Virus genome (UHGV): UHGV-1353844
Length of the DNA: 64,000 nucleotides
From: a virus
Direction: 5' to 3' (one strand)
Shown: positions 1 through 64,000 of the stretch, in pieces
Position numbering within the stretch: position 1 is the stretch's first letter
Layout of the letters: each line of letters starts with the position of its first letter
Notes under the pieces: generated by a model
Databases searched by the model: none
The model's input: the letters and a program-made list of their open reading frames with translations, nothing else
Told to the model about the DNA's origin: nothing
Translations under genes and position numbers: made by a program

Positions 1-64
1 ACTTCACATCTCTTCCCCTGATTCGGTACGTCACCATCTTGCTGATGATGTACGCTTAATTGCC

Positions 65-841
65 ATGATTCCTGGGGAATGGCCGAAAGTGCGTGGTCGT
101 CATATCGCTAATCGTGACAACTTTACGGTTGAGAATACGTTCAAAATTCGTGATATGGTTGGCGAAAGCATCGTTGTCTTTACCGGTGACAACTCACAAC
201 GCGGTAAACTTATCGACGGTAAATATTTCTTTAGCGACGGTGTGTTAAATAATACAGTTGACTTAGAACTTATGTTCACACCGTTTGAAGAACTCGATGC
301 TAAACCAATGGCCCGTCGTTGGTGGAGTCCAGACTACCTGGGTGCGTTCCCTAACTATTACGCGTTGGTTGAAAAAGATACCAAAGAGTATTTTGATACG
401 GAACCGTATATCGATATTGAAGGCTATCAAGAACTCGGAATTACGCATCTGGCCGACTTAATGGCGTACAGCTATAAGTTCGAATGGATTCGTGAACGTT
501 CGGTTTGGAAAGCCATCACTGACGAACACGTGATTACGAAACGCATTCGTAAACCGTGGATGCAGCATATGGTTCAGGTACGTTTTGGTCAGAGCCCAGC
601 TACCGAAGCGGACATTTCCAAACTCGTCAGCTTCTTGCTGTCGAAAGTTAAACTGACTGACGAAGAAGCCGAAGCAGTTAAGCCGATGCTTGACCGTGTT
701 GTGACCTTAGAAGACCTCAAACGGATGAATAGCCGCTACAACGAACTTAACCGTTTACTGGAAGCGTATAATTCGCCACTGATTTTAAAACCCGGTGTTA
801 ACTTCGACGAAGATCCTTTATTCGCCATCGATTATATTTAA
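65..841 (+). CDS. hypothetical protein; frame is open back to base 2, so possibly 5'-truncated by the window edge
   Basis: 258-aa ORF, no in-frame stop upstream of ATG at 65, no clear SD; first gene of plus-strand island. Confidence 0.6.
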   Translation: MIPGEWPKVRGRHIANRDNFTVENTFKIRDMVGESIVVFTGDNSQRGKLIDGKYFFSDGVLNNTVDLELMFTPFEELDAKPMARRWWSPDYLGAFPNYYALVEKDTKEYFDTEPYIDIEGYQELGITHLADLMAYSYKFEWIRERSVWKAITDEHVITKRIRKPWMQHMVQVRFGQSPATEADISKLVSFLLSKVKLTDEEAEAVKPMLDRVVTLEDLKRMNSRYNELNRLLEAYNSPLILKPGVNFDEDPLFAIDYI

Positions 842-861
842 AAATACTGGAGCAACCTGCA

Positions 862-1779
862 ATGATAGACAATGTGGAATCCAGGATCTCGACGAAGTTG
901 TACGATAAACCCACTATATTGTCCGTAGTTACGACGTCTAAGTGTAACCTAGACTGTAGTTTCTGCGGTGGAGCCTACTACATGAATCGTGAAGATTCGT
1001 CTCGTGCTTTTCAACGCGAACGTATCCTGGAATTACTACAAGAGAATCCAGCTATTAAGGAAATACATTGGACGGGTGGTGAACCGCTACTCGTCCAACG
1101 TAAGATTGAGGATTTCGTTAACGAACTGAAAGTGTCTCATCCGCACCTTGAGCATCACTTGTATACCAACGGCTTAAAACTGCGTAAATCGCATCTTACG
1201 CTGCTAAAAGACTTTGAGCATGTGTTTGTATCAATTGATGGCTACAAACGTTCTGAGCGCCCTTTTATGCGCTTTATTGAAGAGGATAGCCACGAAGCAC
1301 TGGAAGCGTTATACGAACTCGATAACTTCCAAACCTGGGCTGTGATTACGCGTGACCAGTTAGCCGATAAGCGCTGGTATGAAGATATTGTGGATTTACA
1401 TCGTGCGATGTACCACTATCGTCCCCGTGCGTTTTCTCTGATGTTTGATGCCCAAATGCCAAAACCGTTGTCTCCCGATCACATCATGAACTTCGTTTAT
1501 GGTTATTTAAAGATTCAGGAGAATATGGAACGGCTGAACGTCCAAACCGGAGAATCGTGCGGCGTGTCTGTCAGCAAGATTTTCGAAAACGAGTGTAATG
1601 TCTGTAGCGAAGAGTTGTATTTGAACGCAGATGGAACAGAACATCAGCTTCAGAATGCACCGGCTATCTTAAACGGTGGGTGCAATCAGCTTGCTTGCTC
1701 TATCGGGGTAGGTGCTTACGAGTACATTAAACGCGTGATTTATGCAGAGCGTAAAAGGATAAGCAAAGATGAGCAATAA
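862..1779 (+). CDS. radical SAM enzyme with C-terminal auxiliary Cys cluster
   Basis: CNLDCSFC (CX3CX2C) near N-terminus, GGEPLL SAM-binding motif, C-terminal Cys-rich region; SD tggag upstream. Confidence 0.75.
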   Translation: MIDNVESRISTKLYDKPTILSVVTTSKCNLDCSFCGGAYYMNREDSSRAFQRERILELLQENPAIKEIHWTGGEPLLVQRKIEDFVNELKVSHPHLEHHLYTNGLKLRKSHLTLLKDFEHVFVSIDGYKRSERPFMRFIEEDSHEALEALYELDNFQTWAVITRDQLADKRWYEDIVDLHRAMYHYRPRAFSLMFDAQMPKPLSPDHIMNFVYGYLKIQENMERLNVQTGESCGVSVSKIFENECNVCSEELYLNADGTEHQLQNAPAILNGGCNQLACSIGVGAYEYIKRVIYAERKRISKDEQ

Positions 1780-3103
1780 TGAAGCACCACGTTCACAACG
1801 TACTTACCAGGTGGTAACGAACCTGTCTTGTAACTTAGACTGTGAGTATTGTTACGAACGTAAGTATCCGCGTAATAACAAAGCGGCGGATATCGTGGAT
1901 TTCTTACACGCCTGTTTTGAGCGTGATAAAGATATTCCGAACATCGACGTCATTATTGATATCATCGGCGGCGAACCTTTTATGCAACCGAAACTGCTGT
2001 TAGCGGCGTTTGAAACCGCAGAACAGTTGTGTAAGGAGCATAATCGACCGTATATGTTCAGTATCTCCACGAACGGGACGTTGTTAGACCGTCCGTTAAA
2101 CCGTGAGATCGTCGAGCGTTGGAAAGACAAACTCTCCATCGGTGTGTCTATCGACGGGCTGCCAGAAGTCCATGACCGTTATCGTATCTTTACCACGACG
2201 CGTCAGGGTTCTTACGAAGCCGCTGTTCGTGGCTATAACTACTTAAAAGAAGTGGGTATTGCTGAACTGGGTATCAAGGCAACCTTTACAACCGAAACCC
2301 TCCCGCATTACGCGGCGAGTATGAAGTCGTTAATCGATATTGCGGGTGGTGGTACGATTTCGGGTAACGTGACGTACGAAGATATCCTTCCACGGAGCAT
2401 GGCAACGGATATTGCGTTGCAGATGATCGAGGTGATGGATTATTGGATTGAGAAAGGGCTGCACACCAATCCACGTAACGTGTTGTCCCACATCATTCCT
2501 GAAGGTCTGGATTTCCGTCAGATTTGGGACCCAGATTGGCGTGATAAACTGCTGTACGACGACACGCACCGTTATAACCCTGAACGTTTACGTCCGTTCT
2601 GTGGGACGTTGACGTTTATGACTTGTTTAGGTTTTGACCGTAAGGTGTATGGTTGTAACCGATTCATGTCAACGGTAACGTCACGCTCTGCGGTGTTTGA
2701 GTTAGTCGGTCGTGAGTTTGTTAGCTTAGACGGCGGGAAACTGCTGGAAGAGATTCAGACGCAATACACCAACTATCCTGAAACGTGCTTAGGTTGTCCG
2801 ATGAAACACGGTTGTGGGAGCTGTGCAGCTGCTTCCTACGAAAACGGTGAAGGGACACTGGAAGACCGTAAGGCGTACCACGCTGAACGACGTCAATGTG
2901 GTTGGACGACCGCAAAACTGATGGCGGCAGAATACTGGCGTCAACGTACAGGCACCGTCCACGCATCGTCACTGCACGATTCGTCTGTTTGTTACTGTCC
3001 GAAATGTACGCGTGAGCGTGAGCAAGCTAAACGTGCGTTAAATGCACAACCTACTGAGGCAAATAATGAAATCAATTCTGATCCACAATTTTACGAAGCG
3101 TAA
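1769..3103 (+). CDS. radical SAM enzyme with SPASM-type C-terminal domain
   Basis: CNLDCEYC motif, GGEPF motif, C-terminal CLGCPMKHGCGSCAAAS cluster; overlaps upstream gene by 11 nt. Confidence 0.75.
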   Translation: MSNNEAPRSQRTYQVVTNLSCNLDCEYCYERKYPRNNKAADIVDFLHACFERDKDIPNIDVIIDIIGGEPFMQPKLLLAAFETAEQLCKEHNRPYMFSISTNGTLLDRPLNREIVERWKDKLSIGVSIDGLPEVHDRYRIFTTTRQGSYEAAVRGYNYLKEVGIAELGIKATFTTETLPHYAASMKSLIDIAGGGTISGNVTYEDILPRSMATDIALQMIEVMDYWIEKGLHTNPRNVLSHIIPEGLDFRQIWDPDWRDKLLYDDTHRYNPERLRPFCGTLTFMTCLGFDRKVYGCNRFMSTVTSRSAVFELVGREFVSLDGGKLLEEIQTQYTNYPETCLGCPMKHGCGSCAAASYENGEGTLEDRKAYHAERRQCGWTTAKLMAAEYWRQRTGTVHASSLHDSSVCYCPKCTREREQAKRALNAQPTEANNEINSDPQFYEA

Positions 3104-3632
3104 ACTCCACCTGGTTGAGCGTTTTCTGCGCAAACACAAACTCTATAACGTTCACGCCATTATCCCTGGTGAAGACTTTACAGATGAGATTAAACCTCTG
3201 TTGATTAAGTACGGGCTAAACGTGATGATTCCCGTTTACTGTACAGAGACAGGCCATGAGTCCGTTGTGGAAATCGAAAAACGTAATCCGGGTTTCGAAC
3301 AACGCGTACTGGATTACCCACGCCACAAGATCGAATTGCTTCGTTATTCTGCGGAGAATCCGAGTAGCGCATCTATTGCTGCATTAGCGGTGTCTTTCCC
3401 GCGTCTGCCAATCCGTTGCTTGCGTTCTACGTCTATCTACGATGCTTATTACGTAGAGCATCAGACGTTCAACGAAAATGTGTTACCACAGTTAACGGAT
3501 GAAGAACGCGACATTGCAAACGTGGTGTGGTCAAACGATCTCTCTGAAACCTTCCAGTTGGTTGATTTTGGCTTGCTGCAAGAATTAGGTATGGTTGGAG
3601 AAGAAGAATGTCTGCTTCTAACAAAAGCTTAA
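3042..3632 (+). CDS. hypothetical protein, radical SAM island partner; likely true start ATG at 3066 with SD gagg
   Basis: ORF with coding codon bias; overlaps neighbours. Confidence 0.6.
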   Translation: MHNLLRQIMKSILIHNFTKRKLHLVERFLRKHKLYNVHAIIPGEDFTDEIKPLLIKYGLNVMIPVYCTETGHESVVEIEKRNPGFEQRVLDYPRHKIELLRYSAENPSSASIAALAVSFPRLPIRCLRSTSIYDAYYVEHQTFNENVLPQLTDEERDIANVVWSNDLSETFQLVDFGLLQELGMVGEEECLLLTKA

Positions 3633-4282
3633 CGAAAGAAGAGATTCGGGCGCGTTATTTCGCGCACGATCTGCCAATTGACCGCCACGGTAACTACATG
3701 GAACGTGTAGGTAACGAAGACCGTGGTCGTACGGGGTTCTGTGCATTACTGCACTATAAGTTGATTGAAGGGATGAGTGATGAAGAAGCTTTAGCTCAGA
3801 TGCAAACTTACGAAATGTCTCCTATTGAGGCGAAGTTTACACTGAACAAAGCAAAAGAATTCATTACTGACGTTCTGGAGATTAACCTGGACGAGATTCG
3901 TTCGAATATGCGCTCGACGTCTCGCTATATCTATTTAGATATCCAGAAAATCATGTTGGAAATTGAACACCGATACGAAGACCAGCGTCACGGTTATATC
4001 GAAGTTGACGGCCATCATTTCCAAGCGGATGAAACCTCTCGTCAGATGCTGGGTCAATATATCCAGTCTGAAACTGCACCGGATTATTGGCTGGACACGT
4101 CGAATACACGTATAGAACCGTTTACGCTGGAGCAATGTAAAGCGTTAATGGCGGCTATTGTGAAACGTGACCAACAGCTACACAACGCGATGTCTGCCCA
4201 GAAAAGTGAAATTCGTCAGTACGCCGAACAGCGTGACTACGACACGATCCGTGCACTTGCGCTGGAAATGGGATTAGAATAA
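3608..4282 (+). CDS. hypothetical protein, radical SAM island partner
   Basis: 224-aa ORF, SD ggag, followed by strong bidirectional terminator. Confidence 0.65.
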   Translation: MSASNKSLTKEEIRARYFAHDLPIDRHGNYMERVGNEDRGRTGFCALLHYKLIEGMSDEEALAQMQTYEMSPIEAKFTLNKAKEFITDVLEINLDEIRSNMRSTSRYIYLDIQKIMLEIEHRYEDQRHGYIEVDGHHFQADETSRQMLGQYIQSETAPDYWLDTSNTRIEPFTLEQCKALMAAIVKRDQQLHNAMSAQKSEIRQYAEQRDYDTIRALALEMGLE

Positions 4283-4332
4283 AAAATACCTACCTCCGTA
4301 AAGGAGGTAGGTAAACTTATTATTTTTTGTTA
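4280..4332. terminator. bidirectional rho-independent terminator between convergent genes
   Basis: hairpin tacctacctcc-gtaa-aggaggtaggta flanked by A-run and T-run. Confidence 0.7.
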
Positions 4333-4350
4333 TAGTAGTTGACTTAGCGG

Positions 4351-4881
4351 TTAAGCAGTAAAACCGTCCAATTCACCGTCGGTGGTGGCCAGGTCAATAC
4401 GATTATCGACTACCTTCGGTGTAATTACGAAAGTTGCCATTACACCCGGTTTATAACGGAGGTTCTGTTCAGTAACGGTGCATGTCACGGTACGCAGAGT
4501 GACGTTTTCATGTTCGTCTTTCTGGTCTTCGGTGCTGTACACAACGTCACCTGGCGCGATAGCGTCGTCAGGTTTTACTTTGTTGATGTATAGCTGTAAC
4601 CAAGCGCGGAGTTCATTTTCTTGAACCCAACGAGACAGATCGTCAGTTAGTTCAATCCGTCCTACAACACCCGGCTCCAGACGATCGTAATGCAGTTCGA
4701 TTTCGCCTTTGAAATTCTCAGAACCCGGTAGTGCGGTCATGGTAACTTTGGTATTCTTACTTTCGCCTTCCAGCGCAGTAGGGAGACCAAAGGACACTTC
4801 TTTATCTGTAATCTGATGCGGTAGCTCAGCGTTAGCAGCATTATAAAGCGCGACCAACATCATCTGGTTAGTAGCGGCCAT
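4351..4881 (-). CDS. paralog-family protein (HY.RL / ELDGFTA motifs), likely abundant virion protein
   Basis: 176-aa ORF with strong optimal codon bias; paralog of 4951-5487. Confidence 0.6.
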   Translation of the reverse strand: MAATNQMMLVALYNAANAELPHQITDKEVSFGLPTALEGESKNTKVTMTALPGSENFKGEIELHYDRLEPGVVGRIELTDDLSRWVQENELRAWLQLYINKVKPDDAIAPGDVVYSTEDQKDEHENVTLRTVTCTVTEQNLRYKPGVMATFVITPKVVDNRIDLATTDGELDGFTA

Positions 4882-4905
4882 TATCTTAGGTCCTTAATAG
4901 AACAA

Positions 4906-4930
4906 GTTAGAGAAATATCGGGGGAGGTCA
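4906..4930 (-). terminator. GC-rich hairpin with C8 homopolymer between paralog genes
   Basis: atcggggg...cccccccgat inverted repeat. Confidence 0.4.
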
Positions 4931-4950
4931 CCCCCCCCGATTTAACTTAC

Positions 4951-5487
4951 TTAGCCACCGACACCCGGTGCAGTGAAGCCATCAAGTTCACCTTCCAGAC
5001 CGCTCAGCGCTACCTTCTCAGGAGCTGGGTTGGAATAAGTGAAGGTGGCAATAGTACCAGCCAGGAATTTAATGTGTGCATCGTTTACTTTGACAGTGTA
5101 AACTTTAGCACCACTATCCCCGTCAGTTTTCTCAATGGTCAGTTCGCTTTCAGCGAAATAGTCATCGACATAACCTTTAGTAACCATTTCTTCGTTCAGT
5201 TTGGTTACAATGGCAGAGTTTTCCAGATCGAGGCTACCGGCTTTTTCGTAAGCTTTGGCACCGATCAGGTCTTGAGAAGCCAGACGAATGTAGTGGAATT
5301 CTTTCTCGCCTTTGAAGTTCTGGCTTTCTGCCTTGGCGGTCAGCGTAATTTTGGTGTTACGACCACCGGTACCGCTGTGCGCTTCGACAGCACCAAAATC
5401 GACATCATCAACCGTCAGATTAGAAGCGGTTCCTGGGTTTTTAGCAATTACAGCTTCGACGAACTGCAGTTTGAAGGTTTTAGCCAT
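4951..5487 (-). CDS. paralog-family protein (HY.RL / ELDGFTAPGVGG C-terminus), likely abundant virion protein
   Basis: 178-aa ORF, strong codon bias, SD gaggt; antisense ORFs 5074-5509 are shadows. Confidence 0.6.
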   Translation of the reverse strand: MAKTFKLQFVEAVIAKNPGTASNLTVDDVDFGAVEAHSGTGGRNTKITLTAKAESQNFKGEKEFHYIRLASQDLIGAKAYEKAGSLDLENSAIVTKLNEEMVTKGYVDDYFAESELTIEKTDGDSGAKVYTVKVNDAHIKFLAGTIATFTYSNPAPEKVALSGLEGELDGFTAPGVGG

Positions 5488-5625
5488 CTTTTTACCTCGT
5501 AAGTGGTAGGGGTGGATTGCATAAGAATGTTATTTTAGACATTTCCTAAAATATAGATATGACGGTTGGCAGTAGGCGCTAACCTGAAAAAATTAATTTT
5601 TCTTAATTTTAATAAGGGTGAGATT

Positions 5626-6105
5626 ATGCTAAAACGCATTCTCGTGGTCGTTGCTTTTGTAATGACATTGGCAAGTTGTGCTATTCAGCCGAACGCAGAA
5701 GGTCAGTTCTCCACCGTACCTGTTGACCAACACGATATGGTCATTTACACCTGTACAGCTGCTTCTCAAGAATTCGACGATTTTAAACCGGTACCGTCTA
5801 GCCTAAAACTGATGCCCCTTTCGGTGTTAGTCATGGATACAGGGGCGAATTGGGTCGCTACATGGGACGAAGGTAAAATTGAATCTCCGCAACTTTATAA
5901 AGACCTGTTAGGCAAGGTGGACGGTAACTTAAACGTTGTTACCGGTGAGCGCTATTACCGTGTAAACGGGTTACTGTCGAAAACCCCAACGTTTGCGTAT
6001 TCTACCGTCAACTACAAAACGGGTGAAGGTAAAGGTGTAACGTTCTTCAGATGTCACGAAGGCAGCATTCCGGATACCGGCACTATGTTGCACCCGGTAG
6101 AATAA
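5626..6105 (+). CDS. lipoprotein (signal peptide plus lipobox LASC); moron-like opposite-strand gene
   Basis: MLKRILVVVAFVMTLASC N-terminus; ATG at 5626 with SD; the ORF-track start at 5566 is a TTG extension. Confidence 0.65.
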   Translation: MLKRILVVVAFVMTLASCAIQPNAEGQFSTVPVDQHDMVIYTCTAASQEFDDFKPVPSSLKLMPLSVLVMDTGANWVATWDEGKIESPQLYKDLLGKVDGNLNVVTGERYYRVNGLLSKTPTFAYSTVNYKTGEGKGVTFFRCHEGSIPDTGTMLHPVE

Positions 6106-6109
6106 TAAA

Positions 6110-6145
6110 TACCCTCCTGCTTAGCAGGAGGGTAGGCTTATTTTG
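6110..6145 (+). terminator. rho-independent terminator of lipoprotein gene
   Basis: ccctcctgc-ttag-caggaggg hairpin followed by ttatttt. Confidence 0.7.
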
Positions 6146-6225
6146 TCCGTAAAACGCTCTAGAATGCGTTCTAAGACAGTTTATACAAAATAATGTACAA
6201 TCACCCTAAGTTAAGGATTATGCGC

Positions 6226-6741
6226 TTAGATTTTAACTAAGGCGCTCCAATCGATAGGGCTTTGTTTCACGACTTTCACAGTACCGCGATTCGGTGACCA
6301 GAACGTGATATTCGGTTGGTTACGAACGTCGATATGTAACCAACTGATGTCGCATTCGATAAAGTGAATGAACGGAAATTCGTCAGGATTAGCGGCGATA
6401 TAGTCGTGGACTTGTTTTACCGTTGAGTCTAACAGTGTTGCGTCAAATGCATTACCGAACTTGTGCTGACTCCCTGAATCAGAGTAGAGTTGTAACGCAC
6501 GTTGTTTATAGTTACCACCCTTAGGCTTTTCTTGGTTGATGAAAAAGTCTAAGGTTCTTAGGCCACGCTGTTGCGCAGCAGACGAGTTAATCACCATTCT
6601 GCCGAAACGGTTACGAATCTGTTGTAGCGAAATCATTAACAACGGGTTCATAAACCGAATTGCAGAATCACCGTATTTGGCGATGTACGATTGTGGTACT
6701 AACTCTTTGAGTTTAAAGTTACTCGGATTTGGATGAAACAT
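6226..6741 (-). CDS. zinc peptidase M15-like (D-Ala-D-Ala carboxypeptidase / L-Ala-D-Glu peptidase fold), cell-wall hydrolase
   Basis: SQHKFGNAFDA (SxHxxGxAxD) and HIDVR motifs. Confidence 0.55.
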   Translation of the reverse strand: MFHPNPSNFKLKELVPQSYIAKYGDSAIRFMNPLLMISLQQIRNRFGRMVINSSAAQQRGLRTLDFFINQEKPKGGNYKQRALQLYSDSGSQHKFGNAFDATLLDSTVKQVHDYIAANPDEFPFIHFIECDISWLHIDVRNQPNITFWSPNRGTVKVVKQSPIDWSALVKI

Positions 6742-7393
6742 CTTCCCTCCCAGACAGAAAAGCCCGTTTGATGTTCAAGTATTTGACATTAACGGGACAA
6801 CCTGTGGTGATATCAACACGTTCGTGGTCAGGAATAGCAGGCTCCTTAAACTCACGAACGAACAAATAGTTTCGATTGTAATCTAACGTACGGTAATCGT
6901 TAGTGGTATAAGACGGCTTCGCGTTAGGGTCTACGTAAGCATCCCAACCGAACCCCGCCACGGCTTTATAAAATGTTTGGCAGATATACGGCGAGATTTC
7001 CAACGACTGCATAATACGCAGGAATGTTAAGTCAGAGAACTCTTTATCGATAATACGCGAAACGTTACCACCCGGTGTCATGGGATAGCTACGCTCCGTG
7101 TTACATTTTTGATAGAGTAAGTCGTGAATGCAGGCCGCAGGTGCCCACGGTCCGTCAGGATGGAAAATTCCCTGTAAGTGTTCAGGAATTGACGCTAAAT
7201 CGGTAACGAACCCTTTCGGAGCGGTTAACCACAGTTGCGTGTCAGGTAATACACCGGTTAAATAAACCGCACGGTCTAAGTGTACGTGGTCGTGATAAAT
7301 CTCACGTAACGTAAACGGATAATGGTAATCCTCCGTTAATACAAACCACTTATTATCTAAACGTTTATATTGAAGCTTTTCCATTACCCACAC
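6719..7393 (-). CDS. DUF1353-like protein
   Basis: TDLASIPE and HDLLY motifs typical of DUF1353. Confidence 0.45.
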   Translation of the reverse strand: MWVMEKLQYKRLDNKWFVLTEDYHYPFTLREIYHDHVHLDRAVYLTGVLPDTQLWLTAPKGFVTDLASIPEHLQGIFHPDGPWAPAACIHDLLYQKCNTERSYPMTPGGNVSRIIDKEFSDLTFLRIMQSLEISPYICQTFYKAVAGFGWDAYVDPNAKPSYTTNDYRTLDYNRNYLFVREFKEPAIPDHERVDITTGCPVNVKYLNIKRAFLSGREDVSSKSE

Positions 7394-7500
7394 CTTTCCT
7401 TACAAAAACCAGAAGAACTCTTGTCCACGTTTTTCGTCTTTACGTTTCCGTCCAGACGTTAACGCTTTCCACAATAACGCTAAGAGTTTAGCAAACCAGT

Positions 7501-8091
7501 TCATTTTACTAACCCCGCTTTTACCGCATAATCTGCCATTTCTCTGAAGACGCGGCCGTACCAACCGTAGGTGTATTTCTCGTTTCTCTTACGTTTTTCG
7601 GAGATTTCCGTGTAGTAAGTTACTTGGTGCGAGATTAACGCAAAGATTAAAATGCTTAGCCCTTCATCTTTACGATATTTCAGGTACGCGTTCAACGCGC
7701 CCAGCGTTTTAGGCCCCATACCGCCGTCGGTATCGATGTCCGCGTAGAGTTTACCTTCGTTGTTCAACACGTTGAGAATACGCTGTAGCGATTTCACGCA
7801 GTTGGCACGACCTGCGTTAATACCAAAATCAAACATCCGGTCCGCGAGTAACGGTGAGATAGCGAAAATCTCATCAAGTTTGAGCTTCTTCCACCAACCG
7901 CGATCGTAGATATCGAATGCTTGTGCACGGGTAAGGTCTTTCATCTTCCCTGTGTAACCGTACTCACGTGCAGTCGTTACCGTGATACCGTGGTTCGTTT
8001 CTGCACCTAAGTCGTCAGGGTCGTTGACGTACCCGCCTTCCAAATCGGTTTTGGATTCAATGATACCTTCTTTAGACCAACGTTCAGCCAT
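7501..8091 (-). CDS. GH108-like lysozyme with C-terminal PG_binding_3-like domain (endolysin candidate)
   Basis: EGGYVNDPDDLGAETNHGIT N-terminal motif; C-terminal peptidoglycan-binding-like region. Confidence 0.55.
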   Translation of the reverse strand: MAERWSKEGIIESKTDLEGGYVNDPDDLGAETNHGITVTTAREYGYTGKMKDLTRAQAFDIYDRGWWKKLKLDEIFAISPLLADRMFDFGINAGRANCVKSLQRILNVLNNEGKLYADIDTDGGMGPKTLGALNAYLKYRKDEGLSILIFALISHQVTYYTEISEKRKRNEKYTYGWYGRVFREMADYAVKAGLVK

Positions 8092-8111
8092 TTTCGTTTA
8101 ACTCCTCTTTT

Positions 8112-8152
8112 ACACAAAAAAGAAAAGAGGGTGGGGATTACCCCCACCCTGT
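8112..8152 (-). terminator. rho-independent terminator
   Basis: agggtgggg-atta-ccccaccct hairpin with A-run on plus strand (T-run on minus). Confidence 0.65.
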
Positions 8153-8154
8153 AA

Positions 8155-8634
8155 TTATTTTTTCTTCTTAGCGCGTGATGGCTTAGCTGGCGGTGTTTCA
8201 ACAGCCGGTTTACGTGCAACACGCACCGTAAAACCGCCGACCCAAGTCAGACACTCAGGACGGAAGAAAATACCGTGTTCGATTGCGCTACCGTCCAACG
8301 GTAACTCACCAACCTGTTCTACCCACACGTCGTCTTCTGTAAGGGTTAGGCTGTACTGCTCGTTAATGACGGGCAGTAAGTCAGCGGTAGTCGTTGCAGA
8401 TTCTACCAACAGTTTCGGTAATACGTTCAGGAAATACAAACCTGCGTCAATGCGGTTATACTGGAACGTTTGTTCGTTAGTGTAACCGAGATTCTTAATT
8501 GACGCAACTGTGATTTCGGTATTGTAAGTACCGGTGGTCACAACCGGATCGCCCAGCGTGACTTTGGTGGTGTCGAACTCAGCGTCCGGGTTAGCCTTTT
8601 TAATAAGGTCGAAGATAGTTTCTTGATTGGTCAT
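8155..8634 (-). CDS. paralog-family protein (YNRID motif), basic C-terminal tail
   Basis: 159-aa ORF; shares Y.R[IL]...DLL..IN..Y.L motif with 8648, 16961, 26897. Confidence 0.6.
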   Translation of the reverse strand: MTNQETIFDLIKKANPDAEFDTTKVTLGDPVVTTGTYNTEITVASIKNLGYTNEQTFQYNRIDAGLYFLNVLPKLLVESATTTADLLPVINEQYSLTLTEDDVWVEQVGELPLDGSAIEHGIFFRPECLTWVGGFTVRVARKPAVETPPAKPSRAKKKK

Positions 8635-8647
8635 TACTGTAATCCTC

Positions 8648-9496
8648 TTAATCTAAGAATCCCGGTAAGACCGGATTAGTCTGTGCTAATTCAATCTTCG
8701 ACTTCGGACGATCGGTACCGTTAAAGTGAATTAACAGGTTACCGGTCAGGTTAGAACACAGCGGGCTGAGCGTTAGCACCAACACACGAGTGAACTTCGT
8801 ATTTGCGCCTTCGTAACCTGCGGTTGGACCATCGTAAATAACTTTAGCACCGTACAGGTTGTTAGCCGCGTTCTTAGGTACACTTACCCATTTCTCATCA
8901 ACGACGCCATCCAGTTTAGAGGCTAACTCTACCAAGTCTACGGTGTCGTTGATAGTAATCGGGTCAAGGTAATCTTTTTCTGCGGTGAAATCAATCGGGT
9001 GTGAATAAACCGCAGCGTTACCTTTCTTAGTGGACGGATACTCTACCAGATTCTCTAATTGAGTAACTGGTAAAAGTTCAGTCAGGTCAATAGGATCATG
9101 CAGCGTAAGCGTTACTACACCGCACCACTCGTAAGATTTCTCGTTAGCGGTAAGCTGATGGGTTTCGCCTTCAACTTTTGCGTCAACGATATCCGAGGGT
9201 AAAATATTTAGGCTGTATTTTGCGTTGATCGCATTAAGCAAATCTGATGCGGTTACCACACTGTCGTTACCGAATACCAACTCACCGGTTAAGTAGTCAG
9301 GTAAATTACGACGGTGGTAAGTCACTGTTAAAGTAGTAGACTCATCGCCTTTGAGTTTAGAGGTCAGAACCACCTGGGTATCAACCCCAGTACCGGTAGG
9401 TTCTCCGATATCAACATCACTGAAAGTCAACGGTGGACTAATATTGTTTTCAGTGTTGATGAGTTTTAGCAGTTTCTGTTTTGACGTAAGAGACAT
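8648..9496 (-). CDS. paralog-family protein (structural candidate)
   Basis: 282-aa ORF; motif similarity to 8155-8634. Confidence 0.6.
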   Translation of the reverse strand: MSLTSKQKLLKLINTENNISPPLTFSDVDIGEPTGTGVDTQVVLTSKLKGDESTTLTVTYHRRNLPDYLTGELVFGNDSVVTASDLLNAINAKYSLNILPSDIVDAKVEGETHQLTANEKSYEWCGVVTLTLHDPIDLTELLPVTQLENLVEYPSTKKGNAAVYSHPIDFTAEKDYLDPITINDTVDLVELASKLDGVVDEKWVSVPKNAANNLYGAKVIYDGPTAGYEGANTKFTRVLVLTLSPLCSNLTGNLLIHFNGTDRPKSKIELAQTNPVLPGFLD

Positions 9497-9599
9497 CGCG
9501 TTAACTCACAGTAAGTAAAAAGGTTTAAGAGGTCGTTTTACATCCCTCAGCCAGCATAGGAATAGTCGGGTAGGGTGTAAGTAAAGTAGCGTCAAAATA

Positions 9600-9656
9600 A
9601 CAAAAAAGAAAAGGGAAAGAAAATTAATTCCGCTATAGACCGAAGCCTATAGCGGA
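9600..9656 (-). terminator. rho-independent terminator
   Basis: ccgctatag-accgaagc-ctatagcgg hairpin preceded by A-rich run on plus strand. Confidence 0.6.
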
Positions 9657-9662
9657 GAGAGG

Positions 9663-10094
9663 TTAGCGAACGTTGTGTGCTAGGTACATCAGGGTCCGGG
9701 TGTCGATATCACGAGAAGTTTGCGACATCTGACTCAGTAGAGTGCTGGCAGTAGGGTCGTTGTAAACACGACTTAACCACTCGTCAACCATTTCTGGTAC
9801 AGTGTCGACTAAAAGCGGATAGTTAAGATTTTCCAGTGTGTATTCAACGAATTCGTGCATCAGATTCTGGTCACGATGCATAGAGTCGCCTAATTCACCT
9901 GCGGGATACTCTTCACGAGGACGTTTACCCCAGCTACAGATGTGCATGTAGTTAGTATTCACAATTTCCTGATATTCTTCTAACTTAACTAAATCGAAAT
10001 CAGTATTTGGACGACAGAAACCTGCTAAAACGCCCAGGGCAATCGGGTTGTTGCGAATGTAGTTACGGATATCATCTTTTAATACGAAAAACAT
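9663..10094 (-). CDS. hypothetical protein, paralog of 11352-11783
   Basis: 143-aa ORF; shared DxRxYIR and YPxGxxG motifs. Confidence 0.6.
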   Translation of the reverse strand: MFFVLKDDIRNYIRNNPIALGVLAGFCRPNTDFDLVKLEEYQEIVNTNYMHICSWGKRPREEYPAGELGDSMHRDQNLMHEFVEYTLENLNYPLLVDTVPEMVDEWLSRVYNDPTASTLLSQMSQTSRDIDTRTLMYLAHNVR

Positions 10095-10114
10095 TTTAAT
10101 GCTCCTTTAGGTAA

Positions 10115-10150
10115 ATACAATAATAGAGGGGTGGTTTACCACCCCTTGGA
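10115..10150 (-). terminator. rho-independent terminator
   Basis: aggggtgg-ttta-ccacccct hairpin. Confidence 0.55.
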
Positions 10151-10163
10151 CGATTTTAGTTAA

Positions 10164-11330
10164 TTAGCGATGCTTCTGACAGTTAGGGCAGTTGCAACCT
10201 ACGCCAGAAGATATTTCTCTAAAGTACGCGTCGAGTAAGTGCTCGTTATTATTAAGAAAACGAACTGACCACAAGTCACGCAGATGAGTTTTTAACTTTC
10301 CAATAATACCGGGTTCATAGTTGAGTAGAATGGTAAGTGTATCGTTTTTGTAAGTCCACTGACGGACTTTCTCAGGAAACCAACGAGTGATATCACGCAT
10401 AAACGTATCGGCATCTTCTTTCCCAATAGTAGTGATTGTTAGAAGACGTAGACGGTTGTCAACAATCTCATTAATGAGACTATGAATTTCTTCTTCAAAA
10501 GCAATGTTCCACCATTTCCATTTAAAGGTGAGTTTTTCGCCCTCGAGTTTGGTCTCTACCTTGGTAGAATAGAATGCTGTCAAAGTGTCATTAATCGCTT
10601 CGGCATCTGGACCAGTGTATGTAAAGGCTTTCAACACATCGGACTCTTCACGCGGTTGCTCCCCTTCTTCGAGTTGGTTAAGAAAAATTTTCTTTGTTAA
10701 CTTACGCATACAGATGTTCAGTTGATTAATAACAACAGGGTCATTATCAACAAGCACAGTTAGAGTATCGCCAGCATAATTAGACTGGCGAATTTTCTCC
10801 TTGTGTTCGTGAACAACTATACGCATGAATTCGTCCGCTTCACCTTTTCCGATACCTTGAAACGAAATAAGTCGAACGGTGTCGTTATCGATCAGCTCAG
10901 CGACAGAACGTACTTCTTCCATGAGGTTACGATCGTCATTCTTCAATCGAACGACGAGTTTGCTGTTATCCCAGTAAATGCCTAAATCATCGGGATAGAA
11001 GGTCTCTAACGCCTCTTTAATATCCTTAATCTTTTCGCCTTCGTACCAGAGGACGTGCGGTTCGTCTTTCTGCTGCTCTTCGACTTTCGGTTGCTCTGTC
11101 TCGGTTGTTTCTACCGGGTTGAGCAACTCACCGATTTCCACCGCGATAGTGTCGCAAAGGTAATCGTTGCTGTGAGTCCAGTAGAACACGATGCTTTCAT
11201 CGTTGACTTGTTCTACACGGAAATGCACACCTTTATCCAGGAATATACGATAAAGTTGATCGAGTAACTGTGCTTCAGGAACCGGACGGATTTCAGTTTT
11301 AACGAGCGGTGTAATCTCAATATTAAACAT
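10164..11330 (-). CDS. hypothetical protein with internal repeated ~60-aa domain and C-terminal CxC..C motif
   Basis: 388-aa ORF; repeats around GKGEADEFMRIVV and GKEDADTFMRDIT; antisense ORFs 10482-11267 are shadows. Confidence 0.65.
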   Translation of the reverse strand: MFNIEITPLVKTEIRPVPEAQLLDQLYRIFLDKGVHFRVEQVNDESIVFYWTHSNDYLCDTIAVEIGELLNPVETTETEQPKVEEQQKDEPHVLWYEGEKIKDIKEALETFYPDDLGIYWDNSKLVVRLKNDDRNLMEEVRSVAELIDNDTVRLISFQGIGKGEADEFMRIVVHEHKEKIRQSNYAGDTLTVLVDNDPVVINQLNICMRKLTKKIFLNQLEEGEQPREESDVLKAFTYTGPDAEAINDTLTAFYSTKVETKLEGEKLTFKWKWWNIAFEEEIHSLINEIVDNRLRLLTITTIGKEDADTFMRDITRWFPEKVRQWTYKNDTLTILLNYEPGIIGKLKTHLRDLWSVRFLNNNEHLLDAYFREISSGVGCNCPNCQKHR

Positions 11331-11351
11331 GGTACTTTTCCTTTTGGTAAA

Positions 11352-11783
11352 TTATTCGTAGTTGTGCTTAAGGAACTCTAAAGCACGTTGGTCATTGGTT
11401 AATGCTACCGCCGACATTTTCTTTAAGGCTTGACGACAGTAAGCGTCACTCACAATACGTTGCTGCCAAGCATTAACAATTTCCGTGACTGTTTCTCCTT
11501 CTACAGCCGTATTGAGTTTATCGATAAAGTGACGTCCCATCAGATACGCAACTGCGTAGTCTGTGAACATCTCTGTACCGAAATCGCCGTCTGGGTAGTC
11601 AGCACGTTTCCGCACTGACATATCGGTAACAATTTGATACGACGACTTCACCACTTCGTGGAATTTTTCTACCGTTAAGGTATTAAGGTCCATACCCGAT
11701 AAAGAGAGTGAAGCCAGTACCGGAATACTGGCTGGGTATTTACGAATGTAATCACGCAAATCAGAATTTAGGGTTTTCATCAA
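11352..11783 (-). CDS. hypothetical protein, paralog of 9663-10094
   Basis: 143-aa ORF. Confidence 0.6.
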   Translation of the reverse strand: MMKTLNSDLRDYIRKYPASIPVLASLSLSGMDLNTLTVEKFHEVVKSSYQIVTDMSVRKRADYPDGDFGTEMFTDYAVAYLMGRHFIDKLNTAVEGETVTEIVNAWQQRIVSDAYCRQALKKMSAVALTNDQRALEFLKHNYE

Positions 11784-12525
11784 TTAATCCTGCCTTTATC
11801 CAATTTAAATAGTTAACACCAACTTTTACCGGAGTAAGTTTGTCGAGTTCCTTTATTAGCAGATCGTAGACGCGACGACCGACGCGGTTGTCACAAGTGA
11901 ACGAAGTTAATCCGTTAGCTCTTACAGTCACGCAAAACATTTCGCGAGTTTGTAAGTAGTCGTCATTGATTTTGTCTACAATTCCTTTGATCTCTTCGTA
12001 ATTGTAATAAGCAATCCGATCTTTGTGTAATAAGAACCATTCCGTAGCCTCGAATCTTCCCGGTACATGCGGAATATAGTCATAACGAATAAGGTTGTTA
12101 GGATGTACTTTTCCGTCGTAAGCGAGGGTGTAAAGATCTACGCAGTATGAAGGGTTGTGTTCAAAAAACTCTCTGAGTTTAGTGAGGTTTTTCTTTGGAG
12201 AATGCTTAAAATAAACAATATAGTTATTGCTATCAACCTCAACGATACCGTATAGTTTCTCAGAAACTGCCATAAATAACTTCTCGGCAGACTTTATGTC
12301 TTCTCCAGGTTTAACAAAGTTCAGAACTAAACAGGTAGCTTCGTCGGCAATAACGTCGGTAATGAATTCGTTTGCCCTATTTAATTCAACTTCATCAAAA
12401 CCGGCAATCTTAAGTTCGTTCCCGTAGAATTGATAAGCTAAATGCGGTGTAGAATTTTTCAGGAAGCTCGTGATAATGTGTCCTTGCTCGCGTACGTTGC
12501 TGTTTTTGAATTCGATAGTTTTCAT
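11761..12525 (-). CDS. hypothetical protein
   Basis: 254-aa ORF. Confidence 0.6.
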   Translation of the reverse strand: MKTIEFKNSNVREQGHIITSFLKNSTPHLAYQFYGNELKIAGFDEVELNRANEFITDVIADEATCLVLNFVKPGEDIKSAEKLFMAVSEKLYGIVEVDSNNYIVYFKHSPKKNLTKLREFFEHNPSYCVDLYTLAYDGKVHPNNLIRYDYIPHVPGRFEATEWFLLHKDRIAYYNYEEIKGIVDKINDDYLQTREMFCVTVRANGLTSFTCDNRVGRRVYDLLIKELDKLTPVKVGVNYLNWIKAGLIDENPKF

Positions 12526-12571
12526 TTTTATTTTTCCTTTTAGATTTACAAGTCGAAGTGTTAATTTAGGT

Positions 12572-13066
12572 TTAGAGATGTTTTCCGATAACTTCCGAAA
12601 CTAATTCGTAAAGGTCATCGTCACTACACACATCCACACTAATTCCGATATCGATACTACGACTACGGAACCCTACTTTGAGCGATTTACCGAATTCGGT
12701 TTGGAGGGCTTTGTAGAGGATGTTCTTATCTTCTTCTGTGAGGTGTGCAGGTAGTCTAACGGTGAACTTGTAATGCTCTTTCGAAACAAGTTCGTTGGAA
12801 TAATTAAGACGATTAGCTCCACGCGTTCCGATAATCTGTGTTACCAGCTTAAACATTTCTTCATCGGTATACGCTGTTGCGCTGTAACCGATATCAATAG
12901 TGTTTCTGCGGAAACCTGCGCAGAACAAAGCACCGAACTGCTCACGGAATTCTTTGTGCAGAACATCTTTTTCTACGTCCAGTAATCCGTAACCCAAGTC
13001 AACGGTGAATTTGTATTTTTCTTTGTCAACTAATTCGTTAGTGTAATCAAGTCTAGTGAAGTTCAT
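12572..13066 (-). CDS. hypothetical protein made of two tandem ~80-aa repeats
   Basis: LDYTNELVDKEKYKFTV... and LNYSNELVSKEHYKFTV... halves. Confidence 0.6.
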   Translation of the reverse strand: MNFTRLDYTNELVDKEKYKFTVDLGYGLLDVEKDVLHKEFREQFGALFCAGFRRNTIDIGYSATAYTDEEMFKLVTQIIGTRGANRLNYSNELVSKEHYKFTVRLPAHLTEEDKNILYKALQTEFGKSLKVGFRSRSIDIGISVDVCSDDDLYELVSEVIGKHL

Positions 13067-13117
13067 GGTATATGCTCCTAAAATGGTTTTAGTTAAGTGA
13101 GAGTAGCTGAACTCTCA

Positions 13118-13137
13118 CCTAGGTAATATATATCTGA
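13118..13137 (-). promoter_or_regulatory. candidate phage promoter motif (minus orientation TCAGATATATATTACCTAGG), followed by hairpin 13097-13118
   Basis: conserved motif shared with 16737, 36985, 58107, 53194, 32332. Confidence 0.45.
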
Positions 13138-13148
13138 AATTATTTTTA

Positions 13149-13430
13149 TTAAAACCCCGCAATAAAGCTACCTAACGAAAGCCGCTGTAGGTATTTTGGC
13201 TTACGTGCCAGGTAACAGTTCTTAGGATTACCTATCGCCATCTGTGCAACCGCACGTTCTAAACGCGGTGCTTCTAAGATAGCACGATAGTTCCCTTCGT
13301 AATGCATTAACCATGCACACTCTTCAACAAAACGTTTTGCTTCTCGGTATTCTAACGTACGAATACGTTTCTTACCACGATACAAAACCACATCACCATT
13401 ACTACGAAATACAACCGTTTCACGCTTCAT
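13149..13430 (-). CDS. hypothetical protein
   Basis: 93-aa ORF. Confidence 0.5.
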   Translation of the reverse strand: MKRETVVFRSNGDVVLYRGKKRIRTLEYREAKRFVEECAWLMHYEGNYRAILEAPRLERAVAQMAIGNPKNCYLARKPKYLQRLSLGSFIAGF

Positions 13431-13773
13431 TAATAACCTCCCAATTCGCTCTTATAACTTCACGTTTATAATCATCAATTTCTTTACGGTAGAACTCTGT
13501 TTTTTCTTTTAATAATTTTAATATCTCTTCTTTAGGTAATTTTCCCTCACAACCCAATTCAGCAATAGCACAAACAAGGATGGTCAGATATTCCACTGAA
13601 CCGGTTTTCGCGCGGTATTCAGAGATAAGTTCTTTTTGCGTTTCAACTGTTTCTTCTAATAACTTGATATATTCTTCGTGCTTTGCACACTCTTTGCATT
13701 TTCCGAAACCTAACAATTTAAAAACCATTGTTACCACCGTTAGCAATCCAGGTTGCAACACGAACGTGTGCAT
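13420..13773 (-). CDS. hypothetical protein (start uncertain; overlaps upstream ORF)
   Basis: 117-aa ORF. Confidence 0.5.
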   Translation of the reverse strand: MHTFVLQPGLLTVVTMVFKLLGFGKCKECAKHEEYIKLLEETVETQKELISEYRAKTGSVEYLTILVCAIAELGCEGKLPKEEILKLLKEKTEFYRKEIDDYKREVIRANWEVINEA

Positions 13774-14026
13774 TGTGAAAGTTAGAGACTAAGAGTATCA
13801 CGCCACCTAACGTACGTGGAACACGTAAGGCTTCGAAACGACGACAGTAAGAACGTACGCAATACTCAGAACCCAAGATAACGACTTCGCAGTATTCTGA
13901 ACGAATCGGCAGTAGTTGAGAAACGAGTTTATCGCACGTTTCTTTATTGTCTTCTAACAATCCGCCACTGAGAATATAGTTGACAATGTTCTCAGGTGCT
14001 GATGTGTTCGTGATTTTACTTTCCAT
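13718..14026 (-). CDS. hypothetical Cys-rich protein
   Basis: 102-aa ORF. Confidence 0.45.
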   Translation of the reverse strand: MESKITNTSAPENIVNYILSGGLLEDNKETCDKLVSQLLPIRSEYCEVVILGSEYCVRSYCRRFEALRVPRTLGGVILLVSNFHNAHVRVATWIANGGNNGF

Positions 14027-14029
14027 CTT

Positions 14030-14404
14030 TTAAATCTCCACCGTAGTTCGTTCAGTTTCTTTAATAAATCTATGGACCGACTCACCTAATTTCTTTACAC
14101 TATTACTAAGTTTAATAAGCGTATCGAAATAGTGTTGCGCTGTTCGACCAAATAACATCGGTCCTGCTTTCAGTTCCAATGCAGAAACCAGATAGAGTTC
14201 GGGAAGAAAAATAGCACCGCCTTTACGACCTATCCTGACGGTGATATTGCGTACCTGAACATTAATTAGTTTACCGTCAGGGAGTACCACAATTTCGGTA
14301 TACCAGTCTGTTGCTTTAACGATCGTTCTGACATTCTCACCACAAGCCCAGGTTTTAAACGAGGTGTCTAGCCAACATCTGAATTTGTATAACAGTAATG
14401 ACAT
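14030..14404 (-). CDS. hypothetical protein
   Basis: 124-aa ORF. Confidence 0.5.
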   Translation of the reverse strand: MSLLLYKFRCWLDTSFKTWACGENVRTIVKATDWYTEIVVLPDGKLINVQVRNITVRIGRKGGAIFLPELYLVSALELKAGPMLFGRTAQHYFDTLIKLSNSVKKLGESVHRFIKETERTTVEI

Positions 14405-14446
14405 ATTGTTACTCCACCCTCTCAGGAATTCCTGAGAGGGGTTATA

Positions 14447-14728
14447 TCACAGCTTCTCTTCTATTGTGTCGATTCGAACTAACGCGTCGTGACTGACTTT
14501 CCGTGCGTGTCCAATCGTACTGCCTAAAGCTTTTGTTGTTGGGTCTAAGGTATTCAGACGGTGATACTGATAATCGATATCGCGTATACAGCGCGCCTGT
14601 TGTTTTACCATCCGAATTAACTGTCGTTTGGTTTGACGATTGTTACTAAGCTGCTGCCGTAACCGCGTGTTTTCTTTATAAAGCTCCTGTTGACGTGAGT
14701 TAATTAAACCCAACAACCAATCTAACAT
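14447..14728 (-). CDS. hypothetical coiled-coil protein
   Basis: 93-aa ORF. Confidence 0.5.
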   Translation of the reverse strand: MLDWLLGLINSRQQELYKENTRLRQQLSNNRQTKRQLIRMVKQQARCIRDIDYQYHRLNTLDPTTKALGSTIGHARKVSHDALVRIDTIEEKL

Positions 14729-14730
14729 TT

Positions 14731-15246
14731 TTACCCCCGGTGCAAGAAAATACGGTTAGTGTTTTCGAATTTCGGTTCTGTCCACTCTAGTTCCCAGTAA
14801 GCCTGGTTAATATCGCGAGACGTAAGTTTCAGATTCGAAACATTGGGGATATCGCACATTTGAAGTAAACGGATAATCGTCACCAGCTCTTTACGAGGTC
14901 GGTCCCAGATAACCTCCAGATATTCTTTTAAACGTTCTGGATAAGCGACAGGACGAATATAGACCATACCCGACGGATACTCAATCGCTGAAGGTGTTTT
15001 AGGGACTAACCAAACCCAGTCTTTTAATACTGGGCCAGGATGATAATTCGAGAGCTGGGTAAGTGCGTTGGCGACAGAACGGCAACGGAAATACATGATG
15101 TCCCAGTCTTTCTCGAAACAGTTGTGTGCGACAACGACTTTTAATGGGTCGATAGGTTTACCGTCAATCGTAGTAACACCTGGCTGATTAGCCAAGATTT
15201 GACGTTCACGTTTGGTATAAAGATTCATGTTGATTGTTACAGACAT
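14731..15246 (-). CDS. hypothetical protein
   Basis: 171-aa ORF. Confidence 0.6.
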   Translation of the reverse strand: MSVTINMNLYTKRERQILANQPGVTTIDGKPIDPLKVVVAHNCFEKDWDIMYFRCRSVANALTQLSNYHPGPVLKDWVWLVPKTPSAIEYPSGMVYIRPVAYPERLKEYLEVIWDRPRKELVTIIRLLQMCDIPNVSNLKLTSRDINQAYWELEWTEPKFENTNRIFLHRG

Positions 15247-15288
15247 TTAATGCTCCTTTAGGTAAATAGTGGGGTAATTAAGCCTTCG

Positions 15289-16131
15289 TTATTTAAGATT
15301 CCGAACTTCTCTCATCTCGTTACAAAATCTATCAAACAGCTGGGCGTATTCGCCAACGTGAGCTTCTAGCTGTCCAAAAAAGTGGCGTGAAAGTCGTTCG
15401 CTGATTTCTTTTTCGTATTTCTTGAGAACGTGTTTAAAATATTCACCATCTCTCTTAATTTTCTGCGCAAGGGGTTCCAGAACTTTAAGAACCCATGGTT
15501 TGTTTGGGATCAAGAGATTCAGGTTACCTTCAAGATATTTGCTTTGATAAATTATAAATAGATGGTGTTCGTGTTCATCTTTCACTGCGCGAATAAACTC
15601 GGCAGCATCGGCCTCGCTAATATCCTCAACTGTAAATAGCAGAATATTTTCTTTCTCTATGTCATTCAATAGGTTATTTAAAAAAGCGCGATAAGTAGCA
15701 CCTTCATAGTTCACTTTAAGCACGTTGTTTTCAACCAGATAAGTGAATTTGTCGTTGTAAAAAAGGTATAATATCGAACCGATTTTACCTGCCTGTTTGG
15801 GGGTAAGTGGAATCTCGTCTGTGAAGTAAGCGACGTCTTTCGCAGTTGGCTTGTCTTTTAGCCTACAAGTCATTTGATCCGGAATTTCTGGATCTTTAGG
15901 CGTCTCAACAGCCCGTACTAAAATATCCATAACCGCACTAATGAGCTTGTTAGGGAAATCGACCTCGCCTTCTACCCAGAAAATGTTAAACGCTTCTGAT
16001 TTAACTTTATAGTAAAACGTGTACGTGTTTTGTAGCTCAGTGATTTCTTTAATTTGATCCTCAGTAGGGATAGGGGAAATTTTAAACTTGTTGATAACCT
16101 TTTCTTCTTCGGTGAGTTCGAACTGAAACAT
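15289..16131 (-). CDS. hypothetical protein with ADxFxRxV-type domain related to 10164-11330
   Basis: 280-aa ORF; EADAAEFIRAVKDEHEHH segment. Confidence 0.6.
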   Translation of the reverse strand: MFQFELTEEEKVINKFKISPIPTEDQIKEITELQNTYTFYYKVKSEAFNIFWVEGEVDFPNKLISAVMDILVRAVETPKDPEIPDQMTCRLKDKPTAKDVAYFTDEIPLTPKQAGKIGSILYLFYNDKFTYLVENNVLKVNYEGATYRAFLNNLLNDIEKENILLFTVEDISEADAAEFIRAVKDEHEHHLFIIYQSKYLEGNLNLLIPNKPWVLKVLEPLAQKIKRDGEYFKHVLKKYEKEISERLSRHFFGQLEAHVGEYAQLFDRFCNEMREVRNLK

Positions 16132-16142
16132 GCTACTCCTCC

Positions 16143-16586
16143 TTAAATCATTGCTGGGAATTCGAAATCAATCTTATTTACGATCCCGTAATCTTCTTTT
16201 AGTTGAATGTTTAATGTTCCCTGAAATAACTCAAGAGAACCGATGAAGAACGCTGTGTAACAGTTTCCACGAACAGAAAAGGCAAGATCCAATCCCCTTA
16301 AACAGCGTTTTAAGGTATCGTGTTCTTCTTTACTACCGAACAACTGGAAATTGATAACGGTAATCCGTTTGTTAATGATTGCCATTAACCAATCTTTAAT
16401 TCTTCTCGTGGTTATACTCTCTTTAAAATCGTTAGCTTCTGGTAGCCAGGTAACGTGAACAAACGGTGCAGCATAGTCCACGCAAACCTTTTGCTGCCAA
16501 CGTACTTGCATCAAACCACGAATACGATTTGCTAACGTTTCAGAATCACAAAGTAACATAATGCCGTTAGTAGTATTTGGTTTCAT
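16143..16586 (-). CDS. hypothetical protein
   Basis: 147-aa ORF. Confidence 0.6.
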   Translation of the reverse strand: MKPNTTNGIMLLCDSETLANRIRGLMQVRWQQKVCVDYAAPFVHVTWLPEANDFKESITTRRIKDWLMAIINKRITVINFQLFGSKEEHDTLKRCLRGLDLAFSVRGNCYTAFFIGSLELFQGTLNIQLKEDYGIVNKIDFEFPAMI

Positions 16587-16736
16587 AATTGTCCCTCTTT
16601 CTTAACGTAGTCTTCAACTAATTTATCAAACACGATTTTTTATCTTCACCCAATTCACCAGAACAGATAATACGGGTGATAGAACTAATCCTCCTTTCGG
16701 CTATAACTAATAGAGCGAATGTAAATTTCGCTCTCC

Positions 16737-16756
16737 CCTAGGTAATATATATCTGA
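16737..16756 (-). promoter_or_regulatory. candidate phage promoter motif (TCAGATATATATTACCTAGG) downstream of terminator, upstream of hairpin 16712-16734
   Basis: conserved motif. Confidence 0.45.
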
Positions 16757-16802
16757 GAAAAAATAAAAAAGAAAGGTAGTAGGGGCTTAGCCCCTACTAC
16801 CT
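16757..16802 (-). terminator. rho-independent terminator
   Basis: ggtagtagggg-ctta-gcccctactacc hairpin preceded by A-run on plus strand. Confidence 0.65.
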
Positions 16803-16960
16803 AATATTTATTTCATTCCGTTCTGAGAAAGCGTTGTCCCTGTAAGATGCGTAATAACGATCTTAACAGGCAATAGACGCTAACACCACCACACCAGTGA
16901 TGTCTTCTGAAAGTGTCGGTAGCTCGCGAATGCGTACCTTTCCTACCAGTTCAGCCACTA

Positions 16961-17473
16961 TTAACCACCAAAGGTTAAGACGCGATTATCTGCGGTAACG
17001 ATTAAATCGTTGTCTTTTACTACAGCGGCTTCTTCGTCGTTACCGAAAACCAGAACGGAGAATTGGCCTTTATAACCTAACGAGTTGGGTGAAACCTGTA
17101 ACGTTACAGCGTCTTTCCCTACGGTAAATGATTCGTCGGTAAGATCGTCGGGTTGTAAATTACAACCGCAAGCCGCGTTAATTCCGTCGATTAGATCGTG
17201 TGCGGTAAAACCATTACCGGAAACCTTTACCAGAATAGGTTGCTGGTTTAACCACCGCTCTGCGGTTAAACGGTTGTAATAGATTTGTAACGTTCTGTTA
17301 CCAGGACGTTTTATCTTTACAACAGCAGTGGTGTCACGATCCATTTCGTTACTGGTCTTTACGTCGCTGACTTCAACCTCGTTCTCTTGCAGGTCGAGCT
17401 GGAGGTCATGGTTAACCAGTGAAATAACCATGTTAAGTGAAGTTAACGACAAATCAGGCGTGAATTGTTCCAC
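16961..17473 (-). CDS. paralog-family protein (PDLSLTS N-terminus, YYNRL motif); GTG start
   Basis: 170-aa ORF, SD AGGAGG 8 nt upstream of GTG; paralog of 26897-27460. Confidence 0.6.
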   Translation of the reverse strand: MEQFTPDLSLTSLNMVISLVNHDLQLDLQENEVEVSDVKTSNEMDRDTTAVVKIKRPGNRTLQIYYNRLTAERWLNQQPILVKVSGNGFTAHDLIDGINAACGCNLQPDDLTDESFTVGKDAVTLQVSPNSLGYKGQFSVLVFGNDEEAAVVKDNDLIVTADNRVLTFGG

Positions 17474-17572
17474 GTATGGTTACCTCCTATGATTGGGGAG
17501 ACATAAAATGTTGGCTAAAAACATTTCACCCCCCCCCCGATTACGTTTTCAAGCACATTCGCTTGAAAATTA

Positions 17573-18076
17573 TTAACTAATCTTCAAATCTCTTAATGTG
17601 CCGGTTGATTTCATCACGTTTTGGAAAGCAGTGCTAATGTTAGAGGTCCAGTAATAATGTTGACCATTAATAACCTGCTGATAGGCTACCGTACAAGTGT
17701 TGCCGCCTAGATTTACGGTGATGTTAGAAGCTCTCCCACCTTGTAAATAGACCGCTAAACTTGGTTTTGCATCAGCAGCCAATGTGATCAATAGTAGTTG
17801 GATACCAATAAGTGTGCCTACGCCGCAGCTACCAGGATTCTGAATAGTCCCTTTATTTTTCTGCGCTAACGGCCAGTTTGGTCCCACCGCACCCCAAAAT
17901 TTAGCCATTGAATCGCTATATGCAGCAGTTGCGATTTTACAGCCAAGAGATCGGCCCACCATTTGACTCATCATAAAAGGTCTACCCAATCCTAATTTAC
18001 TACCAGCAGCACTCATCCATTGTTCGCCCGTTTCGTTCTTGGCCGAAGAACCGACCCATCCAGATGCTACCCCCAT
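17573..18076 (-). CDS. fibre-associated protein sharing N-terminal ~45 aa with the Gly-rich protein (possible tip adhesin variant)
   Basis: GWVGSSAKNETGEQWMS N-terminus paralogous to 18137-18919. Confidence 0.55.
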   Translation of the reverse strand: MGVASGWVGSSAKNETGEQWMSAAGSKLGLGRPFMMSQMVGRSLGCKIATAAYSDSMAKFWGAVGPNWPLAQKNKGTIQNPGSCGVGTLIGIQLLLITLAADAKPSLAVYLQGGRASNITVNLGGNTCTVAYQQVINGQHYYWTSNISTAFQNVMKSTGTLRDLKIS

Positions 18077-18136
18077 TATACCCTATCCTTTTGAAAGGTG
18101 TGAGGAGGGGAGTGAGTATCCCCATACTTTTTCAAA

Positions 18137-18919
18137 TTAAACACGTGAACCATATATTGCACCTACTGCGTCCCATCTTGGCGCATTACCTCTAACGGCT
18201 GCACCAGCGGCTCCGCCGTTATATTCTGTACCGTTACCATGAGTATTACATCTTCCTCCAGCAGCACCGACATTACCACCCGAACCGCCTGTATATGCAC
18301 TAAGAGACCCCTCACCAACAGATCCTCTACCAGGAGCGGAAATAGTACCAGCAGCTGCACCGGAACTCATATGTGAGGAAGACCCACCAGCACCGAATGG
18401 GCGACCACCGCCACCACCAAATATTAGTCTACCCCTGTTACCGCCGCCACCGCCGCCACCGCCTCCGGCAATAGCGCCACGGTTGGTTATACGCAGTCTG
18501 TTTCCTATTCCGTTCTGTATTGCGGTTCCACCTGCACCGCCTGGTGAGTTAGAACCGCCGTTGCCTCCTCTGCCGTATACTGTAACCCCAGGATTGATGA
18601 TGAGTGTAATATACGAATTTGGAAGATTGCTAGGGAATTCTAAACAAGGAACCCCGCTACTATAAGACACTAAATCCCCTGTAATGGTCACAACGACAGC
18701 ATTAGAGCCTATAGAACGTAAATAGTTAATAAGCGTATCTTTATTGTAATTGTGATTAGCCCCGATCGAATACTGAACCTCTTTTGATTTTCCCGCCAAT
18801 TGCGACATCCAGCCTGGAACCGGCACACCAAGTGTGCGCATCGCGCCAGACATCCAATCGTTACCAGTTTCAGCTTTTGCTGAAGAACCAATCCAACCAC
18901 CTACGCCGACAACTGCCAT
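18137..18919 (-). CDS. glycine-rich protein immediately downstream of tail fibre (possible adhesin or tip protein)
   Basis: poly-Gly tracts (GGGGGGGGGN, GGGGRPFGAGG); start overlaps fibre stop (TAATG). Confidence 0.6.
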   Translation of the reverse strand: MAVVGVGGWIGSSAKAETGNDWMSGAMRTLGVPVPGWMSQLAGKSKEVQYSIGANHNYNKDTLINYLRSIGSNAVVVTITGDLVSYSSGVPCLEFPSNLPNSYITLIINPGVTVYGRGGNGGSNSPGGAGGTAIQNGIGNRLRITNRGAIAGGGGGGGGGNRGRLIFGGGGGRPFGAGGSSSHMSSGAAAGTISAPGRGSVGEGSLSAYTGGSGGNVGAAGGRCNTHGNGTEYNGGAAGAAVRGNAPRWDAVGAIYGSRV

Positions 18920-21900
18920 TAGGATCTTCCTTTAATTTCGTTAACCTCTTGACGCAACGCTTTCATACCCTCTACTAACAGCGCAATAACGCCATTGTAG
19001 TTTAGACGTAAACGTTTTTCGCCTGAAATGGCATCATCATCCTCAGACACAAGTTCAGGTAACGCTTCTAATGCGTCTTGAGCAATTAGACCTACCGAAG
19101 TGTTCCAACCGTCGTCTGGATGTTGAACCTCGTACAGATAGCCGGTAAGCGCTTCTAACCGATCCAAAGCCTTATCCAGCTTCACCAGATTACGTTTGTT
19201 GCGACGGTCAGAACGAATCTGTACGTCGTTAAACGAACCGTTACCGTTGCTAGAAATGTTATGACCAAAGGTTACTTGACCGTTAGAGTTATTAAAATAC
19301 AACGGACGTAGTCCGTTCCAGGAACCCGTTGCGGCTTGTCCGGAGTCGGTTACTAAGAAATAGGTATTGGCACCATCATTACGTAAAATGAAACCGCAGC
19401 TACCGTAAGCGATTCGGAAATCAGCATACTTCGTAACCAGTTTACCGTTAACCGTTAAATCGCCAGTGACAGTACCGCCGCTGTTCTTCAAAAACAGCGC
19501 ATCAATCCAGCCTGCAAATCCTGACTTATTGATGTATAAATTTCCATCATTTGCCAGAATGCCGCCACCCGGCGTCTTGAGAGGCTGACTCACATTTTGC
19601 AGCGTCAGCACACCATTCAATTGACCGCCAGATAATGGCAACGCCCCAACATCCGCAGCAGTTGGCTTGTTTTTCGTATTGTAAGCGCGACGCCAACCTG
19701 GTGAGTAAGCATCACCGTTATTTACGTAGATAAACTCCGCATTAGTGAGTGCGCCGCCGACGCTCGTCGTTGTGGGGGTCGTTATACGGATCGTGTAGTT
19801 GTTTGCGCTGTTACTAATCACTTCTATAACAGCCCCAGCTAACGGAATAACACCACAACCCGTCTCGCTGTTCGGTATGGACGCACTAGCAGCATAAGCC
19901 CATGCACAGCGAGCAACCCATGATTTTGTGGTAAACGCGCCGTTATTTTGCAATAACGTCACTAGCTGTGCTGTAGTTATTGCGCCGCCGTCTTTACCAG
20001 TCTCCAACCAACCAGTGGGCGAAGCCGGACAACCTATATCGGCAGGCCCTAACGATATATTTCTAGTACCGTCAAATGCGATACCGTTAATGGTACGCGC
20101 TGTCTGCAACTTTGTTGCCGTGGCTGCGTTTCCGGTAGTCGACTGATTACCCGTCTGGTTTACACCGGGCAGACTAATGTCTTGCGAACCGTCAAAGTTA
20201 ACACCGCCGATCTTACGTGCTGTTTGTAACTTAGTAGCGGTCGCTGCATTACCTGTCGTATTCTGGTTGCCTTGCTGGTTAACCCCCGGTAAATTGATAT
20301 CCCCAGTACCGTCAAAGGTAACGCCGCCGATTCTGCGAGCGGTTTTCAGTTTCGTCGCGGTAGCGGCATTGCCAGTAGTATCCTGATTACCGGTGGTATT
20401 TACACCAGGAATACTGTCACGGGCAGTATAAACTTGTGCCCAATCTGACCACGGCGCATCAGCCGTATCGCGTCGACTACGAATATAAACGGGTGCGTGT
20501 GCACCACTCGTGCCCGACCAACCAATTAACAACTCACCTTCGCCTAGCGCATTAGCACCACCTAAGTGCAGCAAGTTACCATAGGCGGTTGGATAACCGT
20601 TATTGTAAACTTCGTACATCTGGATACCAGGTGTACCCTTGTTCGACCCGGTCAGAGCGGTAACCCGTCCACGACCTACCAAGGTGTTGATATTGATGTC
20701 TCCAGAGCCATCGAATTTCACACCGTTAATATTTCTGGCGGTTTGAAGTTTAGTGGCTGTCGCGGCGTTACCTGTGGTGTTTTGATTACCTTGTTGGTTA
20801 ACACCTGGGAGGTTAACGTCGCCGCTGCCGTCGAAAGCGACCCCGCCAATTCTACGCGCAGTCTGGAGCTTAGTGGCGGTTGAAGCATTGCCGGTTAACT
20901 CACCTGCTAACCCTTTTGCAAAGGTCTGTTTCTCTGCCCAAGTGTGGGCTGCGTTCAACACAGGCATCTGTCGTGGCGTAATCGTACGGCTACCCTTCTC
21001 GCCAGCGATACGTACTGCAAAGAAGCGATAGTTAGCAGTAGACACTGTACCGCGCCAGACCAACATACTCCGACCAGTACCGGTGTCCTCTGACGCCCCT
21101 ACGAGAATACTGACCAAGTTACCGTCAATAACACCCCAATCCATTCCCGCAGGAATGTTTTTCATGGTATTCAACGGTGTACTTATCATCTGGCCAGGAA
21201 CGAAATCGAAGGTTTGCCAGTCTAACGGATCGACCTTGGCAGCAACCCCACCGATCCCTAAAGCCAACGGGAGTGAATAGGATGTGAAAATCTCTCGCCA
21301 TTCGCTCCAGGCGTTTCCTGTACGAATTCGTTGGAACTTGCGACCTTTCGTAGTTGCGCCTGTACCGTATGTGGTATAATTTTGTTCAACGCCTGAACCG
21401 TCTAAGCGTAAGGTAACTTCGCAAACACCTAACAAGGTTGCGCCAGCAGAGTCTGTTAACGGACCGTCAGTAGCCTCACCGGTAACACTAAAACGACCAG
21501 GTTTAGTTAAGTCATTAAAGCTACCCTTATAGTAGGCACCGTCTACCTGATACCCAACTTGAATCCAATCTTCCCACTGTGGATTAGACGCATCCCAAGT
21601 CGCAGTCAACCCACGGACATACATCGTACCACGACGAGTGGTGTAACGTTGCATACGTCCGTAGAGACCACCTTCCATTACTTCTAATACACCTTGAGCA
21701 TTACCACCTTCTTCGGGATAATGACGATCGAACGTCGCAAGAGAAGAACTGGAGTTACGCCACTGACCCATGTGTTCAACACCACCTAAAGTGTTAAGGT
21801 CAATAGTGGTGGAGAGCGGACGGTTCGCGGTAGTTGTCATTCTCCAGGGCGACCAAGGGCCGTTAGTACCGTTCCAGGTTCCTGTTAAACGACGAGTATA

Positions 21901-23385
21901 GACGTTACCGTTACGTATGGTAAAACGTTGGCTTCCGCTGTAGTTACCTGCTTTGAATACCTCTAAGTAACCAACTGCATCGTCTTCCGGGAAGTTCTTT
22001 GCAATTGTTGCATTCGTAGACGTGGCTTTAGACCAGACACCCATAAACGCTTCGACTGGGCCGAAGGTGTTGATATCCGCATCTACTGCCATTTCCCCAT
22101 TAAACTTCAAATACGTCTCTGCTGACAACCCGATGTTCTTCGCGAAGGTGACTTTATCTGGAATATCGGCACCGTTAGAACTGCGTTGCATAGCACCCGC
22201 AGCTTTATCAACAGTGGTTTTCAAACCCAGGAAGTTAATGATATCTGCCGTCGACCCTTTCGCTAACAAATCACGCGCAGTCGAGGTGAAATCCGCTAAC
22301 CCTACCTGATTACTACCGGTAAAGTAAGGGAGTTTGTTTGCAGCGGTGGTGACTGCGGCAATCGCTGTCAGTAACGGACTTAACGGCTGTTTACCCGCGA
22401 GTTGGTTCGTCATCGTTGTCGCAAAGTTAGGATCGTTTCCTAACGCAGCTGCAATTTCTGATAACGTATCTAACGTCTCGGGTGAAGAGTCCACTAATTC
22501 AGCAATCGCTTGCCGTACCCATGCGGTCGTTGAGACGCTCGTGTCGTTAGAATCCGAAGCAGGTGTTGGTGCTTTTACCACACCGGTAAAAGTTGGGTTG
22601 TGACGGTTTGCTTTTAACTGCAAATCTTCATTTAACTGCTTAACCGTTGACGGCGTAGCCGCTTCAGTAACAGAGTCACTGCTTAAGGTATTATTAAGTC
22701 TAACGATACCTTTACTGGTCGTTGTTGCATCAACGTTACCTTTTGCAGCGATTTCTTCTGCACGCTTAGCCGCTGCCTCAGAACGCGTTGCCGCATTCTC
22801 TGCGGTTTCTTTGTCTGTGGTAACTTGCGTTGCTGTAGCTTCTACAGCGGCTTTTGACGACTCTACCGACGCGACAGCTTCGTTAACTGCCGTAAGCGAC
22901 TGTTCGACTTGACCGGCTTGTGTGGCAACAGTTTCTGCTTTCTTCGTAACGGTAGTCACCGCTTGTGTGACGTTGGCCTCGCTTGCCGCTACCGCTTGCG
23001 CTTTCTCATTAACGGACACAACCTGGGTATCTACCGCCGTTTTCGCGGCTAACACTTCAGTGTGTTTTGTACCGACTTCAGTTGCTTTTTCGGTTACAGT
23101 TTGCGCTTGTTGAGCAACTGTAGCCGCAACGGTGTCAGTTTGTTGTTTTGCTGTTTCTGCTAAATTCTTTGCTTGTGTAGCCTGAGTTGCAGCTTCTTGT
23201 GATTGTGTTGCTGCTGTTTGTGCATCAGACACCGCATTACGTACGGTGTCAATATCTGCAACGATCTCACGGACAGGTAACTTATAATCTTTCTCATCCT
23301 TGGAAAAAAGTAAAACACCTTCACCTATATCCCCGGTGTATGGACGTAAATCGTGTAAACGAATTTTCTTTACCGCTTTAGCCAT
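18919..23385 (-). CDS. long tail fibre protein with N-terminal anchor, A/T/Q-rich coiled coil, five NTTGNAATATKLQTAR repeats and C-terminal intramolecular chaperone (S74-type autoproteolytic) domain
   Basis: 1488-aa ORF; C-terminal SDRRNKRNLVKLDKALDRLEALTGYLYE segment; repeat motif typical of phage fibre repeats. Confidence 0.85.
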   Translation of the reverse strand: MAKAVKKIRLHDLRPYTGDIGEGVLLFSKDEKDYKLPVREIVADIDTVRNAVSDAQTAATQSQEAATQATQAKNLAETAKQQTDTVAATVAQQAQTVTEKATEVGTKHTEVLAAKTAVDTQVVSVNEKAQAVAASEANVTQAVTTVTKKAETVATQAGQVEQSLTAVNEAVASVESSKAAVEATATQVTTDKETAENAATRSEAAAKRAEEIAAKGNVDATTTSKGIVRLNNTLSSDSVTEAATPSTVKQLNEDLQLKANRHNPTFTGVVKAPTPASDSNDTSVSTTAWVRQAIAELVDSSPETLDTLSEIAAALGNDPNFATTMTNQLAGKQPLSPLLTAIAAVTTAANKLPYFTGSNQVGLADFTSTARDLLAKGSTADIINFLGLKTTVDKAAGAMQRSSNGADIPDKVTFAKNIGLSAETYLKFNGEMAVDADINTFGPVEAFMGVWSKATSTNATIAKNFPEDDAVGYLEVFKAGNYSGSQRFTIRNGNVYTRRLTGTWNGTNGPWSPWRMTTTANRPLSTTIDLNTLGGVEHMGQWRNSSSSLATFDRHYPEEGGNAQGVLEVMEGGLYGRMQRYTTRRGTMYVRGLTATWDASNPQWEDWIQVGYQVDGAYYKGSFNDLTKPGRFSVTGEATDGPLTDSAGATLLGVCEVTLRLDGSGVEQNYTTYGTGATTKGRKFQRIRTGNAWSEWREIFTSYSLPLALGIGGVAAKVDPLDWQTFDFVPGQMISTPLNTMKNIPAGMDWGVIDGNLVSILVGASEDTGTGRSMLVWRGTVSTANYRFFAVRIAGEKGSRTITPRQMPVLNAAHTWAEKQTFAKGLAGELTGNASTATKLQTARRIGGVAFDGSGDVNLPGVNQQGNQNTTGNAATATKLQTARNINGVKFDGSGDININTLVGRGRVTALTGSNKGTPGIQMYEVYNNGYPTAYGNLLHLGGANALGEGELLIGWSGTSGAHAPVYIRSRRDTADAPWSDWAQVYTARDSIPGVNTTGNQDTTGNAATATKLKTARRIGGVTFDGTGDINLPGVNQQGNQNTTGNAATATKLQTARKIGGVNFDGSQDISLPGVNQTGNQSTTGNAATATKLQTARTINGIAFDGTRNISLGPADIGCPASPTGWLETGKDGGAITTAQLVTLLQNNGAFTTKSWVARCAWAYAASASIPNSETGCGVIPLAGAVIEVISNSANNYTIRITTPTTTSVGGALTNAEFIYVNNGDAYSPGWRRAYNTKNKPTAADVGALPLSGGQLNGVLTLQNVSQPLKTPGGGILANDGNLYINKSGFAGWIDALFLKNSGGTVTGDLTVNGKLVTKYADFRIAYGSCGFILRNDGANTYFLVTDSGQAATGSWNGLRPLYFNNSNGQVTFGHNISSNGNGSFNDVQIRSDRRNKRNLVKLDKALDRLEALTGYLYEVQHPDDGWNTSVGLIAQDALEALPELVSEDDDAISGEKRLRLNYNGVIALLVEGMKALRQEVNEIKGRS
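20040..20420 (-). repeat. imperfect ~120-bp tandem DNA repeats inside fibre gene encoding the GNAATATKL repeats
   Basis: three successive units ending ccgtcaaa(g)ttaacaccgccgat / ccgtcaaaggtaacgccgccgat. Confidence 0.6.
20693..20895 (-). repeat. second block of the same fibre repeat
   Basis: units gccatcgaatttcacaccgttaat / gccgtcgaaagcgaccccgccaat. Confidence 0.55.
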
Positions 23386-23419
23386 GATATTTAATTCTCT
23401 ATCGGGAGCTAAAAGATCT

Positions 23420-23453
23420 GGGGGAGGTAAAGCACCTCCCCCAACATTTTTAT
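23420..23453 (-). other. GC-rich hairpin between enzyme gene and fibre gene (attenuator or terminator)
   Basis: gggggaggt-aaagc-acctccccc. Confidence 0.4.
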
Positions 23454-23463
23454 AAGCGGGTTA

Positions 23464-26400
23464 TTATTGCTCCGGTTTTAATGGAACATCTTCTATCGTT
23501 AACGTAACGTCTAAGACCGCTTGACTGTGGTCAGTAATCGCTAAGTCACGATAAATATTAGCGTTGGGTCCGTAGGTTTTATAAGTAACGTAGAGACCTA
23601 ACGCACGTAGCACTTCTCCAGTGTAGAACCCATAAGCCATTCCGTTATCAGAAGACTCTCGAGCGGCTGGAGACCACGCTCCATTAATCGGCTTATTCGG
23701 AATTGAGGTAATCGTAAACCCTTCACCTAACTCCTTAATTGCCGCATTAACCACTTTTTCGTAGTTCGGATTCGTTGCACCGGCGAGTAATGCCCAGCAA
23801 CACCCTGCTAACCACAACCCACACATATGTGCGGTGAAGTCGTTTTCCACCCAAACAGCTTTATCCGGTGCTGTAGGGAACTCGTTAGGAGTGTGGCCGT
23901 TAAACCGATCCACAAACCCACCTAGCCAATTCACCCAGTTGTCAATATAGGTTGTTAACGCCTCGGGAACGTCTTTACCTCGCAGTTTCAGTTCGTACCA
24001 ACACCGACACGCAGCATGAAACGCGCGAGGCTGATACCCTGCCCAAGGATGGTCATCACCCCAATGGAACGTCGTCCAGGTATCCGCTTCTCCGTAGCTG
24101 TAGTTGTCCCAACGGTTCCAGATATAAGCTGCGCAACCAGGTCCTAATTCCCCAATTTGCTGTTGGTAAGCCAACTGCGAATCGTGCAGGAATTGAATCT
24201 GGTTATCTAACCACAACTTATACCGGTCGTCTTTGTGGATACTGTACATAAACGGATACTGATAACCTGGATAAGGCATCCCGTGCCAAGCACCTAACTG
24301 TTCTGAACCTTCTAAGTAGCTGTTCGTGAACGGTATCGTACCCGGACAGTACGCTAACGAATCCAATCGGTAATCTACAATCGTACAATCACCCACCTTT
24401 GCATCAAACTCTGCACCACCGCGTAAGGCAATACGGAAGGTTAAAATATAACCATCGTCTTTATTAAAGACCGGTGGGACATCGTTAACACAATAGTAAG
24501 CAAAGTGTGCATGGTCAACTGTGGAGTCAGGAAGAATCGTGACCTGATCCACCTTATCGAAATTCGGTGCTGAAGGTTTAGGGTCAGCGTCTGTGTGGTC
24601 TGGCTGATAACCGGAAAGTGTGGCTTCATCCGGATTCAACGTTACCTGACGCCATTCGTTGTTTGTGTTGGGTAACATCCACCACCAAAGCCAGTTATCA
24701 CTGTCGACTAAACGCAAGTTAAAATCTGCGTCTGCACGGTAAACAATAGAAACGGGTTTTACCTTCTCTTCAGCGGTTAACCAAAACCCGATAATAAACC
24801 CGGCACTGTCATCAGGAAATTCCGCTTCTACCACGGTACCCGCGCGACCATCGTAAATGCTATCCTCAAAACGTTCTTCCCACGTACAACCACCGTAGTC
24901 CGAACACGCACGGGCTTCAGCTATCAGGTAGTCTCCCCCTTCTGGGGTGGTAATACGGGAAAGTTGGCCTAAGTCAACATCGTACTGTTTAACGGTATTT
25001 ACCGTAGACCGAGGTAAGGTTAAACCGTACCAGTTTACCTCCTCGGTATCAGCTTTCGCAGGGTTAATGTTCACCATCACTTTACAGTAGACAGGATCGC
25101 CATTCTTACAAACTCCACCGTACGTGACACGTAGTTTAGAGTCTTTGTTAATCCTGAACCTAACCGCTTTTTGCTCCATAAAGTGCTGCGCCGCTTCAGG
25201 CACGTGGATGGTAATGTCTCCATTCTCATCACGGCCGTAGGTGGCACTTACGGTATCTGGGTAATCGAAATCGTACGAAATACCGTCAGTAAACGGTGTA
25301 TCCGCAGCGGTAGAACGACGGAAGAATTTATCTGTCGCATCAATATACGTGTACTCATGTGCGGTGTAGAAAGCACAGTCTAATGCTTGTTTGTATTTCT
25401 CTTCACCTGTGATTCGCCACAGCAAATAACAGGCGTCGATAAACCACAGTTCAGCATCAGCGGCGTTACCGTATTGGTTTTTCGACCCTAAGAACGGTGT
25501 GTGGACCGGACGGTTGTGCCACGGCTCATTACGTTTAAATTCGTAACCGCCGTGTTCGACAGGAAGTTTTACCGCGTAGTTAATTAAATAGACACCGTTT
25601 AACTGTGTGTCTTTTAACTGTACGGTACCTTTATCAGCGTCTGCTAATCCCGTCTCAATAATTTCACCATCCTGGATTTTGTTACCCGTCCAGGCAATTA
25701 TCCAGTCAACGTCGTGTTTAGGAGCTTTTGTTGCAGAGCCGCCCCAAAGCGGGGTGTAACCTGTAGTATTATTTAGCAGTGTTGGCCAATCGACCCAAGC
25801 TGTGCTTTCGTAAGGCTTATCAGGATTAGTAATAACGTGAGTTAAAACGTCTTCCCAATTAATCGACCCTTCTTTGTCTTCCTTGATAATCTGTACATCT
25901 GCGTTAATCGCGGCCCAGGCAGGGTGGCCACGATATGCAAACGTACAGATATCCAAATACTCTCCCCAGAAAGGTGCACCGTGCGGTATCTTACATTGGC
26001 CATTTGTAAACCTTACAGGAACACATTTATACCCGCCGTTGGTAGGTTCCGTAGGGTGAATAGGATAGTGTGCTAATACCGGTTCTTTCCCGTTTACTAA
26101 CCAGTTACAAATCCGACGCTGGGGTGTTGTCGGAATAGGCTGTCCGGCGTAGAAGTACGTGTTGTACGCATCCCAGGCGTGTTTCGCAGCATCTAACCAT
26201 CTTTCGTCTTTTGTTGCGATATACATGTGGCAATAACCGATAATGTGTAACGACTGACCCTCGGTCGTTGCGTCACCGTTCGGTTGGTATTCCGCCATGG
26301 TATCAGCGATGAAATGACGGTTATTCGACAGAACACCTTCTTCGTTTTGAATGTAATGATCGATATGTGCGTCGTTAGTCGTTCCCGTATTCCGGGTAAC

Positions 26401-26469
26401 GAAGGATTGGTGACCGTAAGCTAACGATAACGCGTAGCTAATCGCGTGACGCTGAAAATGTTTTCTCAT
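23464..26469 (-). CDS. large W/Y-rich enzyme-like tail protein (candidate polysaccharide-degrading depolymerase)
   Basis: 1001-aa ORF rich in Trp/Tyr/Asp; lies in-frame directly after anchor ORF, separated only by TAA. Confidence 0.65.
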   Translation of the reverse strand: MRKHFQRHAISYALSLAYGHQSFVTRNTGTTNDAHIDHYIQNEEGVLSNNRHFIADTMAEYQPNGDATTEGQSLHIIGYCHMYIATKDERWLDAAKHAWDAYNTYFYAGQPIPTTPQRRICNWLVNGKEPVLAHYPIHPTEPTNGGYKCVPVRFTNGQCKIPHGAPFWGEYLDICTFAYRGHPAWAAINADVQIIKEDKEGSINWEDVLTHVITNPDKPYESTAWVDWPTLLNNTTGYTPLWGGSATKAPKHDVDWIIAWTGNKIQDGEIIETGLADADKGTVQLKDTQLNGVYLINYAVKLPVEHGGYEFKRNEPWHNRPVHTPFLGSKNQYGNAADAELWFIDACYLLWRITGEEKYKQALDCAFYTAHEYTYIDATDKFFRRSTAADTPFTDGISYDFDYPDTVSATYGRDENGDITIHVPEAAQHFMEQKAVRFRINKDSKLRVTYGGVCKNGDPVYCKVMVNINPAKADTEEVNWYGLTLPRSTVNTVKQYDVDLGQLSRITTPEGGDYLIAEARACSDYGGCTWEERFEDSIYDGRAGTVVEAEFPDDSAGFIIGFWLTAEEKVKPVSIVYRADADFNLRLVDSDNWLWWWMLPNTNNEWRQVTLNPDEATLSGYQPDHTDADPKPSAPNFDKVDQVTILPDSTVDHAHFAYYCVNDVPPVFNKDDGYILTFRIALRGGAEFDAKVGDCTIVDYRLDSLAYCPGTIPFTNSYLEGSEQLGAWHGMPYPGYQYPFMYSIHKDDRYKLWLDNQIQFLHDSQLAYQQQIGELGPGCAAYIWNRWDNYSYGEADTWTTFHWGDDHPWAGYQPRAFHAACRCWYELKLRGKDVPEALTTYIDNWVNWLGGFVDRFNGHTPNEFPTAPDKAVWVENDFTAHMCGLWLAGCCWALLAGATNPNYEKVVNAAIKELGEGFTITSIPNKPINGAWSPAARESSDNGMAYGFYTGEVLRALGLYVTYKTYGPNANIYRDLAITDHSQAVLDVTLTIEDVPLKPEQ

Positions 26470-26931
26470 TTAGTAACCCGCTGCAAGAAGAGAACCTTTC
26501 CAAGTGGCACCCCCGTCAAGGGTATAAAGCGACAGAGTGTCTTCCGCATTTGCCGTGTAGGATAAAACCGGTTTTGCACCGTGAGGCCACTTAACGTTTT
26601 CAGGCCAGGTTACTTTATTCGCCCCTGTTCCCTGCTTAAACGTTAGCATTACTTCGAAACGGGTATTTTCCGCAACGTTAGTAAGGGCTGCGAACGTCAC
26701 CGTAGTAGTGGGATCGTTTAACACCAGAATAATGTCAGTGCTGGTATTGAAATCCAACGTGGCGGCATTATTCGAACCGTTAACCGTGGTGACTGTCGCA
26801 ACCGGGGCTAACTTATCAACATCAATTTTATATTCTTTATTGTCTTTGCTATACAGCAGTACCCCGCCCTGCGGTGTGCCTGCGTAGCTTTCGAGCTCAT
26901 GGAGTCTCGTCTTCTTCAGTGCTGTCGCCAT
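26470..26931 (-). CDS. tail-fibre N-terminal anchor-domain protein
   Basis: MATALKKTRLHELESYAGTPQGGVLLYSKDNKEYK aligns with fibre N-terminus MAKAVKKIRLHDLRPYTGDIGEGVLLFSKDEKDYK; ATG at 26931 with SD GAGG. Confidence 0.6.
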   Translation of the reverse strand: MATALKKTRLHELESYAGTPQGGVLLYSKDNKEYKIDVDKLAPVATVTTVNGSNNAATLDFNTSTDIILVLNDPTTTVTFAALTNVAENTRFEVMLTFKQGTGANKVTWPENVKWPHGAKPVLSYTANAEDTLSLYTLDGGATWKGSLLAAGY

Positions 26932-27460
26932 CTGTAACCTCGAATGTAAGAACGGCATTGTCACCAATACAGAAGATTGCATCTTCTTCGTTTGCTAATG
27001 CCCGTTCGGTTGTATCAAACAACGTCACCATAAACGCGTTCATCCACGCAGGAGAATCGTCGGCAACGTTAACGGAAATGGGATCGTTACCTAAAGTGAT
27101 ATCTGAAGCACGTAAATCCTCGGGTTGTAAGTTCGTTCCGCAGAATTCATTTACAACACTAAGAATGTCACGAACGTTGTCTTCAGTACCGTCTAACGAA
27201 ATCAGAATGGGTTCATACGTTAATACTTCATCTGCGTCGAGTCTGTCGTAATAAACCACAACAGACGCACCATCTGGTTTTCTGATTTTACTGATTTCGG
27301 TAATGGTGTTACGACGCGAAGTTGTTGGAGATGAGTTTGTTACGGTCCCGCTAATACGTATTTCGTTTAGCGTAAGCTGTAACCCATTATCGTGATTGAT
27401 TAAAGCGACCACTAGCTCTGCTGAGGTCAGACTCAAATCAGGTACGTATGGTGTGGCCAC
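26897..27460 (-). CDS. paralog-family protein (PDLSLTS, VYYDRL); GTG start
   Basis: 187-aa ORF; paralog of 16961-17473. Confidence 0.6.
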   Translation of the reverse strand: MATPYVPDLSLTSAELVVALINHDNGLQLTLNEIRISGTVTNSSPTTSRRNTITEISKIRKPDGASVVVYYDRLDADEVLTYEPILISLDGTEDNVRDILSVVNEFCGTNLQPEDLRASDITLGNDPISVNVADDSPAWMNAFMVTLFDTTERALANEEDAIFCIGDNAVLTFEVTDGDSTEEDETP

Positions 27461-27473
27461 TTAACCCTCCGAG

Positions 27474-27521
27474 ATCAAAAAAAAATAAAACACCTACCGC
27501 CCATAGAATCGGGCGGTAGGA
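27474..27521 (-). terminator. rho-independent terminator
   Basis: cctaccgccc-atagaatc-gggcggtagg hairpin preceded by A9 run on plus strand. Confidence 0.7.
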
Positions 27522-27586
27522 GACTATTCTGTAGTTAAAAATCAAGAATGATTAGTGATTTTTCCGGAAGATTTCGATAGAATTTT

Positions 27587-27961
27587 TTATTCGGTTAATT
27601 CTCCACACAACACAACGTCGATACCAAACATCATTCCCACTTCTTGAAGTTTGTTCGCCAGTAAGTGTCGATGACAAAACTTACCTGCGGGACAATAACA
27701 CATCAAAACCAAGTCATCGTGTCTGAGTAACGACACTAAAACTTCGGCATCAGTATCTAACAGTCGTTCGAGTTTGTACAAATACTTTATCGTGTACTCA
27801 CGTTCAGCGGCAGCGTCCTTGACAGAAGATTTATACGCCATTAGGAAATCCCAGTCGGGGGCGAGTTCCTTTCGACCTGACTTCACGGTGATATCCACCG
27901 CGTGAAATCCTTTCTGCTTAGCTAACCGCCACTTAGCGAGTTGTAGCGTCCAGATACGCAT
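27587..27961 (-). CDS. small conserved protein with CYC...C.HR motif (DUF488-like, tentative)
   Basis: LVLMCYCPAGKFCHRHLLA segment. Confidence 0.35.
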   Translation of the reverse strand: MRIWTLQLAKWRLAKQKGFHAVDITVKSGRKELAPDWDFLMAYKSSVKDAAAEREYTIKYLYKLERLLDTDAEVLVSLLRHDDLVLMCYCPAGKFCHRHLLANKLQEVGMMFGIDVVLCGELTE

Positions 27962-28158
27962 TAGGAGCGAGTCTGCGATTCAGCCATCAACGCACAACTT
28001 TTTACAGCTTGTGCATGAAGCTCTGTACCCGGTGTATAATCCTTTATACAGTCCTGGTACAATTCACGTTTCGTTTCTAAAGTACGGCTATCTAACTCAG
28101 CACTTGCGAGTGCCCCTGCAATAACGATAAAAACTAGAATCGGCAACCAAATTTTCAT
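27961..28158 (-). CDS. small secreted protein with two Cys
   Basis: signal peptide MKIWLPILVFIVIAGALASA; weak paralogy to 28155-28367. Confidence 0.45.
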   Translation of the reverse strand: MKIWLPILVFIVIAGALASAELDSRTLETKRELYQDCIKDYTPGTELHAQAVKSCALMAESQTRS

Positions 28159-28367
28159 TTCCCTCCTCCCATTCGATTAGCGTATTCCGTACACGCCATT
28201 ACTAATTCAGCGTAGCGTGGATTATCTACAGTAGTGCCTGACATACATTCACGATAAAGGGAGTCTCTACGTGATTCGTCAGACGTCTTAACGTAGAACA
28301 TCAACATCGCTACAATCAACGCAGTTGAAACGATTGCTGAAATGATATATCCGTCATTTATTTTCAT
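28155..28367 (-). CDS. small single-pass membrane protein with two Cys
   Basis: TM segment IISAIVSTALIVAMLMFYV. Confidence 0.45.
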   Translation of the reverse strand: MKINDGYIISAIVSTALIVAMLMFYVKTSDESRRDSLYRECMSGTTVDNPRYAELVMACTEYANRMGGGK

Positions 28368-28884
28368 CTATAAAACACCAAGGTTCCGGATAAAAGTCTG
28401 TAAGTAAATCAACGTAAAAACTACGTAAATTTGTTAGCCTTATAACACACCCTAACAAATCCTGATCAGTGCGATGATAAATCACCACAGAAGTTTCTGA
28501 TAATCGTTTAACATGTATAAACCCATCATCTTTTATTCTGCGATACAGCATCTTAAAATCGATTTCACCTACCGTATCAGGTTCACCTACGACGGAAAAC
28601 CGAATATGTGGCCGTTCGCTACCTTGGGTTGATAAAAATTCCTCTGTCGTCATTGCATAAACCTGCCCTAAAAAGGATAGGTGTGGAATTACTTCTTTAC
28701 GCAACTCGCTGCTCGAAATCTTAGCAAAAACCTGACGTTCCGTTAAGCGCATTAATCCACCTAATCTCTTCAAGTCTTTGTTATATCTCAAAAAAAGAGC
28801 CACTTTCTCGTCATGCGTAATAGGCGGCCATTCGACCGCCTTTGCACGACATTGCTTAAACCAACCCACAAGTCGTGCTATCAC
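28354..28884 (-). CDS. hypothetical protein
   Basis: 176-aa ORF. Confidence 0.55.
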   Translation of the reverse strand: MIARLVGWFKQCRAKAVEWPPITHDEKVALFLRYNKDLKRLGGLMRLTERQVFAKISSSELRKEVIPHLSFLGQVYAMTTEEFLSTQGSERPHIRFSVVGEPDTVGEIDFKMLYRRIKDDGFIHVKRLSETSVVIYHRTDQDLLGCVIRLTNLRSFYVDLLTDFYPEPWCFIDENK

Positions 28885-28886
28885 GT

Positions 28887-29579
28887 TTAGTAATCCTCAA
28901 TCTGGTTTACTACACTTTGAATACGTGTTGCGACTTCATTAGTGTCCAGGTCAGTTTCGTCTACTTTATCCACGAGTTTCTGTACTTTACGTACATGTGG
29001 CTCGGTGATATCAAAACGACCACGGTCGGCTAACAGCAACGTTACCATATCCTTACGCGAAACCATCAGTTCCTCTTCAGGTAAGTGTAAGGATTTGTCT
29101 AATAGTCCAGAATGCATGAAGTTTTCCAGTAAGCGTTCTTCTCCCTGGTCGAAATCATAGCGTTCATTAGGCGCAGCAACGAAAGCATAGCCGAAGTAGT
29201 TTTCTTCTGTCTCACGTAGCGACTTGATGATTTTGTCGCCGTGCTGACAGAAGTCACTTAACGTGTAGTCGTCAAGCGTGGCCACGACGGTTTCTGCTTG
29301 TACACCATTATCTGTTTCGTACAGATGCGCAACCCAGAGTTTCCAGTTACGTGGTTCGTCAAACAAACCACCGATTAACATATCAGTCGCTGCCATGCGC
29401 ATACGCGGTGACGTTGTGAACTGGAAACCACGACCTGCGTACGGACCAATAGGACGAATAGAGCTACCGACGAAAGTAATACGGTTTAGCGCATTTTCAG
29501 CAATGGTGTGCGCAGTACGGTTAGCAGCCGCTTTCGGGTTATACTTTTTGTTACGAGGTTTCTTTTGTTTGGTAGCCAT
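28887..29579 (-). CDS. hypothetical protein with basic N-terminus
   Basis: 230-aa ORF. Confidence 0.6.
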   Translation of the reverse strand: MATKQKKPRNKKYNPKAAANRTAHTIAENALNRITFVGSSIRPIGPYAGRGFQFTTSPRMRMAATDMLIGGLFDEPRNWKLWVAHLYETDNGVQAETVVATLDDYTLSDFCQHGDKIIKSLRETEENYFGYAFVAAPNERYDFDQGEERLLENFMHSGLLDKSLHLPEEELMVSRKDMVTLLLADRGRFDITEPHVRKVQKLVDKVDETDLDTNEVATRIQSVVNQIEDY

Positions 29580-30061
29580 TATTTATTCTCAACTAATACT
29601 GTGTGAAATGCTTTGTAAAGAGCTTGACGTGCTTCAATTAATACAGGCCGATTAATCAAGCACATGTATCCGATTTTCCAAGACCAGTAAGACGTGTCAT
29701 CGGTATTTAATCCATAGTCAGGTTCAAGATATACCAAATCCGTGTATGCGTCTGGTATATAAAGACGACACAAACTAAGATTCCAGAAATTCGGTAAATC
29801 TGATTTTGCAAGTTCGGTCATAACCTGCATTGGAATCTGACTTCCAATAGCGTCTGTTGCAAAAACGATATGCAGATTTCCAGGTGACTTAGAATACATA
29901 CCGTGACCTTCACAGCTCCACATTGTCGCCAGGTGCGGATGGTCGTTGATTAGTTTACAGGTATCACGAACACCTTTCTCAATGTAACCGTTTTTGATTG
30001 CAGACTGAGCACGTTCTTTAAACGACGCCAGTCTTTCTGCGCCAACAGAAAATTGAATCAT
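29579..30061 (-). CDS. hypothetical protein
   Basis: 160-aa ORF. Confidence 0.6.
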   Translation of the reverse strand: MIQFSVGAERLASFKERAQSAIKNGYIEKGVRDTCKLINDHPHLATMWSCEGHGMYSKSPGNLHIVFATDAIGSQIPMQVMTELAKSDLPNFWNLSLCRLYIPDAYTDLVYLEPDYGLNTDDTSYWSWKIGYMCLINRPVLIEARQALYKAFHTVLVENK

Positions 30062-30564
30062 GACGGACTCTTCCCTAAAATTATCTCACGCATTTCCAGG
30101 TAGGTGTCAAACGGCACCACGGTGTCTTTATAACGCAACGTTACGTAGGTTACGAAGTGTTGCGGTGCCAGGAAAGCACGTTTTGGCGACCCGTCGTGGT
30201 TGTAATACTGTTTCGGACGATAATTGTTGAAAATATCTTCCCGTGGGAACAGCGATTTCTGAATAACCACTTCCCAACGATGTGGTGTTTCCAAAAGCGC
30301 AATACGACCCAGTATGTCATCTACCCAACGTTCCTTGTTTTCAGTTAATACGAAACTGATGTGGTGATGTTGAACTTCTGCTAATGCAATTTCGGGTTCT
30401 TTATCCAGTTTCAGCAATACCGCAAACAGAGGACGGTAATCGGAATCGTACAAGTCACGGAAAGTGGTTTTCTCACGCTGTTTAAACAACTCAACAATTT
30501 CTTTAGATTCGAAGCAATTCATTTTGAAATCCCCAATTCGTAAGTAACTAAATCGAACAAACAC
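30058..30564 (-). CDS. hypothetical protein
   Basis: 168-aa ORF. Confidence 0.55.
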   Translation of the reverse strand: MFVRFSYLRIGDFKMNCFESKEIVELFKQREKTTFRDLYDSDYRPLFAVLLKLDKEPEIALAEVQHHHISFVLTENKERWVDDILGRIALLETPHRWEVVIQKSLFPREDIFNNYRPKQYYNHDGSPKRAFLAPQHFVTYVTLRYKDTVVPFDTYLEMREIILGKSPS

Positions 30565-30914
30565 ATTTCCAGCATTGCCTGATACAAGGTGTGTTCTCCA
30601 TTACCTACAAAACCGTTGGTCAACATTTTATACGTATCTTTCCCAAACATCGTCATGGTGTCAATAGGACGTTTTTCGATAATACGTAGTAGCGAAATTT
30701 CCATTACAATCCAATAAGCAGGTTCAACCCTAATTCTAAATAACGGATCAATTTTACTTATTGTTTTATCCCAAATCCTAAACCAACGAACCCATTCTGT
30801 GCTATTCTGGGGTATACGCAATCTAAGACGCGTATACGGTGAGTTGTTATATTGGTCAATAAATGTCTCAATGACATCAGCTTTTCTTGACATTATACCT
30901 AATATTGCGGTCAT
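30519..30914 (-). CDS. hypothetical protein
   Basis: 131-aa ORF. Confidence 0.5.
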   Translation of the reverse strand: MTAILGIMSRKADVIETFIDQYNNSPYTRLRLRIPQNSTEWVRWFRIWDKTISKIDPLFRIRVEPAYWIVMEISLLRIIEKRPIDTMTMFGKDTYKMLTNGFVGNGEHTLYQAMLEMCLFDLVTYELGISK

Positions 30915-30960
30915 CTCTATATTCTCCTAATCATTAAAATAGCCGCAGTTGTAAAAAAGA

Positions 30961-31482
30961 CTACGGGTTAAAAGGTAGCGGCTTGCAATCCCGCTTTTTC
31001 AACTCTTCTACTAACTCAGGTAATGTACACCAACGTTTAAATTTGTTGTTGGCTTTAAAGTGGCCGAGAATCTCCTCTACGCGTTCAATAGACCACTTCC
31101 CTTTACCCACGTTATCCAAATCTTTACGTACCGAGAGCGTCTCAATGGTAAACGCTAACTCTGAACTATCCGAGTGGTCGTACAACAATCTTACTGGTGT
31201 AGATTGGTGTAGCGTAACACGCCACCCTGACTCTTTAGCCCAGTAGACGTCTTTAATTCGACCACTGACGTCAATTACGGAACTGATATAAGTCCAGTCA
31301 TCTTCCAGTTTATTCTCTTCAGCAGTTAATGCTTCTTCTAATCGTAAAGAGTTAGGAGTCGGAATCCACCAACCGTATTTACTGTAATAGTCGTCTACTA
31401 CAGTAATACCTTCGTAATACAGATATTGTGTTTTTGTATTAACGAAAATTTCATCGCCAATTAAGACAGCGTTTATCTTCAT
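30961..31482 (-). CDS. hypothetical protein
   Basis: 173-aa ORF. Confidence 0.6.
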   Translation of the reverse strand: MKINAVLIGDEIFVNTKTQYLYYEGITVVDDYYSKYGWWIPTPNSLRLEEALTAEENKLEDDWTYISSVIDVSGRIKDVYWAKESGWRVTLHQSTPVRLLYDHSDSSELAFTIETLSVRKDLDNVGKGKWSIERVEEILGHFKANNKFKRWCTLPELVEELKKRDCKPLPFNP

Positions 31483-31967
31483 CGTAAGTGCTTCCTGTAA
31501 AATAAGTCGTACGTTTGTGATGAAGCTGTATCAATCGAACCTACTAAGGGAATGATATTCTTTTCGGTTATACCTGTTGCCCATGCTGCTCGAGCAAAAC
31601 CTTGACCCGAACCCGTTGCCCAAACCGTGTTTTTATTCAGTACACGAGATTCAAATTTACCCTCTAGCAGCCCGAGCCAGTGTGTTTCCTTAGCTGTAAA
31701 AATGATAACCTGATCGAAAAGTTGTTCTTTTTCGATAAGATCTTTAAATATCTCTTCAACCTTAGTTCGCTTTTCTTCGATCAAATATTTTTCTGCTCCG
31801 GACATTATCGTCGTTTTCCAGAGATCCGAGTCCAATACACGTTCCCCAGTGTAAACAACGAATTTGTTTTTGTATTTGTGTAATTTAGGAAGCTCTTTAA
31901 CTGTGCCGCCGTAATCAACCAACCGATCAGCTAAAATGTAATCCTTTGTTACTAATACCGTTGTCAT
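31479..31967 (-). CDS. HslV-like proteasome-type threonine peptidase (tentative); start ATG at 31967 giving Met-Thr-Thr N-terminus
   Basis: MTTVLVTKD N-terminus, ATGSGQGFARAAW resembles the HslV GSGG.YA.AAA motif; SD GAGGTG. Confidence 0.45.
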   Translation of the reverse strand: MTTVLVTKDYILADRLVDYGGTVKELPKLHKYKNKFVVYTGERVLDSDLWKTTIMSGAEKYLIEEKRTKVEEIFKDLIEKEQLFDQVIIFTAKETHWLGLLEGKFESRVLNKNTVWATGSGQGFARAAWATGITEKNIIPLVGSIDTASSQTYDLFYRKHLR

Positions 31968-31980
31968 CACACACCTCGAA

Positions 31981-32020
31981 GAAAAATAAAAGTACCCTCT
32001 CTCCATTAGGAGAGAGGGGC
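31981..32020 (-). terminator. rho-independent terminator
   Basis: ccctctctcc-atta-ggagagaggg hairpin, A-run before on plus strand. Confidence 0.65.
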
Positions 32021-32025
32021 ACTGC

Positions 32026-32295
32026 TTAAATCTTACGACTGCTACCGTAGCAGCCACGACCGGCTGTCGTTTTCGCAGCACTGACAGGTGCTAACGCAGC
32101 CATCGTACCATCGGCCTTAACAATGTGTAAGTTACCTGCGCGAACCAGACCTTTAAAGGTAATCTTCACACCCTTGCGTAAACTCTTCACTTCATACCCG
32201 TCGAGTTTGAGTGTTTTAACTTTTTCAGGTTTACCTTCTTCGTAATAGGAAAGAACATTACCCGCACGTTTCTCAACAATGTAAATCTTAGCCAT
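32026..32295 (-). CDS. small Lys-rich protein
   Basis: 89-aa ORF with own promoter-like motif upstream. Confidence 0.5.
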   Translation of the reverse strand: MAKIYIVEKRAGNVLSYYEEGKPEKVKTLKLDGYEVKSLRKGVKITFKGLVRAGNLHIVKADGTMAALAPVSAAKTTAGRGCYGSSRKI

Positions 32296-32331
32296 TTTAG
32301 ATTACTCCATTTAGTTAAGTGAGAATTCTCA

Positions 32332-32353
32332 CATAGATGAAATATATCTTAAA
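32332..32353 (-). promoter_or_regulatory. variant promoter-like motif (AGATATATTTCATC) with hairpin 32319-32332
   Basis: architecture motif-hairpin-ttaactaaa-SD-ATG shared with site 13118. Confidence 0.35.
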
Positions 32354-32396
32354 TTTTTTAGACCATTAACAACACAATGCTGAAGTTATATCGAAA

Positions 32397-32729
32397 TTAG
32401 TGTGGTTCTGGTTCGACATAAATTTCCCCAAACACGTATGCGGTTCCGGCTTCATTCGTCGGTTTAGCAACACACCACATCCATTCTTTGGTTTCAGGTT
32501 TTTGCCAGGACAACAAAAGAACACCGTCACAAATTTCAGAGGTATCCACTTCTGGATGATACAACATAAATTCGTTGTCGTTGCCATCCATTACAACAAA
32601 CTGCCCTTCTTCGATTCTTTCGAATTTCGCGACGCCTACCGCGATCGGTGCGTCATCAACAGTAAACGACACGTCACGTTTTGGCAAATCACGGTGAATA
32701 GCACTTAACCACATCAGATTGTTCCTCAA
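32397..32729 (-). CDS. hypothetical protein
   Basis: 110-aa ORF; alternative overlapping ORFs in other frames are weaker. Confidence 0.5.
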   Translation of the reverse strand: MRNNLMWLSAIHRDLPKRDVSFTVDDAPIAVGVAKFERIEEGQFVVMDGNDNEFMLYHPEVDTSEICDGVLLLSWQKPETKEWMWCVAKPTNEAGTAYVFGEIYVEPEPH

Positions 32730-32767
32730 TTAATTTTGTTTACTTGTGCATAACTACGGCTATACGC

Positions 32768-32808
32768 GTAAAATAAATACACCCTCTCTCCAAACGGAGA
32801 GAGGGGCA
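32768..32808 (-). terminator. rho-independent terminator, stem nearly identical to 31981-32020
   Basis: ccctctctcc-aaac-ggagagaggg. Confidence 0.65.
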
Positions 32809-32810
32809 GC

Positions 32811-33317
32811 TTACAGCAGATTCTCTTCGCGATCATCTACCAAGATAGACGTAATGACATAACGCGCTAAGCGACTACGCGCTTCTTCAGTTTCTTCGTC
32901 GGACGGTAATGGCTCACCTGCTGGCGCACACAACGTCAGTCCTGATTCACGAAGCTGTTCCGTGTACTCTTCTACGGCAGTTTCAAACGTACCACGAATA
33001 CCTGCGACAGTGTCCATAATCTCATCAGTTGGGATGATGGATTCTTTCAACACAGCATGGGCATCAGTAGGTTCGACGGAGTCTAAGTTCAGTTCGACCA
33101 GCAACGCTTTCTTCGCCAGACAGTCAGTGATAAAACACGACAGAGCTTTTTCAAACTCATCTAAACTGAATTCGGTGTCGTCAGAGGCACCGGTGATGAG
33201 CTGACCGTAACGGTTAAACAGCTCTTTACAACGTGTTTCATAATCAGCATCGATATCACGAACACCGAGGTCGAAATCGTGTTGTTCGAGCTGATTAAAA
33301 TCCAGAGTCTCACTCAT
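32811..33317 (-). CDS. highly acidic protein (candidate DNA mimic, speculative)
   Basis: 168-aa ORF with very high Asp/Glu content. Confidence 0.6.
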   Translation of the reverse strand: MSETLDFNQLEQHDFDLGVRDIDADYETRCKELFNRYGQLITGASDDTEFSLDEFEKALSCFITDCLAKKALLVELNLDSVEPTDAHAVLKESIIPTDEIMDTVAGIRGTFETAVEEYTEQLRESGLTLCAPAGEPLPSDEETEEARSRLARYVITSILVDDREENLL

Positions 33318-33356
33318 TATTAAAGTCTCCAGTTAAGAGGTCATATTACCTGCTGA

Positions 33357-33584
33357 CTAGAGGGCCAGCGTTAACCCCGTGTGGGTTTGTACTGAACCAA
33401 CACCGTCACGCGCTTTCGCTTTTGCGATAAGTTTGTCAATCACACGTTGGTGACTGCGCGTAATAACTTTACCCGGATAACCGATAATGAGCGCATTTTC
33501 GCTGTTGATTACCGCCGAGAATTCGTTATCACCTGCGACGTAAACAATCTGTTTGTTTTTGGTTACAATACGTTTGATTTCCAT
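33357..33584 (-). CDS. hypothetical small protein
   Basis: 75-aa ORF. Confidence 0.45.
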   Translation of the reverse strand: MEIKRIVTKNKQIVYVAGDNEFSAVINSENALIIGYPGKVITRSHQRVIDKLIAKAKARDGVGSVQTHTGLTLAL

Positions 33585-33593
33585 TCATCATCC

Positions 33594-34367
33594 TTAAAAG
33601 ATAAAGTGGCCGGTTAATGGTTCTACCTCAACTCCACCCATAGACGGTGGGGCTGTGTATGGAAACGTGAGGCGAACAGTTGCGCCTTTCAGATAAGCAA
33701 TACGGAAATACGTGGTTAGCAGTGCGTTTCCGTAAGTACAGTCGTTATAGAAAAAACCTTCGGTGGCAAACGTCTTTTCATTGATTTTCGAATAGACTAA
33801 GATACCTTCAACCTTACCGTCTTTACGACAACACAGCCCTTCTGCCGCACCTACGGCTAACAACCCTAAACAGTGCGTGTCGAGGCTGACATTAACAACC
33901 TTAGGAATCGTAAACGTCTCTTCTAACGTTAGGGATTCAACGTCGACCACGTCAGGTAAGTCAGTACGTACTTCTGGCTTCTCAGTAATCGTAAGGTCAT
34001 AATCGATAGACGTTGGTTGCATACCCAAAAACGTCATTAACTGATCACGACGTTTTAGGTCATTAGCAGGGTAGGTAACGTCAAACATCTTCACGTTTAA
34101 CAGACGTTTGAGTTGGGCGAAGTTGATGTTCTTCTTCGCAAACACAACGATTGCGGACATATAGAAAATCTTACCGTCTGCACGCCCTGAAAAGATGCCC
34201 TGTAATTGGTTAGTATTCGAAAGGATGATAAAGGTAGGGTCTTCAGATTCCCGAATGATTTCCTTTTCCATTAACCCTTTGCGTACACGGGTTAACGAAA
34301 CCATTTTACCTTCTACACCAATCGCTAAATGGTCATTACGATAATCGTGGATATCCACTATACGCAT
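33594..34367 (-). CDS. hypothetical protein translationally coupled to dam
   Basis: 257-aa ORF; start overlaps dam stop by 1 nt. Confidence 0.6.
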   Translation of the reverse strand: MRIVDIHDYRNDHLAIGVEGKMVSLTRVRKGLMEKEIIRESEDPTFIILSNTNQLQGIFSGRADGKIFYMSAIVVFAKKNINFAQLKRLLNVKMFDVTYPANDLKRRDQLMTFLGMQPTSIDYDLTITEKPEVRTDLPDVVDVESLTLEETFTIPKVVNVSLDTHCLGLLAVGAAEGLCCRKDGKVEGILVYSKINEKTFATEGFFYNDCTYGNALLTTYFRIAYLKGATVRLTFPYTAPPSMGGVEVEPLTGHFIF

Positions 34368-35182
34368 TAGAGCACTCCTAACAATTCCGTTACCGTTTTA
34401 CGAGCAGCACCTGACGCACCCATGTATCGCCCTACTTCTACAGAACGCCATTCGAACCCGTAATAAATCTCACGCGTTAGTAACGTATCTGCATTGGACA
34501 ACACAACGCTATTCCCCTTCTCAACCTGCTTAAACAGCGCTCTGGCGAGTTCTCGATGGTCAGCCTGGGAAAACTCCTTCCGATGGTATTGGGCGTGTTT
34601 AGCGGTCTCTGAGAGCGGTATATAAGGTGGGTCTGCGTAAATCACGCTGTCTTCCGGTGTACGCTCTAAAACTGTTCGGAAATCTTCACAAACAATTTCT
34701 AAGTATTCCGGTTCTTGACAACGTTTAGCCCAACCACGAATCTCTTCTAACGGGTAATACACACCGTTAGGATAGCGACCAAACGGAACGTTAAAACCAC
34801 CGCTGCCGTTGTAACGACACATCCCGTTAAAACCGTGACGCATTAAATACAGAAACATTGCAGCACGGTCTAACGGAGCCATATCCGTTTCGCGATTAAA
34901 CAGTTCTCGTCTCTCCATATACTTAATACAATCGTTACCGTCTTCGAATAGCGGTTTCGACTTTAAGATAAGTTCTTCAGGTTGGTCTTTCGCCACGTTC
35001 AGCAACTGAATTAAGTCAGGGTTAGAGTCAGCAAGAATGTAACGTTTATAACGTGTGTTCAAAAACACCGACCCTGCACCAACAAACGGTTCAACGAATG
35101 TTGTACGTTCAGGTAAGACTTGTAATAAGGTGTCGATAATCCGCGATTTGCCACCCATCCACTTTATAATTGGTTTATGCAT
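34367..35182 (-). CDS. dam: DNA adenine methyltransferase (Dam, GATC N6-A)
   Basis: near full-length similarity to E. coli Dam: KWMGGKSR, VEPFVGAGSVFLN, FLYLMRHGFNGMCRYN, DPPY motif. Confidence 0.9.
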   Translation of the reverse strand: MHKPIIKWMGGKSRIIDTLLQVLPERTTFVEPFVGAGSVFLNTRYKRYILADSNPDLIQLLNVAKDQPEELILKSKPLFEDGNDCIKYMERRELFNRETDMAPLDRAAMFLYLMRHGFNGMCRYNGSGGFNVPFGRYPNGVYYPLEEIRGWAKRCQEPEYLEIVCEDFRTVLERTPEDSVIYADPPYIPLSETAKHAQYHRKEFSQADHRELARALFKQVEKGNSVVLSNADTLLTREIYYGFEWRSVEVGRYMGASGAARKTVTELLGVL

Positions 35183-36161
35183 TAATTCCGCCTTGTAACG
35201 ATGACATTTCGTCGCCTAACACTAACTCGACGCGGTTTTTCCGACGCTCCCAACTGACGACATCGTCGTCGCGCACTAAAACAAATTCGTACTCGTAGGG
35301 ACGGAATTTAAACAAATCTACAGCCAGGTGTCTAAATGCTGGGTTGTTATTGTAACACCCTATTTCTAATGGTGCTGCTGTTGTCGATGCAATCTGTAAA
35401 GCACGGTACAACAACGCACGCCCAATCCCACGGCCCCGGTGTGATTCACTTACCGCAATGGCTTTTAGTTCGCACTCGCTAAGATTGCGTGATTTAACTT
35501 GCACCACACCCACAATGTCGTTACCGTCCATCCAAACGTAAGTGTAGTGATTGACGTGACGCACTAACTCCACCAGCGTTTCAACTTGCGGCATTATTTG
35601 TCGAGAACGCGTCACAGGGTCAGCATTGATGTTTTCAACAACGCTAGTGCCAAACAACGTCATGAGCTGTTCACGTTGTGCTCTGGTTAAGTCTTTATAG
35701 AAGTCGCCGGAGACGTTCTTCACGTTCGTCGGTAAAGTGACATCCAGTAGCTTACGCGTACCTAAACGATATGCTGTGTGGGTATGTCTAAACCCTAAAT
35801 CGTTAAGCTCAGCAATTTCTTCCACACCTCTGGCAATTCGGTTAAGGTACGTAAACCCAGTATAGTCAAGTACCAATAGAAGGCTCAGTTTGTTCAAACA
35901 CCCAGGTACAATTTCATGCATATACAAGCAGTGTAACGTTGGGTCACCGTAAATGTGTTTTGTGATGATAAACCCTTGGATTGTTTTTCCTTTTTGTAAA
36001 GAGAACGTATTCAGCTCAGTATTGCACAGTGCTTCACGAATCGCCGCACCGTTAGGCCCCGTTAAACATGCCTGAAGCTGAGGATTGCGAATATCTCTAC
36101 GGGTTAAGCGTCCTACGGTTAAATCAGAAGAGGTTCTTTCTATCGTTTTACGATATACCAT
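35175..36161 (-). CDS. protein with C-terminal GNAT acetyltransferase domain
   Basis: HRGRGIGRALLYRALQ acetyl-CoA binding motif. Confidence 0.6.
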   Translation of the reverse strand: MVYRKTIERTSSDLTVGRLTRRDIRNPQLQACLTGPNGAAIREALCNTELNTFSLQKGKTIQGFIITKHIYGDPTLHCLYMHEIVPGCLNKLSLLLVLDYTGFTYLNRIARGVEEIAELNDLGFRHTHTAYRLGTRKLLDVTLPTNVKNVSGDFYKDLTRAQREQLMTLFGTSVVENINADPVTRSRQIMPQVETLVELVRHVNHYTYVWMDGNDIVGVVQVKSRNLSECELKAIAVSESHRGRGIGRALLYRALQIASTTAAPLEIGCYNNNPAFRHLAVDLFKFRPYEYEFVLVRDDDVVSWERRKNRVELVLGDEMSSLQGGINA

Positions 36162-36204
36162 TTTAATACTCCTTATCGGCTTTCCTCACAACAAAAGAAA
36201 AAGT

Positions 36205-36236
36205 TGTAAAAAGAAAAAGGGAGCCGAAGCTCCCTG
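36205..36236 (-). terminator. rho-independent terminator
   Basis: gggagc-cgaa-gctccc hairpin, A-run before on plus strand. Confidence 0.6.
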
Positions 36237-36247
36237 TTTGTTACAAA

Positions 36248-36931
36248 CTACCAAAGCTTAGAACTAGTGAATGCTGCACTAGAATCTGGAACTTTGCCTC
36301 TTAATTTATCACGCAGAAGTTCAAAGAACATGCGATGATAAGCGTAATATTTTTCCAACCGATTGTATTCAATCAGGTTTTCTAACGCCGGATGAAAGCG
36401 AAGATGTTTGTTAGGACTGGTAAGGGAAAACGGAACGACTTCTTCATTAAGCAAGATAGGATACTTAACACTATCGCCCATTTCAGCATACAACATTTTG
36501 GTGTCGAAAACGAAATAAGCCGTTGGGTGAAAGCCTAACCACGTTGAAGCCTCAACAAAGAAGTCAGTCAATTTACTAGCAATCTGGCTGATCATCTTAT
36601 CGTCTGATTTAAACATCAGGCGCAGGAAAATCTCGCTAATGACTGAACCCGTAAGCAGTTTTTCTTTGTGGATACCTGGCACGACTGCCAGTACCTCATC
36701 GTCGAGTCGACAGACAAGCGTGTACAGGTCGAATACCGGGTAATGGTAAATATCGATCGTTAAACTCGCACGCGGAGTGTAACTTAAGATTTTATCCCCG
36801 TGTATTTCTGTGGCGGGCGGCATAAGCGCAAGCTTCTTGCTAGGCCCACCCTGTTTAACTTCTGCTTCCTTAGTATCAATCGGTTTTTCTACAGTTTCTT
36901 TAACTTCAGTTTTCTTAGTTCTCGGTGCCAT
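36248..36931 (-). CDS. hypothetical protein
   Basis: 227-aa ORF. Confidence 0.6.
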   Translation of the reverse strand: MAPRTKKTEVKETVEKPIDTKEAEVKQGGPSKKLALMPPATEIHGDKILSYTPRASLTIDIYHYPVFDLYTLVCRLDDEVLAVVPGIHKEKLLTGSVISEIFLRLMFKSDDKMISQIASKLTDFFVEASTWLGFHPTAYFVFDTKMLYAEMGDSVKYPILLNEEVVPFSLTSPNKHLRFHPALENLIEYNRLEKYYAYHRMFFELLRDKLRGKVPDSSAAFTSSKLW

Positions 36932-36984
36932 GATATTTAATCCTCATCTGTAGAACAAGTCGTAAAGAGATTACGATGTAATCT

Positions 36985-37006
36985 CACTAAGGTAATATCT
37001 ATCTGA
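36985..37006 (-). promoter_or_regulatory. candidate phage promoter motif (TCAGATAGATATTACCTTAG) with hairpin 36966-36984
   Basis: conserved motif. Confidence 0.45.
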
Positions 37007-37042
37007 GAAAAAATTAAATAACCCCCTACCCGAAGGTAGGGG
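37005..37042 (-). terminator. rho-independent terminator
   Basis: cccctacc-cgaa-ggtagggg. Confidence 0.65.
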
Positions 37043-37049
37043 TATGTGA

Positions 37050-37694
37050 TTAATTCTCTAAAATACAAGCAACGATTTCAGCCGCTTTTAACCGGTAATC
37101 GTCGTCTTGCTTCACGGGTAATAAATGGTGCAGACAACCACCTTCAGTGAGGATGTGGTGGGCAAAGCGGTAGTGGTCACGTAACGCTTCCCAGCTTTGG
37201 TTATCTTTTAAATACTTAACGGTAAGGACTTCATCGTCCCAATTCTTACCTTGTTCTTCTACCCGTTTCTTAAAGCGTGCTACTGCGCCGTCGTAATCCA
37301 CATCTGTCCAAACGTACAAATCTGGTGCGTGGAAATGACGCGTTAGCTTACGTCGGAAAACTTCGTCTTTACCGTCGACGCCCTGGTAAACGACTGTAGA
37401 GGGACAGAACCTGTCGAAAATAACAACATCGTAATCGTCAACAACATGGTCTAACGTGTGAAGGAAATCGTCGCACATCGCTTCGGCAATTTTTGCTTTT
37501 GCTGCGGACTGAATGACTAAACTGCGTGCACGGATACCCGCCTCGGTCTCCGTCGTAGGGTGATTACGGATGCAGACCTTTAACCCCGCAGATTCCAGCA
37601 TACCTTTTACTATTTTGCACAACGTCGATTTCCCAGAAAAGTCAGGGCCATCAATAGACACTGTCTTAAGCATTATCGTTTTACCTTTACGCAC
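37050..37694 (-). CDS. tmk: thymidylate (dNMP) kinase; likely start at ATG 37673
   Basis: P-loop GPDFSGKST and DRF...VYQG (DRY/AYQ-like) motifs. Confidence 0.6.
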   Translation of the reverse strand: MRKGKTIMLKTVSIDGPDFSGKSTLCKIVKGMLESAGLKVCIRNHPTTETEAGIRARSLVIQSAAKAKIAEAMCDDFLHTLDHVVDDYDVVIFDRFCPSTVVYQGVDGKDEVFRRKLTRHFHAPDLYVWTDVDYDGAVARFKKRVEEQGKNWDDEVLTVKYLKDNQSWEALRDHYRFAHHILTEGGCLHHLLPVKQDDDYRLKAAEIVACILEN

Positions 37695-37769
37695 AAAAAT
37701 TTAAACCGATACTTCTTTATTCCATACCGGCGTTCACATAATAGCTATTGGTTGTAATAAATTTTAGGA

Positions 37770-37806
37770 TAAAAAAGAAACCCGCCCCTACCGATTGGTA
37801 GGGGTA
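37770..37806 (-). terminator. rho-independent terminator
   Basis: cccctacc-gatt-ggtagggg. Confidence 0.6.
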
Positions 37807-37811
37807 AGGTT

Positions 37812-38420
37812 TTATTGATGGTCAACAATCGGACCACTCCACACTTCTGACGTTTCCGGTGCGGTAAGATTAGCCGCCTGTGCTGACGGTACACACAGTA
37901 AAACTAACCCTTGCTTAGCAAGATAGTGCTGCATTCTTGCGGCCTGTACTGCGGTGTCCACAATAACGAGCTCAGCGCCACGTAGAAGCGCTAAAGCCGC
38001 TTGGCCTTCTTGCGGTGTGGTAAACGCGTCTGAGTCGTCCAGAATGCGTTTGAGGCGGTTATACGCAAGTCCTGTAACGTTACAGTGTTCGGTACGTAAA
38101 TCAACAACCATTTCGTTATAGACCCCCACAACCTGTTGCGTAGAGTTTGGATAAAAGCGAAACGAGGCACGACGACGCGCACGACGGACTTCAGAAATCG
38201 CACGTTGGAGTACCACTAATACGTACTTCGGTGCTGCGTCTGACGTCGGTCTACGCATCTTCGCTAACCGCGCTGCCAAATCGAGAACTTTCGTTAACGG
38301 GTAGCGGTGCTTAAACCCCTCCCGTTCAATCGTCACCCCACGCTTTGGTAGCTTACCGGTTTTGTTGATATACGCCACCGTAATCAGCAGTAATGAGTCG
38401 AGAATCATCTCTGACATCAC
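37812..38420 (-). CDS. hypothetical protein
   Basis: 202-aa ORF. Confidence 0.55.
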   Translation of the reverse strand: MMSEMILDSLLLITVAYINKTGKLPKRGVTIEREGFKHRYPLTKVLDLAARLAKMRRPTSDAAPKYVLVVLQRAISEVRRARRRASFRFYPNSTQQVVGVYNEMVVDLRTEHCNVTGLAYNRLKRILDDSDAFTTPQEGQAALALLRGAELVIVDTAVQAARMQHYLAKQGLVLLCVPSAQAANLTAPETSEVWSGPIVDHQ

Positions 38421-38430
38421 AATACCCTCT

Positions 38431-38802
38431 TTAGAACCCCTCGAGAACAGCTTTCACAAATTCATAAACCGTGCGTCGGTGTTCTTCAAGTGGATAAACA
38501 AACTTAGAATAATCGTTGTTCCAGACAACCGGATAGAGGTCACCGTCACAACTTAAATAGCTCTTACGAACCATGTAATAATCTAAACCTACACGGAAGT
38601 TTAACGACAAACTGCCGTGTTTACTACAAACGTGTAGCTGGAGCGATTTCACACCGTCACGGGTTGGCGTTTCAATCGTTTCCGCATACAATACATCCGA
38701 ACACTGTTCTATAACGCTAACGACATCTCTGAGGTTGTTGTGAGCATCAATGGTCGCTTTTCGGAGAGCGTCGGTGTATTGCTGAAGTTCTCGATAGAAC
38801 AT
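38431..38802 (-). CDS. hypothetical protein; overlaps upstream gene by 94 nt but has strong SD AGGAG
   Basis: 123-aa ORF. Confidence 0.5.
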   Translation of the reverse strand: MFYRELQQYTDALRKATIDAHNNLRDVVSVIEQCSDVLYAETIETPTRDGVKSLQLHVCSKHGSLSLNFRVGLDYYMVRKSYLSCDGDLYPVVWNNDYSKFVYPLEEHRRTVYEFVKAVLEGF

Positions 38803-39341
38803 CCTGCTAATCTCCTGTCTCTACCATAAGGCAGAGGAAATGCTTTGTGTTCGTATTCTGCAACGACGTAGGCAGGATAGAACAAAAGGTATTTATAGAA
38901 CGTGGCTAATGTAACGTCTTTCGGGGTAGCCAGAAAGTAATTAAGGTCAGGGTTATCTGGGAATGCAAAATGTATTCCGGTATACACCTGACCGTGATAT
39001 TCACCGTTAAAGGGCGTGACGGCACAACGGGGATGTGTTGGCTCAACGTGTAACCAACGACTCCCTACGTGATAAACACCACGTACCGTCGCGTTTCGTG
39101 TTTTACCCAAATAACGGCAACGAATATTCTTTTCCCACGCAGCACGTTGCGTGGGAGAACCCAGAGAAACAAACCGCGTTAAAGCTTCAGGTGTAAAGTA
39201 ATCAAAAATGCCGGTCGGTAAACACCAACACGCTTTATCGATTCGCACCACTCTCCAACCAGGACGAAAACCCACAGCGTAACGCTCTACACCAAAAGTA
39301 TATCTAGACCCGTCGTGAAACGGTACGAATCTTGCAGCCAT
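38709..39341 (-). CDS. hypothetical protein
   Basis: 210-aa ORF. Confidence 0.55.
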   Translation of the reverse strand: MAARFVPFHDGSRYTFGVERYAVGFRPGWRVVRIDKACWCLPTGIFDYFTPEALTRFVSLGSPTQRAAWEKNIRCRYLGKTRNATVRGVYHVGSRWLHVEPTHPRCAVTPFNGEYHGQVYTGIHFAFPDNPDLNYFLATPKDVTLATFYKYLLFYPAYVVAEYEHKAFPLPYGRDRRLAGCSIENFSNTPTLSEKRPLMLTTTSEMSLAL

Positions 39342-39342
39342 T

Positions 39343-39810
39343 TTAGATTTCCTTTATCATTTCCCTGCATTCGGTACGGAATCCCATTTTCTCATACAAG
39401 GAGATAGCTTTAACGTTGTTGTCTAACACATCCAGACTCATCCAACCACAACCTTTGGACTTTCCGTATTCACGGACTTTGTCCATAAGCGCACGCCCTA
39501 CCCCTTGAGAACGTGCTTCAGGAACCACATAGTAATTCCCGATGTAAACGAACGTGTCTTTTGAGCAAGAACCCAATGAGAACGTCATAAAGCCCAGAAG
39601 CTGTTCGTTATCATCCACCGCACACGCACAGAGATAATCTTGAGGCCAAATCTCTTCTAAACGTTCGATGGGGTTGAACGTGTCACGTCCAGTTAACTGA
39701 CTAATACGCACTTTCTCTTCTGCGAACAACATGTTGTGCAGTTTGAGTACCTGGTCGCCGTATAACTTTCCGTATTTACTGTCGGGTTTGAGAATAATAG
39801 TAATACGCAT
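39343..39810 (-). CDS. GNAT family N-acetyltransferase
   Basis: QGVGRALMDKVREYGKSKGC motif. Confidence 0.65.
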   Translation of the reverse strand: MRITIILKPDSKYGKLYGDQVLKLHNMLFAEEKVRISQLTGRDTFNPIERLEEIWPQDYLCACAVDDNEQLLGFMTFSLGSCSKDTFVYIGNYYVVPEARSQGVGRALMDKVREYGKSKGCGWMSLDVLDNNVKAISLYEKMGFRTECREMIKEI

Positions 39811-40943
39811 TATTTAACCTCAATCAGCGACAACCTGCACCATTCCAGTAAGCCTTCCGCAACACGCACTAACGAGGTAGTAAACGCATCTTCTAAACGC
39901 AGTGCGTTCTTATACCGAACGGTAGCATCGCGTAACTCACGACCGTCTAACGACTTCAGCTCTTTTTTCATTCGCTGAACTTCATCGTAAATACCGGTAT
40001 AACCAACGCTACGTCGCTTCGTACCACGCTGACGTAAAGCTCGGATAATTTTTTCAACGGCTTCGAGAGCTGAACCGATTTCGTGTAAGTTCAGAGATTT
40101 GATTGTGTGGCCAAAATCACCATCACGGGCAATCGCCCACTCAATCTTACCGTTGTCGTGTTCAACGACCACCACGTTACCTGGCCACGGATACGCTTTC
40201 ACCGTTTTAAACGGATCGATAATACCGAACAACCCTGCACTACGTTTAATCGCCCAGTTCGTTGAGCGGCCTACTTTCTCCAAGCCACTCTCAGTAACTT
40301 TCTTGCTCTTACCGATAATGGTGCGCGTTTTAACGGTATACTCGTTGACCATCGCATCCATTGCGTTCAGGTTCTTACTGAACTCAATACACGCTTTTAC
40401 GTTAGGTTTGTCTTCTAAACAAACTTTGGTCGTCCAGCTTCCCGTGTCGCAGTCAACCGGTTTTAAGGTGTCTTTGTCACCGATTAAACTTAGACGAGCA
40501 TTTAACTTTTGCAGTTTGCGCTCTAAGGTCGTTGCTTTAGACGTCGCTTCTTTTAATTCCTTAATGACTTCTTTACCCGCAACTTCGGCAAAATCCACAA
40601 AACGTAAAGCAAGTTGTTTGGAATGTTTACCTGCGAAATTCGCTGATGCTTTTGCACCTGCACTGGCAGCACGCCCTGCTACCCGACTTACGCCACGAAC
40701 CGCACGTCCGGTGAGTCGTGCAGCCGCTTTGCCTATCCCTTTATCAGGTTCCGTGTCTGACAAAAACTGCGCACGGTGCATCATGGCCGCAGACTCTGAC
40801 GCAACAACCACATCATCCAAAAGCCAACGTTTACGGATAGCAACGATAGCCGGATAATTGTCTTTTACTCCAATGGATTCTAACGCTACGAGTCGGTCGT
40901 AATCGTCACAAAGCACTTCTAAGTCGCTATCTAACGTTGACAT
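39810..40943 (-). CDS. hypothetical protein, tandem paralog of 40950-41834
   Basis: shared C-terminal block AYPxxGNVxVV...YKNxxxLEDAxTTxLxRVAxGLLxW; antisense ORF 40099-40857 is a shadow. Confidence 0.6.
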   Translation of the reverse strand: MSTLDSDLEVLCDDYDRLVALESIGVKDNYPAIVAIRKRWLLDDVVVASESAAMMHRAQFLSDTEPDKGIGKAAARLTGRAVRGVSRVAGRAASAGAKASANFAGKHSKQLALRFVDFAEVAGKEVIKELKEATSKATTLERKLQKLNARLSLIGDKDTLKPVDCDTGSWTTKVCLEDKPNVKACIEFSKNLNAMDAMVNEYTVKTRTIIGKSKKVTESGLEKVGRSTNWAIKRSAGLFGIIDPFKTVKAYPWPGNVVVVEHDNGKIEWAIARDGDFGHTIKSLNLHEIGSALEAVEKIIRALRQRGTKRRSVGYTGIYDEVQRMKKELKSLDGRELRDATVRYKNALRLEDAFTTSLVRVAEGLLEWCRLSLIEVK

Positions 40944-40949
40944 GATAAT

Positions 40950-41834
40950 TTACTCGTTTGCTTTGATCGTCGCTTTCACCCAGGCTAACAACCCATCCGC
41001 TACTCGGTCGAGTGCAGTGGTCACCGCGTCTTCCAACTTAATAACGTTTTTGTAAGCGCGTTTAACCTCGGAGATTTCATCCCGATCGACTTTGTACATT
41101 TTATCTTTAATCTTTTCAGCTTCTTGGTAAATACCGCTGTAGCCAAAAAGTCCGTTTTTCGCGTTGCGGGATTCCATGATGTCTGCAATCTTACGCACCG
41201 CTTTTAATGCCTGGTGACATTCACGCTCGGTGAGTGCGGCAATAGTGTCTTTATACATCCCGCCGTTACCGATACCGAACGTAGTCTTACTTTTACCCAG
41301 TTCACCCTGCGTAACGACGTAGACGTTTCCTGCTAACGGATACGCAGTAACTTCCGTGCCCATCAAATTAGGGATATACCCCATCGCACGATGAATCGCT
41401 GAACTACTGGAGTAGCTCAATTCTTTTAACATCCCGTCTTCAACTTTACGGTGAACTTCTTTAGGACCGATAGCCATCGGGTTAGTCACAACCAGGAATT
41501 TCTTCGCAGCCGCCTCGAACCCGTTTACGGAATCGACTAACTTAAGACATTCTTTTAAATCAGGGACGTCTTCGTAACACACACGCGCACACCAGGTGCC
41601 CGCAGGAACCACTTTGGCAGAAAACGTTTTGACGTCTTTCAACCGATCTTCTAATCGGTCAGCGTCTTCTTTCATCGTTTTCATTTTGCCGGTGACGACA
41701 CGCTTAGCATCGTGTAATCGGTTGTTCACTAAACCGATAATTTCCAAATAGACCTGGTGGCCATACGAGGCAGAAGAGTCGGTGCGATCGCGAGACTCCT
41801 GTCCCACCTGTTGGCCAATCCAACTACGACGCAT
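40950..41834 (-). CDS. hypothetical protein, tandem paralog of 39810-40943
   Basis: 294-aa ORF. Confidence 0.6.
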   Translation of the reverse strand: MRRSWIGQQVGQESRDRTDSSASYGHQVYLEIIGLVNNRLHDAKRVVTGKMKTMKEDADRLEDRLKDVKTFSAKVVPAGTWCARVCYEDVPDLKECLKLVDSVNGFEAAAKKFLVVTNPMAIGPKEVHRKVEDGMLKELSYSSSSAIHRAMGYIPNLMGTEVTAYPLAGNVYVVTQGELGKSKTTFGIGNGGMYKDTIAALTERECHQALKAVRKIADIMESRNAKNGLFGYSGIYQEAEKIKDKMYKVDRDEISEVKRAYKNVIKLEDAVTTALDRVADGLLAWVKATIKANE

Positions 41835-41870
41835 ATCAAGATTTCCTTTGTAAAACGGTTAAAGTCAAGT

Positions 41871-42437
41871 TCATAATAAACGAAGACTTTCCAACCACTT
41901 ATCCCGATCGGCGGTATGATAATAACAAGGAACATCGATTGACTTCGCGTATTTTACACCCATTGCGGTGCCACCTTTTGCGTTCCCGTGTTTGTCGTGG
42001 TCGCTAAAGTAATATACTGCGTCTACCGGTTCGTCTAAGCGGTCACCTGCGATGATGTTCAGATTACGACCGTGTAACGCCCAGGCAATCGGTGAGAGAT
42101 TATCTGGGTTTGGGTGGAGTGAAGCAACAACTGCTCGGTACTGCACGTCTTGTGGGATATAACGAAACTCTACCTTAGGGTGTATTTTCCCTAACCACAT
42201 TTTCTTTTCATCCGGCAGGTAACAAACGCTCTTAACGTCCTCGGTGCGTGCTAACATGAACTGAAGTTGGTCTGGGCCTTTATAACACCCTCCAGAACGG
42301 GTGGTAATCGTGTAGCCTTTCTTTCGTAAGATTCGAAACCCTTCCCGTAACGTGTCTAACATTTCCTGCATAACGTCTTCCGGTGTTTCTCGAGACCCGA
42401 TGATCGCGATTTTGTATTCTTTCATGGTCACCTCCAT
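41871..42437 (-). CDS. SLOG/DprA-like Rossmann-fold protein (tentative)
   Basis: KIAIIGSRE N-terminal motif and GTAMGVKYAKSIDVP. Confidence 0.4.
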   Translation of the reverse strand: MEVTMKEYKIAIIGSRETPEDVMQEMLDTLREGFRILRKKGYTITTRSGGCYKGPDQLQFMLARTEDVKSVCYLPDEKKMWLGKIHPKVEFRYIPQDVQYRAVVASLHPNPDNLSPIAWALHGRNLNIIAGDRLDEPVDAVYYFSDHDKHGNAKGGTAMGVKYAKSIDVPCYYHTADRDKWLESLRLL

Positions 42438-42452
42438 AAAGACCGTCGATAA

Positions 42453-42496
42453 TGAAAAAAAAGAAAAGTAGAGAGAGCCCGAAAGCTCTCTCTACC
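42453..42496 (-). terminator. rho-independent terminator
   Basis: gtagagagagc-ccgaaa-gctctctctac. Confidence 0.65.
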
Positions 42497-42507
42497 CACC
42501 GTTACTA

Positions 42508-43170
42508 TTACATCTCCAGGCCGCTTAAGACGACTGTCTCAACCAACGCCTGGCCCATCCACACTTCTAACTCACCGTCCAAATCCGCCAATGGTTTCTT
42601 GTTCAGTTCGTTATTGTAATTAAGACCGTCTAATGTCGTGTCGTTAATCACCTGCCCTAAGTGTAGAGGTAAGATGAATCGGTTTCTCGCACTATAAATA
42701 AAAGAGTCGCACTCGTAAACAACCACATAGCGTTCGATAGACTCGTCAAACTCAACGTGACACTGTGAACCGGTGTCCCAAGCGCGCGACAACACCATAC
42801 CTCGGTCTTGGCACATTTTCTCTACGGCGACTTTAGCGGAAGCTGCCCACGTATCGTAGTTCTTAGGTTGACCGTTTTCGAAATCAAACCAATCCAGATA
42901 CTTGGCAGGAATCTCAAGGAAGTCGTTCAGTTGAAGCTTTGTGTAGGTAATCAGTACCGCATCGTTTATGTCGTTACGGTTCGTTAACTTTACCTTATAG
43001 CGCCCTTCAGGTGTTGGGGCACCGACAAGCGTAACGTCTACCTTTTCAGCCGAAAGCTTTTTCCGTACACTGTCGCTGTTACAATAACTAACGAGATTAA
43101 GTAAGTTCTGTCTGTGGCCAACGTCGAAATCAATTACAAAAGACATACGAACTCCGTGGGGGCTAATCAC
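42508..43170 (-). CDS. hypothetical protein
   Basis: 220-aa ORF. Confidence 0.55.
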   Translation of the reverse strand: MISPHGVRMSFVIDFDVGHRQNLLNLVSYCNSDSVRKKLSAEKVDVTLVGAPTPEGRYKVKLTNRNDINDAVLITYTKLQLNDFLEIPAKYLDWFDFENGQPKNYDTWAASAKVAVEKMCQDRGMVLSRAWDTGSQCHVEFDESIERYVVVYECDSFIYSARNRFILPLHLGQVINDTTLDGLNYNNELNKKPLADLDGELEVWMGQALVETVVLSGLEM

Positions 43171-43559
43171 TAATACCCGTATAACGGATAACGTGCTGTG
43201 ATTTCATCACCCGCATAAAAGGTTAAACGTTGTATATTAATGTTTTTATTCGTATAAGGTACGGTTTCTAACGTCACCTTAACCATTGCAGAGCAGCTAC
43301 CCGGATCAACAAACTGATAAGTTCGACGTTTGATGTTCACCAGATAAAATCCACCCGCAGGGCATAAGTCCGTTTTGCCGTAATTCACCACCGCAAACTC
43401 ATCGTTTTGAACCACAGTGACGGGTTGGTCATCTGCTTTAAACACAACCGGTTTATCGCCAGGGACAGCGGGTTCGTAACGACTGATATCGTAAGGTTTA
43501 AAATCCGCTAATACAGAAAACGAAAGTAACATTAGAAATGGGGTAATAAAACGTTTCAT
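43170..43559 (-). CDS. secreted protein with signal peptide
   Basis: MKRFITPFLMLLSFSVLA N-terminus. Confidence 0.55.
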   Translation of the reverse strand: MKRFITPFLMLLSFSVLADFKPYDISRYEPAVPGDKPVVFKADDQPVTVVQNDEFAVVNYGKTDLCPAGGFYLVNIKRRTYQFVDPGSCSAMVKVTLETVPYTNKNINIQRLTFYAGDEITARYPLYGY

Positions 43560-44035
43560 CAGTTTACCTCATCGAGATAAACACGAAGCCAAGGCATTGA
43601 CTCTAAACGTGGCATCATATTCCGTGTGTTCGGAGACCAACGCAATGACTCGTGGTATTTCTTTTTGAAACGTTCCCAGTGATACGAGAACGGTTTGGGT
43701 TGAAAACCACGCTCTTTAAGCACTTCTTCCCAAACCAGGTCTTTAATGAAATCGTCAACTAACATTAACACCAGCACTTTCCATTTACTCCGGCGGTAGT
43801 GTCGTTGAAAACACTTACGGAGTTCTGAAAAGTCTTCTCGTTTACTGGAACGTACTACTGGGACAGCTTTCTCTTTATATTGCGAACAATGGCTGTGTTG
43901 TACGATCTTAACCGGAACGCCCCGAACCTTACCAGCATGAATATCCAGTTCGTGTTCGGGAACGATTTCAACACAACGTAATGCTTTTGCTCGATTGTCT
44001 TCTAAGCACCGCGTCTCATATTCGACACGTATCAT
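43559..44035 (-). CDS. hypothetical protein
   Basis: 158-aa ORF. Confidence 0.55.
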   Translation of the reverse strand: MIRVEYETRCLEDNRAKALRCVEIVPEHELDIHAGKVRGVPVKIVQHSHCSQYKEKAVPVVRSSKREDFSELRKCFQRHYRRSKWKVLVLMLVDDFIKDLVWEEVLKERGFQPKPFSYHWERFKKKYHESLRWSPNTRNMMPRLESMPWLRVYLDEVN

Positions 44036-44051
44036 TTTAGACTCTCAACGG

Positions 44052-44528
44052 TTAATAAATTTTATCCGCAACAGAGAGAAAGATGGGCGTGTTTTCGATA
44101 AAATCCACCAAATATCCTTCTTCCGGCGGGGCGTATGACGAAACAACGTTACCGTTCGTCATACGAAAATACCGACGAGAGTCGCTGGCGATATACCAAC
44201 GGTCAATCTGGTAGCCTTTTTTCGAAAAGAAACACAGGCCGTCAATGTTCGAAGGGTGGACACGACACGTCACCATTTGACGATCGGAATTCAGTTGAAC
44301 GTACTGCAATAAGAACGAACCCACACCGAAACGTCGAGAACCTTCTGCTACCACCAGATAGATAAGATTGCCCGGTTCCCAAATCGCGATACCGTGCGTA
44401 ATGTCGTCTTCTATCGCTAACGTAATACGAACAGGTGTTTCGCGTATCGAGTTTAAGTCCTTGATGTATTCGCGTAATTGTGGAAATTTAGCGGAGATTT
44501 TGTCTTCAGTAATATCTAACTGCTGCAT
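44052..44528 (-). CDS. hypothetical protein
   Basis: 158-aa ORF. Confidence 0.55.
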   Translation of the reverse strand: MQQLDITEDKISAKFPQLREYIKDLNSIRETPVRITLAIEDDITHGIAIWEPGNLIYLVVAEGSRRFGVGSFLLQYVQLNSDRQMVTCRVHPSNIDGLCFFSKKGYQIDRWYIASDSRRYFRMTNGNVVSSYAPPEEGYLVDFIENTPIFLSVADKIY

Positions 44529-45181
44529 TATTGTTCCCCAATTGACATAACGTTATTAACGAATTCAGCCCACGTAGTGTTCTCGCCGGAAGTAAATAAA
44601 CTGCTAAGCGGAACATTTCGGTGTTTTGGAATAACCGCATCGAGTTTATTTACTGGAACTTCGCTCCATAGCGCCCAGCCGTACAACCCCTCCACCGTTT
44701 TTCTCTCACCACGCAATACTGGTACCCACCAAGCAAACTGTACGAATCTTTTACCGCGACAAATTTTGAGGGTGGTGGTAAAACCGTGGTCTAACATCCG
44801 TACGTCATCAAATTTACAGTTAATTGAGAAAAGGCCGTAGCGGGTGAGTAATTTTCTTATCTGAAACGTCAGCTCAATCTGATAACTCTTCAGTTTATCG
44901 ACGTCCACATAAACCCGACCTTTCCCAACCCCGATTCCTTTCTGTTCTAAATACTCTGCGATTAACGCAGACGTACTCCCTTCTACACCAGGGCAATCTA
45001 ATCCGCCAGATAAAGGTACTGCATTATAATAACGATGCAGCGTCTCCTGGAAAGCCGTCAGCACAAATTCCTCGTCTTTAATAAAATCGATGACCTCCCC
45101 ATTAGAGGCGGACAACGGGGCAAGCTTCAATTCCCAGATAGGAATCAGTAGCGTTCTGGTCATTAAACGTAGTGGTTCCAT
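44528..45181 (-). CDS. hypothetical protein
   Basis: 217-aa ORF. Confidence 0.55.
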   Translation of the reverse strand: MEPLRLMTRTLLIPIWELKLAPLSASNGEVIDFIKDEEFVLTAFQETLHRYYNAVPLSGGLDCPGVEGSTSALIAEYLEQKGIGVGKGRVYVDVDKLKSYQIELTFQIRKLLTRYGLFSINCKFDDVRMLDHGFTTTLKICRGKRFVQFAWWVPVLRGERKTVEGLYGWALWSEVPVNKLDAVIPKHRNVPLSSLFTSGENTTWAEFVNNVMSIGEQ

Positions 45182-45224
45182 GATAAGTCTCCATGTTCAA
45201 GTCTCACAGTATGATCAAAAATTG

Positions 45225-45263
45225 TAAAATAAAAAGAAGAAAACCTCTACCCGAAGGTAGAGG
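45225..45263 (-). terminator. rho-independent terminator
   Basis: cctctacc-cgaa-ggtagagg. Confidence 0.65.
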
Positions 45264-45269
45264 TTGGTT

Positions 45270-45848
45270 TTATTTCGTTGTCTTTGTTTCCGTCTTCGCG
45301 ACGACCTGACCTGATTTCTCAAGTTTCTTCTCGACAACTTTGGTAGCAATCTCCAACGACTTGTAAGCCAATGTTTTAATCGGCCACGTTGCGAATACTA
45401 CCAGTCCAAACAGCGGAAGTAAGGATACAAACAACACTTCCATGCTGTCTTTTGGAAAGTTCTGATGCGTGTCGTACGCTAAGAAGCCTGTCACGACCAC
45501 AGTGGCGAGTGCAAGCAGAACAATAATGAACTTCTGTGCACCGGCAAGTTTTGGCCACAGCGTCAACATCGTTTCTTTGCTTACTTCGTCACCTAAACTC
45601 TCTACAGCATTTGTGGCTTGCTGCTGAAAGTTTTCCGCCATCTTTCCAATGTTCTCAAGAAGCGTTGGACGTAGCTCCGACAGAATCTTTGTACCTGACC
45701 GCGTTACGTCTACAGAGACGTCGTCACCGAAGTTGTCTTTGAGAATCTTAGACAGTTCTTCGGACTGCTCTTTACTTAACTTTCTGTTTCCTGCTTGGAT
45801 AAGAATGTCAAGAATTGCGGCTGACACGTCTTGTGTTGGTTGCGACAT
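45270..45848 (-). CDS. membrane protein with two C-terminal TM helices
   Basis: FIIVLLALATVVVTGFLAY and VLFVSLLPLFGLVVFATWPI. Confidence 0.55.
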   Translation of the reverse strand: MSQPTQDVSAAILDILIQAGNRKLSKEQSEELSKILKDNFGDDVSVDVTRSGTKILSELRPTLLENIGKMAENFQQQATNAVESLGDEVSKETMLTLWPKLAGAQKFIIVLLALATVVVTGFLAYDTHQNFPKDSMEVLFVSLLPLFGLVVFATWPIKTLAYKSLEIATKVVEKKLEKSGQVVAKTETKTTK

Positions 45849-45850
45849 CG

Positions 45851-46495
45851 CTATTTCCTCCGACGTCTTCTCCGCCGTTTTGCTGCCTTAGCAGACTTTT
45901 GTTTTGGCGGTAGGAGACTATTCAAGTTTAACAGGTTTACCCTGACAAAGATATTCCCCACCGCCACGGCATCGATACTGTGCTCATCCAACGTTGTAAT
46001 ATCAAACAACGCGTGGTCGCGATACAACTTCGTTACGGCACGAAACATATCTGTTTTGTCCGTTCCTTTCGCTTCCACACCGACGAATGATTTTACAATA
46101 ATCGGATTGAACCCGTGTAAGACTTTCTCTGGAAACACGTCCCATAACGCTCGTCTTAACATCAGCTGTAACTCTACGCCAGACTCATACGCGGAGAGTT
46201 TTGCTCGCCGCATAAACGGCGTTTCTGTTGCAACAAACGTCGGACGCGCAATCCGAAGAAACTCACGGTAGCACGCTTCGAGTTTTACTAAGCGATCGTC
46301 GCGTTTACCGACACACTCTGCAAACGCACTTGGATGTGTTGGGTCTAATACGTGCATGGTATCAGCCCACACCACTTCGGCTTGGTCGCTGCCATATTCC
46401 CAATCCAGCACCGCCATCCCGAGATGGCTCGTACCGGGGTCTATCGCCGCGATCCTGACCATTTTATCGGGAAGTCTCGGCTCAGGAATCAACAT
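45851..46495 (-). CDS. RuvC-like Holliday junction resolvase with poly-Arg C-terminal tail; likely start ATG 46462
   Basis: RIAAIDPGTSHLG, ATETPFM and DEHSIDAVAVG align with RuvC catalytic motifs. Confidence 0.6.
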   Translation of the reverse strand: MLIPEPRLPDKMVRIAAIDPGTSHLGMAVLDWEYGSDQAEVVWADTMHVLDPTHPSAFAECVGKRDDRLVKLEACYREFLRIARPTFVATETPFMRRAKLSAYESGVELQLMLRRALWDVFPEKVLHGFNPIIVKSFVGVEAKGTDKTDMFRAVTKLYRDHALFDITTLDEHSIDAVAVGNIFVRVNLLNLNSLLPPKQKSAKAAKRRRRRRRK

Positions 46496-47382
46496 TAATT
46501 CGCTGTCCCTAAGAAGAACGGTGCAGGTTGACCGATACGGATTGTCAGTGACAGTTTATCGTTCGTCTGCGCCAGGTTAGTAAACATCGAAATGTAATAC
46601 AGGGCTTGTACACCGATAGCTTCAGTGTAGCTGAACTTCGAACCTGTGGCAGAGTCACCAGACGTTACCTGGTCTAAACCGGAGCACAGTGCCAGTTCAG
46701 AGATAATCGAACTACGAGGGCTACCGCGCATAATGCTGGTTACGTTCATGTACTCCTGAACGTCGAAGTCCGTCCACGGGATAACCAGGTCTGCACCTGA
46801 CTCCACATAACGGCCATCAGGGATTGCAACGGTACCGTCATCGTCGTAATCGTAATCCGGCAGCACTTTCGGTACCGGGTTCAGTTCAGTATCCGTATAA
46901 ACAAAGTCTTCTACAGTTTCAACACCGTTCTCACGCTTAATGTCGTAGTCGGTGGTTTTTACTGCACGCATGTCAATGCGTTTTAAGTAGTACGCCCAAT
47001 ACTCACGTTTGTTGATGGTTTCCAGAGTACGGAAAGCGTAGTTCTTACGCTGCTCATCAGACAAATCGTTGTCTTTAGTACGCAGGACAAACGGAACGCG
47101 TGAAAACATCCCGGACGCGATAGGTTCTTTAGCTACAGGAACAACATCAGCAACAACATCTGATGTGTCGACCATGTGGCCACGGTTACCAATCGCCATG
47201 TACTGCAAATGGGGACGTGCTTTACCATCCGGCACTGGGGTTTGCATGAGCTTATAAAACTCATTCAGTGTGGACTTCTGTGGGTATTGCACATCGGCAC
47301 CGGTAATTAATGCGGTAGCCAGACGCATCGCATTAAGTGTTACCGTCGAGAGTTTACCGTCGTAAACTTTGACATTAGACAT
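46495..47382 (-). CDS. hypothetical protein (head/structural block)
   Basis: 295-aa ORF. Confidence 0.6.
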   Translation of the reverse strand: MSNVKVYDGKLSTVTLNAMRLATALITGADVQYPQKSTLNEFYKLMQTPVPDGKARPHLQYMAIGNRGHMVDTSDVVADVVPVAKEPIASGMFSRVPFVLRTKDNDLSDEQRKNYAFRTLETINKREYWAYYLKRIDMRAVKTTDYDIKRENGVETVEDFVYTDTELNPVPKVLPDYDYDDDGTVAIPDGRYVESGADLVIPWTDFDVQEYMNVTSIMRGSPRSSIISELALCSGLDQVTSGDSATGSKFSYTEAIGVQALYYISMFTNLAQTNDKLSLTIRIGQPAPFFLGTAN

Positions 47383-47929
47383 TGATTAATTCTCCAGGGC
47401 GGAACCCGTCCAACGCAAGTTTCGTCACAAGAGACGCCAACGTACGTGGTGTGGGGTCAGTAAATACGACCGGAATCGTTCCTTTAAAAGATAAGTGATT
47501 CGGGACTAAGCGAACATCATAAGAATCGAGTTCCTCACTGATAGGCTCGATCATAATGTCGTCTTGGGTCAAATCAATACCGGTCTGAGCAACGATATAG
47601 TCTGCCAGTTCTTGGCTGCTGGTTACTTCGCCTTTCGGTACTGTAACCGGTTCGTCAGCTAAGAACGTTGCCAGGTCAACACGGGTTAAGATGAATTCCT
47701 GGTTCCCTGTAACACCGTTTTTAAAGTCGGCCGCCACTTTCGATTCCAGTCCGTAACGACGGGCTTCGTCTTTCGTCAGTGGTTGCACACCTTTATCGTT
47801 AAAATCGATGTTGTCAGTGGTATAGGATACCCCGAAAACGTAGTTAATACGATCTACCAGAATTTGTTTCGGAGTTTTCGTTAAGTCGACGCGATATGCC
47901 ATGGTTTTCTCACTTAGGTAGCTGGTCAA
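47375..47929 (-). CDS. hypothetical protein
   Basis: 184-aa ORF. Confidence 0.6.
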   Translation of the reverse strand: MTSYLSEKTMAYRVDLTKTPKQILVDRINYVFGVSYTTDNIDFNDKGVQPLTKDEARRYGLESKVAADFKNGVTGNQEFILTRVDLATFLADEPVTVPKGEVTSSQELADYIVAQTGIDLTQDDIMIEPISEELDSYDVRLVPNHLSFKGTIPVVFTDPTPRTLASLVTKLALDGFRPGELINV

Positions 47930-50105
47930 GCGTGAAGCCGTCCAGATCGTTAATTTTCACCTGTTCGTTTAACGTCCAATCGTCAAGCGAAGATTTCACT
48001 TTAACAACCCCGGTAGTCGGCTCGTTAATATCCACCACAACCTGCTGTGTTACTTTCACTCGGATACCCATGTAAATGTTCATCCTGAGTTTGATGTGCT
48101 GTGGCATCGACAGTTCTTTAATAACAGGCGCTGCCGGTAACACAGTGTCGGTGGACATATACTGGTGACGCGTAACTTGCTGTACGCCTAAGAGGGGTTC
48201 AATAATGGTAATCGACCCCTCCCCACTCATAGGGATATCCCCTAAGATAGGACAGAGCGGGTCCATAACGTCGTAAGAATCTGACCCCATTCGTGCAGCA
48301 AAATGTACGGTGTAGGATGACAACTTCGTCATCAGTCGTACCATTGCACGCTGAATCTCAGACTGTGAAATCGTTGCGCGGGTTTCCAGGTTAGTTGCGG
48401 TGTTAAATGCGTCAATAGCAATGTCTTGCCACGTCTCCGCCGAAACCAACGTATAGTCTAACCCAAACGTTTTAAAGAACTCATCGTAGTTACGATAGTT
48501 CAGTTTTAAATCGCAACGATAATCACGGTAATGGTAGTTAAACAGCATCATACCCGCTGCACGGTCAGGAATCTTCCGACGGTTTTGGCTATAACGCCAA
48601 CGACGTCGTTTCTGGGTAATGATTTCATTAACCGTGTCGTAAAGTTCATCAGCACTAAGAATCGTTCCGACGACTTCTGTGTGCGTATCGGTATAATAGT
48701 TAATCAACGCATCGAAACGGTTTTCCCAGCTCGGGATTAAATGTTGTTCCATTTCATCGAATGAAACCCAGCGTTTGATTAACACCCCGAACACGTTGAA
48801 CACAGGAATCTTTTCTAACGCAACGTCAGAATACCCTTTATACGCCGCGTACAAGAACAGCGCCAATAACTCTTTTGAGCTAAGCTTTAAGGTATCCCCG
48901 TTTGTTGGGTTAAGAATCTCGTGGTAAATGTTGTATTTCCCTTTCGCGACGAGATGTACCCATTCGTTAAAGAGGTTATGCAGATACTCGAAGCGCTCAA
49001 TCGCTTCTGGGTCGACTGCTGTAACTTCAATGAGTTTGGTTTTCAGGTTAGGGTATTGCGTTAAACTTAAACGGGTATCTAAGTCTTCCTGATACTCCGG
49101 TTCGTACGCCGGGTTATTGTACGCTAACGCGACTTCCTTCTGGATGATGTCCGTCGTTGTTACAATGTCAAGGTCTCGACCAGAGTCCTTTTCCGTATAG
49201 TTAAGCGATTGCTGATAACCGATCGGTAACGGCGTTAACGTGGAATCGTCATCATCCTTCGGTTCGTGTATTTGCTGCGCAACATTATACCCAACCGCAG
49301 GCATCCCCCAACCTGTCAGTAGCGCATCAATCTGCCAGTCGAAAATCTCCTCTTTCCCTGAGTTACGTTCCCAGTAACGAATATTCCGATAAAGAATGAA
49401 TTTCTGTTTCTGGGTCAAATACGGCATAAACTCGTGAAGTTCTTGGTGTGATGCTAAGAACTCTGTCACGTAAAACGAATGCGTTTCCGTGGTATGCTGT
49501 AAAGAAGAACGAATATACCCGATGATGCCGGGTAACTGCGGATACAGAATACAGTAGAATGCTAACACGAACGCATCGTTGTGAACTTTCCACCCTTCTG
49601 ACATATAGCGAACGTGAGCTGCCCTTATTCTGTCTTCCAATCTCGACATCAGTGACGTCTCTTGCGACTCCACTAATGAACTGTCGTAATAGAGGATAGA
49701 GCAGTCAGCCACACGGATGGCGTAGTTTATATCCACCGGATTAAACACACCCCGGATATAAATCGCGTAGTCAGGATACGTTCTGATCAGCTCCTCAATG
49801 TACCCGCCGTTCGAACGAAATACGTTTGAGGTCTTTTTATGACGGGACAGGTTGGCTGTCGTTAATTCTATCTGCTCTTGCGTGTCGAGCGACGTTATGT
49901 AAATGGGCTTATCCCATTCGTGACGTTGTCCTGCTAAATGCAGGTAGTATCGCCACGTACTTCGGTTATCGGAAACGAAACCGCCGTTCTCGGTTATTGC
50001 CAGATTCATCTGTTGTGCGATTGATTCTGATTTAATAATCAGTGATTTCGCCAACGCGATGTTCTGTTCACGAAATATGTTAAATCTCTGCATCGGAGAC
50101 CCCAA
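47910..50105 (-). CDS. large hypothetical protein; ORF-track start is TTG, probable ATG start at 50093
   Basis: 731-aa ORF, no Walker A. Confidence 0.65.
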   Translation of the reverse strand: MGSPMQRFNIFREQNIALAKSLIIKSESIAQQMNLAITENGGFVSDNRSTWRYYLHLAGQRHEWDKPIYITSLDTQEQIELTTANLSRHKKTSNVFRSNGGYIEELIRTYPDYAIYIRGVFNPVDINYAIRVADCSILYYDSSLVESQETSLMSRLEDRIRAAHVRYMSEGWKVHNDAFVLAFYCILYPQLPGIIGYIRSSLQHTTETHSFYVTEFLASHQELHEFMPYLTQKQKFILYRNIRYWERNSGKEEIFDWQIDALLTGWGMPAVGYNVAQQIHEPKDDDDSTLTPLPIGYQQSLNYTEKDSGRDLDIVTTTDIIQKEVALAYNNPAYEPEYQEDLDTRLSLTQYPNLKTKLIEVTAVDPEAIERFEYLHNLFNEWVHLVAKGKYNIYHEILNPTNGDTLKLSSKELLALFLYAAYKGYSDVALEKIPVFNVFGVLIKRWVSFDEMEQHLIPSWENRFDALINYYTDTHTEVVGTILSADELYDTVNEIITQKRRRWRYSQNRRKIPDRAAGMMLFNYHYRDYRCDLKLNYRNYDEFFKTFGLDYTLVSAETWQDIAIDAFNTATNLETRATISQSEIQRAMVRLMTKLSSYTVHFAARMGSDSYDVMDPLCPILGDIPMSGEGSITIIEPLLGVQQVTRHQYMSTDTVLPAAPVIKELSMPQHIKLRMNIYMGIRVKVTQQVVVDINEPTTGVVKVKSSLDDWTLNEQVKINDLDGFTLDQLPK

Positions 50106-52822
50106 TGGACGATATTAGTAAATTAACGGGCGACCCCGCCGTAGCTGCAATTCTTCGTAAAACTACGGGCCCAGCACCTCAGCAACAACGCGGTACGCGT
50201 AGCGAGGGTGGTTCTACGCCAACACGTCAAGAACTCACGGCAATTGCGAGTTCACGTATTCGTACTATCAAAAATGCGGAACGTATCTTTGATGCGTTAC
50301 CTGAACTCGAAACAATCGTTACTATTGCAACTTCGAGCCTGCTATCAACAAAAGACTTAATCAACACGACGTTGATTTACGACAACATCGCGGACATCCC
50401 CATTGATCTGCGTAACGCACTACTGACACCGACCCGTGATTATCACGATAACATTCGTCAGCTACCTAAGAAATTATATCAGTGGATTTACGATGCGTTA
50501 AAAACCAAAGGCGCAAGTCCAGTGATGATAATCTCGGATACCGGCTTCGACCAATTATTCGGTCTGAATACAAAGGTCGCTACTGAATCTGTTCGTCGTT
50601 CCCAAACGGCGTTCTTCGAACAACAGCTTGGTATTCTCGGGCCTATTAATGCGCCGAAAGAAGGGCAGCGAGTTGGTGTAGAATCAATTCTCAACCGTTT
50701 ACACGGAGCCGTTACTGGTCCTCAAACGTTGAAAATCGATTTCGGTAAACACGATTCGATGTTCTCGGATAAATTCCAGATGGAAATCACGATTACCGAT
50801 AACCCGCGCATTACCATGCTACCGGATTTGTATCGTCGTATTGCGCATGAGAACGCACGTACGGGATTGTACGGGCAATTAGAGCAAGCCGCATATGAAA
50901 AGCCGTCTACACCAAACGGTGGCAGTCCGTTCGACCCTAACCAATCTTTCGATGACCGTCAGCGTGACGCTGCTGAAAAAGGGTTCATTAACTTGGGTGA
51001 TTTAAACGAGGCGTATAAGTCAACACCGAAAACACAAACGTACGGTGATATTCCTATTATCTCAATGGATGAGAATAACAAAATCGAATACATCGAACGT
51101 TTACTGCCCGCAGAGTCAACGCTGCCACTGGTAATTGGCGATGACGTTCGTAACCCTATCGGTTATCTGACCATCGTAGATGACATGGGTAACTTCATCA
51201 ATGCTCGCTCCTCGCTGTACGGCGATGCGAACTTTATGAACTACCTGAATAACGACGGGATGACGGACAGCATCATTAACCGTTCTAATCTGGGCTTAGG
51301 GAACACTTCTCGTATTACCCCGGAAATCGCCAACCGTTTAAGTGCACGTTGTGGTGAAATCGCTGAAAACGAATTTGCCCGCGCATTAAGTCAGGCACTA
51401 GGTGGCGCAGAAATCAGCATGAATATTACCGAAACTTTCGGTCGTATTCTGTTAGCGCGTCATCTCGCAAAACGTCATACTCAGGTGGTTTACATTCCGG
51501 TTAATAACCTTTGCTATTTTGCAACCGACTTTAACGAAGATGGTATCGGGGTTTCTATTACTGAGCGCTCCTTTATTATCTCTACTGTCAGGATGGCGCT
51601 GCTGTTCGCAACGATGAACTCATCTGTACTGAACTCGGCACGTCACATGCAGTACGACATTGAGCTGTCACCAGATGATGCAAACGGTCAAAAAACCGTT
51701 GACCAAGTTAAATCAGATATCCTTAATTCCTACAATCGACGCCTGCCGATGTGGGGCGATATCAACGACGCCTGGTCAATGGGGGCTAACGCGGGGATTG
51801 CCTTTAACGTAACGGGTAACGATTACTACGCCAGCCACAAAGTGTCTGTGTCTGATACCACGCCGGAGTATAAAGTTCCTGATCAACAAATCGACGAGAA
51901 CCTGTTACGCCGTACATGTCACATCGCGTGTGTTGATCCTGACCTTGTACTTACCCCGGAGAACCTGGAGTTTGCTTCTCAGATTTATTCTAAATCGCTG
52001 TTGGTCACTCAACAGATTGTGAAGAAACAGGAAATCCTCTCAACCCCGCTTACGCGCTACGTTACAAACAGTCTGCAAGCTTCACCGAAACTGCAAGCAG
52101 AACTCATCCGTATTATCGTTGAGTATATCCGTGAGCAGAATCCGGATGTATCTAGCGAAGAGATGACAAAACAAACGTCAGAGTATATGGCGAAGTTTAT
52201 CAACGGTATGAAGGTCACCTTGCCACCGCCTGATACTTCTGCAACAGCATCTCAAGCTGATCTCTTCGATAAACGCTATGAATTTATCGAGAAACTTGCA
52301 GATCTGGTGGTCACGGATGACATTGCTAATATGCTTCAGAACGAAGGTATTGAAATGTCACCTGATGACCTCAAGACGATGGTTAAGACCTTCTACGCGC
52401 GCAACTGGCTACGTAATCAGGGCATCGAAACCGATCTGTTTGATTTGATCTACGATGAAGATAAACGTGGTGAAAACGTCAAGATGATTTCTGATGAGAT
52501 TGCAGCGGCATCGAAGACGCTGATTCAGTTAGCAAAACGTGCGACAGGTAAAGTTCAGACGTTAGCAAAAGCAGCCGATCTGAATCCTGAAGACGCCAAT
52601 AACTTCGGCGGTGGCGGCGACTTCGGTGGCGGCACTGAAGACGATGGTGGCTTAGGAGGCGATGAGGACTTAGGTGGTGACGATCTGGGCGGTGATGAAG
52701 ACTTGGACATGACCGATGATGAAACGACGGAAACCGATACGACGACGGAAGAAGACGTTTCAACTGAAGGCACGGACGAGACGGATACCGGCGCAGATGA
52801 CAACACCGATGAAACTCTCTAA
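50105..52822 (+). CDS. large protein with acidic Gly/Asp/Thr-rich C-terminal tail (portal candidate, speculative)
   Basis: 905-aa ORF, SD ggag; antisense ORFs 52479-52829 are shadows of the acidic repeat region. Confidence 0.7.
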   Translation: MDDISKLTGDPAVAAILRKTTGPAPQQQRGTRSEGGSTPTRQELTAIASSRIRTIKNAERIFDALPELETIVTIATSSLLSTKDLINTTLIYDNIADIPIDLRNALLTPTRDYHDNIRQLPKKLYQWIYDALKTKGASPVMIISDTGFDQLFGLNTKVATESVRRSQTAFFEQQLGILGPINAPKEGQRVGVESILNRLHGAVTGPQTLKIDFGKHDSMFSDKFQMEITITDNPRITMLPDLYRRIAHENARTGLYGQLEQAAYEKPSTPNGGSPFDPNQSFDDRQRDAAEKGFINLGDLNEAYKSTPKTQTYGDIPIISMDENNKIEYIERLLPAESTLPLVIGDDVRNPIGYLTIVDDMGNFINARSSLYGDANFMNYLNNDGMTDSIINRSNLGLGNTSRITPEIANRLSARCGEIAENEFARALSQALGGAEISMNITETFGRILLARHLAKRHTQVVYIPVNNLCYFATDFNEDGIGVSITERSFIISTVRMALLFATMNSSVLNSARHMQYDIELSPDDANGQKTVDQVKSDILNSYNRRLPMWGDINDAWSMGANAGIAFNVTGNDYYASHKVSVSDTTPEYKVPDQQIDENLLRRTCHIACVDPDLVLTPENLEFASQIYSKSLLVTQQIVKKQEILSTPLTRYVTNSLQASPKLQAELIRIIVEYIREQNPDVSSEEMTKQTSEYMAKFINGMKVTLPPPDTSATASQADLFDKRYEFIEKLADLVVTDDIANMLQNEGIEMSPDDLKTMVKTFYARNWLRNQGIETDLFDLIYDEDKRGENVKMISDEIAAASKTLIQLAKRATGKVQTLAKAADLNPEDANNFGGGGDFGGGTEDDGGLGGDEDLGGDDLGGDEDLDMTDDETTETDTTTEEDVSTEGTDETDTGADDNTDETL

Positions 52823-52847
52823 ATAGCAAAAAAAATAATTCGAGCTT

Positions 52848-52888
52848 ACTCCGACCCTTCTGGGGTCGGGGTAGCTTTCTTTTTTCAC
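52848..52888. terminator. bidirectional terminator
   Basis: ccgacccc-ttct-ggggtcgg with A-run before and T-run after. Confidence 0.65.
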
Positions 52889-53184
52889 CATGCTATTTCG
52901 TCTTTATTGATAGCAAGGTCTAACATAATTCCTATTGCTAAAGGATCGTTATCGTACGCCATCAGTTTCGCTAACAGTTCTGGCTGACCTGATTTCTTAA
53001 CGGCTTTCAGTAGTTCGTTACGGGCATTATAGTAGATAAGCCAGTATCTACCGTGATTGACTTTGGTGTTTGAGTGTTCTAATAAATAGCGATTAAACTC
53101 CATGGTTGCTTCGGTTTCAGGTAATTCGAAGCGAAAACGTGGACTACGTTCGTAGTTTACATTAATAACAACATATTTAATCAT
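52885..53184 (-). CDS. hypothetical protein
   Basis: 99-aa ORF. Confidence 0.55.
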   Translation of the reverse strand: MIKYVVINVNYERSPRFRFELPETEATMEFNRYLLEHSNTKVNHGRYWLIYYNARNELLKAVKKSGQPELLAKLMAYDNDPLAIGIMLDLAINKDEIAW

Positions 53185-53193
53185 TTCCTCATT

Positions 53194-53221
53194 CCCTCAC
53201 TATAGTGGGCGGCTATAATAA
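53194..53221 (-). promoter_or_regulatory. promoter-like motif variant (ACTATAGTGAGGG in minus orientation)
   Basis: matches the TAG-GxGAG end of the other sites. Confidence 0.3.
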
Positions 53222-53227
53222 ATTGGG

Positions 53228-53262
53228 GAATAAAAAAGAAGGAGGAGAGCCGAAGCTCTCCT
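53228..53262 (-). terminator. rho-independent terminator
   Basis: ggagagc-cgaa-gctctcc. Confidence 0.6.
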
Positions 53263-53272
53263 TGTGTGGTGA

Positions 53273-53527
53273 TTAACCAATAGCAGCGATACGTTCTTCG
53301 AGTAACAGTTTCTCTGCGGTCATAACTTCTAACTCCGCAGTGATAAGTTTTACCTGCTTCTCGTCGATAAATAATGGACGTTTCTCAATAAGTTGTTCAC
53401 GCTCGTGAATACGGACGCGAAGTTGATATAACTCCAAAGAAAGTTGTTGCTTTAAACGCTCCACGGTATCAATTACGTTTAGCTCTATCTTGGCTTTACT
53501 GTAATCAACATAAGCGGCCATACGCAC
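53273..53527 (-). CDS. small coiled-coil protein
   Basis: 84-aa ORF. Confidence 0.5.
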   Translation of the reverse strand: MRMAAYVDYSKAKIELNVIDTVERLKQQLSLELYQLRVRIHEREQLIEKRPLFIDEKQVKLITAELEVMTAEKLLLEERIAAIG

Positions 53528-53565
53528 TCCTTAAAAATGGGGATGTTTCCACCCCCAATCCAAAC

Positions 53566-55176
53566 TTAATAACGAACTGGTGCAGTCACGTCACCTGTGC
53601 TCAGCAGCGAATAAACATGAGACGGGGTCTTAAGTTTAATGAACGCTTCTGGTGCTTTCTGGTTAATGACTTCGTAGATTGAAACAATCGGTTCGAAGCT
53701 GTTACCAAACGATGAGATTTCCACGATATGGCGATCGTTAGCGGATTGATAATCTGCTTGCAGAGAAATCGTGTACGTTACCTGAGACAGTTCAATAGCT
53801 TTATTATCGCAGGTCAGACGAATGTGCAGCTTACGCAGAGAACGCGCGATCAGCAGGAACATTTCACGAAAATAATCCGCAGACTTGCTCACACCATTTT
53901 CACCGATGGTACGACCATACACTGTCTCTTTAAAGTAGGTCATGTCATCCAGGCAGCATTCCAACTGTACGAATTTCGTACCCGGAACGTCTTTACCGTA
54001 AGCAGATGCCACGGAGATGGCGTTGTGAACCAGCACGGTTAATGTTGCAATGAAACGACGAGTAAACGCTGAACATTCGCTACGATACGTTTCATTCTCA
54101 TCAGATTTGGTGAGGAAGTACATTAACAAACGTTGTGCAAGGTCACGCAGTCTGAAGACGTCATTAGAAACACGCTCCATCAGCTTTTCAATATCGTCAA
54201 TATCACGTACGGTATCGAGATCGTCGATAATCTGGCGAACCGAACTATAAAACTCCTGGAGATACACCGCAGAAGTTTCAGTCTGTGCCATCGGATACAG
54301 ACGGTATTCGCTTTCGACTTTCACCATGATACCCGCATCGTCATACGAGCAATATTGTTTGTCGTTATCTTCAACCAGTTCACTAACCTTATCACCCCAG
54401 TCACGATGTTCTGCATACACAGAATTCTTGACGCGTGTGTTAGCTTCTTTCGGCGAAACAACGTTTTGCTGAATCTTTTCTTTCAGCTCGTGATCTAAAT
54501 AGTCTTCCACAATTTCTACCCGCAAAATGTCATGGTGAGGACGGTTAGCACGTTGAATGATATCATCCATCGTTTCCTTATTCATATCCACAGGCTTGCT
54601 TTTGTTCATCACTTCCTGCGGAACAGTCGGCTGAATAATAGCAGGCTGTGTTTGCGTTTGCGGTTGAGTTTGCGGAGTACCACCGAATACCGGAGCGGAT
54701 TGTACAGGTTGCACTGTTACACCGGCCGGAGTATAGCTGGCCATCGGTACAGAAGAACCCTGAATCGGTGCAGTTGGTTGCGCATTCTGCGAATTCTGAA
54801 TACCGAAGTTAACCGGTTCAGTACGCACACCGAATCCACCCTGCCCAGCACGACGTGCTTCTTCTGCAAGCTGATTCGCCAGCACAAACGCTTTCTCTAA
54901 CGCGCTATGAATGTCCGGCTGCAACGGAGTCAGACCTAAACCTAACAGACGGCTATAGAGCGTTGCCTTAAAGGTTTCGATAACCGCAACGTTAGTTTGG
55001 TCACTAGGGCGACGGTTTTGCAGATACCAGTTACCCACAATACACGCTGCATTAACAAACGGATCTTCTTTTATCCCCTTCGCGTTCATCGCGTCGACGA
55101 GATAGTTCAAAAGCTGATCCTGTTTAGCCATAAAAACTTTCAAGATAAATTCACGAGTTTCGCTGTAGCTTGCCAT
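53566..55176 (-). CDS. hypothetical protein with Q/P/T-rich linker (structural candidate)
   Basis: 536-aa ORF; antisense ORFs 53728-55182 are shadows. Confidence 0.65.
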   Translation of the reverse strand: MASYSETREFILKVFMAKQDQLLNYLVDAMNAKGIKEDPFVNAACIVGNWYLQNRRPSDQTNVAVIETFKATLYSRLLGLGLTPLQPDIHSALEKAFVLANQLAEEARRAGQGGFGVRTEPVNFGIQNSQNAQPTAPIQGSSVPMASYTPAGVTVQPVQSAPVFGGTPQTQPQTQTQPAIIQPTVPQEVMNKSKPVDMNKETMDDIIQRANRPHHDILRVEIVEDYLDHELKEKIQQNVVSPKEANTRVKNSVYAEHRDWGDKVSELVEDNDKQYCSYDDAGIMVKVESEYRLYPMAQTETSAVYLQEFYSSVRQIIDDLDTVRDIDDIEKLMERVSNDVFRLRDLAQRLLMYFLTKSDENETYRSECSAFTRRFIATLTVLVHNAISVASAYGKDVPGTKFVQLECCLDDMTYFKETVYGRTIGENGVSKSADYFREMFLLIARSLRKLHIRLTCDNKAIELSQVTYTISLQADYQSANDRHIVEISSFGNSFEPIVSIYEVINQKAPEAFIKLKTPSHVYSLLSTGDVTAPVRY

Positions 55177-55215
55177 TCTTAATTCTCCTAATAGGTCTTA
55201 ATACGTCTTTCGTGG

Positions 55216-56991
55216 TTAACGGCCAATCTTCGCAATATCTTCTTCGGTTGCTTGGATTAACTCGTCAAGTTTTGGATTACGAACCATCACTAACTGACGG
55301 CTAGTTTTCATGTACGGGTTAAGGATACCCCATTTGAACGGGGACGATTTCGGAATGTAATAAACGTTACCGCACTCCAGATGCGATGCAGAAGCGTGTT
55401 TCGTACGGTCATTAAGGTTAACCGTTTTACCGCCTTTGCTGTTACGTTTAGATTCCGTTTCAGTTTGACTAATCGCGTGTGTGGATACTCCTAGTACCAT
55501 GGACTCTGTTGATGCGTTGAAATAACTTACACCGCCGTTACCAGTGATATTACGCAACACCAGACTCGTGACAATTTCTTTATTGAGTGCGCTACGAATC
55601 ATATTCGCGCAGGATTCTGGCGAACGATTCTCCGTTTGTCCCAGATGGAAACGAATAGCCGCTACCGTTGGTGTAAACCCACGGTCACCTAACAGTAAGT
55701 AGTCAGTTACGGTTAAACGTTTTCCGTACATCGACGGAATGTCACCCTGTTTAGTCAAACGGGTACGTACCATCAGTTTCGTTGCATACCAGAAGAAATC
55801 AAACATATCCATGTCGTCTGGAATGTCAGGATCGGTCATCTTCAGTTCTGCACGGAACGTTGAGTTAACGTAGCGATCGCATTCAGTATAGTGTTTCGCC
55901 ATACTGTGCGCTAACTCAATATCGGAAGGTTTCAGTCCTACGATACTTCTTCCCAGAATCTCACGCCAAATCGGAGCAGAGTTCAGGTTAGCAATATCGT
56001 CTTCCATCGCTAACTCGTTAATTGCGGTAAACAGCGGCGGGAGCGGCGTGACGTTACCGTTCTTAATGGATTGTTTACTGCAATAGTAGTGAGCGGCTTT
56101 GAAGAACGCAGCAATTGCGGCCAGCAACAAATGCTCGTTTTGATCCCAACCAACTTTATCCACGTTCGGCAATGCTTCTGCGGGTACGACAACCGCGTAC
56201 ATTATCGAACGGTTATATTTCGATTCACCGGAACTGATTACAACTTTCTCGTTGAGATCGAGTTCTGGGATCTTAAACGATGGATAAATTTCTACGTCAA
56301 CACCAGTATAGCGTTTAATCGCTTCTTTAAATCCGTAACGTCCGAACAACCAATACATTAACGGTTTCTCGTCAGTATCAGGATGTGTTGCGTTCTTCGC
56401 TTTGAACAGGTTTTTGGTTCCTGGTAAGAATAGCTCCTCTTTTTTACCGTTGACTAACACACGGACAGGTTGCTTACAGAATTTCAACGAGGCTTTACGT
56501 TTAAAGTCAAAGTTAACAAATACCCCACCGTGTTCGCGACAGATACCTGGCTGGTGAATAACCGGTGCAACGTGATACGTCGTACCGTAATAGTTCATTA
56601 AACCACCACGACGGATAAAGGGTAAGTTAATCGGTCTTGAGATCGGTCGAGAATCTCCTGGAATACGGAATGTTGACATGACCATATACGCATCAGTATT
56701 CGCAATGGACATCACACCACGACGTCTATCCATTCTGCTGCTCTCAGAACGAGACAGCTTATAGATGAACGTTTCAAACGGTGACATTAACCGTACACCT
56801 AATACAGCCAGCCCTTCAGGAACACGCGGATTATCAACAGGATGATAATCCAGCTCACGTTTCAAGATAATCTGAACACGCTCGTGTATACCGTCTTTGG
56901 CCTGTGTATAACCGACACCTTCCGCAATCGCTCGGTTAAAGGGTACTATTTTGCCATCCTCTTTAAGCTTTCTGATTGCATCTTTAAACAC
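55216..56991 (-). CDS. hypothetical protein (structural/morphogenesis candidate)
   Basis: 591-aa ORF. Confidence 0.65.
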   Translation of the reverse strand: MFKDAIRKLKEDGKIVPFNRAIAEGVGYTQAKDGIHERVQIILKRELDYHPVDNPRVPEGLAVLGVRLMSPFETFIYKLSRSESSRMDRRRGVMSIANTDAYMVMSTFRIPGDSRPISRPINLPFIRRGGLMNYYGTTYHVAPVIHQPGICREHGGVFVNFDFKRKASLKFCKQPVRVLVNGKKEELFLPGTKNLFKAKNATHPDTDEKPLMYWLFGRYGFKEAIKRYTGVDVEIYPSFKIPELDLNEKVVISSGESKYNRSIMYAVVVPAEALPNVDKVGWDQNEHLLLAAIAAFFKAAHYYCSKQSIKNGNVTPLPPLFTAINELAMEDDIANLNSAPIWREILGRSIVGLKPSDIELAHSMAKHYTECDRYVNSTFRAELKMTDPDIPDDMDMFDFFWYATKLMVRTRLTKQGDIPSMYGKRLTVTDYLLLGDRGFTPTVAAIRFHLGQTENRSPESCANMIRSALNKEIVTSLVLRNITGNGGVSYFNASTESMVLGVSTHAISQTETESKRNSKGGKTVNLNDRTKHASASHLECGNVYYIPKSSPFKWGILNPYMKTSRQLVMVRNPKLDELIQATEEDIAKIGR

Positions 56992-57001
56992 GCCACGCTC
57001 C

Positions 57002-58012
57002 TTATTTTAGCATCCCTATAAATGCGACACCCGCCGCCAGATACGCAGGGACTGATTTAAATAGGTCTGACCCATCTTTACGAATGTAAGAACGAGTCTC
57101 GTAGAATTCTTTTCGTGCCTCTGCCCGAGACTTTGCTTCTAGTTCTTGTTGTTTATACGCTAGAGTCAAACGCTCCTTTTCCAAAGCCAAATTCTGTAGT
57201 TGTTTTTTGTGTTCTAATTCCAGTTTGTCTTTTGCCGAATCCAAACTTTCTAATTTTTCTCTGTATTGACTTTCCAGCTTTTCCTTTATCTCGTGAATAT
57301 CCGGTAACGTTTCTTGCCATCGAAACGCGGTGGCTGTTTCTTTATCTTTAAAAACACGGAACGGTGACAATAAGTCATCGAACTCGAAGTGAATCATCCT
57401 GCTCCCTTCTACTTTGTCTCCACCTCCGATTACCATATACACACCCGGTTCGTAATACCGTGATAGTATCGGTTGTACTTCCATGCGCGTTCCGTAGAAT
57501 CTAATCCAACGATATAGTTCGGGATCGTCGTAACGCTGCACAACAATAACACCTAATGTAAATTCAGTTCTCTCACCTCCTGGTCTTACGCTCGGTGGCG
57601 TACTTTCTAATCGAACTGGTGTAATTGAAAAAGCGAATCCTAGCTGCTTCAATACAACCAAGTCCCCACGTAATAAAGCACCGATATCGTCAACCACGTA
57701 TCGGAGTGTGACCTCTCCTTTCTCCTTTAAATCTGCACAAAATTTAGTGAATTGTTTTTCTGGTAAGACTTCTGCAAAGCCGTTCAGGTTAGCCAGATTT
57801 CCGAACGATTGATACGTTACATAAACAACAACCCCATGCTCATCAGCCGGGCTTTTGGACGGAGTTAAAATAAAGCTACCGCCACTGGTTTCAGTGACGT
57901 AAATTGGCACACCAGTATTATTCTCAAAAGTGATGAGTTTTTGTAGTCCTGACCTTTGATACAACGAACGGTCAGTAATACTGGGTACCACATCAATATC
58001 AAGACGGTTCAT
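57002..58012 (-). CDS. hypothetical protein with C-terminal coiled coil and hydrophobic anchor
   Basis: 336-aa ORF. Confidence 0.6.
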   Translation of the reverse strand: MNRLDIDVVPSITDRSLYQRSGLQKLITFENNTGVPIYVTETSGGSFILTPSKSPADEHGVVVYVTYQSFGNLANLNGFAEVLPEKQFTKFCADLKEKGEVTLRYVVDDIGALLRGDLVVLKQLGFAFSITPVRLESTPPSVRPGGERTEFTLGVIVVQRYDDPELYRWIRFYGTRMEVQPILSRYYEPGVYMVIGGGDKVEGSRMIHFEFDDLLSPFRVFKDKETATAFRWQETLPDIHEIKEKLESQYREKLESLDSAKDKLELEHKKQLQNLALEKERLTLAYKQQELEAKSRAEARKEFYETRSYIRKDGSDLFKSVPAYLAAGVAFIGMLK

Positions 58013-58106
58013 GTAAGGGCCAGATTAAGTTTTAATAATGGTACATATCTTTAGTCTTAAATGTATTTTTTCCATAAAGTCTCCTTTAAACCAACTGACA
58101 GTCTCC

Positions 58107-58124
58107 CATTGATAATATCTATCC
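58107..58124 (-). promoter_or_regulatory. promoter-like motif variant (GGATAGATATTATCAATGG)
   Basis: downstream of terminator 58138-58180. Confidence 0.35.
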
Positions 58125-58137
58125 AAAAAATAATAGA

Positions 58138-58180
58138 AAGAAAAAAAAATAAAAGGTCTAAGCCCCGAAGGGCTTAGACA
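58138..58180 (-). terminator. terminator of capsid-like gene (bidirectional)
   Basis: gtctaagcccc-gaag-gggcttagac with A-run and T-run. Confidence 0.7.
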
Positions 58181-58194
58181 CTTTTTATTCGGTA

Positions 58195-60480
58195 TTATTT
58201 ACCAGCTTTGTCTTTACCGTCGCCAGCAACATTACCTGCTACACCACCTTCGGTTTGTTTCTGACCGTTCTGTTCTACAGAAACGTTGTAAGCCAGTTTT
58301 TCTTCAACCAGTTTGGTGATGCCTTTAACCCAAATCAGACCAGTGATCGGGCAGTGGCAGATATGCGCGTTACGCGGCTGTACAGCCAGTTCTTTAGAAG
58401 TAGAACCGTTACGCTGGATGTTGATGTTGGTAACCATGATCGGAGACCAGAAGTGGTTACCCCAGTTCAGTACGCAGTAGGAACCATCGTCCGCAGTCGG
58501 AACTTTCAGGAACCATTGCAGACGACGAGTCCAGGAATCGTCAGCTGCGTTGTAGATACGCCAGCGGTCATCGTTGGTGGTAACGACTTCGTATTCATAA
58601 CGGTCGCCCAGCAGACGTTGGTCGCCCTGAACCAGCAGCAGCATAGATGCAGTCGGTTCGTCAGTTGCGATAATAACTTTCGGCAGAATGTCCGGATCAG
58701 CGGTCAGCAGGCGCAGTGCAGGAATGAAACGAGAATCCTGGATAGCCTGAGTTACCTGGCTACCGATACGCTGCAACAGACCCTGACGAGCGTTGATCAG
58801 CGCTTCTTTGGTATCCAGAGACTGAACAACTTCATCGACTTTGTAGTCAGACTCTTTGAACCACGGAGCAACCCAGTGACGGCCCAGACCACGGATGGCC
58901 GGTTTGTCCCACGGAGTGATCATCGCAGCGGCTGCGTTACGTACTGCTTCGGTGTAAGACAGCGTCTGAGTAATCGCCAGCTGTTCGTTACGGATGTTCA
59001 CCGCAGAGATCAGGTCGTCCAGACGTTCAGTGTCGTCGTATTCAACACCAACTGGAGACTTGGTCAGAATCGGAGAACCGTATTGCAGTTTGTAGTTTTC
59101 CTGTTCCCAAATTGGGTCAAGCAGCAGACCCTGGGTACGACGGTTTTCGTTGGTACGAGTACCATCGAAGCGCCAGCCCATCAGTTCGAGCTTCAGGCCG
59201 TCCAGGATAACTTTACCGGTGCCAGACTTGGTATCAACTTTGTTACCAGTTGCATCGTACAGACCTTCGATTTCCAGTTTGTGGCCGGAAATGTCTACTT
59301 TACCACCGAACTGGCCGCTGGTGAACAGGGACATGGTGATGGTGATAACGTAGCGCAGGGTGTAGGAGTTCTGACCCAGTGCTTGCAGAGCCGGAATAGC
59401 TGCACCAGTCCAGTCGGTGGTTTTCGCATTCAGAGAGAACGCGGTACGACGGAATTGCAGAACCAGTTCACGGCCGTCACCTTCAGCAGGACGCTGGAAG
59501 GTTGCGAACTGCATGTCACGAACGTGCAGTTTGATGAATTTACCCGCTCTCGCTTCTTCGGTCGGTTTACGTACAGAAATCAGCAGGCTGCCCAGAGCAC
59601 AACCCGGTGCGATTTCATCAGTTTCATCGTAACCTTCCTGAACGATACCCGGATGCGCAGACAGCTGGAACAGGTTCAGCGTGTCGTTTGCAAAGCTCAG
59701 GTAGTTAGTCGGATACGGAGGTACACGACCCAGGCGAACGGTTTCGTTCGGAACCAGTTCTTCGCTTACGAAGTATTCCTGGTTTTCACCGGTTTCCATT
59801 ACGTAAGGAACGATGTTGATCGCTTCGTCCTGGAGAACGGTGTGGTCAGTCAGTGCGTTGTGCAGCGGACGACGATGGTCTTCAACCACGTCTTTGCTCA
59901 GCAGCGCGTTCATGATACCGCGAGAAACGGTAGTCACTTTAGTACGTACGGTAATACCAACATCGTTGGTGTCAACGGTAATGGTCGGGAACAGTGTTTC
60001 AGCAAACTTGGACTGAGTTTCCAGAGCACGTACGTTCAGGGTCCAGGTCAGGCCCAGGTTTTTGTCGTAGTCTTTGTTGCTATAGTATTCCTGAGCAACA
60101 ACCATGCGCTCACGACCCCAGTCACCACCTTGCGCACCAGGGATACCAATATCCAGGTTATACTTGCTGTGGAATTCCGGCTTAGCGTATTCCTGGGCAA
60201 CACGTTCTTGCAGGTCTTTACCGTGGTTAGCTGCGCCCAGAATCATTGCGGAGGCGACAGTCGCAGCATGAGACATTTTCTTGCCGCCAAAAGCGTTGGC
60301 ATAGTGCTGTGATGCTTCGTCACGCAGAGCGCCAAATACTTTTGCGTTGCTACGTACGGACTCGCCTGCAACAATCGTATTCCACATTTCGCTGGCGGTG
60401 TTGTTGCCGATGACGTTTTGGGCCAGACTAGTACCGGCTTCTACGAGTTTCTCTAAATTAGAGATTCGGGTATCTTTCAT
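58195..60480 (-). CDS. major capsid protein candidate (jumbo-phage-sized) or other very abundant virion protein
   Basis: 761-aa ORF with extreme optimal codon bias (CTG, CGT, GGT, AAC) that generates a 685-aa antisense shadow ORF. Confidence 0.75.
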   Translation of the reverse strand: MKDTRISNLEKLVEAGTSLAQNVIGNNTASEMWNTIVAGESVRSNAKVFGALRDEASQHYANAFGGKKMSHAATVASAMILGAANHGKDLQERVAQEYAKPEFHSKYNLDIGIPGAQGGDWGRERMVVAQEYYSNKDYDKNLGLTWTLNVRALETQSKFAETLFPTITVDTNDVGITVRTKVTTVSRGIMNALLSKDVVEDHRRPLHNALTDHTVLQDEAINIVPYVMETGENQEYFVSEELVPNETVRLGRVPPYPTNYLSFANDTLNLFQLSAHPGIVQEGYDETDEIAPGCALGSLLISVRKPTEEARAGKFIKLHVRDMQFATFQRPAEGDGRELVLQFRRTAFSLNAKTTDWTGAAIPALQALGQNSYTLRYVITITMSLFTSGQFGGKVDISGHKLEIEGLYDATGNKVDTKSGTGKVILDGLKLELMGWRFDGTRTNENRRTQGLLLDPIWEQENYKLQYGSPILTKSPVGVEYDDTERLDDLISAVNIRNEQLAITQTLSYTEAVRNAAAAMITPWDKPAIRGLGRHWVAPWFKESDYKVDEVVQSLDTKEALINARQGLLQRIGSQVTQAIQDSRFIPALRLLTADPDILPKVIIATDEPTASMLLLVQGDQRLLGDRYEYEVVTTNDDRWRIYNAADDSWTRRLQWFLKVPTADDGSYCVLNWGNHFWSPIMVTNINIQRNGSTSKELAVQPRNAHICHCPITGLIWVKGITKLVEEKLAYNVSVEQNGQKQTEGGVAGNVAGDGKDKAGK

Positions 60481-60492
60481 TTGTTTAATACC

Positions 60493-61017
60493 TTAATGAG
60501 ATAAATGACATGCGTATAATTGCGTCAGCACTTCGTTAGCGGCAAACTGCGTTGAGGTACTGAAGCAGTCATCCACGACGCGAGTCTTGGTACGCATATA
60601 TTTAAAAAGTTCTGCGCAGAACATCTTTTTCGCAGCGTGGTCTTCACCCGAAGAAAAACCCGAACCGGACTTCGCTTCTGCAAATGACGCCACAATCGTA
60701 TCACCACGTTGGGTAAAGACCCAGCGTAAGCGACAAGGAATTGTTTCCCCATATAAATCGTCAAGGGAAACCTTTTCGCCTGATTCGACCAGACGTAACA
60801 CCTGATCATAATATTTACCTGGAAGTACAGGCGGAGCCATTAACGCTTTATAAATAGCAGAACGACTTACTTCAGGTATAATGATAGAACTGAAACCATT
60901 CGGACAGTCATATAACCAGTTAAAGAACCCTGCCTGGAGCAATTCTACACTTTTAACGGCAGCGCCTTTATCTATGTTAGGCTGAACTTCCCACGGTGGA
61001 CTAAAACGAATTTGCAT
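60493..61017 (-). CDS. hypothetical protein upstream of capsid-like gene
   Basis: 174-aa ORF, ATG start with SD GGAG. Confidence 0.6.
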   Translation of the reverse strand: MQIRFSPPWEVQPNIDKGAAVKSVELLQAGFFNWLYDCPNGFSSIIIPEVSRSAIYKALMAPPVLPGKYYDQVLRLVESGEKVSLDDLYGETIPCRLRWVFTQRGDTIVASFAEAKSGSGFSSGEDHAAKKMFCAELFKYMRTKTRVVDDCFSTSTQFAANEVLTQLYACHLSH

Positions 61018-61030
61018 TTAAGGATGCTCC

Positions 61031-62593
61031 ATGAATAACAAAATGATGTTGATAACCGCATTAGCCACACTATACACTGAAAGTCTGCTGACCGACCCTG
61101 AGAAGGATCACGAGGTCATAAGAAAAGTGCTGTTAGAGGCTAAGCTTCCTGATTACGTAGAGGAAGGTGACGAACGTGCCGCCCTCGTCGAAATCAAGGA
61201 TATCATCACATCCATCATAGACGGCGGTATGCCTTACGACCACACAAACGTCATGAAACGTTTGAAGTTGGCCACTACGCAAATACGTCCTCTATACGAT
61301 ACGATTACCAAATTCCTGGAAGATGATATTCCAGAAGAACCAGAAGCACGCATCGAGCATCTTAACCGTCAAGTAGCACAATACTACTTCCAATTACGTC
61401 AAGCTATTCAAGGCGTACAACTGAAACAAAAATTAGGTCGTACGTTAGGCGCACTGAACGGAACAGAAACGCGCGTTGATTTACAAACGGCGCTCAACGA
61501 CCTCAGAGATAGTCTCTCTACGTTCAGTGAACGCTCTCATAATAAGATTCCCTCACTAGTTGGTGAGCTTATTACGGATAACCGTGCACCGTTCGTACAT
61601 GTGTTCGACTCAATCAGTAAGAAAGCAGCGGGTAACGGTTTACGTACCGGATGGAAAGCCATTAACCAGATGCTGGGTTGTAACAAAGGGATTACCGAAG
61701 AACTTTGGCTGATGCCTGCACTGCCTTTTAACTGTAAATCACTTTTTAGTCTGTTGTTGTCTATCAGTATTCCGGTATTCAATACACCTGAAAAAGTAAT
61801 GGAAAACGTTAAAGGGGATTTGCAGCCGGTTATTCTCGATTTAAGTTTAGAGAACGAACTGGACGTTAACTTGGCGTATGCGTACCAAGCGCTCTACGGT
61901 CATTTTGAAGGTGAAGCGCCGGTTATGGTTGCTTCTGAAAACGCTACCGACGAAGAGAAAGCTTTGCACAACACAAAAATGTCGGACTACCTCTGTAGTA
62001 AAATGCGGGCTAACGGTTGGGAGTACATCTTTCAGAAACACACAAACTCAGATTTTAAAATACACTACTTAAACGACTTAATACTGGACTTAAAGCGTCG
62101 AGGTTATCATGTAGCTGGGATTCGCGGAGACTATTTCGGGACTATCAGTAAAGCAGGTCACGGTAACGGGATTGCCGGTAGCGACATTAAAGAAATTTAT
62201 CGTATCGCTCGAAACATCCAGGTAGTACGTAACCGTGGTTTCTTGTTAGCACCACACCAAATCTCACCAGAAGGCAAAAAATTAAAAGCGTTAGACCCAG
62301 CAAGTTTCTGTAAGAACTTGCCAGGTCGCGGTCTTTACGATAACTGCTCCAGCTTGGATAACGAAGCTGACGGTGAGATGTATTTTAACAAACGTGTTGT
62401 CAATGGGCATAGTTACTTAGAAGTACAACGTGGTAAACACCGTACAATTATCGATACTAAAGAAGCTTACCATTATACAGTAATACCTTTCCGTGAAGTT
62501 GGCATTCTGCCATGGGATTGCGATAAAGAAGAAACAGTAACTGCATCGTCGATAAACGTCTTTACAGGCGGTATGGGTGACGAACTCTTTTGA
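61031..62593 (+). CDS. hypothetical protein (divergent from 60493-61017)
   Basis: 520-aa ORF, SD aagga. Confidence 0.65.
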   Translation: MNNKMMLITALATLYTESLLTDPEKDHEVIRKVLLEAKLPDYVEEGDERAALVEIKDIITSIIDGGMPYDHTNVMKRLKLATTQIRPLYDTITKFLEDDIPEEPEARIEHLNRQVAQYYFQLRQAIQGVQLKQKLGRTLGALNGTETRVDLQTALNDLRDSLSTFSERSHNKIPSLVGELITDNRAPFVHVFDSISKKAAGNGLRTGWKAINQMLGCNKGITEELWLMPALPFNCKSLFSLLLSISIPVFNTPEKVMENVKGDLQPVILDLSLENELDVNLAYAYQALYGHFEGEAPVMVASENATDEEKALHNTKMSDYLCSKMRANGWEYIFQKHTNSDFKIHYLNDLILDLKRRGYHVAGIRGDYFGTISKAGHGNGIAGSDIKEIYRIARNIQVVRNRGFLLAPHQISPEGKKLKALDPASFCKNLPGRGLYDNCSSLDNEADGEMYFNKRVVNGHSYLEVQRGKHRTIIDTKEAYHYTVIPFREVGILPWDCDKEETVTASSINVFTGGMGDELF

Positions 62594-62697
62594 GTCTGGG
62601 GAGCTTCGGCTCCCCCTACGACCCCTTATGCGTCCCGAAAAGCAAAAAAAAACAAGACATCTAATATTTATGAACGAAAGTCAACTACTGAACTAAG

Positions 62698-62726
62698 TAG
62701 GGGGTGGTAGCACACCCCCTTTTATT
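62698..62726 (+). terminator. rho-independent terminator
   Basis: gggggtg-gtagca-caccccc followed by ttttatt. Confidence 0.6.
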
Positions 62727-62728
62727 AG

Positions 62729-62941
62729 TTAGTAGCGTTCACTCCTTTTTTCAGTGATTATCTGTGTGAAACGGTTGGTTGATGGTTTTAATCGTTTATT
62801 CGCACCGAGTTGACTATACTCGTAGATACGTTGCTGTAAATTGGTTTTTGCTGCATATTGTTCTGCAAGCATTTTGTCAGTAAAGTAGTAACCATTGTTC
62901 ATGGTATAAGCCCTCTTTGTAGGGTGATTAAAGAAATCCAT
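62729..62941 (-). CDS. small hypothetical protein
   Basis: 70-aa ORF. Confidence 0.4.
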   Translation of the reverse strand: MDFFNHPTKRAYTMNNGYYFTDKMLAEQYAAKTNLQQRIYEYSQLGANKRLKPSTNRFTQIITEKRSERY

Positions 62942-63023
62942 TACGTTTCCGTAATGGTGCTGTAAAAGGTACGCTGCACCAACAGCGTACCTTGCTTTAA
63001 CTTCTCTTTGGAAAAGTTAAAGC

Positions 63024-63056
63024 GTAAAAAGGGGTGTGACAGCACCCCTTTTTATT
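63024..63056. terminator. bidirectional terminator
   Basis: aaaaaggggtg-tgacag-cacccctttttat. Confidence 0.65.
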
Positions 63057-63060
63057 ACAC

Positions 63061-63246
63061 CTACGACCACCAACTCGGCAGGTTACTGTACGAAGCTTTA
63101 CGCTTCACAGTCCCACAGCTGGGCTGTGGTCCAGGGGCAGTAATCAGACCACGCATGGCGTAGTCGTTCATGTGTGCCTTGAACCTACTTTCCCTAAACT
63201 GTGTTAATTTCGTTTGTTTTAAAACTTCCTTACGTAAATCAGGCAT
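63061..63246 (-). CDS. small hypothetical protein
   Basis: 61-aa ORF with SD gaggt. Confidence 0.4.
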   Translation of the reverse strand: MPDLRKEVLKQTKLTQFRESRFKAHMNDYAMRGLITAPGPQPSCGTVKRKASYSNLPSWWS

Positions 63247-63362
63247 TTTGATACCTCACTTAGTGTCTTAATGTTAGGCTAACAGTTCGTTAGCCGCCTA
63301 AGTAGGGACTGCCTATACAGTCCCTACTGCTTTATCTTCTCTTTCGAAAAGATAAAGCTATG

Positions 63363-63396
63363 ATAAGGGGTGTGTCACCACCCCTTGTTTTTTTAT
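63363..63396. terminator. terminator-like hairpin
   Basis: aaggggtg-tgtcac-caccccttg followed by T7 run. Confidence 0.5.
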
Positions 63397-63554
63397 CAGT
63401 TACTTCTCCTTTCAACTATCAACTGGGTGTTTCTTGGATAAGCAACTTTGGGCTGAGTTAACGTTGGTTGCGCTATTTCACTAACCCTACGTTGAAATTC
63501 GAGCTGTTTTACGGACAACTCGTTTAACCTTTGAAACAACTGTTCATGTTTCAT
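63396..63554 (-). CDS. small ORF of 52 aa not in the ORF track (MKHEQLFQRLNELSVKQLEFQRRVSEIAQPTLTQPKVAYPRNTQLIVERRSN)
   Basis: ATG at 63554 preceded by SD AGGAG; stop abuts terminator hairpin. Confidence 0.3.
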   Translation of the reverse strand: MKHEQLFQRLNELSVKQLEFQRRVSEIAQPTLTQPKVAYPRNTQLIVERRSN

Positions 63555-63581
63555 GAACTTTTCTCCTATGTTGAAGTTGCG

Positions 63582-63636
63582 AAAATAAATAAAGTGTACC
63601 CCTAATCCCGAAAAGGATTAGGGGTTGCTTTTATTT
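63582..63636. terminator. bidirectional terminator
   Basis: cccctaatcc-cgaaaa-ggattagggg with flanking A and T runs. Confidence 0.65.
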
Positions 63637-63969
63637 AATCGCTACGTATTGAACATGACCACATTCCTTACATTGCACGTTGGCTTGCGGGAATGTTAGG
63701 CCGGTTAAAGGAACACGGATTCGATACTGTGCACCACATTCTTCACAAACAAAATCGTGTTCTGGATAAACACGACCTTTCAATTTCTCATCCTTCCTTA
63801 ACGTTTCAGCCAGGAAATGCATGGCTCCTAACGCTTCATTAATCTGCTGTTCCCATTCACCGTCTAACGGATATGCGAACGCTCGAATCAACGTTTCCAC
63901 CATCTCCGGTTTATTGCTCACGTAGACGTGTTTCAATTCAAACTCTACGCGTTGTAGACCGAACAGCAC
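63631..63969 (-). CDS. protein with C-terminal zinc-ribbon (CxxC...CxxC); reading frame stays open to window end so likely 5'-truncated here
   Basis: CEECGAQY...CKECGHVQY; listed start is GTG and no stop upstream to 64000. Confidence 0.5.
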   Translation of the reverse strand: MLFGLQRVEFELKHVYVSNKPEMVETLIRAFAYPLDGEWEQQINEALGAMHFLAETLRKDEKLKGRVYPEHDFVCEECGAQYRIRVPLTGLTFPQANVQCKECGHVQYVAIK

Positions 63970-64000
63970 ACGTGCAGTTACCGTTACATTATCTAACGTT

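What the first reader, a model, noticed from the sequence alone, without database searches (positions are those of the whole stretch)
50105..52822. 905-aa protein with acidic low-complexity C-terminal tail
The last ~80 residues are a Gly/Asp/Glu/Thr-rich low-complexity tail (GGGGDFGGGTEDDGGLGGDEDLGGDDLGGDEDLDMTDDETTETDTTTEEDVSTEGTDETDTGADDNTDETL). The size fits a jumbo-phage portal; the acidic tail could interact with DNA-binding or basic inner-body proteins, or be removed by a prohead protease.
Basis: inference. Interest (0 to 1): 0.45.

Follow-up and report, generated by a model that had tools for sequence, protein, structure and literature searches.

The report
Jumbo-phage portal protein with acidic tail
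This gene encodes the portal protein (the DNA entry and exit ring of the capsid) of an SPN3US/phiKZ-type giant phage; its very acidic, floppy 83-residue tail is real and shared by the whole family but has never been studied, so the protein is ordinary and only the tail's function is open.

Summary
ORF 50105-52822 (+) encodes 905 aa. Residues 823-905 have no K/R, 39% D/E and net charge -32, the most acidic stretch in the window.

The portal interpretation is supported.
- The protein is 72% identical to Salmonella phage SPN3US gp81, the experimentally defined 12-copy portal.
- It matches three solved dodecameric jumbo-phage portal chains by sequence, including phiKZ gp129 (9XPE) and a chain labelled 'Portal Protein gp36' (11ed) that I take to be Goslar gp36.
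- Its AF2 model hits the phiKZ portal (Foldseek E 4e-20).
- Gene order matches SPN3US gp73-gp94.

The suggestion that a prohead protease removes the tail is not supported. In SPN3US the protease cuts the N-terminus (ATE-161, AQE-254). Both sites are conserved here (ATE-161, AHE-249), and the tail has no A-x-E motif.

The tail is predicted disordered. It is unmodelled in the Goslar structure. It occurs in essentially all relatives (net -24 to -53), conserved in charge but not in sequence, and usually ends in a hydrophobic residue. T4 gp20 has a shorter version.

It probably forms a retained polyanionic brush inside the capsid at the channel mouth. The abundant internal proteins of SPN3US are basic once matured, so they are plausible partners. 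That function is inferred, not shown.

This is a new member of a known family, of low to moderate interest.

The parts
50105..52822 (+). Portal protein gene (905 aa plus stop); ortholog of SPN3US gp81, phiKZ gp129 and Goslar gp36
   Evidence: PHROG 3004, E=0, full length. 72% identity to SPN3US gp81. PDB sequence hits 9xpe_M at 1.6e-43, 11ed_J at 1.1e-28 and 36za at 3.5e-23. Foldseek hit to 9xpe_M, E 4.1e-20, probability 1.0.
50095..50099 (+). Shine-Dalgarno-like GGAGA, 5 nt upstream of the ATG, inside an 11-bp divergent intergenic spacer (50094-50104)
   Evidence: Read directly from the sequence. SPN3US has the same 11-bp spacing.
50105..50851 (+). Predicted N-terminal propeptide region, aa 1-249. 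It contains a confidently folded helical domain (aa 41-151, pLDDT about 80-88) flanked by low-confidence linkers.
   Evidence: Aligns to the SPN3US gp81 propeptide 1-254 (PMC10052503). pLDDT profile.
50579..50587 (+). A159-T160-E161, predicted prohead-protease site (identical to SPN3US ATE-161)
   Evidence: E161 is conserved in at least 90% of 45 sequences. It lies in a low-pLDDT linker, residues 155-178. The site was found experimentally in SPN3US.
50843..50851 (+). A247-H248-E249, predicted maturation cleavage site (aligns to SPN3US AQE-254); predicted mature N-terminus is N250
   Evidence: A247 and E249 are invariant in 45 homologs. The mature protein 250-905 is 72.4 kDa, against 72.3 kDa for SPN3US.
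50852..52570 (+). Mature portal body, aa 250-822 (wing, stem/clip, crown). By alignment to Goslar gp36, stem/clip is roughly aa 488-610 and the crown starts at roughly aa 709. The last helix is 785-823.
   Evidence: searches (secondary structure; fold match), (domain limits transferred from Goslar gp36; approximate, inferred).
52571..52819 (+). Acidic intrinsically disordered C-terminal tail, aa 823-905 (net -32, no K/R)
   Evidence: pLDDT 30-35 with no secondary structure. The equivalent segment is unmodelled in Goslar gp36, which is built to residue 923 of 969. Family-wide feature. dN/dS 0.10. Charge is preserved while the sequence varies.
52604..52702 (+). Gly/Asp-rich half of the tail, aa 834-866, with two Phe-Gly patches (NNF834GGGG, GDF840GGG) and three LGGD(E/D)D-like hexapeptides
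   Evidence: The x-x-F-G-G context recurs across the family but is only 1.45-fold enriched over shuffles.
52703..52819 (+). Thr/Glu/Asp-rich half of the tail, aa 867-905, ending in ...DDNTDETL with a hydrophobic C-terminal residue
   Evidence: The last residue is hydrophobic in 68% of close and 38% of distant relatives, against a 9-11% background. T4 gp20 ends ...EQEDF.
52846..52884 (+). Terminator-like hairpin (13 bp, 7 G-C) followed by a T-run, between the portal gene and the convergent 99-aa gene
   Evidence: 1 found, against 0.3 expected in shuffles.
47910..50093 (-). Divergently transcribed partner gene (727 aa from the ATG at 50093); ortholog of SPN3US gp82 and phiKZ gp128. This is conserved context, not part of the portal.
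   Evidence: PHROG 3222, E 3.6e-282. The same divergent pairing occurs in SPN3US, phiKZ, EL and RAY.

Best explanation
The gene encodes the portal protein of an uncultivated SPN3US-like (Seoulvirus-related, phiKZ-type) jumbo myovirus. Twelve copies form the ring at the unique capsid vertex through which DNA is packaged and ejected. By homology, the precursor (100 kDa) is cut by the phage's A-x-E-specific prohead protease after E161 and E249, giving a 72.4 kDa mature protein (N250-L905) that keeps its C-terminus.

The C-terminal 83 residues follow the last crown helix. They are intrinsically disordered and project from the crown into the capsid lumen around the inner mouth of the channel. Twelve tails would carry about -384 charges.

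Selection acts on the tail's charge, length and hydrophobic tip, not on its sequence. My preferred mechanism is inferred, not shown. The tail would be a flexible DNA-like polyanionic tether whose hydrophobic C-terminal residue helps it dock onto partners. After the maturation cleavages it would bind the abundant internal 'ejection' proteins, which become basic at that step, and hold them near the channel. It would also repel packaged DNA from the crown.

Sub-confidences: portal identity about 0.97; N-terminal rather than C-terminal processing about 0.8; tail disordered and inside the capsid about 0.85; tether for basic internal proteins as the main role about 0.35. The overall figure of 0.6 weighs the near-certain identity against the inferred tail function.
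For: Identity:
- PHROG 3004 'head and packaging' match, E=0, full length.
- 256 phage records match, all jumbo phages, and some are annotated as portal.
- 72% identity over 847 aa to SPN3US gp81, which mass spectrometry and genetics define as the 12-copy head portal.
- Sequence matches to solved 12-chain portals: phiKZ gp129 (9XPE) and 36za, plus 11ed 'Portal Protein gp36'.
- The AF2 model hits 9xpe_M at E 4e-20, and nearly all weaker hits are portals.
- Gene order matches SPN3US gp73-gp94, including the major capsid protein at 78% identity.

Processing:
- ATE-161 is identical, and AHE-249 aligns to AQE-254.
- A247 and E249 are invariant, and E161 is at least 90% conserved.
- All four A-x-E motifs lie in residues 161-291, with none in 292-905.
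- The MCP maturation site is conserved as VAQE|YYSNKD.

Tail:
- pLDDT 30-35 with no secondary structure.
- Goslar gp36 is built only to residue 923 of 969, and its crown sits at the top (capsid side) of the ring.
- All 53 close homologs have tails of 64-113 aa with net charge -24 to -53.
- 113 of 136 distant representatives have a net charge of -15 or lower in the last 60 aa.
- phiKZ, EL, RAY and SPN3US tails carry -22 to -28.
- dN/dS is 0.10.
- Near-identical relatives concentrate their substitutions in the tail but keep the net charge at -32, including a D846G/G849D swap.
- The hydrophobic last residue is enriched.

Partners: mature SPN3US gp53 and gp54 (more than 600 copies each) have pI 9.2 and 9.5 after losing propeptides with net charge -15 and -26.
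Against: - No experiment or structure shows where the tail goes or what it binds.
- No published peptide covers it. It has no K/R, so trypsin yields nothing detectable. Retention in the virion therefore rests on the absence of A-x-E motifs and on a gel-mass argument, which is weak for an acidic protein.
- In the prohead the E proteins still carry acidic propeptides, so an electrostatic tether could act only after cleavage.
- The inner body was not seen in the recent phiKZ and Goslar asymmetric maps, so any portal-to-inner-body contact is unsupported structurally.
- The AF2 model has only moderate confidence (mean pLDDT 60, pTM 0.48).
- The Phe-Gly patch is only weakly enriched.
- The enrichment statistics treat related sequences as independent.
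Confidence: 0.6

Rival explanations
1. The tail works purely on DNA. It would be an electrostatic brush or gasket at the inner channel mouth that repels packaged DNA. It would help sense head filling, keep the last-packaged DNA end positioned, or prevent DNA from sticking to the crown. This would be analogous to the mildly acidic C-terminal barrel of the P22 portal, which is unfolded in procapsids and is proposed to straighten through repulsion by DNA.
For: Location after the crown on the capsid side. About -384 charges per ring. Charge, not sequence, is conserved. The P22 barrel precedent is in PMC5290284. T4 gp20 also carries a short acidic end.
Against: A pure charge brush does not explain the strong enrichment of a hydrophobic last residue, which suggests docking to a protein. 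The tail is predicted disordered, not helical like the P22 barrel. There is no direct data.
Confidence: 0.25
2. The tail acts at assembly. As an 'entropic bristle', it would keep portal rings soluble and prevent premature binding of DNA or aberrant aggregation. Alternatively its hydrophobic tip would recruit scaffold or core proteins when the portal nucleates the prohead. It would have no role in the mature head.
For: Portals nucleate prohead assembly (general knowledge, restated in PMC10052503). Composition is conserved without sequence conservation, which is typical of bristle-type disordered regions. The hydrophobic tip could bind a scaffold such as the SPN3US scaffold candidate gp22.
Against: No interaction data. 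The tail length and charge (up to -53 per chain) are larger than expected for solubility alone. Nothing shows a basic scaffold partner.
Confidence: 0.15
3. One reading: the prohead protease clips off the acidic tail during maturation, so it is a C-terminal propeptide.
For: The tail lies inside the prohead where the protease acts. It has four [S/A/G]-x-E sequences (E845, E854, E865, E888) that would fit the looser phiKZ-type motif. MS data do not cover the region. In SPN3US the protease itself does lose a C-terminal propeptide.
Against: The SPN3US protease logo is strictly A-x-E, and all nine substrates other than the protease itself lose N-terminal pieces. The tail here has no A-x-E. The observed SPN3US mature portal mass was assigned as 72.3 kDa, which includes the tail. 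Part of the low-complexity region is ordered in the mature Goslar virion, up to residue 923, within its Ser/Asp-rich stretch. A-x-E is not significantly depleted or enriched in tails (23 observed, 30.9 expected).
Confidence: 0.1
4. The protein is not the portal but another large virion structural protein. Most database records call it only 'virion structural protein'.
For: Most GenBank records use the generic name. There is no Pfam portal family hit.
Against: Three independent cryo-EM studies and SPN3US proteomics and genetics assign this family to the dodecameric portal. The fold search returns portals.
Confidence: 0.02

Closest known systems
Salmonella phage SPN3US gp81 (portal; Seoulvirus)
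   Same: 72% identity over 847 aa and the same length class (905 vs 913 aa). The gene neighbourhood is identical, including the 11-bp divergent spacer. Protease sites are conserved (ATE-161; AHE-249 vs AQE-254). The acidic tail is the same kind (87 aa, net -28), with a Gly/Asp half followed by a Thr/Glu half.
   Different: The tail sequence is not alignable beyond about residue 834. The second cleavage site has H instead of Q at the variable position. The closest annotated relatives reach only about 75% identity (Erwinia phages Asesino and phiEaH2), so this is a distinct phage, known otherwise only from metagenomic contigs.
Pseudomonas phage phiKZ gp129 (PDB 9XPE) and Goslar gp36 (described in the Goslar preprint; PDB chain 11ed_J 'Portal Protein gp36', 969 aa, is presumably the same protein)
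   Same: Same family (E 1.6e-43 and 1.1e-28), dodecameric T4-like portal fold with wing, stem, clip and crown. Both have acidic G/D/E/T/S-rich C-terminal ends. The last 46 residues of Goslar gp36 are not modelled, and only 633 of 896 residues of phiKZ gp129 are in the deposited chain.
   Different: Only about 17-25% identity. The phiKZ tail is shorter (55 aa, net -22). In Goslar the N-terminal region (from residue 5) is part of the wing in the virion, whereas SPN3US proteomics indicates cleavage of the first 254 residues.
Phage T4 gp20 portal
   Same: Same overall fold, as stated for phiKZ gp129 and Goslar gp36; weak Foldseek hits here. The C-terminus is on the capsid side. T4 gp20 also ends in an acidic stretch with a hydrophobic or aromatic last residue (...QDPDQEQEDF, net -11 in the last 30 aa).
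   Different: T4 gp20 is 524 aa, has no long N-terminal propeptide and is not processed. Its acidic end is about a third as long, contains K/R and is far less charged. There is no detectable sequence similarity by PSI-BLAST.
P22 gp1 portal C-terminal barrel
   Same: A C-terminal extension beyond the crown that points into the capsid, is acidic on its surface, is unfolded without DNA, and is proposed to respond to packaged DNA by repulsion (PMC5290284).
   Different: The P22 barrel is a long helical coiled coil and only mildly acidic. The tail here has no predicted helix after residue 823 and is low-complexity.
Acidic C-terminal tails with a hydrophobic tip in DNA-binding proteins (E. coli SSB ...DDDIPF; T7 gp2.5 and gp4). 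Recalled from general knowledge; a lead only.
   Same: A disordered acidic tail ending in a hydrophobic residue that docks on partner proteins and mimics DNA. Some relatives end ...DDDIPL...DDIPL or ...DFDLPV.
   Different: This protein ends ...DETL, with no I-P-F. It has no OB-fold or DNA-binding context, and no partner is known.

Membership tests
phiKZ gp129 / SPN3US gp81 / Goslar gp36-type jumbo-phage portal (PHROG 3004) | Full-length sequence homology to experimentally assigned members | tested here: met
   PHROG 3004, E=0, residues 2-902. 72% identity to SPN3US gp81. PDB chains 9xpe_M, 11ed_J and 36za at E 1.6e-43 to 3.5e-23. 1,124 family representatives.
phiKZ gp129 / SPN3US gp81 / Goslar gp36-type jumbo-phage portal (PHROG 3004) | Portal fold (wing, stem, clip, crown) | tested here: met
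   The AF2 model (mean pLDDT 60) hits the phiKZ portal 9xpe_M at Foldseek E 4.1e-20, probability 1.0. Lower-ranked hits are almost all portals: Pa223, SU10, T4, crAss001 and G20c. Model confidence is moderate.
phiKZ gp129 / SPN3US gp81 / Goslar gp36-type jumbo-phage portal (PHROG 3004) | Dodecameric ring at the unique capsid vertex; present in virions at 12 copies | not testable with these tools
   Shown for homologs only. Only monomer prediction is available here.
phiKZ gp129 / SPN3US gp81 / Goslar gp36-type jumbo-phage portal (PHROG 3004) | Long N-terminal propeptide with prohead-protease (A-x-E) cleavage sites | tested here: met
   ATE-161 and AHE-249 are present and conserved. Actual cleavage is not testable here.
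phiKZ gp129 / SPN3US gp81 / Goslar gp36-type jumbo-phage portal (PHROG 3004) | Conserved genomic context: divergent gp82/gp128-like gene and a nearby major capsid protein | tested here: met
phiKZ gp129 / SPN3US gp81 / Goslar gp36-type jumbo-phage portal (PHROG 3004) | Acidic low-complexity C-terminal tail after the crown (a feature I propose as family-wide, not a published criterion) | tested here: met
P22-type portal barrel | Long alpha-helical coiled-coil barrel C-terminal to the crown | tested here: not met
   There is no predicted helix after residue 823, and residues 820-905 have pLDDT 30-35. The similarity is functional analogy only.
C-terminal propeptide removed by prohead protease | Protease recognition motif (A-x-E in SPN3US-type phages) at or within the segment | tested here: not met
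   Zero A-x-E in residues 292-905. There are four looser [SAG]-x-E motifs in the tail. Cleavage itself is not testable here.
RTX / beta-roll Ca-binding Gly-Asp repeats | Tandem nonapeptides GGxGxDxUx; Pfam HemolysinCabind match | tested here: not met
   No Pfam hit at E<=1 other than two insignificant unrelated ones. The repeat unit is about 6 aa (LGGDED), and only one GGxGxD occurs, by inspection.
SSB-Ct-like acidic tip | C-terminal D-D-D-I-P-F-type motif | tested here: not met
   The query ends DDNTDETL. Only some relatives end ...DDDIPL. A hydrophobic last residue is enriched, but the specific motif is absent.

The most novel reading that the evidence does not exclude
The acidic tail plus hydrophobic tip is an unrecognised, conserved functional module of T4-type and jumbo-phage portals. 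It would be a DNA-mimicking tether, expanded about three-fold in phiKZ/SPN3US-type phages. It would capture the basic, injected internal proteins (E and inner-body proteins, possibly the virion RNA polymerase) at the inner mouth of the channel once their acidic propeptides are cleaved. This would position them to leave the capsid ahead of or along with the DNA. If so, it would give a physical explanation for how nucleus-forming phages organise and order the ejection of their protein payload.
Probability: 0.2. Interest if true: 0.55.

Novelty: new member of a known kind. Interest (0 to 1): 0.25.

Why it matters
The gene itself only adds one more member to a well-established portal family that now has solved structures, so annotation can safely read 'portal protein'. 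The useful residue is the tail. Every member carries a 55-113-residue polyanionic disordered extension that structural papers leave unmodelled, and the papers I checked do not discuss it. Selection visibly preserves its charge and its hydrophobic end. It sits exactly where DNA and several thousand injected proteins must pass. If it organises those proteins or gates DNA, it is relevant to how nucleus-forming jumbo phages deliver their early proteins. It would also be a simple target for mutagenesis in the SPN3US genetic system.

Tried and rejected
- Pfam: no significant family, so I relied on PHROGs, PDB sequences and the fold search.
- DNA tandem repeats under the tail: none, so recent slippage is rejected.
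- Phe-Gly patch as a conserved motif: present in 110 of 137 proteins, but only 1.9 observed against 1.3 expected from shuffles, and equally frequent per protein elsewhere. I do not treat it as established.
- Depletion of A-x-E in tails as a sign of protease avoidance: 23 observed against 30.9 expected, which is not convincing.
- Low synonymous divergence of the tail (dS 0.37 against 1.5 in the core) looked like a nucleotide-level constraint. It is part of a wider mosaic of high-identity tracts, so I reject it as tail-specific.
- Direct peptide evidence for the C-terminus in SPN3US supplements: none found. The Thomas et al. 2012 phiKZ proteolysis paper is not held, and the phiKZ atlas has no held supplement, so the modelled residue range of 9XPE could not be read.
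- Literature search for a described function of acidic portal tails in jumbo phages: nothing. 'Acidic' does not occur in the Goslar structure preprint.
- RTX-like Ca-binding repeats and an SSB-Ct motif: considered and rejected (see the membership test).
- Minus-strand ORFs over the tail (52479-52829 and 52555-52806): the translation is R/H/S/L-rich nonsense, typical of a shadow frame of the GAT/GAC-rich strand.
Full report
**Observation.** The window has an ATG-initiated ORF at 50105-52822 (+) of 905 codons. A GGAGA ribosome-binding site lies 5 nt upstream, and a strong terminator-like hairpin follows the stop at 52846-52874.

The compositional break is slightly earlier. After K822 there are 83 residues with no Lys or Arg. 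They contain 25% Asp, 20% Gly, 17% Thr and 13% Glu, for a net charge of -32. Given the composition of the rest of the protein, the chance of at least 32 acidic residues in 83 is 5.9e-9. This is the most acidic 83-residue stretch in any long open frame of the whole 64-kb window; the runner-up is -18. No DNA tandem repeat underlies it.

**What the protein is.** There is no significant Pfam match. The protein matches PHROG 3004 ('head and packaging, virion structural protein') end to end with E=0. It also matches 256 phage genome records, all jumbo phages of Pseudomonas, Erwinia, Salmonella, Serratia, Aeromonas and other hosts. The best annotated relatives are Erwinia phages Asesino and phiEaH2 (75%) and Salmonella phage SPN3US (72% over 847 residues).

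- SPN3US gp81 is the experimentally assigned portal. It is a head protein at 12 copies and is processed by the prohead protease gp245 (PMC5694885 and PMC10052503).
- The query also matches, by sequence alone, three solved jumbo-phage portal chains. These are phiKZ gp129 (9XPE, 12 chains, E 1.6e-43), a chain labelled 'Portal Protein gp36' (11ed, E 1.1e-28) and a 917-aa 'virion structural protein' (36za, 12 chains).
- The structure papers describe phiKZ gp129 and Goslar gp36 as T4-gp20-like dodecameric portals with wing, stem, clip and crown. I take 11ed to be Goslar gp36 because the name and the 969-aa length match, but no tool output links the PDB code to the preprint.
- An AlphaFold2 model built on a 45-sequence alignment has moderate confidence (mean pLDDT 60). 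Its only significant PDB match is the phiKZ portal (Foldseek E 4.1e-20, probability 1.0). The weak hits below it are nearly all portals.
- Gene order is identical to SPN3US gp73-gp94. It includes the divergent gp82 ortholog separated by the same 11-bp spacer, and a major capsid protein 78% identical to gp75.

The family is large, with 1,124 representatives at 50% clustering. Near-identical copies of this protein occur only on metagenomic contigs of up to 222-226 kb. The window therefore comes from an SPN3US-like jumbo phage that is not in the annotated phage collection.

**Processing.** The available evidence points the other way.
- In SPN3US, gp245 cuts after A-x-E. It removes N-terminal propeptides from eight substrates, and the longest is the portal's: ATE-161 and AQE-254, taking 100.2 kDa to 72.3 kDa.
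- Here ATE-161 is identical, and AQE-254 aligns with AHE-249 (RRIAHE|NAR).
- A247 and E249 are invariant, and E161 is at least 90% conserved, in 45 homologs.
- E161 lies in a low-confidence linker of the model, and E249 lies at the end of helix 239-253, directly before the low-confidence stretch 250-291.
- All four A-x-E motifs of the protein lie between residues 161 and 291. None lies in 292-905, so none is in the tail.
- The capsid protein's maturation site is also conserved, so the same protease specificity is expected in this phage.
- The predicted mature protein N250-L905 is 72.4 kDa. Without the tail it would be 64.0 kDa.

There are caveats. No published peptide covers the tail, which has no tryptic sites. 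Gel masses of acidic proteins are unreliable. The tail does contain four sites of the looser phiKZ-type [S/A/G]-x-E motif. I rate removal of the tail at about 0.1.

**Anatomy and evolution of the tail.**
- In the model the last helix is 785-823. Residues 820-905 have pLDDT 30-35 and no secondary structure.
- In Goslar the crown (residues 778-923 of 969) sits at the top, capsid-facing side of the ring. The last 46 residues (FGGGDDFGDTDFDTETMEETSTEETTT...) are not modelled.
- Only 633 of 896 residues of phiKZ gp129 are in the deposited chain.
- All 53 close full-length homologs (44-99% identity) carry a tail of 64-113 residues after the last internal K/R, with net charge -24 to -53.
- Among 136 distant full-length representatives (23-40% identity), 113 have a net charge of -15 or lower in the last 60 residues, with a median of -20. 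The exceptions are mostly longer proteins or have Lys-containing mixed-charge ends.
- phiKZ, EL, RAY and SPN3US have tails of -22 to -28.
- The sequences are not alignable between subfamilies: Gly/Asp repeats in Erwinia phages, Thr/Glu runs in SPN3US, Goslar and this phage, and Glu-rich runs elsewhere.
- Against a 91%-identical relative, the tail has dN/dS of 0.10, compared with 0.02 for the core and 0.10 for the propeptide.
- Two 99%-identical relatives place 4 of 12 and 6 of 10 of their differences in the tail (P = 0.02 and 9e-5). The net charge nevertheless stays at -32, including a D846G plus G849D swap. Selection therefore acts on charge and composition rather than on sequence.
- The final residue is hydrophobic in 68% of close and 38% of distant relatives, against 9-11% inside the tails. 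The caveat is that related sequences are not independent.
- T4 gp20, the nearest structural relative outside the family, ends ...EEESKEARFQDPDQEQEDF, with net -11 in its last 30 residues and a terminal Phe. The jumbo-phage tail therefore looks like an expansion of an older trait.
- A Phe-Gly patch near the start of the tail recurs (GGFGG, DDFGG) but is only 1.45-fold over shuffles. I do not rely on it.

**Mechanism.**
- Shown: the protein's identity, the conserved N-terminal sites, and a disordered, charge-conserved tail attached to the capsid-side crown.
- Inferred: twelve retained tails form a brush of about -384 charges around the inner mouth of the channel. For scale, an 83-residue chain has a contour length of about 30 nm, and the Goslar channel top is about 7.4 nm wide.

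Two electrostatic targets exist inside the head. One is the DNA. The other is the abundant internal 'E' proteins. I computed that mature SPN3US gp53 and gp54 (more than 600 copies each) are basic, with pI 9.2 and 9.5 and net charge +7 and +10. Their cleaved propeptides are very acidic, at -15 and -26.

After the protease step, the portal tails are therefore a fixed polyanion facing more than a thousand newly basic proteins. The enriched hydrophobic tip suggests docking onto a protein rather than repulsion alone. I therefore favour a tether for basic internal proteins at the channel mouth (about 0.35). The alternatives are a pure DNA-repelling or sensing brush analogous to the P22 barrel (PMC5290284; about 0.25), an assembly-stage bristle or scaffold hook (about 0.15), and removal by the protease (about 0.1). 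The remainder is no specific function.

Against any inner-body contact, neither recent asymmetric map (phiKZ, Goslar) shows an inner body at all.

**Comparison and novelty.** The protein is a clear member of the SPN3US gp81 / phiKZ gp129 / Goslar gp36 portal family. Every defining feature I could test is met, and oligomeric state and virion presence can only be inferred. It is not a P22-type barrel (no helix), not an RTX-like repeat, and not an SSB-Ct motif.

The tail is family-wide. The two structure papers (phiKZ atlas, Goslar preprint) and the three SPN3US papers I searched do not discuss it in the passages I retrieved. A specific literature search found nothing.

The finding is therefore a new member of a known kind. 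The portal call is right and ordinary. The tail is a genuine but modest open question that is easy to test in the SPN3US genetic system. Interest 0.25.

Noticed in passing
window 49800-50400 and 52350-53320 (vs L007): Nucleotide identity to a 91%-protein-identical metagenomic relative is mosaic. It is 95-99% across the 5' ends of the two divergent genes and their 11-bp spacer, and 87-98% across the portal tail plus the downstream 99-aa gene. The portal core is 75-85%, and identity drops to 52-70% beyond 53400. This could be recombination tracts, or embedded promoters and regulatory sequence inside coding DNA.
   Followed up: partly
window 50091-50107: The portal ATG (50105) and the ATG of the divergent 727-aa gene (50093, minus strand) are only 11 bp apart ('cggagacccca'). 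The spacer holds a GGAG for one gene and a GGGG on the other strand. Promoters for both genes must lie inside each other's coding region. The tight divergent pairing (11-35 bp) is conserved in SPN3US, phiKZ, EL and RAY.
   Followed up: partly
window 47910-50093 (-): The divergent neighbour (PHROG 3222, unknown function) is the ortholog of SPN3US gp82. gp82 behaves as a tail protein in tailless-mutant proteomics (461 vs 6 PSMs). The phiKZ ortholog gp128 is annotated 'structural head protein' in GenBank, so the annotations conflict.
   Followed up: partly
window 50105-50851 (aa 1-249); Goslar gp36 residues 5-519: The 'propeptide' contains a confidently folded helical domain (aa 41-151, pLDDT 80-88). 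In the Goslar virion structure the wing is modelled from residue 5, and SPN3US MS still finds many propeptide peptides in heads. The N-terminal piece may therefore stay bound after cleavage, or be cleaved only in some lineages.
   Followed up: no
L005 (SPN3US 53606-56220; gp53, gp54): The high-abundance ejection proteins switch charge on maturation. Their propeptides have net -15 and -26 (pI 4.1-4.4), and the mature parts have net +7 and +10 (pI 9.2-9.5). The acidic propeptides may mask DNA-binding surfaces until the protease acts.
   Followed up: partly
window 52846-52884: A 13-bp G+C-rich hairpin followed by CTTTCTTTTT sits in the 62-bp gap between the convergent portal gene and the 99-aa gene (52885-53184, minus strand). 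It is a likely intrinsic terminator.
   Followed up: no
window 52479-52829 (-) and 52555-52806 (-): Two minus-strand ORFs (116 and 83 aa) overlap the tail-coding DNA. Their translation is R/H/S/L-rich with no homolog context, and they look like shadow frames of the GAT/GAC/GGT-rich coding strand.
   Followed up: partly
P0059-P0065 (Salmonella phages SPFM1, 6, 7, 8, 9, 12, 20): Several SPFM phage records carry portal-region proteins of 512-828 aa. Two of them (P0060 from SPFM20 and P0064 from SPFM6) match the query in 35 and 24 short stretches. This suggests frameshift-ridden assemblies of the portal gene in those records.
   Followed up: no
window 55216-56991 (-): The 591-aa ORF three genes downstream of the portal matches PHROG 2943 'polymerase' (E 3e-170). 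It corresponds to SPN3US gp77, which relatives annotate as an RNA polymerase beta-type subunit. It sits between the portal and capsid genes.
   Followed up: no

Follow-up and report, generated by a model that had tools for sequence, protein, structure and literature searches.

The major capsid protein gene of an Enterobacteriaceae jumbo myophage of the phiKZ/SPN3US group and its antisense shadow

The gene at positions 58195–60480, on the minus strand of the 64,000-nucleotide stretch of virus genome UHGV-1353844 that was analysed here (the window), almost certainly encodes the major capsid protein (MCP) of an Enterobacteriaceae jumbo myophage of the phiKZ/SPN3US group, with a genome of ~222 kb; the gene would be very highly expressed, and the long ORF on the opposite strand is a passive shadow of it. 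A phiKZ-like jumbo MCP had been proposed in the first-pass annotation, and Pfam, PHROG, homology to SPN3US gp75 and Foldseek all agree with this proposal. The identification is correct but already known, given the Pfam family, a studied orthologue and the deposition of an identical protein (DAH65960.1, 'MAG TPA: major capsid protein [Caudoviricetes sp.]').

A full-length member of the phiKZ capsid protein family

The ORF begins with ATG, ends with TAA and specifies a precursor of 761 aa (84.5 kDa), placed by homology in the phiKZ gp120/SPN3US gp75 family. Its match to the Pfam family PhiKZ_MCP (PF25620; E = 9.1e-208, 691.8 bits against a cut-off of 27) spans residues 72–726 of the protein and positions 2–634 of the 635 in the profile, making it a full-length member. 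PHROG 3231, 'major head protein', was matched with an E-value of 5.7e-279, and sequence matches in the PDB included phiKZ gp120 and other jumbo-phage capsid proteins, with an E-value of 5.8e-34 for the phiKZ type.

The AlphaFold2 model of the protein is of moderate confidence (mean pLDDT 64, pTM 0.48, core pLDDT 75–90) and its global TM-scores to phiKZ gp120 are low (0.3–0.4), so that the evidence for the fold consists of local similarity detected by Foldseek together with sequence homology. The best Foldseek matches were the capsids of phiKZ (8y6v, E = 6e-33), phi-kp24 (8bfl, 2e-31) and S6, with generic HK97-fold capsids and encapsulins ranking after them; at E ≤ 0.001, the matches comprised three jumbo-phage capsids and 3bjq, which is labelled merely 'phage-related protein'. 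The model contains a spine-like long helix at residues 483–519 and propeptide helices at residues 3–106. With moderate confidence, the mature protein is predicted to consist of a core of HK97 fold that carries large insertions, followed by a C-terminal tail (residues ~735–761) that is disordered and varies among orthologues.

In size alone, a 761-aa protein might also be a contractile tail sheath of the phiKZ gp29 type, SPN3US-type sheaths measuring ~680 aa, and the first-pass annotation had kept a tail sheath as its fallback. When the HK97 and sheath folds were compared, as it had suggested, HK97-type capsids were matched and sheaths were absent from the 50 best Foldseek matches; no sheath family was matched in Pfam or PHROG; and a genome 96% identical to the present one carries a separate 685-aa gene, whose product shares 81% identity with gp256, the sheath of SPN3US, and is recognised by Pfam phiKZ_gp29PR (E = 7e-71). 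The tail sheath was dismissed for want of a family or fold match and on account of this separate gene, and we regard its probability as negligible.

The gene order (helicase, 174-aa ORF, MCP, 336-aa ORF, RNAP subunit) is the same in SPN3US and Asesino. A Shine-Dalgarno-like AAGG (60491–60494, minus strand), read from the sequence 10 nt 5' of the ATG, overlaps the stop codon of the preceding 174-aa ORF, and an intrinsic terminator called strong (58140–58179, minus strand), with a 10-bp stem containing 6 G-C pairs, a TTCG loop and a T-run, begins 15 nt past the stop codon of the capsid gene. Near the gene, sigma-70 promoter-like sites did not exceed their frequency in shuffled sequence, as expected of a phage that transcribes with RNA polymerases of its own. 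The 64-kb window gave no Rfam match and no tRNA.

An SPN3US-like genome that is also filed as a plasmid

Genome content beyond the window was read from a relative of 221,873 bp, 96% identical over 58.7 kb of the window. This genome and another close relative of 222,441 bp exceed 200 kb, in agreement with the jumbo-phage size on which the first-pass reading depended. The homologues of SPN3US proteins in the relative include the sheath, tube, terminase, S80 protease, portal, internal head proteins and pieces of both the virion and non-virion RNAPs; its Peptidase_S80 protein is 81% identical to gp245, and phiKZ_IP internal head proteins and PhiKZ_VTX are also present. Split RNAP genes, one of the signatures for which a search had been advised, were found both in the window, where the ORF at 55216–56991 matches the phiKZ gp123 non-virion RNAP subunit (PDB 7ogp, E = 1.8e-17), and in the 96%-identical relative, where six more SPN3US genes named 'RNA polymerase beta subunit' have homologues at 67–86% identity.

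The candidate chimallin of the relative is a 612-aa protein (NZ_CP173450.1, 137326–139164, minus strand), 55% identical to SPN3US ACQ60_gp244 (617 aa, YP_009153316), with a very high CAI (0.648), as expected of an abundant protein. It matched no Pfam family and no PDB sequence, solved chimallins included. ACQ60_gp244 is probably the 'gp244' chimallin of PMC9365700, the gene numbering being ambiguous; YP_009153538, the accession given for chimallin in a bioRxiv preprint, is a 240-aa protein that adjoins the protease and is not chimallin-sized. No tubulin/FtsZ family was among the Pfam matches listed (25 of 46 families, for 62 ORFs of 220–480 aa). The PhuZ tubulin is a non-core gene of Chimalliviridae, and both Bapsvirus and Erskinevirus are without phuZ (PMC12768965).

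We place the phage in the phiKZ/SPN3US group and, in all likelihood, in the family Chimalliviridae; its lineage is most probably the recently proposed genus 'Bapsvirus', which comprises Chimalliviridae jumbo phages of ~220–249 kb from Salmonella, E. coli and Shigella assemblies that are syntenic with Seoulvirus at low nucleotide similarity (PMC12768965). The match is one by description: genome size, hosts, the synteny with Seoulvirus and a low DNA similarity to that genus are all as described. The ~222-kb elements of the lineage are filed as 'plasmids' or contigs in assemblies of E. coli, Enterobacter, Salmonella and Shigella. At 90% identity, the capsid protein falls into a cluster of 378 members, many of them from Salmonella and Shigella isolate assemblies, in which the contigs measure 221–227 kb. 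Its cluster mates WP_311830816.1 and WP_404998921.1, located on ~222-kb 'plasmids', are 99.0–99.3% identical in DNA; neither these copies nor DAH65960.1 differ biologically from the protein described here. NCBIfam lacks a model for this capsid family, which is why the copies in bacterial genomes carry the label 'hypothetical protein'.

The breadth of that cluster would also suit a true plasmid or phage-plasmid, with the capsid gene on a stably maintained episome, and so would the 99%-identical copies that complete assemblies of E. coli and Enterobacter list as circular 'plasmids' (221,873 and 222,441 bp). Circular assembly is, however, expected of a terminally redundant, headful-packaged genome. 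PGAP lists no replication-initiator, partition, integrase or relaxase gene on the 222-kb record, PLSDB types it as non-mobilizable, and it carries the full gene complement of a virulent jumbo phage like SPN3US. Moreover, two studies explain such contigs by carrier-state or persistent infections with non-temperate jumbo phages (PMC12768965; bioRxiv 10.1101/2024.12.31.630880). We thus consider a plasmid improbable and treat the element as a virulent phage genome. This question concerns lifestyle, and the product of the gene is the same either way.

Orthologues and predicted maturation

The closest studied counterpart, SPN3US gp75 (YP_009153369.1, Seoulvirus), is 78% identical over 733 residues and of similar length (766 versus 761 aa); the two share flanking genes, an aligned A-X-E site, a mature mass of 70.4 kDa, extreme codon bias (CAI 0.716 in SPN3US) and an open antisense frame. 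The ~22% of residues that differ lie chiefly in the propeptide and the C-terminal tail, which is short and Lys/Gly-rich here but longer and Gly/Thr-rich in relatives. The SPN3US genome is larger (240 kb versus ~222 kb), and DNA identity is only ~78–83% in conserved genes. Asesino gp91 and the phiEaH2 capsid protein (Erskinevirus) show 79–80% identity, synteny and a similar codon bias, and their cleavage motif, VAREYY instead of VAQEYY, is counted as the same; unlike the present phage, however, Asesino and phiEaH2 infect Erwinia, and the deposited phiEaH2 gene model begins at an ATG further downstream. phiKZ gp120 and the capsid protein of Klebsiella phage phi-kp24 are likewise PF25620 members and HK97-fold subunits of jumbo shells, but identity to them is only 21–24%, their hosts are different and synteny is not kept.

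In SPN3US, gp75 outnumbers every other virion protein and forms a T=27 shell, 130 residues are removed from it at an A-X-E site, and both the A-X-E rule of the prohead protease and the gp75 cut site have been mapped (PMC5694885, PMC10052503). Virion abundance and the steps of cleavage are transferred here from this orthologue. A129-Q130-E131 (60088–60096, minus strand) aligns column for column with A128-T129-E130 of SPN3US, the A and E of the motif are invariant in 4/4 sequences, and neither E131 nor Y132 is substituted in any of 38 homologues. Judging by this alignment, the capsid protein carries a putative propeptide that ends in the prohead-protease motif A/S/G-X-E, and its cleavage is predicted. 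The putative propeptide, delimited by alignment to the 130-residue one of gp75, covers codons 1–131 (60088–60480, minus strand) and is mainly helical; the predicted mature protein (58198–60087, minus strand), delimited by the aligned cut site, comprises residues 132–761 (630 aa), and its calculated mass equals that of mature gp75.

By analogy with SPN3US and phiKZ, the precursor would be made late in infection and ~1,560–1,615 copies would build a T=27 prohead, within which the S80 prohead protease would cut after E131, shedding the 131-residue propeptide to leave the 70.4-kDa shell subunit.

Extreme codon bias and expected expression

In the capsid gene, CTG accounts for 64 of 70 Leu codons, CGT/CGC for 40 of 42 Arg, GGT/GGC for 59 of 59 Gly, AAC for 38 of 42 Asn and GAA for 44 of 48 Glu, while ATA, AGG, GGA and GGG do not occur. 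Nc is 33.5, compared to 50.8 ± 5.3 in the other ORFs of the window. With weights computed from 30 highly expressed E. coli K-12 genes (ribosomal proteins, rpoA, tufA, fusA), CAI reaches 0.769, whereas the mean of the reference genes is 0.684 and that of the other 67 ORFs in the window 0.401 ± 0.074 (z = 5.0). For 18 of 18 degenerate amino acids, the top codon is that of the highly expressed E. coli genes (r = 0.97). Sharp-Li weights gave 0.704 versus 0.307 ± 0.067, and the conclusions are the same under the K-12-derived weights. The bias is thus as extreme as the first-pass annotation had claimed, although its wording, almost exclusively E. coli-optimal codons, went slightly too far, the single best codon being used at 70% of positions, good codons at 88% and rare ones at 3.7%. 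Over the propeptide (codons 1–131) the bias is weaker, with a CAI of 0.495 as opposed to 0.757 for the mature protein.

A genome-wide ranking by CAI in the complete relative places the MCP first, followed by the homologues of gp53 and gp54, the candidate chimallin and a group including the tail tube; it follows known protein abundance. From this ranking and, by analogy, from SPN3US proteomics, we infer very high expression of the capsid gene. The capsid protein would be required in the greatest molar amount of all phage proteins, and translational selection would therefore have shifted synonymous choice in its gene towards the codons that abundant host tRNAs decode.

The capsid gene also lies in the most G+C-rich region nearby (0.50, against ~0.44–0.46 in neighbouring 2-kb bins), as might be seen if the bias stemmed from local composition, or from recent acquisition of the gene out of a host-like source, without translational selection. 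Local composition is at odds with the codons preferred, which end in T (GGT, CGT, GTT, GCT, TCT) and A (GAA, AAA), third-position composition being little changed and GC3 not shifted. Recent acquisition is at odds with vertical inheritance, since this is a core phage gene and its orthologues in SPN3US, Asesino and phiEaH2 are equally biased (CAI 0.69–0.72), and bias of this degree is otherwise confined to genes with abundant products. On the codon pattern, the orthologue bias and the link to abundance, we dismissed a compositional or horizontal-transfer origin as very improbable and retain translational selection.

An antisense frame opened by codon choice

The 685-aa antisense ORF described in the first-pass annotation exists: it starts with TTG, occupies 58255–60312 of the plus strand and shares codon boundaries with the capsid gene, so that its stops correspond to sense TTA, CTA or TCA. 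Only two such codons occur in the capsid gene (codons 9 and 57); because TTA, CTA and TCA, the reverse complements of the three stop codons, are shunned, the in-register antisense frame stays open for 685 codons. With the protein fixed and synonymous usage set to the window average, the probability of a 704-codon open antisense run is 10^-17.6, and the longest run in 5000 simulations was 211. The view that codon usage created the shadow ORF is therefore upheld, its length being beyond chance under average usage and fully explained by the bias.

An open frame ~10^17.6-fold less likely than average codon usage predicts might equally mark a true overlapping gene on the plus strand, the odd codon usage then arising partly from dual coding, and long translated antisense ORFs have reportedly been found in other bacteria. 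Yet avoidance of three rare codons yields the open frame arithmetically, and the composition of the antisense product (13% Val; 9–10% each of Phe, Thr, Gln and Arg; 0.6% Lys) reflects the codons favoured on the sense strand. The product has no Pfam or PHROG match, and the frame, although fully open also in SPN3US and Asesino, is broken by 3 in-register stops in phiEaH2. The capsid gene has undergone many synonymous substitutions, nearly every one of which replaces the antisense residue (16/16, 173/183, 164/172 and 196/204), and identity between orthologues is 0.55–0.59 in antisense versus 0.78–0.79 in sense. The ORF starts with TTG, and promoter-like sites are no commoner than in shuffles. The substitution pattern indicates that the antisense ORF is not under purifying selection and is a by-product rather than a gene. 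Given the arithmetic, the absent homologues, the phiEaH2 stops and the substitutions, a real antisense gene was dismissed as scarcely credible, and its transcription and translation during infection into a lineage-specific overlapping protein is exceedingly doubtful. In a milder version, the open frame of this by-product may have some effect, for example that antisense transcription is tolerated without premature termination.

Implications

As a discovery, the gene carries little weight, being a core structural gene with an orthologue known from proteomics and cryo-EM. It does provide a textbook case of a very long antisense ORF as a pure artefact of codon bias, and hence a negative control for gene finders. 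In addition, codon adaptation orders the genes of this phage according to how abundant their products should be, and it points to a few uncharacterised proteins that are probably abundant, such as the 178-aa DUF7941 protein encoded at 4951–5487. In isolate assemblies, where it is annotated as a 'hypothetical protein' on 'plasmids', the capsid gene is a clean marker for misfiled jumbo-phage genomes.

A phiKZ-like major capsid protein

The minus-strand ORF at 58195-60480 encodes a 761-aa protein that matches the Pfam family PhiKZ_MCP (PF25620) from end to end (E=9.1e-208, 691.8 bits; cut-off 27) as well as PHROG 3231, "major head protein". Its identity to the capsid protein gp75 of SPN3US (Seoulvirus) is 78%, and to the capsid proteins of Asesino and phiEaH2 (Erskinevirus) 79-80%, with further sequence matches to solved jumbo-phage capsid proteins, phiKZ gp120 among them. 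The first-pass annotation had proposed, from protein size, a jumbo phiKZ-like major capsid protein or possibly a tail sheath. An AlphaFold2 model built from 38 homologues, of moderate confidence (mean pLDDT 64; 75-90 in the core), contains a 37-residue helix compatible with the HK97 spine helix, and a Foldseek search of the PDB ranks the capsids of phiKZ (E=6e-33), phi-kp24 and Staphylococcus jumbo phage S6 highest, followed by many HK97-fold capsids and encapsulins. By contrast, sheath structures are absent from the best 50 matches, and a distinct homologue of the SPN3US sheath gp256 (81% identity) is encoded by the complete relative of the window, the E. coli element NZ_CP173450.1; the sheath reading is thus refuted and the capsid interpretation supported. 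The low-confidence segments of the model (residues 108-155 and 166-218) lie directly past the predicted cleavage site; such stretches are usual in capsid proteins modelled without the lattice. The order of genes (DnaB-like helicase, 174-aa ORF, capsid gene, 336-aa ORF and an RNA polymerase [RNAP] subunit matching the phiKZ non-virion RNAP gp123 in the PDB) is the same as in SPN3US and Asesino.

In the SPN3US virion, gp75 is more abundant than any other protein, with 1,560-1,615 copies per T=27 shell. The prohead protease gp245 cuts it after an A-X-E motif, and it thereby loses a 130-residue propeptide and decreases in mass from 83.9 to 70.4 kDa (PMC5694885, PMC10052503). The window protein has A129-Q130-E131 in the alignment columns of A128-T129-E130 of SPN3US, E131 and Y132 are invariant in 38 homologues, and the predicted masses of the precursor and mature forms are 84.5 and 70.4 kDa. 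By orthology with gp75, the window protein would likewise build the shell after cleavage of its propeptide. A Shine-Dalgarno-like AAGG of the capsid gene overlaps the upstream ORF's stop codon, and a canonical intrinsic terminator is located 15 nt past the capsid-gene stop codon. Between this terminator and the next gene lies a 16-codon ORF (58025-58075, minus strand; MEKIHLRLKICTIIKT) preceded, 6 nt upstream, by a perfect AAGGAG Shine-Dalgarno sequence.

Codon bias and the antisense open frame

The capsid gene is dominated by CTG for Leu (64/70), CGT/CGC for Arg (40/42), GGT/GGC for Gly (59/59), AAC for Asn (38/42), GAA for Glu (44/48) and ACC/ACT for Thr (55/59), and ATA, AGG, GGA, GGG, CTA, CCC and TCG do not occur in it. 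Its effective number of codons is 33.5, compared to 50.8±5.3 in the other ORFs of the window. Using codon adaptation index (CAI) weights derived from 30 E. coli K-12 genes with high expression (rpoA, tufA, fusA and ribosomal protein genes), the capsid gene scores 0.769, whereas the other 67 ORFs average 0.401±0.074 (z = 5.0 for the capsid gene) and the reference genes themselves 0.684. The preferred codon coincides with that of the reference set for all 18 of 18 amino acids, and relative synonymous usage correlates with the set at r = 0.97 (r = 0.72 for the rest of the window). Thus, the reported bias toward E. coli-optimal codons stands, although the wording "almost exclusively" is slightly generous, with 70% best, 88% good and 3.7% rare codons. 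In 4 of 4 orthologues, the first ~130 codons, which encode the propeptide (60088-60480, minus strand, in the window), are less biased: adaptation there is 0.40-0.69, compared to 0.69-0.76 for the mature part. Both antisense stops of the window's capsid gene fall in this propeptide-coding part.

The capsid genes of SPN3US, Asesino and phiEaH2 share this bias, which is not a simple GC3 shift. In the complete relative, where the genome-mean CAI is 0.318±0.092 (202 ORFs), the highest values listed belong to the capsid gene (0.710) and the homologues of the internal head proteins gp53 (0.706) and gp54 (0.681), followed by the chimallin candidate (0.648), tail tube (0.548) and sheath (0.459). In SPN3US proteomics, gp75, gp53 and gp54 have the top three abundance indices, above sheath and tube (PMC5694885). 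The capsid-gene bias is a textbook case of translational selection acting on genes with the highest expression; such bias is described for phage structural genes generally (PMC2266997). A 178-aa ORF (4951-5487, minus strand; CAI 0.555, or 0.660 with empirical weights) ranks second in the window for codon adaptation; in it, CTG makes up 85% of Leu codons and TTA, CTA and TCA are absent. Its product hits DUF7941 and PHROGs labelled virion structural protein, and is probably an uncharacterised, abundant virion protein.

Opposite the capsid gene, a 685-aa ORF spans 58255-60312 on the plus strand, both ORFs being as originally described. Because its triplet boundaries are identical to those of the capsid gene, its stops can arise only opposite sense TTA, CTA and TCA codons, the reverse complements of the three stops. 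In the capsid gene only codons 9 and 57 are of this kind, the latter being the stop that ends the 685-aa frame. The other 67 ORFs use TTA and CTA for 41% of Leu codons and TCA for 17% of Ser codons. With such usage, 66 Leu and 33 Ser codons would all escape the three triplets with a probability of 10^-17.6, and the longest open run in 5000 back-translations was 211 codons, compared to 704 observed. The length of the antisense ORF is thus far above chance and completely explained by codon bias, in agreement with the initial view of it as a by-product. As a gene it is ruled out: Pfam and PHROG searches returned no matches, the antisense frame of the phiEaH2 orthologue contains 3 stops, and antisense residues are unconstrained. 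Synonymous changes in the capsid gene alter the antisense residue in 16 of 16 cases relative to the E. coli copy (99% identical) and in 173 of 183 relative to SPN3US; since these frequent changes are nearly all antisense-altering, identity to SPN3US drops to 0.56 in the antisense frame, versus 0.78 in sense.

Other genes of the window

Two neighbouring, slightly overlapping radical-SAM genes (862-1779 and 1769-3103, plus strand) are unusual jumbo-phage cargo; the 444-aa product resembles radical SAM/SPASM peptide (RiPP) maturases (TIGR04115, E=5.6e-36; PapB family, 7.5e-32; both below the curated cut-offs). A Dam-family adenine methyltransferase (34367-35182, minus strand; TIGR00571, E=1e-75, above cut-off) is followed by a GNAT-domain protein (35175-36161, minus strand), and the two may serve phage DNA modification against host restriction. 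The 1488-aa tail-fibre gene (18919-23385, minus strand), with a T4 gp34-like trimerisation domain and a C-terminal S74 intramolecular chaperone, is likely a host-range cassette. This gene, especially ~18.9-21.8 kb, is the main region where alignment to the E. coli element is poor or fails altogether. The element also carries a ~370-bp insertion (63909-64280), missing from the window at ~36927-36935, which encodes an XRE-family transcriptional regulator (63926-64285) that could be relevant to persistence.

A jumbo phage lineage deposited as plasmids

The window aligns to 27.6-90.2 kb of NZ_CP173450.1 with 96% identity over 58.7 kb. This element encodes homologues of the SPN3US tube gp255 (89% identity), large terminase (81%), S80 protease gp245 (81%), portal gp81 (75%), gp53 and gp54 (69% and 59%), two DNA polymerases (76-80%) and seven RNAP beta-like pieces (67-86%); the latter bear out the expectation of split RNAP genes. 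It also encodes a homologue (55%) of a 617-aa SPN3US protein that is probably the chimallin of PMC9365700. The numbering "gp244 = chimallin" for SPN3US is ambiguous in the literature (NC_027402.1, 220023-220745 versus 15768-17621): YP_009153538, cited as chimallin in a bioRxiv preprint, is a 240-aa virion protein adjoining the protease, whereas RefSeq locus tag ACQ60_gp244 (YP_009153316) is chimallin-sized, at 617 aa. No replication, partition or integrase genes are named in the PGAP annotation of the element.

The exact capsid protein is deposited in NCBI as DAH65960.1, "MAG TPA: major capsid protein [Caudoviricetes sp.]", and the family lacks an NCBIfam model. At 90% identity, the protein's cluster comprises 378 members, many of them on 221-227-kb contigs of isolate assemblies of Salmonella (serovars Chester, Kentucky and Enteritidis) and Shigella, including Shigella flexneri. 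E. coli 98232 and Enterobacter ludwigii each have a circular "plasmid" (NZ_CP173450.1, 221,873 bp, and NZ_CP134650.1, 222,441 bp, respectively) with DNA 99% identical to the gene, which is labelled "hypothetical protein" in both. The lineage is filed in RefSeq and PLSDB as ~222-kb "plasmids" with nearly all genes "hypothetical". The capsid-gene finding is a correct, ordinary annotation, the gene and its family having already been described and, evidently, the phage lineage too. Seoulvirus and Erskinevirus are classified in Chimalliviridae, and by size, hosts and synteny the lineage fits the proposed genus "Bapsvirus" (PMC12768965). Such contigs have been interpreted as non-temperate jumbo phages infecting persistently or in a carrier state (PMC12768965; bioRxiv 10.1101/2024.12.31.630880), and the plasmid and contig deposits of the lineage fit this published phenomenon of carrier-state "BAPS" and "persistent virulent phage".

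Follow-up and report, generated by a model that had tools for sequence, protein, structure and literature searches.

Towards one end of the 64,000-nt stretch of viral DNA analysed here (genome UHGV-1353844; hereafter the window), small minus-strand genes are separated by two copies of a structured element built around an AU-rich palindrome. Does this element end transcripts, start them, act within them as RNA, or serve to exchange the genes that it separates? The window comes from an SPN3US-like jumbo phage, and the three small genes, called A, B and C in their order on the minus strand, are tandem paralogs of the SPN3US gp71/gp72 family. Their neighbour on the opposite strand is a convergent homolog of SPN3US gp73, from which read-through would enter the array antisense (Table 1). 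Gene A is conserved in at least seven relatives, has a weak match to phrog_18219 and can be aligned with gp71/gp72; gene B is polymorphic at 19% of its sites in five genomes. The true start of gene C is likely the ATG at 62902, and relatives have the 57-aa form with an AAGAGGG ribosome-binding site. Searched against Pfam and PHROGs, the small proteins and the gp70-like one matched only weakly or to entries of unknown function; the small proteins showed no DNA-binding domain, and the zinc-ribbon matches of the gp70-like protein all stayed below threshold. The gp70-like gene is interrupted by the end of the window.

On the minus strand, the sense strand of the array, the order is stop codon, G+C-rich hairpin (T), palindrome (PAL), second hairpin (H, 28 nt, abutting PAL), gene-specific hairpin, ribosome-binding site and next gene, so that each cassette of about 90 nt follows one small gene and precedes another. 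An inverted-repeat search gave PAL arms of 13 nt around a centre of 4 nt. The PAL pattern, GCTTTANCTTCTCTTTSGAAAAGNTAAAGC, has two exact matches in the window and none in 100 shuffles, even with up to three mismatches allowed; the T core is AAGGGGTG-N6-CACCCCTT in both copies and is separated from PAL by 5-6 nt. T copy 1 is flanked by A5 and T5 and is therefore bidirectional in layout. The earlier note had described a duplicated composite of a 30-nt palindrome and a G+C hairpin beside two small genes. The duplication is real and both ORFs (62729-62941 and 63061-63246) were confirmed, the former with the start given above, but the repeat had been drawn too narrowly: H is also part of it, and the array has a third small gene. 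Another T-type hairpin, related to these two and without a palindrome, ends the array. Motif searches and a covariance model detected no further copies in the window of PAL or of the related PAL' described below. When the three tandem units of about 335 nt are aligned, only T, PAL and H are common to them, which argues against a simple recent tandem duplication of DNA.

Table 1. Features of the small-gene array and its surroundings, by position in the window
Feature	Position	Strand	Remarks
Convergent gene, SPN3US gp73 homolog, divergent DnaB-like ATPase (by homology)	61031-62593	+	PF20307, E = 4.9e-126; SPN3US synteny
Terminal T-type hairpin	62699-62720	unstranded	Ends array, faces convergent gene
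Small gene C, 57 aa from ATG 62902	62729-62902	-	Mechanical ORF extends to 62941
Gene-C-specific 5'-UTR hairpin	62938-62957	-	Predicted fold
H hairpin copy 1	62966-62993	-	Hexaloop TTGGTG; second sequence family, geometry as copy 2
PAL copy 1	62994-63023	-	CAAA loop; stem pair 7:24 A-U, not U-A
T hairpin copy 1	63025-63054, core 63029-63050	unstranded	Flanks A5 and T5
Small gene B, 61 aa	63061-63246	-	ORF; many variants in public data
Gene-B-specific 5'-UTR hairpin	63277-63295	-	Read and folded; moves with gene B in relatives
H hairpin copy 2	63301-63328	-	11-bp stem, hexaloop TATAGG; zero spacer to PAL
PAL copy 2	63329-63358	-	13-bp AU-rich stem, U.G wobble, sense-strand GAAA loop
T hairpin copy 2	63362-63389, core 63365-63386	unstranded	A-tract, G+C stem, U-tract weak in sense, strong in antisense
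Small gene A, 52 aa	63396-63554	-	AGGAGA ribosome-binding site; first in paralog array
PAL' left arm and loop (CTTTATTTATTTTCGCAA)	63577-63594	-	Right arm and following hairpin missing in window
Terminator hairpin 3' of gp70-like zinc-ribbon gene	63598-63625	-	Terminator-like on both strands; kept in all relatives

In folding, T, PAL and H each form a stable hairpin that is independent of the others and does not overlap them, and no alternative pairing appears; the element has z-scores of -9 to -10 on both strands. PAL pairs fully on the minus strand only, where one pair is a G.U wobble; the plus strand has a C/A mismatch there. Folded alone, it reaches -14.4 and -16.1 kcal/mol as sense RNA against -11.5 and -11.4 kcal/mol as antisense, and is thus 3-5 kcal/mol stabler in the sense direction. 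The attenuator suggested earlier is not borne out in its classical form: since there are no mutually exclusive structures, and with no leader peptide present, classical attenuation was rejected.

How far does the element extend beyond this genome? PAL occurs once or twice per genome, at this locus only, in about a dozen relatives of about 225 kb, and is single-locus in nine near-complete contigs of 200-229 kb; contigs of this clade turn up in Escherichia coli and Shigella assemblies. A search of 185,579 bacterial and archaeal species, each represented by a single genome, gave no match, which sets aside bacterial REP/BIME palindromes. A permissive Rfam search gave nothing credible (best hit STnc400, 24 bits against a threshold of 80). 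Most copies were retrieved with a pattern that fixes 12 of the 13 stem pairs; the copies in L002, L003 and L022 are on contigs that gp73 retrieved as well, and L036 was reached via a small protein, and all of these agree with the rest. A family alignment of the small proteins was too divergent to retrieve the locus, and a search with protein C for further loci found nothing new. Four IMG/VR contigs with PAL and gp73 have at least 97% identity in gp73; genomes with PAL may be only 86% identical in the flanking genes.

The earlier note had proposed a covariance check in related phages. The palindrome is present in the dozen or so relatives, and its tie to gene punctuation, with compensatory changes in the stems, is upheld there. 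In 23 copies only 2 of the 26 arm positions of PAL vary, against 14 of the 22 H-stem positions and 14-19% of sites in the flanking genes B and C. Pair 7:24 of PAL, over the 19 distinct PAL+H rows, is A-U in 10, U-A in 5, G.U in 2 and unpaired in 2; H has two-sided changes in 7 of its 11 pairs and is paired in 100%. In PAL as in H, it is on the sense strand that wobble pairs read G.U; T hairpins have two sense-strand A.C or C.A mismatches (L027, L024). PAL loops are of 4 or 5 nt (GAAA, CAAA, CGAA or GAAAA) and PAL is never inverted, whereas the loops of H and T have been inverted repeatedly. By template switching, palindromes can acquire 'compensatory' changes even when no selection acts on RNA (PMC8794818). 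The inverted loops show that some DNA-level process of this sort is active at the locus, and covariation is therefore weaker evidence here than usual.

A counterpart of PAL is found outside these close relatives. Between the gp70-like gene and gene A the window retains half of another palindrome, PAL', including an exact TTTATTTATTTTC at 63581-63593; gene A is intact with only this left half. The full form, TTATTTTC-N5/6-GAAAATAA, occupies the same junction in SPN3US, pEa_SNUABM_10, a 240,761-bp contig (L012) and L013. In these four and in L015 the junction runs from a G+C hairpin through a T-rich arm, 5-6 nt and an A-rich arm to another G+C hairpin and then a small gene. The UUCG of the first hairpin in SPN3US and L015 is on the sense strand, that of the second on the antisense strand. 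The PAL+H covariance model detects these junctions weakly (L015, E = 1.5e-4; pEa10, E = 0.012; others 0.2-0.5). The SPN3US and Machinavirus gp70/gp71 junctions resemble the cassette in position (after a gp70-like gene and before a gp71/72-family gene), in their hairpin-arm-loop-arm-hairpin order and in a common core, TTTTC(G)CAAAGA(A/G)AA. They differ in the arms (TTTATTTTC/GAAAATAAA against GCTTTAWCTTTTC/GAGAAGWTAAAGC), where the differences between PAL and PAL' are paired changes, and in that PAL' is single-copy, has the longer loop just given and leaves few spacer bases ahead of the second hairpin. PAL' is an ancestral AT-rich palindrome homologous to the PAL element; to our knowledge it has been neither annotated nor described.

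The arrays are mosaic. About 14 genomes show at least eight arrangements of six gene types; gene B occurs in two different orders, and gene remnants adjoin cassettes. A hybrid PAL, whose arms are of two types, occurs in L024 and L030. Many breakpoints lie outside PAL, within genes or at AAGG microhomologies, and some junctions between two intact genes lack PAL. Gene C is intact in L023 and L026 with no T-PAL directly upstream. The earlier note had missed the tandem paralogs, the coincidence of cassettes with gene gain, loss and reordering, and the homologous element in SPN3US.

Is T a terminator, as the earlier note called it? As a hairpin it is real; the plus (antisense) strand, however, offers it a better T-tract than the coding strand does. 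The sense tail of copy 2, TTATCATAG, has 4 T in 9 nt against 8 in 9 for the antisense tail, TTGTTTTTT, and over 22 cassettes the mean number of T in the 9 nt after the hairpin is 4.2 in sense and 6.8 in antisense. In nearly all cassettes T is thus a G+C hairpin with a direct U-tract on the plus strand; on the sense strand it is so at some junctions only, where upstream T hairpins can have a good U-tract in sense (TTTTTAC, TTTTCTTA). H has the PAL arm itself, GCTTTAWCT, as its antisense tail, with no spacer; H followed by the PAL arm has the layout of an intrinsic terminator on the plus strand, and a terminator scanner rated both H and T terminator-like there. Other intergenic regions in the window consist of a stop codon, a G+C hairpin (often with a UUCG loop), a long T-tract, and a promoter with a 5' hairpin; convergent junctions have an A-tract, a hairpin and a T-tract.

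The cassette most likely marks transcript boundaries. As to how it does so, the explanation we favour, and hold tentatively, is that it is intercistronic punctuation between the tandem members of a small early-gene family, in which T and H are opposed intrinsic terminators, PAL provides their facing U-tracts and a sense RNA hairpin, and the repeats are recombination substrates. T would be a bidirectional intrinsic terminator or attenuator for phage RNA polymerases, leaky in sense at some junctions and strong in antisense; H, read from the opposite strand, would be another terminator, turned towards the convergent DnaB-like gene. PAL would be their meeting point, with its T-rich left arm as the sense-terminator U-tract and its A-rich right arm, abutting H, as the antisense-terminator U-tract. 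Because the two tracts are kept complementary, read-through sense transcripts would contain the PAL hairpin, 13 bp long, which would hide the AU-rich spacer. Being repeated, the cassette would also serve as recombination homology, and recombination between cassettes may delete, duplicate and reorder small genes among close relatives. A literature search found no transcript maps of SPN3US. The U-tract role leaves the near-invariance and fixed orientation of PAL unaccounted for.

Could PAL instead be read as DNA? The main rival is a promoter for the downstream small gene, with or without an operator for a dimeric regulator, which we rate as on balance improbable; in such a scheme T would end the upstream unit and H would be a 5' stabilising hairpin. 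PAL sits in the slot of the clade's early promoters (terminator, element, adjacent 5' hairpin, ribosome-binding site), and both its directionality and its conservation above that of flanking coding sequence are typical of promoters. Without re-initiation, the good sense U-tracts of some T hairpins would starve the downstream gene. Terminator-plus-promoter cassettes have a precedent in PeSLs (promoter-early stem-loops; PMC2839356), and a promoter role is compatible with findings in a related giant phage, where of 67 mapped promoters 24 could be given no motif (PMC11512511). The two-fold symmetry, the symmetric changes at positions 7 and 24 and the variable centre suit an operator, the other proposal of the earlier note, and an operator would account for the invariance of the sequence; the arm spacing of 4, 5 or 6 nt (4-5 in PAL, 5-6 in PAL') is awkward for a rigid dimer, and the restriction to one locus also tells against it.

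With that restriction, seen in the nine near-complete contigs, PAL as a promoter would form a class of its own. The clade's early promoter motif, CAGATATATATTACCTAGG, came to light through a stray BLAST match (k-mer enrichment gave mostly codon-driven words) and occurs in the window at 13118-13136, 16737-16755 and 36987-37005. The array lies downstream of this clade-wide motif; PAL has no similarity to it and shares with it only the directly following hairpin. Nor are convincing sigma-70 hexamers kept in both PAL copies: a sigma-70 scan gave a 9/12 match in copy 2 only, with its -35 in the variable T loop, and promoter-like sites in the scan did not exceed shuffle expectation. A promoter alone would leave the palindromy unexplained, and genes C and A are found intact with, respectively, no T-PAL upstream and half a PAL'.

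It is unlikely that PAL is a sequence-specific RNA site in a polycistronic early transcript, be it for cleavage by RNase III or a phage enzyme or for binding of a phage protein, in spite of several features that such a site would explain. These are the sense-strand bias (G.U wobble, better sense folding, fixed SRAA loop orientation), the invariance of both arms, and the rigid zero-nt stacking of the 13-bp PAL on the 11-12 bp of H, which would give a helix of about 24 bp. On the cleavage version T and H would remain to protect the new 3' and 5' ends respectively, and the flanking hairpins do vary freely while keeping their pairing, as mere protective structures would. The early mRNA of T7, which is processed by RNase III, offers an analogy. 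The 13-bp stem is short for RNase III, however, and has no T7-like internal loop; there is no Rfam match and no candidate phage protein among the small and gp70-like proteins. Why one locus alone should need such a site is unexplained, as is its absence from some junctions with intact neighbours.

We consider it slightly less likely still that PAL is a dedicated site for recognition by a phage factor, read as a DNA hairpin or palindrome by a multisubunit phage RNA polymerase or a regulator, or as an RNA hairpin by a phage protein, and makes with T and H autonomous gene cassettes for a diversifying family of small early proteins, which would amount to a private expression-and-exchange system of nucleus-forming-type jumbo phages.

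There is little to recommend a PAL that is mainly a DNA recombination site, working as a cruciform or through a site-specific enzyme in the manner of an integron and with no role in expression. Gene cassettes between PAL copies have been gained, lost and reordered, the hybrid PAL implies crossover or conversion within PAL, and the loop inversions show that palindromes here are active at the DNA level. The integron core is GTTRRRY, and the end of one PAL type, GTTAAAG, is one base off; the other type, GATAAAG, breaks the conserved GTT. No recombinase gene is present at the locus, many breakpoints lie outside PAL, a homologous palindrome stands at the junction of relatives with one small gene only, and ordinary homologous recombination between repeats suffices for the exchanges. 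An integron attC site proper was also rejected. Its consensus combines R''/R' core sites (RYYYAAC ... GTTRRRY) with extrahelical bases and a neighbouring integrase, whereas PAL has a regular, bulge-free stem in addition to the GATAAAG type and the absent recombinase.

The last and least probable of these readings, already disfavoured, makes the repeat a by-product of recent tandem duplication of a gene with its flanks and PAL functionless. The small genes are indeed paralogous and the PAL-bearing genomes all close relatives (as the gp73 identities show), but the units share almost nothing beyond T, PAL and H, PAL is more conserved than adjacent coding DNA even across genomes 86% identical in flanking genes, and different genera retain a related palindrome at this junction. 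A plus-strand small RNA made of H, PAL, T and a U-tract was considered as well; it has no evident upstream promoter, and the Rfam match is weak. Two further identities were rejected: a lambda-type nut site, which has a 5-bp stem and a GNRA-like pentaloop and lies between a promoter and the terminators that it overrides, against a 13-bp stem in PAL, the loops given above and its position after an adjacent terminator; and an N4-type hairpin promoter, for which only stem and loop size were compared and do not match.

In SPN3US-like giant phages, which transcribe with RNA polymerases of their own, the punctuation and regulation of transcription are very poorly understood. The cassette of about 90 nt is a compact, testable module with a clear homolog in the genetically tractable SPN3US. 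It may carry a principle known from T4-type phages, a repeated regulatory cassette that drives gene shuffling, into an unrelated giant-phage lineage without host-type promoters. Inverting hairpin loops beside a PAL that is never inverted also provide a natural experiment on DNA-level mutation versus selection on one strand.

Several known systems bear comparison with the punctuation that we favour. The PeSL cassettes of T4-type phages (Arbiol et al. 2010, PMC2839356; Comeau et al. 2014, PMC4122927) are likewise short composite intergenic cassettes with a G+C stem-loop terminator, here a predicted one. Like the present cassette they border small genes without an assigned function where the genome is plastic, and indels or replacements between very close relatives map to them, although here some breakpoints are elsewhere. 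PeSLs are defined by a strong sigma-70 early promoter, which the cassette described here lacks, and number about 50 per genome, against one or two at a single locus. Moreover, the present clade encodes its own RNA polymerases, and its cassette has an extra, invariant AU-rich palindrome.

The sites at which RNase III cuts T7 RNA are, like PAL, structured elements between cistrons of an early polycistronic transcript, with flanks that end as protective hairpins; they are irregular helices of about 20 bp with an internal loop, whereas PAL is predicted to be a regular 13-bp stem. In phiKZ and 201phi2-1, related giant phages that also encode RNA polymerases, terminators carry conserved sequence motifs, two of which can co-occur and give elongated structures (PMC11512511); compared by description only, these motifs are genome-wide and in tens of copies, unlike PAL with its one locus. 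Bidirectional or back-to-back intrinsic terminators resemble the cassette in that their G+C hairpins have A- and T-tracts on the two sides, look like terminators on either strand and stand between transcription units next to a convergent gene. The cassette differs from them in having three hairpins rather than one, of which the middle one is AU-rich, sequence-invariant and directional, properties not needed for termination.

The window contains just two copies of a 30-nt palindrome (PAL), each lying near a G+C hairpin (T) as the earlier note had reported; shuffled sequence gave no match with up to three mismatches permitted. A second hairpin (H) abuts each copy. Read on the minus strand, which codes for the small genes A, B and C and is called sense here, the intergenic order is stop codon, T, 3-8 nt, PAL, H, a gene-specific hairpin, ribosome-binding site and start codon. 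We refer to T-PAL-H as the cassette (P). On the sense strand all 13 bp of the PAL stem are paired, one of them as a U.G wobble, and the loop reads GAAA or CAAA. The plus (antisense) strand has a C/A mismatch in place of the wobble; folding energies are -14.4 and -16.1 kcal/mol for sense versus -11.5 and -11.4 for antisense. Taken whole, both intergenic regions are predicted to fold strongly, at z-scores near -9 to -10 whichever strand is read.

Features of the small-gene array and of related sites in the window
Feature	Position	Strand	Remarks
gp70-like gene	63631-63969	-	cut by window end
Gene A	63396-63554	-	52 aa
Gene B	63061-63246	-	61 aa
Gene C	62729-62902	-	57 aa; mechanical ORF reaches 62941
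PAL	62994-63023, 63329-63358
T hairpins	63029-63050, 63365-63386		AAGGGGTG-N6-CACCCCTT; 5-6 nt from PAL
T loops	63037-63042, 63373-63378
Third T-type hairpin	62699-62720		without PAL
H hairpins	62966-62993, 63301-63328		28 nt; 11-bp stem, hexaloop; zero spacer to PAL
H loops	62977-62982, 63312-63317
5'-UTR hairpin, gene C	62938-62957
Partial junction palindrome	63577-63594		left arm and loop
Hairpin after DnaB-like gene	62597-62620	+	GGGGAGC-TTCG-GCTCCCC
Motif TTTCAGATATATATTACCTAGGTGAGAG	13118-13136, 16737-16755	-	about 27 nt
Variant of TTTCAGATATATATTACCTAGGTGAGAG	36987-37005	-
T-tract/A-tract pairing	8092-8154	-	after terminator hairpin
CCCTCTCTCC with complement GGAGAGAGGG	31995-32018, 32782-32805		about 790 nt apart

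All credible genes in the array region are on the minus strand. The two small ORFs named earlier do exist there, but one start needs revision: the mechanical 70-aa ORF of gene C begins within a 5'-UTR hairpin, and the likely true start, to judge from relatives and from the ribosome-binding site, is the ATG at 62902. The long form stands in some database entries (P0003). Genes A, B and C, the further genes X, Y and Z of relatives, and gp71 and gp72 of phage SPN3US belong to a single divergent family (phrog_18219, function unknown). The convergent plus-strand gene encodes a 520-aa divergent DnaB-like ATPase. The hairpin that follows it has a T-tract on neither strand, and the first plus-strand terminator-like site beyond it is the third T-type hairpin, inside the end of the array.

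Of the GenBank records, the one closest to the window is the 239-kb Machinavirus pEa_SNUABM_10, an Erwinia phage. Synteny matches in SPN3US, where gp71 and gp72 (48 aa each) come after gp70 and are convergent with gp73 ('putative helicase'), which adjoins gp74 and the capsid gene; anchoring on the window's convergent 520-aa gene recovered 17 loci. Small-protein homologs also occur in contigs of about 225 kb labelled Escherichia coli, Shigella flexneri and Salmonella enterica. These source labels suggest that the clade infects enterobacteria and appears in bacterial assemblies.

SPN3US is one of the jumbo phages with virion and non-virion multisubunit RNA polymerases of their own, and in such phages early promoters are marked by an AT-rich motif some 10 nt before the start site (PMC7598289). 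The motif TTTCAGATATATATTACCTAGGTGAGAG is near-identical in the window, SPN3US, pEa_SNUABM_10 and a close relative, in genera with gene identities of only about 75%; its locations include L002 6035-6062, L032 (SPN3US) 3411-3437 and L004 about 8150-8180. It is placed after terminators, always with a hairpin directly next, and is probably the early (virion RNA polymerase) promoter of SPN3US-like phages. Because it stands about 1.2 kb before the array in the close relative, the array would be part of an early operon or follow one. PAL bears no resemblance to the motif.

The conservation expected of PAL was found: a pattern scan recovered it from 4 IMG/VR contigs and 8 metagenome or assembly contigs (over both sets, nine are 200-229 kb), with one or two copies each, never away from the small-gene locus. 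It was absent from relatives with gp73 identity at or below 84%, and there was no match in bacteria or archaea (one genome for each of 185,579 species). A PAL+H covariance model found no further copy in the window and one additional copy elsewhere, with a one-base insertion, in a seemingly error-prone contig; an Rfam search with the element returned nothing.

Among 23 PAL copies, most of them ascertained for invariance by a pattern in which 12 of the 13 stem pairs were set in advance, only pair 7:24 and the loop (GAAA, CAAA, CGAA or GAAAA) vary. The copies in L002, L003 and L022, whose contigs were also recovered by the gp73 anchor (as L006-L008), and those in L036, reached via a small protein, agree with the others. 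In 19 distinct PAL+H rows pair 7:24 is A-U in ten, U-A in five, G.U in two and unpaired in two, the unpaired form being a hybrid with one arm of each type. Polymorphic sites make up 19% of gene B and 14% of gene C. PAL is thus better conserved than the adjoining coding DNA; flanking genes of PAL-bearing genomes are only about 86% identical. The H stem varies at 14 of 22 positions with pairing kept in every case and two-sided changes in 7 of 11 pairs, and the loops of H and T are nearly all distinct. Sense-strand G.U pairs arose four times in PAL and H, versus two A.C or C.A mismatches in T; taken with the conserved wobble, the greater stability of the sense fold and a loop orientation that stays fixed, this indicates a sense bias.

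The hexaloops call for caution on covariation. We compared the H and T loops of the window with those of L024, L028, L031, L023, L002, L026, L030, L022 and L027. In otherwise identical H hairpins of close relatives, five pairs among 17 distinct loops are exact reverse complements, against 0.03 expected (TATAGG/CCTATA, TTGGTG/CACCAA, TTGGCG/CGCCAA, TTGTAG/CTACAA and CGGTAA/TTACCG); T has CTGTCA/TGACAG and CTGACA/TGTCAG. This implies that hairpin loops have inverted repeatedly at the DNA level; PAL, between them, is never inverted. Template switching in palindromes can produce paired changes and loop inversion in one event (PMC8794818), and this or a similar process is visibly active here. The apical 10 nt TGCGCCAACA are common to a T-type hairpin (L029, about 1630-1616) and to H hairpins (L002 7437-7446, L026, L036 1781-1790), which suggests that different hairpins may exchange sequence.

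The genes themselves are mosaic.

Gene order in the arrays
Locus	Order
Window, L028, L031	A-P-B-P-C
L025 + L026	A-P-B-P-X-C
L036	A-P-B-P-X-(C remnant)-Y
L002	A-P-X-(C remnant)-Y
L001	A-P-Y
L027	A-P-C
L023	Z-P-X-C
L024, L030	A'-P-X'-P-C
L003	(C remnant)-P-B-P-Y
L022	(X remnant)-P-C-(B remnant)-P-Y
L034, L035	A-(C remnant)

Since B precedes X-C in some genomes and follows C in others, genes have moved and were not merely lost. T accompanies the gene upstream of it and the gene-specific hairpin the gene downstream, leaving PAL and H as the common part. Breakpoints also fall outside cassettes, as chimeric ORFs and deletions at AAGG microhomology. Public assemblies hold chimeric or truncated small ORFs (P0008, P0050, P0010, P0011, P0007; L034 2740-2790), among them A joined to a B tail, X joined to a C remnant, changed C-termini and C shortened to 7 codons, indicating ongoing illegitimate recombination within the array.

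What, then, is PAL? The junction that precedes the gp71-type gene (in SPN3US, the one next after gp70) has one layout in SPN3US, pEa_SNUABM_10, L012 (a 240,761-bp contig), L013 and L015, and a looser form in L016: a G+C terminator hairpin, a T-rich arm TTTATTTTC, 5-6 nt, a complementary A-rich arm GAAAATAAA, a second G+C hairpin and the small gene. This palindrome shares with PAL the core TTTTC(G)CAAAGA(A/G)AA, differs by paired changes (left TT to AC, right AA to GT) and is matched weakly by the PAL+H model. At the first junction of the window's clade only the left arm and loop remain, the right arm and second hairpin being jointly absent. In SPN3US and L015 the UUCG loop of the first hairpin is on the sense strand and that of the second on the antisense strand, which marks the second as an oppositely facing terminator.

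Elsewhere in the phage a stop codon is followed by a G+C hairpin (often UUCG), a long T-tract and then, if present, a promoter and 5' hairpin; convergent junctions have A-tract, hairpin and T-tract. In 22 cassettes the T-tract after T scores 6.8/9 on the antisense strand versus 4.2/9 on the sense strand. H has the PAL arm itself as its antisense tail, with no spacer between. From these asymmetries and the antisense UUCG we tentatively propose that T and H may be terminators facing opposite ways and PAL the meeting place of their U-tracts, whose complementarity would be maintained so that the AU-rich spacer folds into a hairpin in read-through sense RNA. A loop whose length varies (4, 5 or 6 nt) is more in keeping with a hairpin than with a dimer site, which would be rigid. 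A comparable pairing occurs at 8092-8154, where the T-tract CTCTTTTCTTTT pairs with AAAAGAGGAG, which holds the next gene's ribosome-binding site, and could mask translation initiation. A k-mer screen also picked out the hairpin stems CCCTCTCTCC and GGAGAGAGGG.

Opposed terminators leave unaccounted the invariance of PAL and its failure to invert, which are the chief support for other explanations. That PAL is a promoter or operator would suit its position, directionality and invariance, but it is confined to a single locus, has no known motif, is palindromic and is dispensable upstream of an intact gene C, and we regard this as unlikely. A sequence-specific RNA site or processing site, to which invariance and non-inversion would also be natural, seems more doubtful still.

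Our search of the literature found no description of T-PAL-H or of the SPN3US palindrome. Membership of the PeSL elements of T4-type phages fails, since T-PAL-H is missing the defining sigma-70 promoter and its copy number is much lower. PeSL is nonetheless the functionally closest described system, being an intergenic cassette with a terminator beside small ORFs, associated with gene shuffling among close relatives (PMC2839356, PMC4122927).
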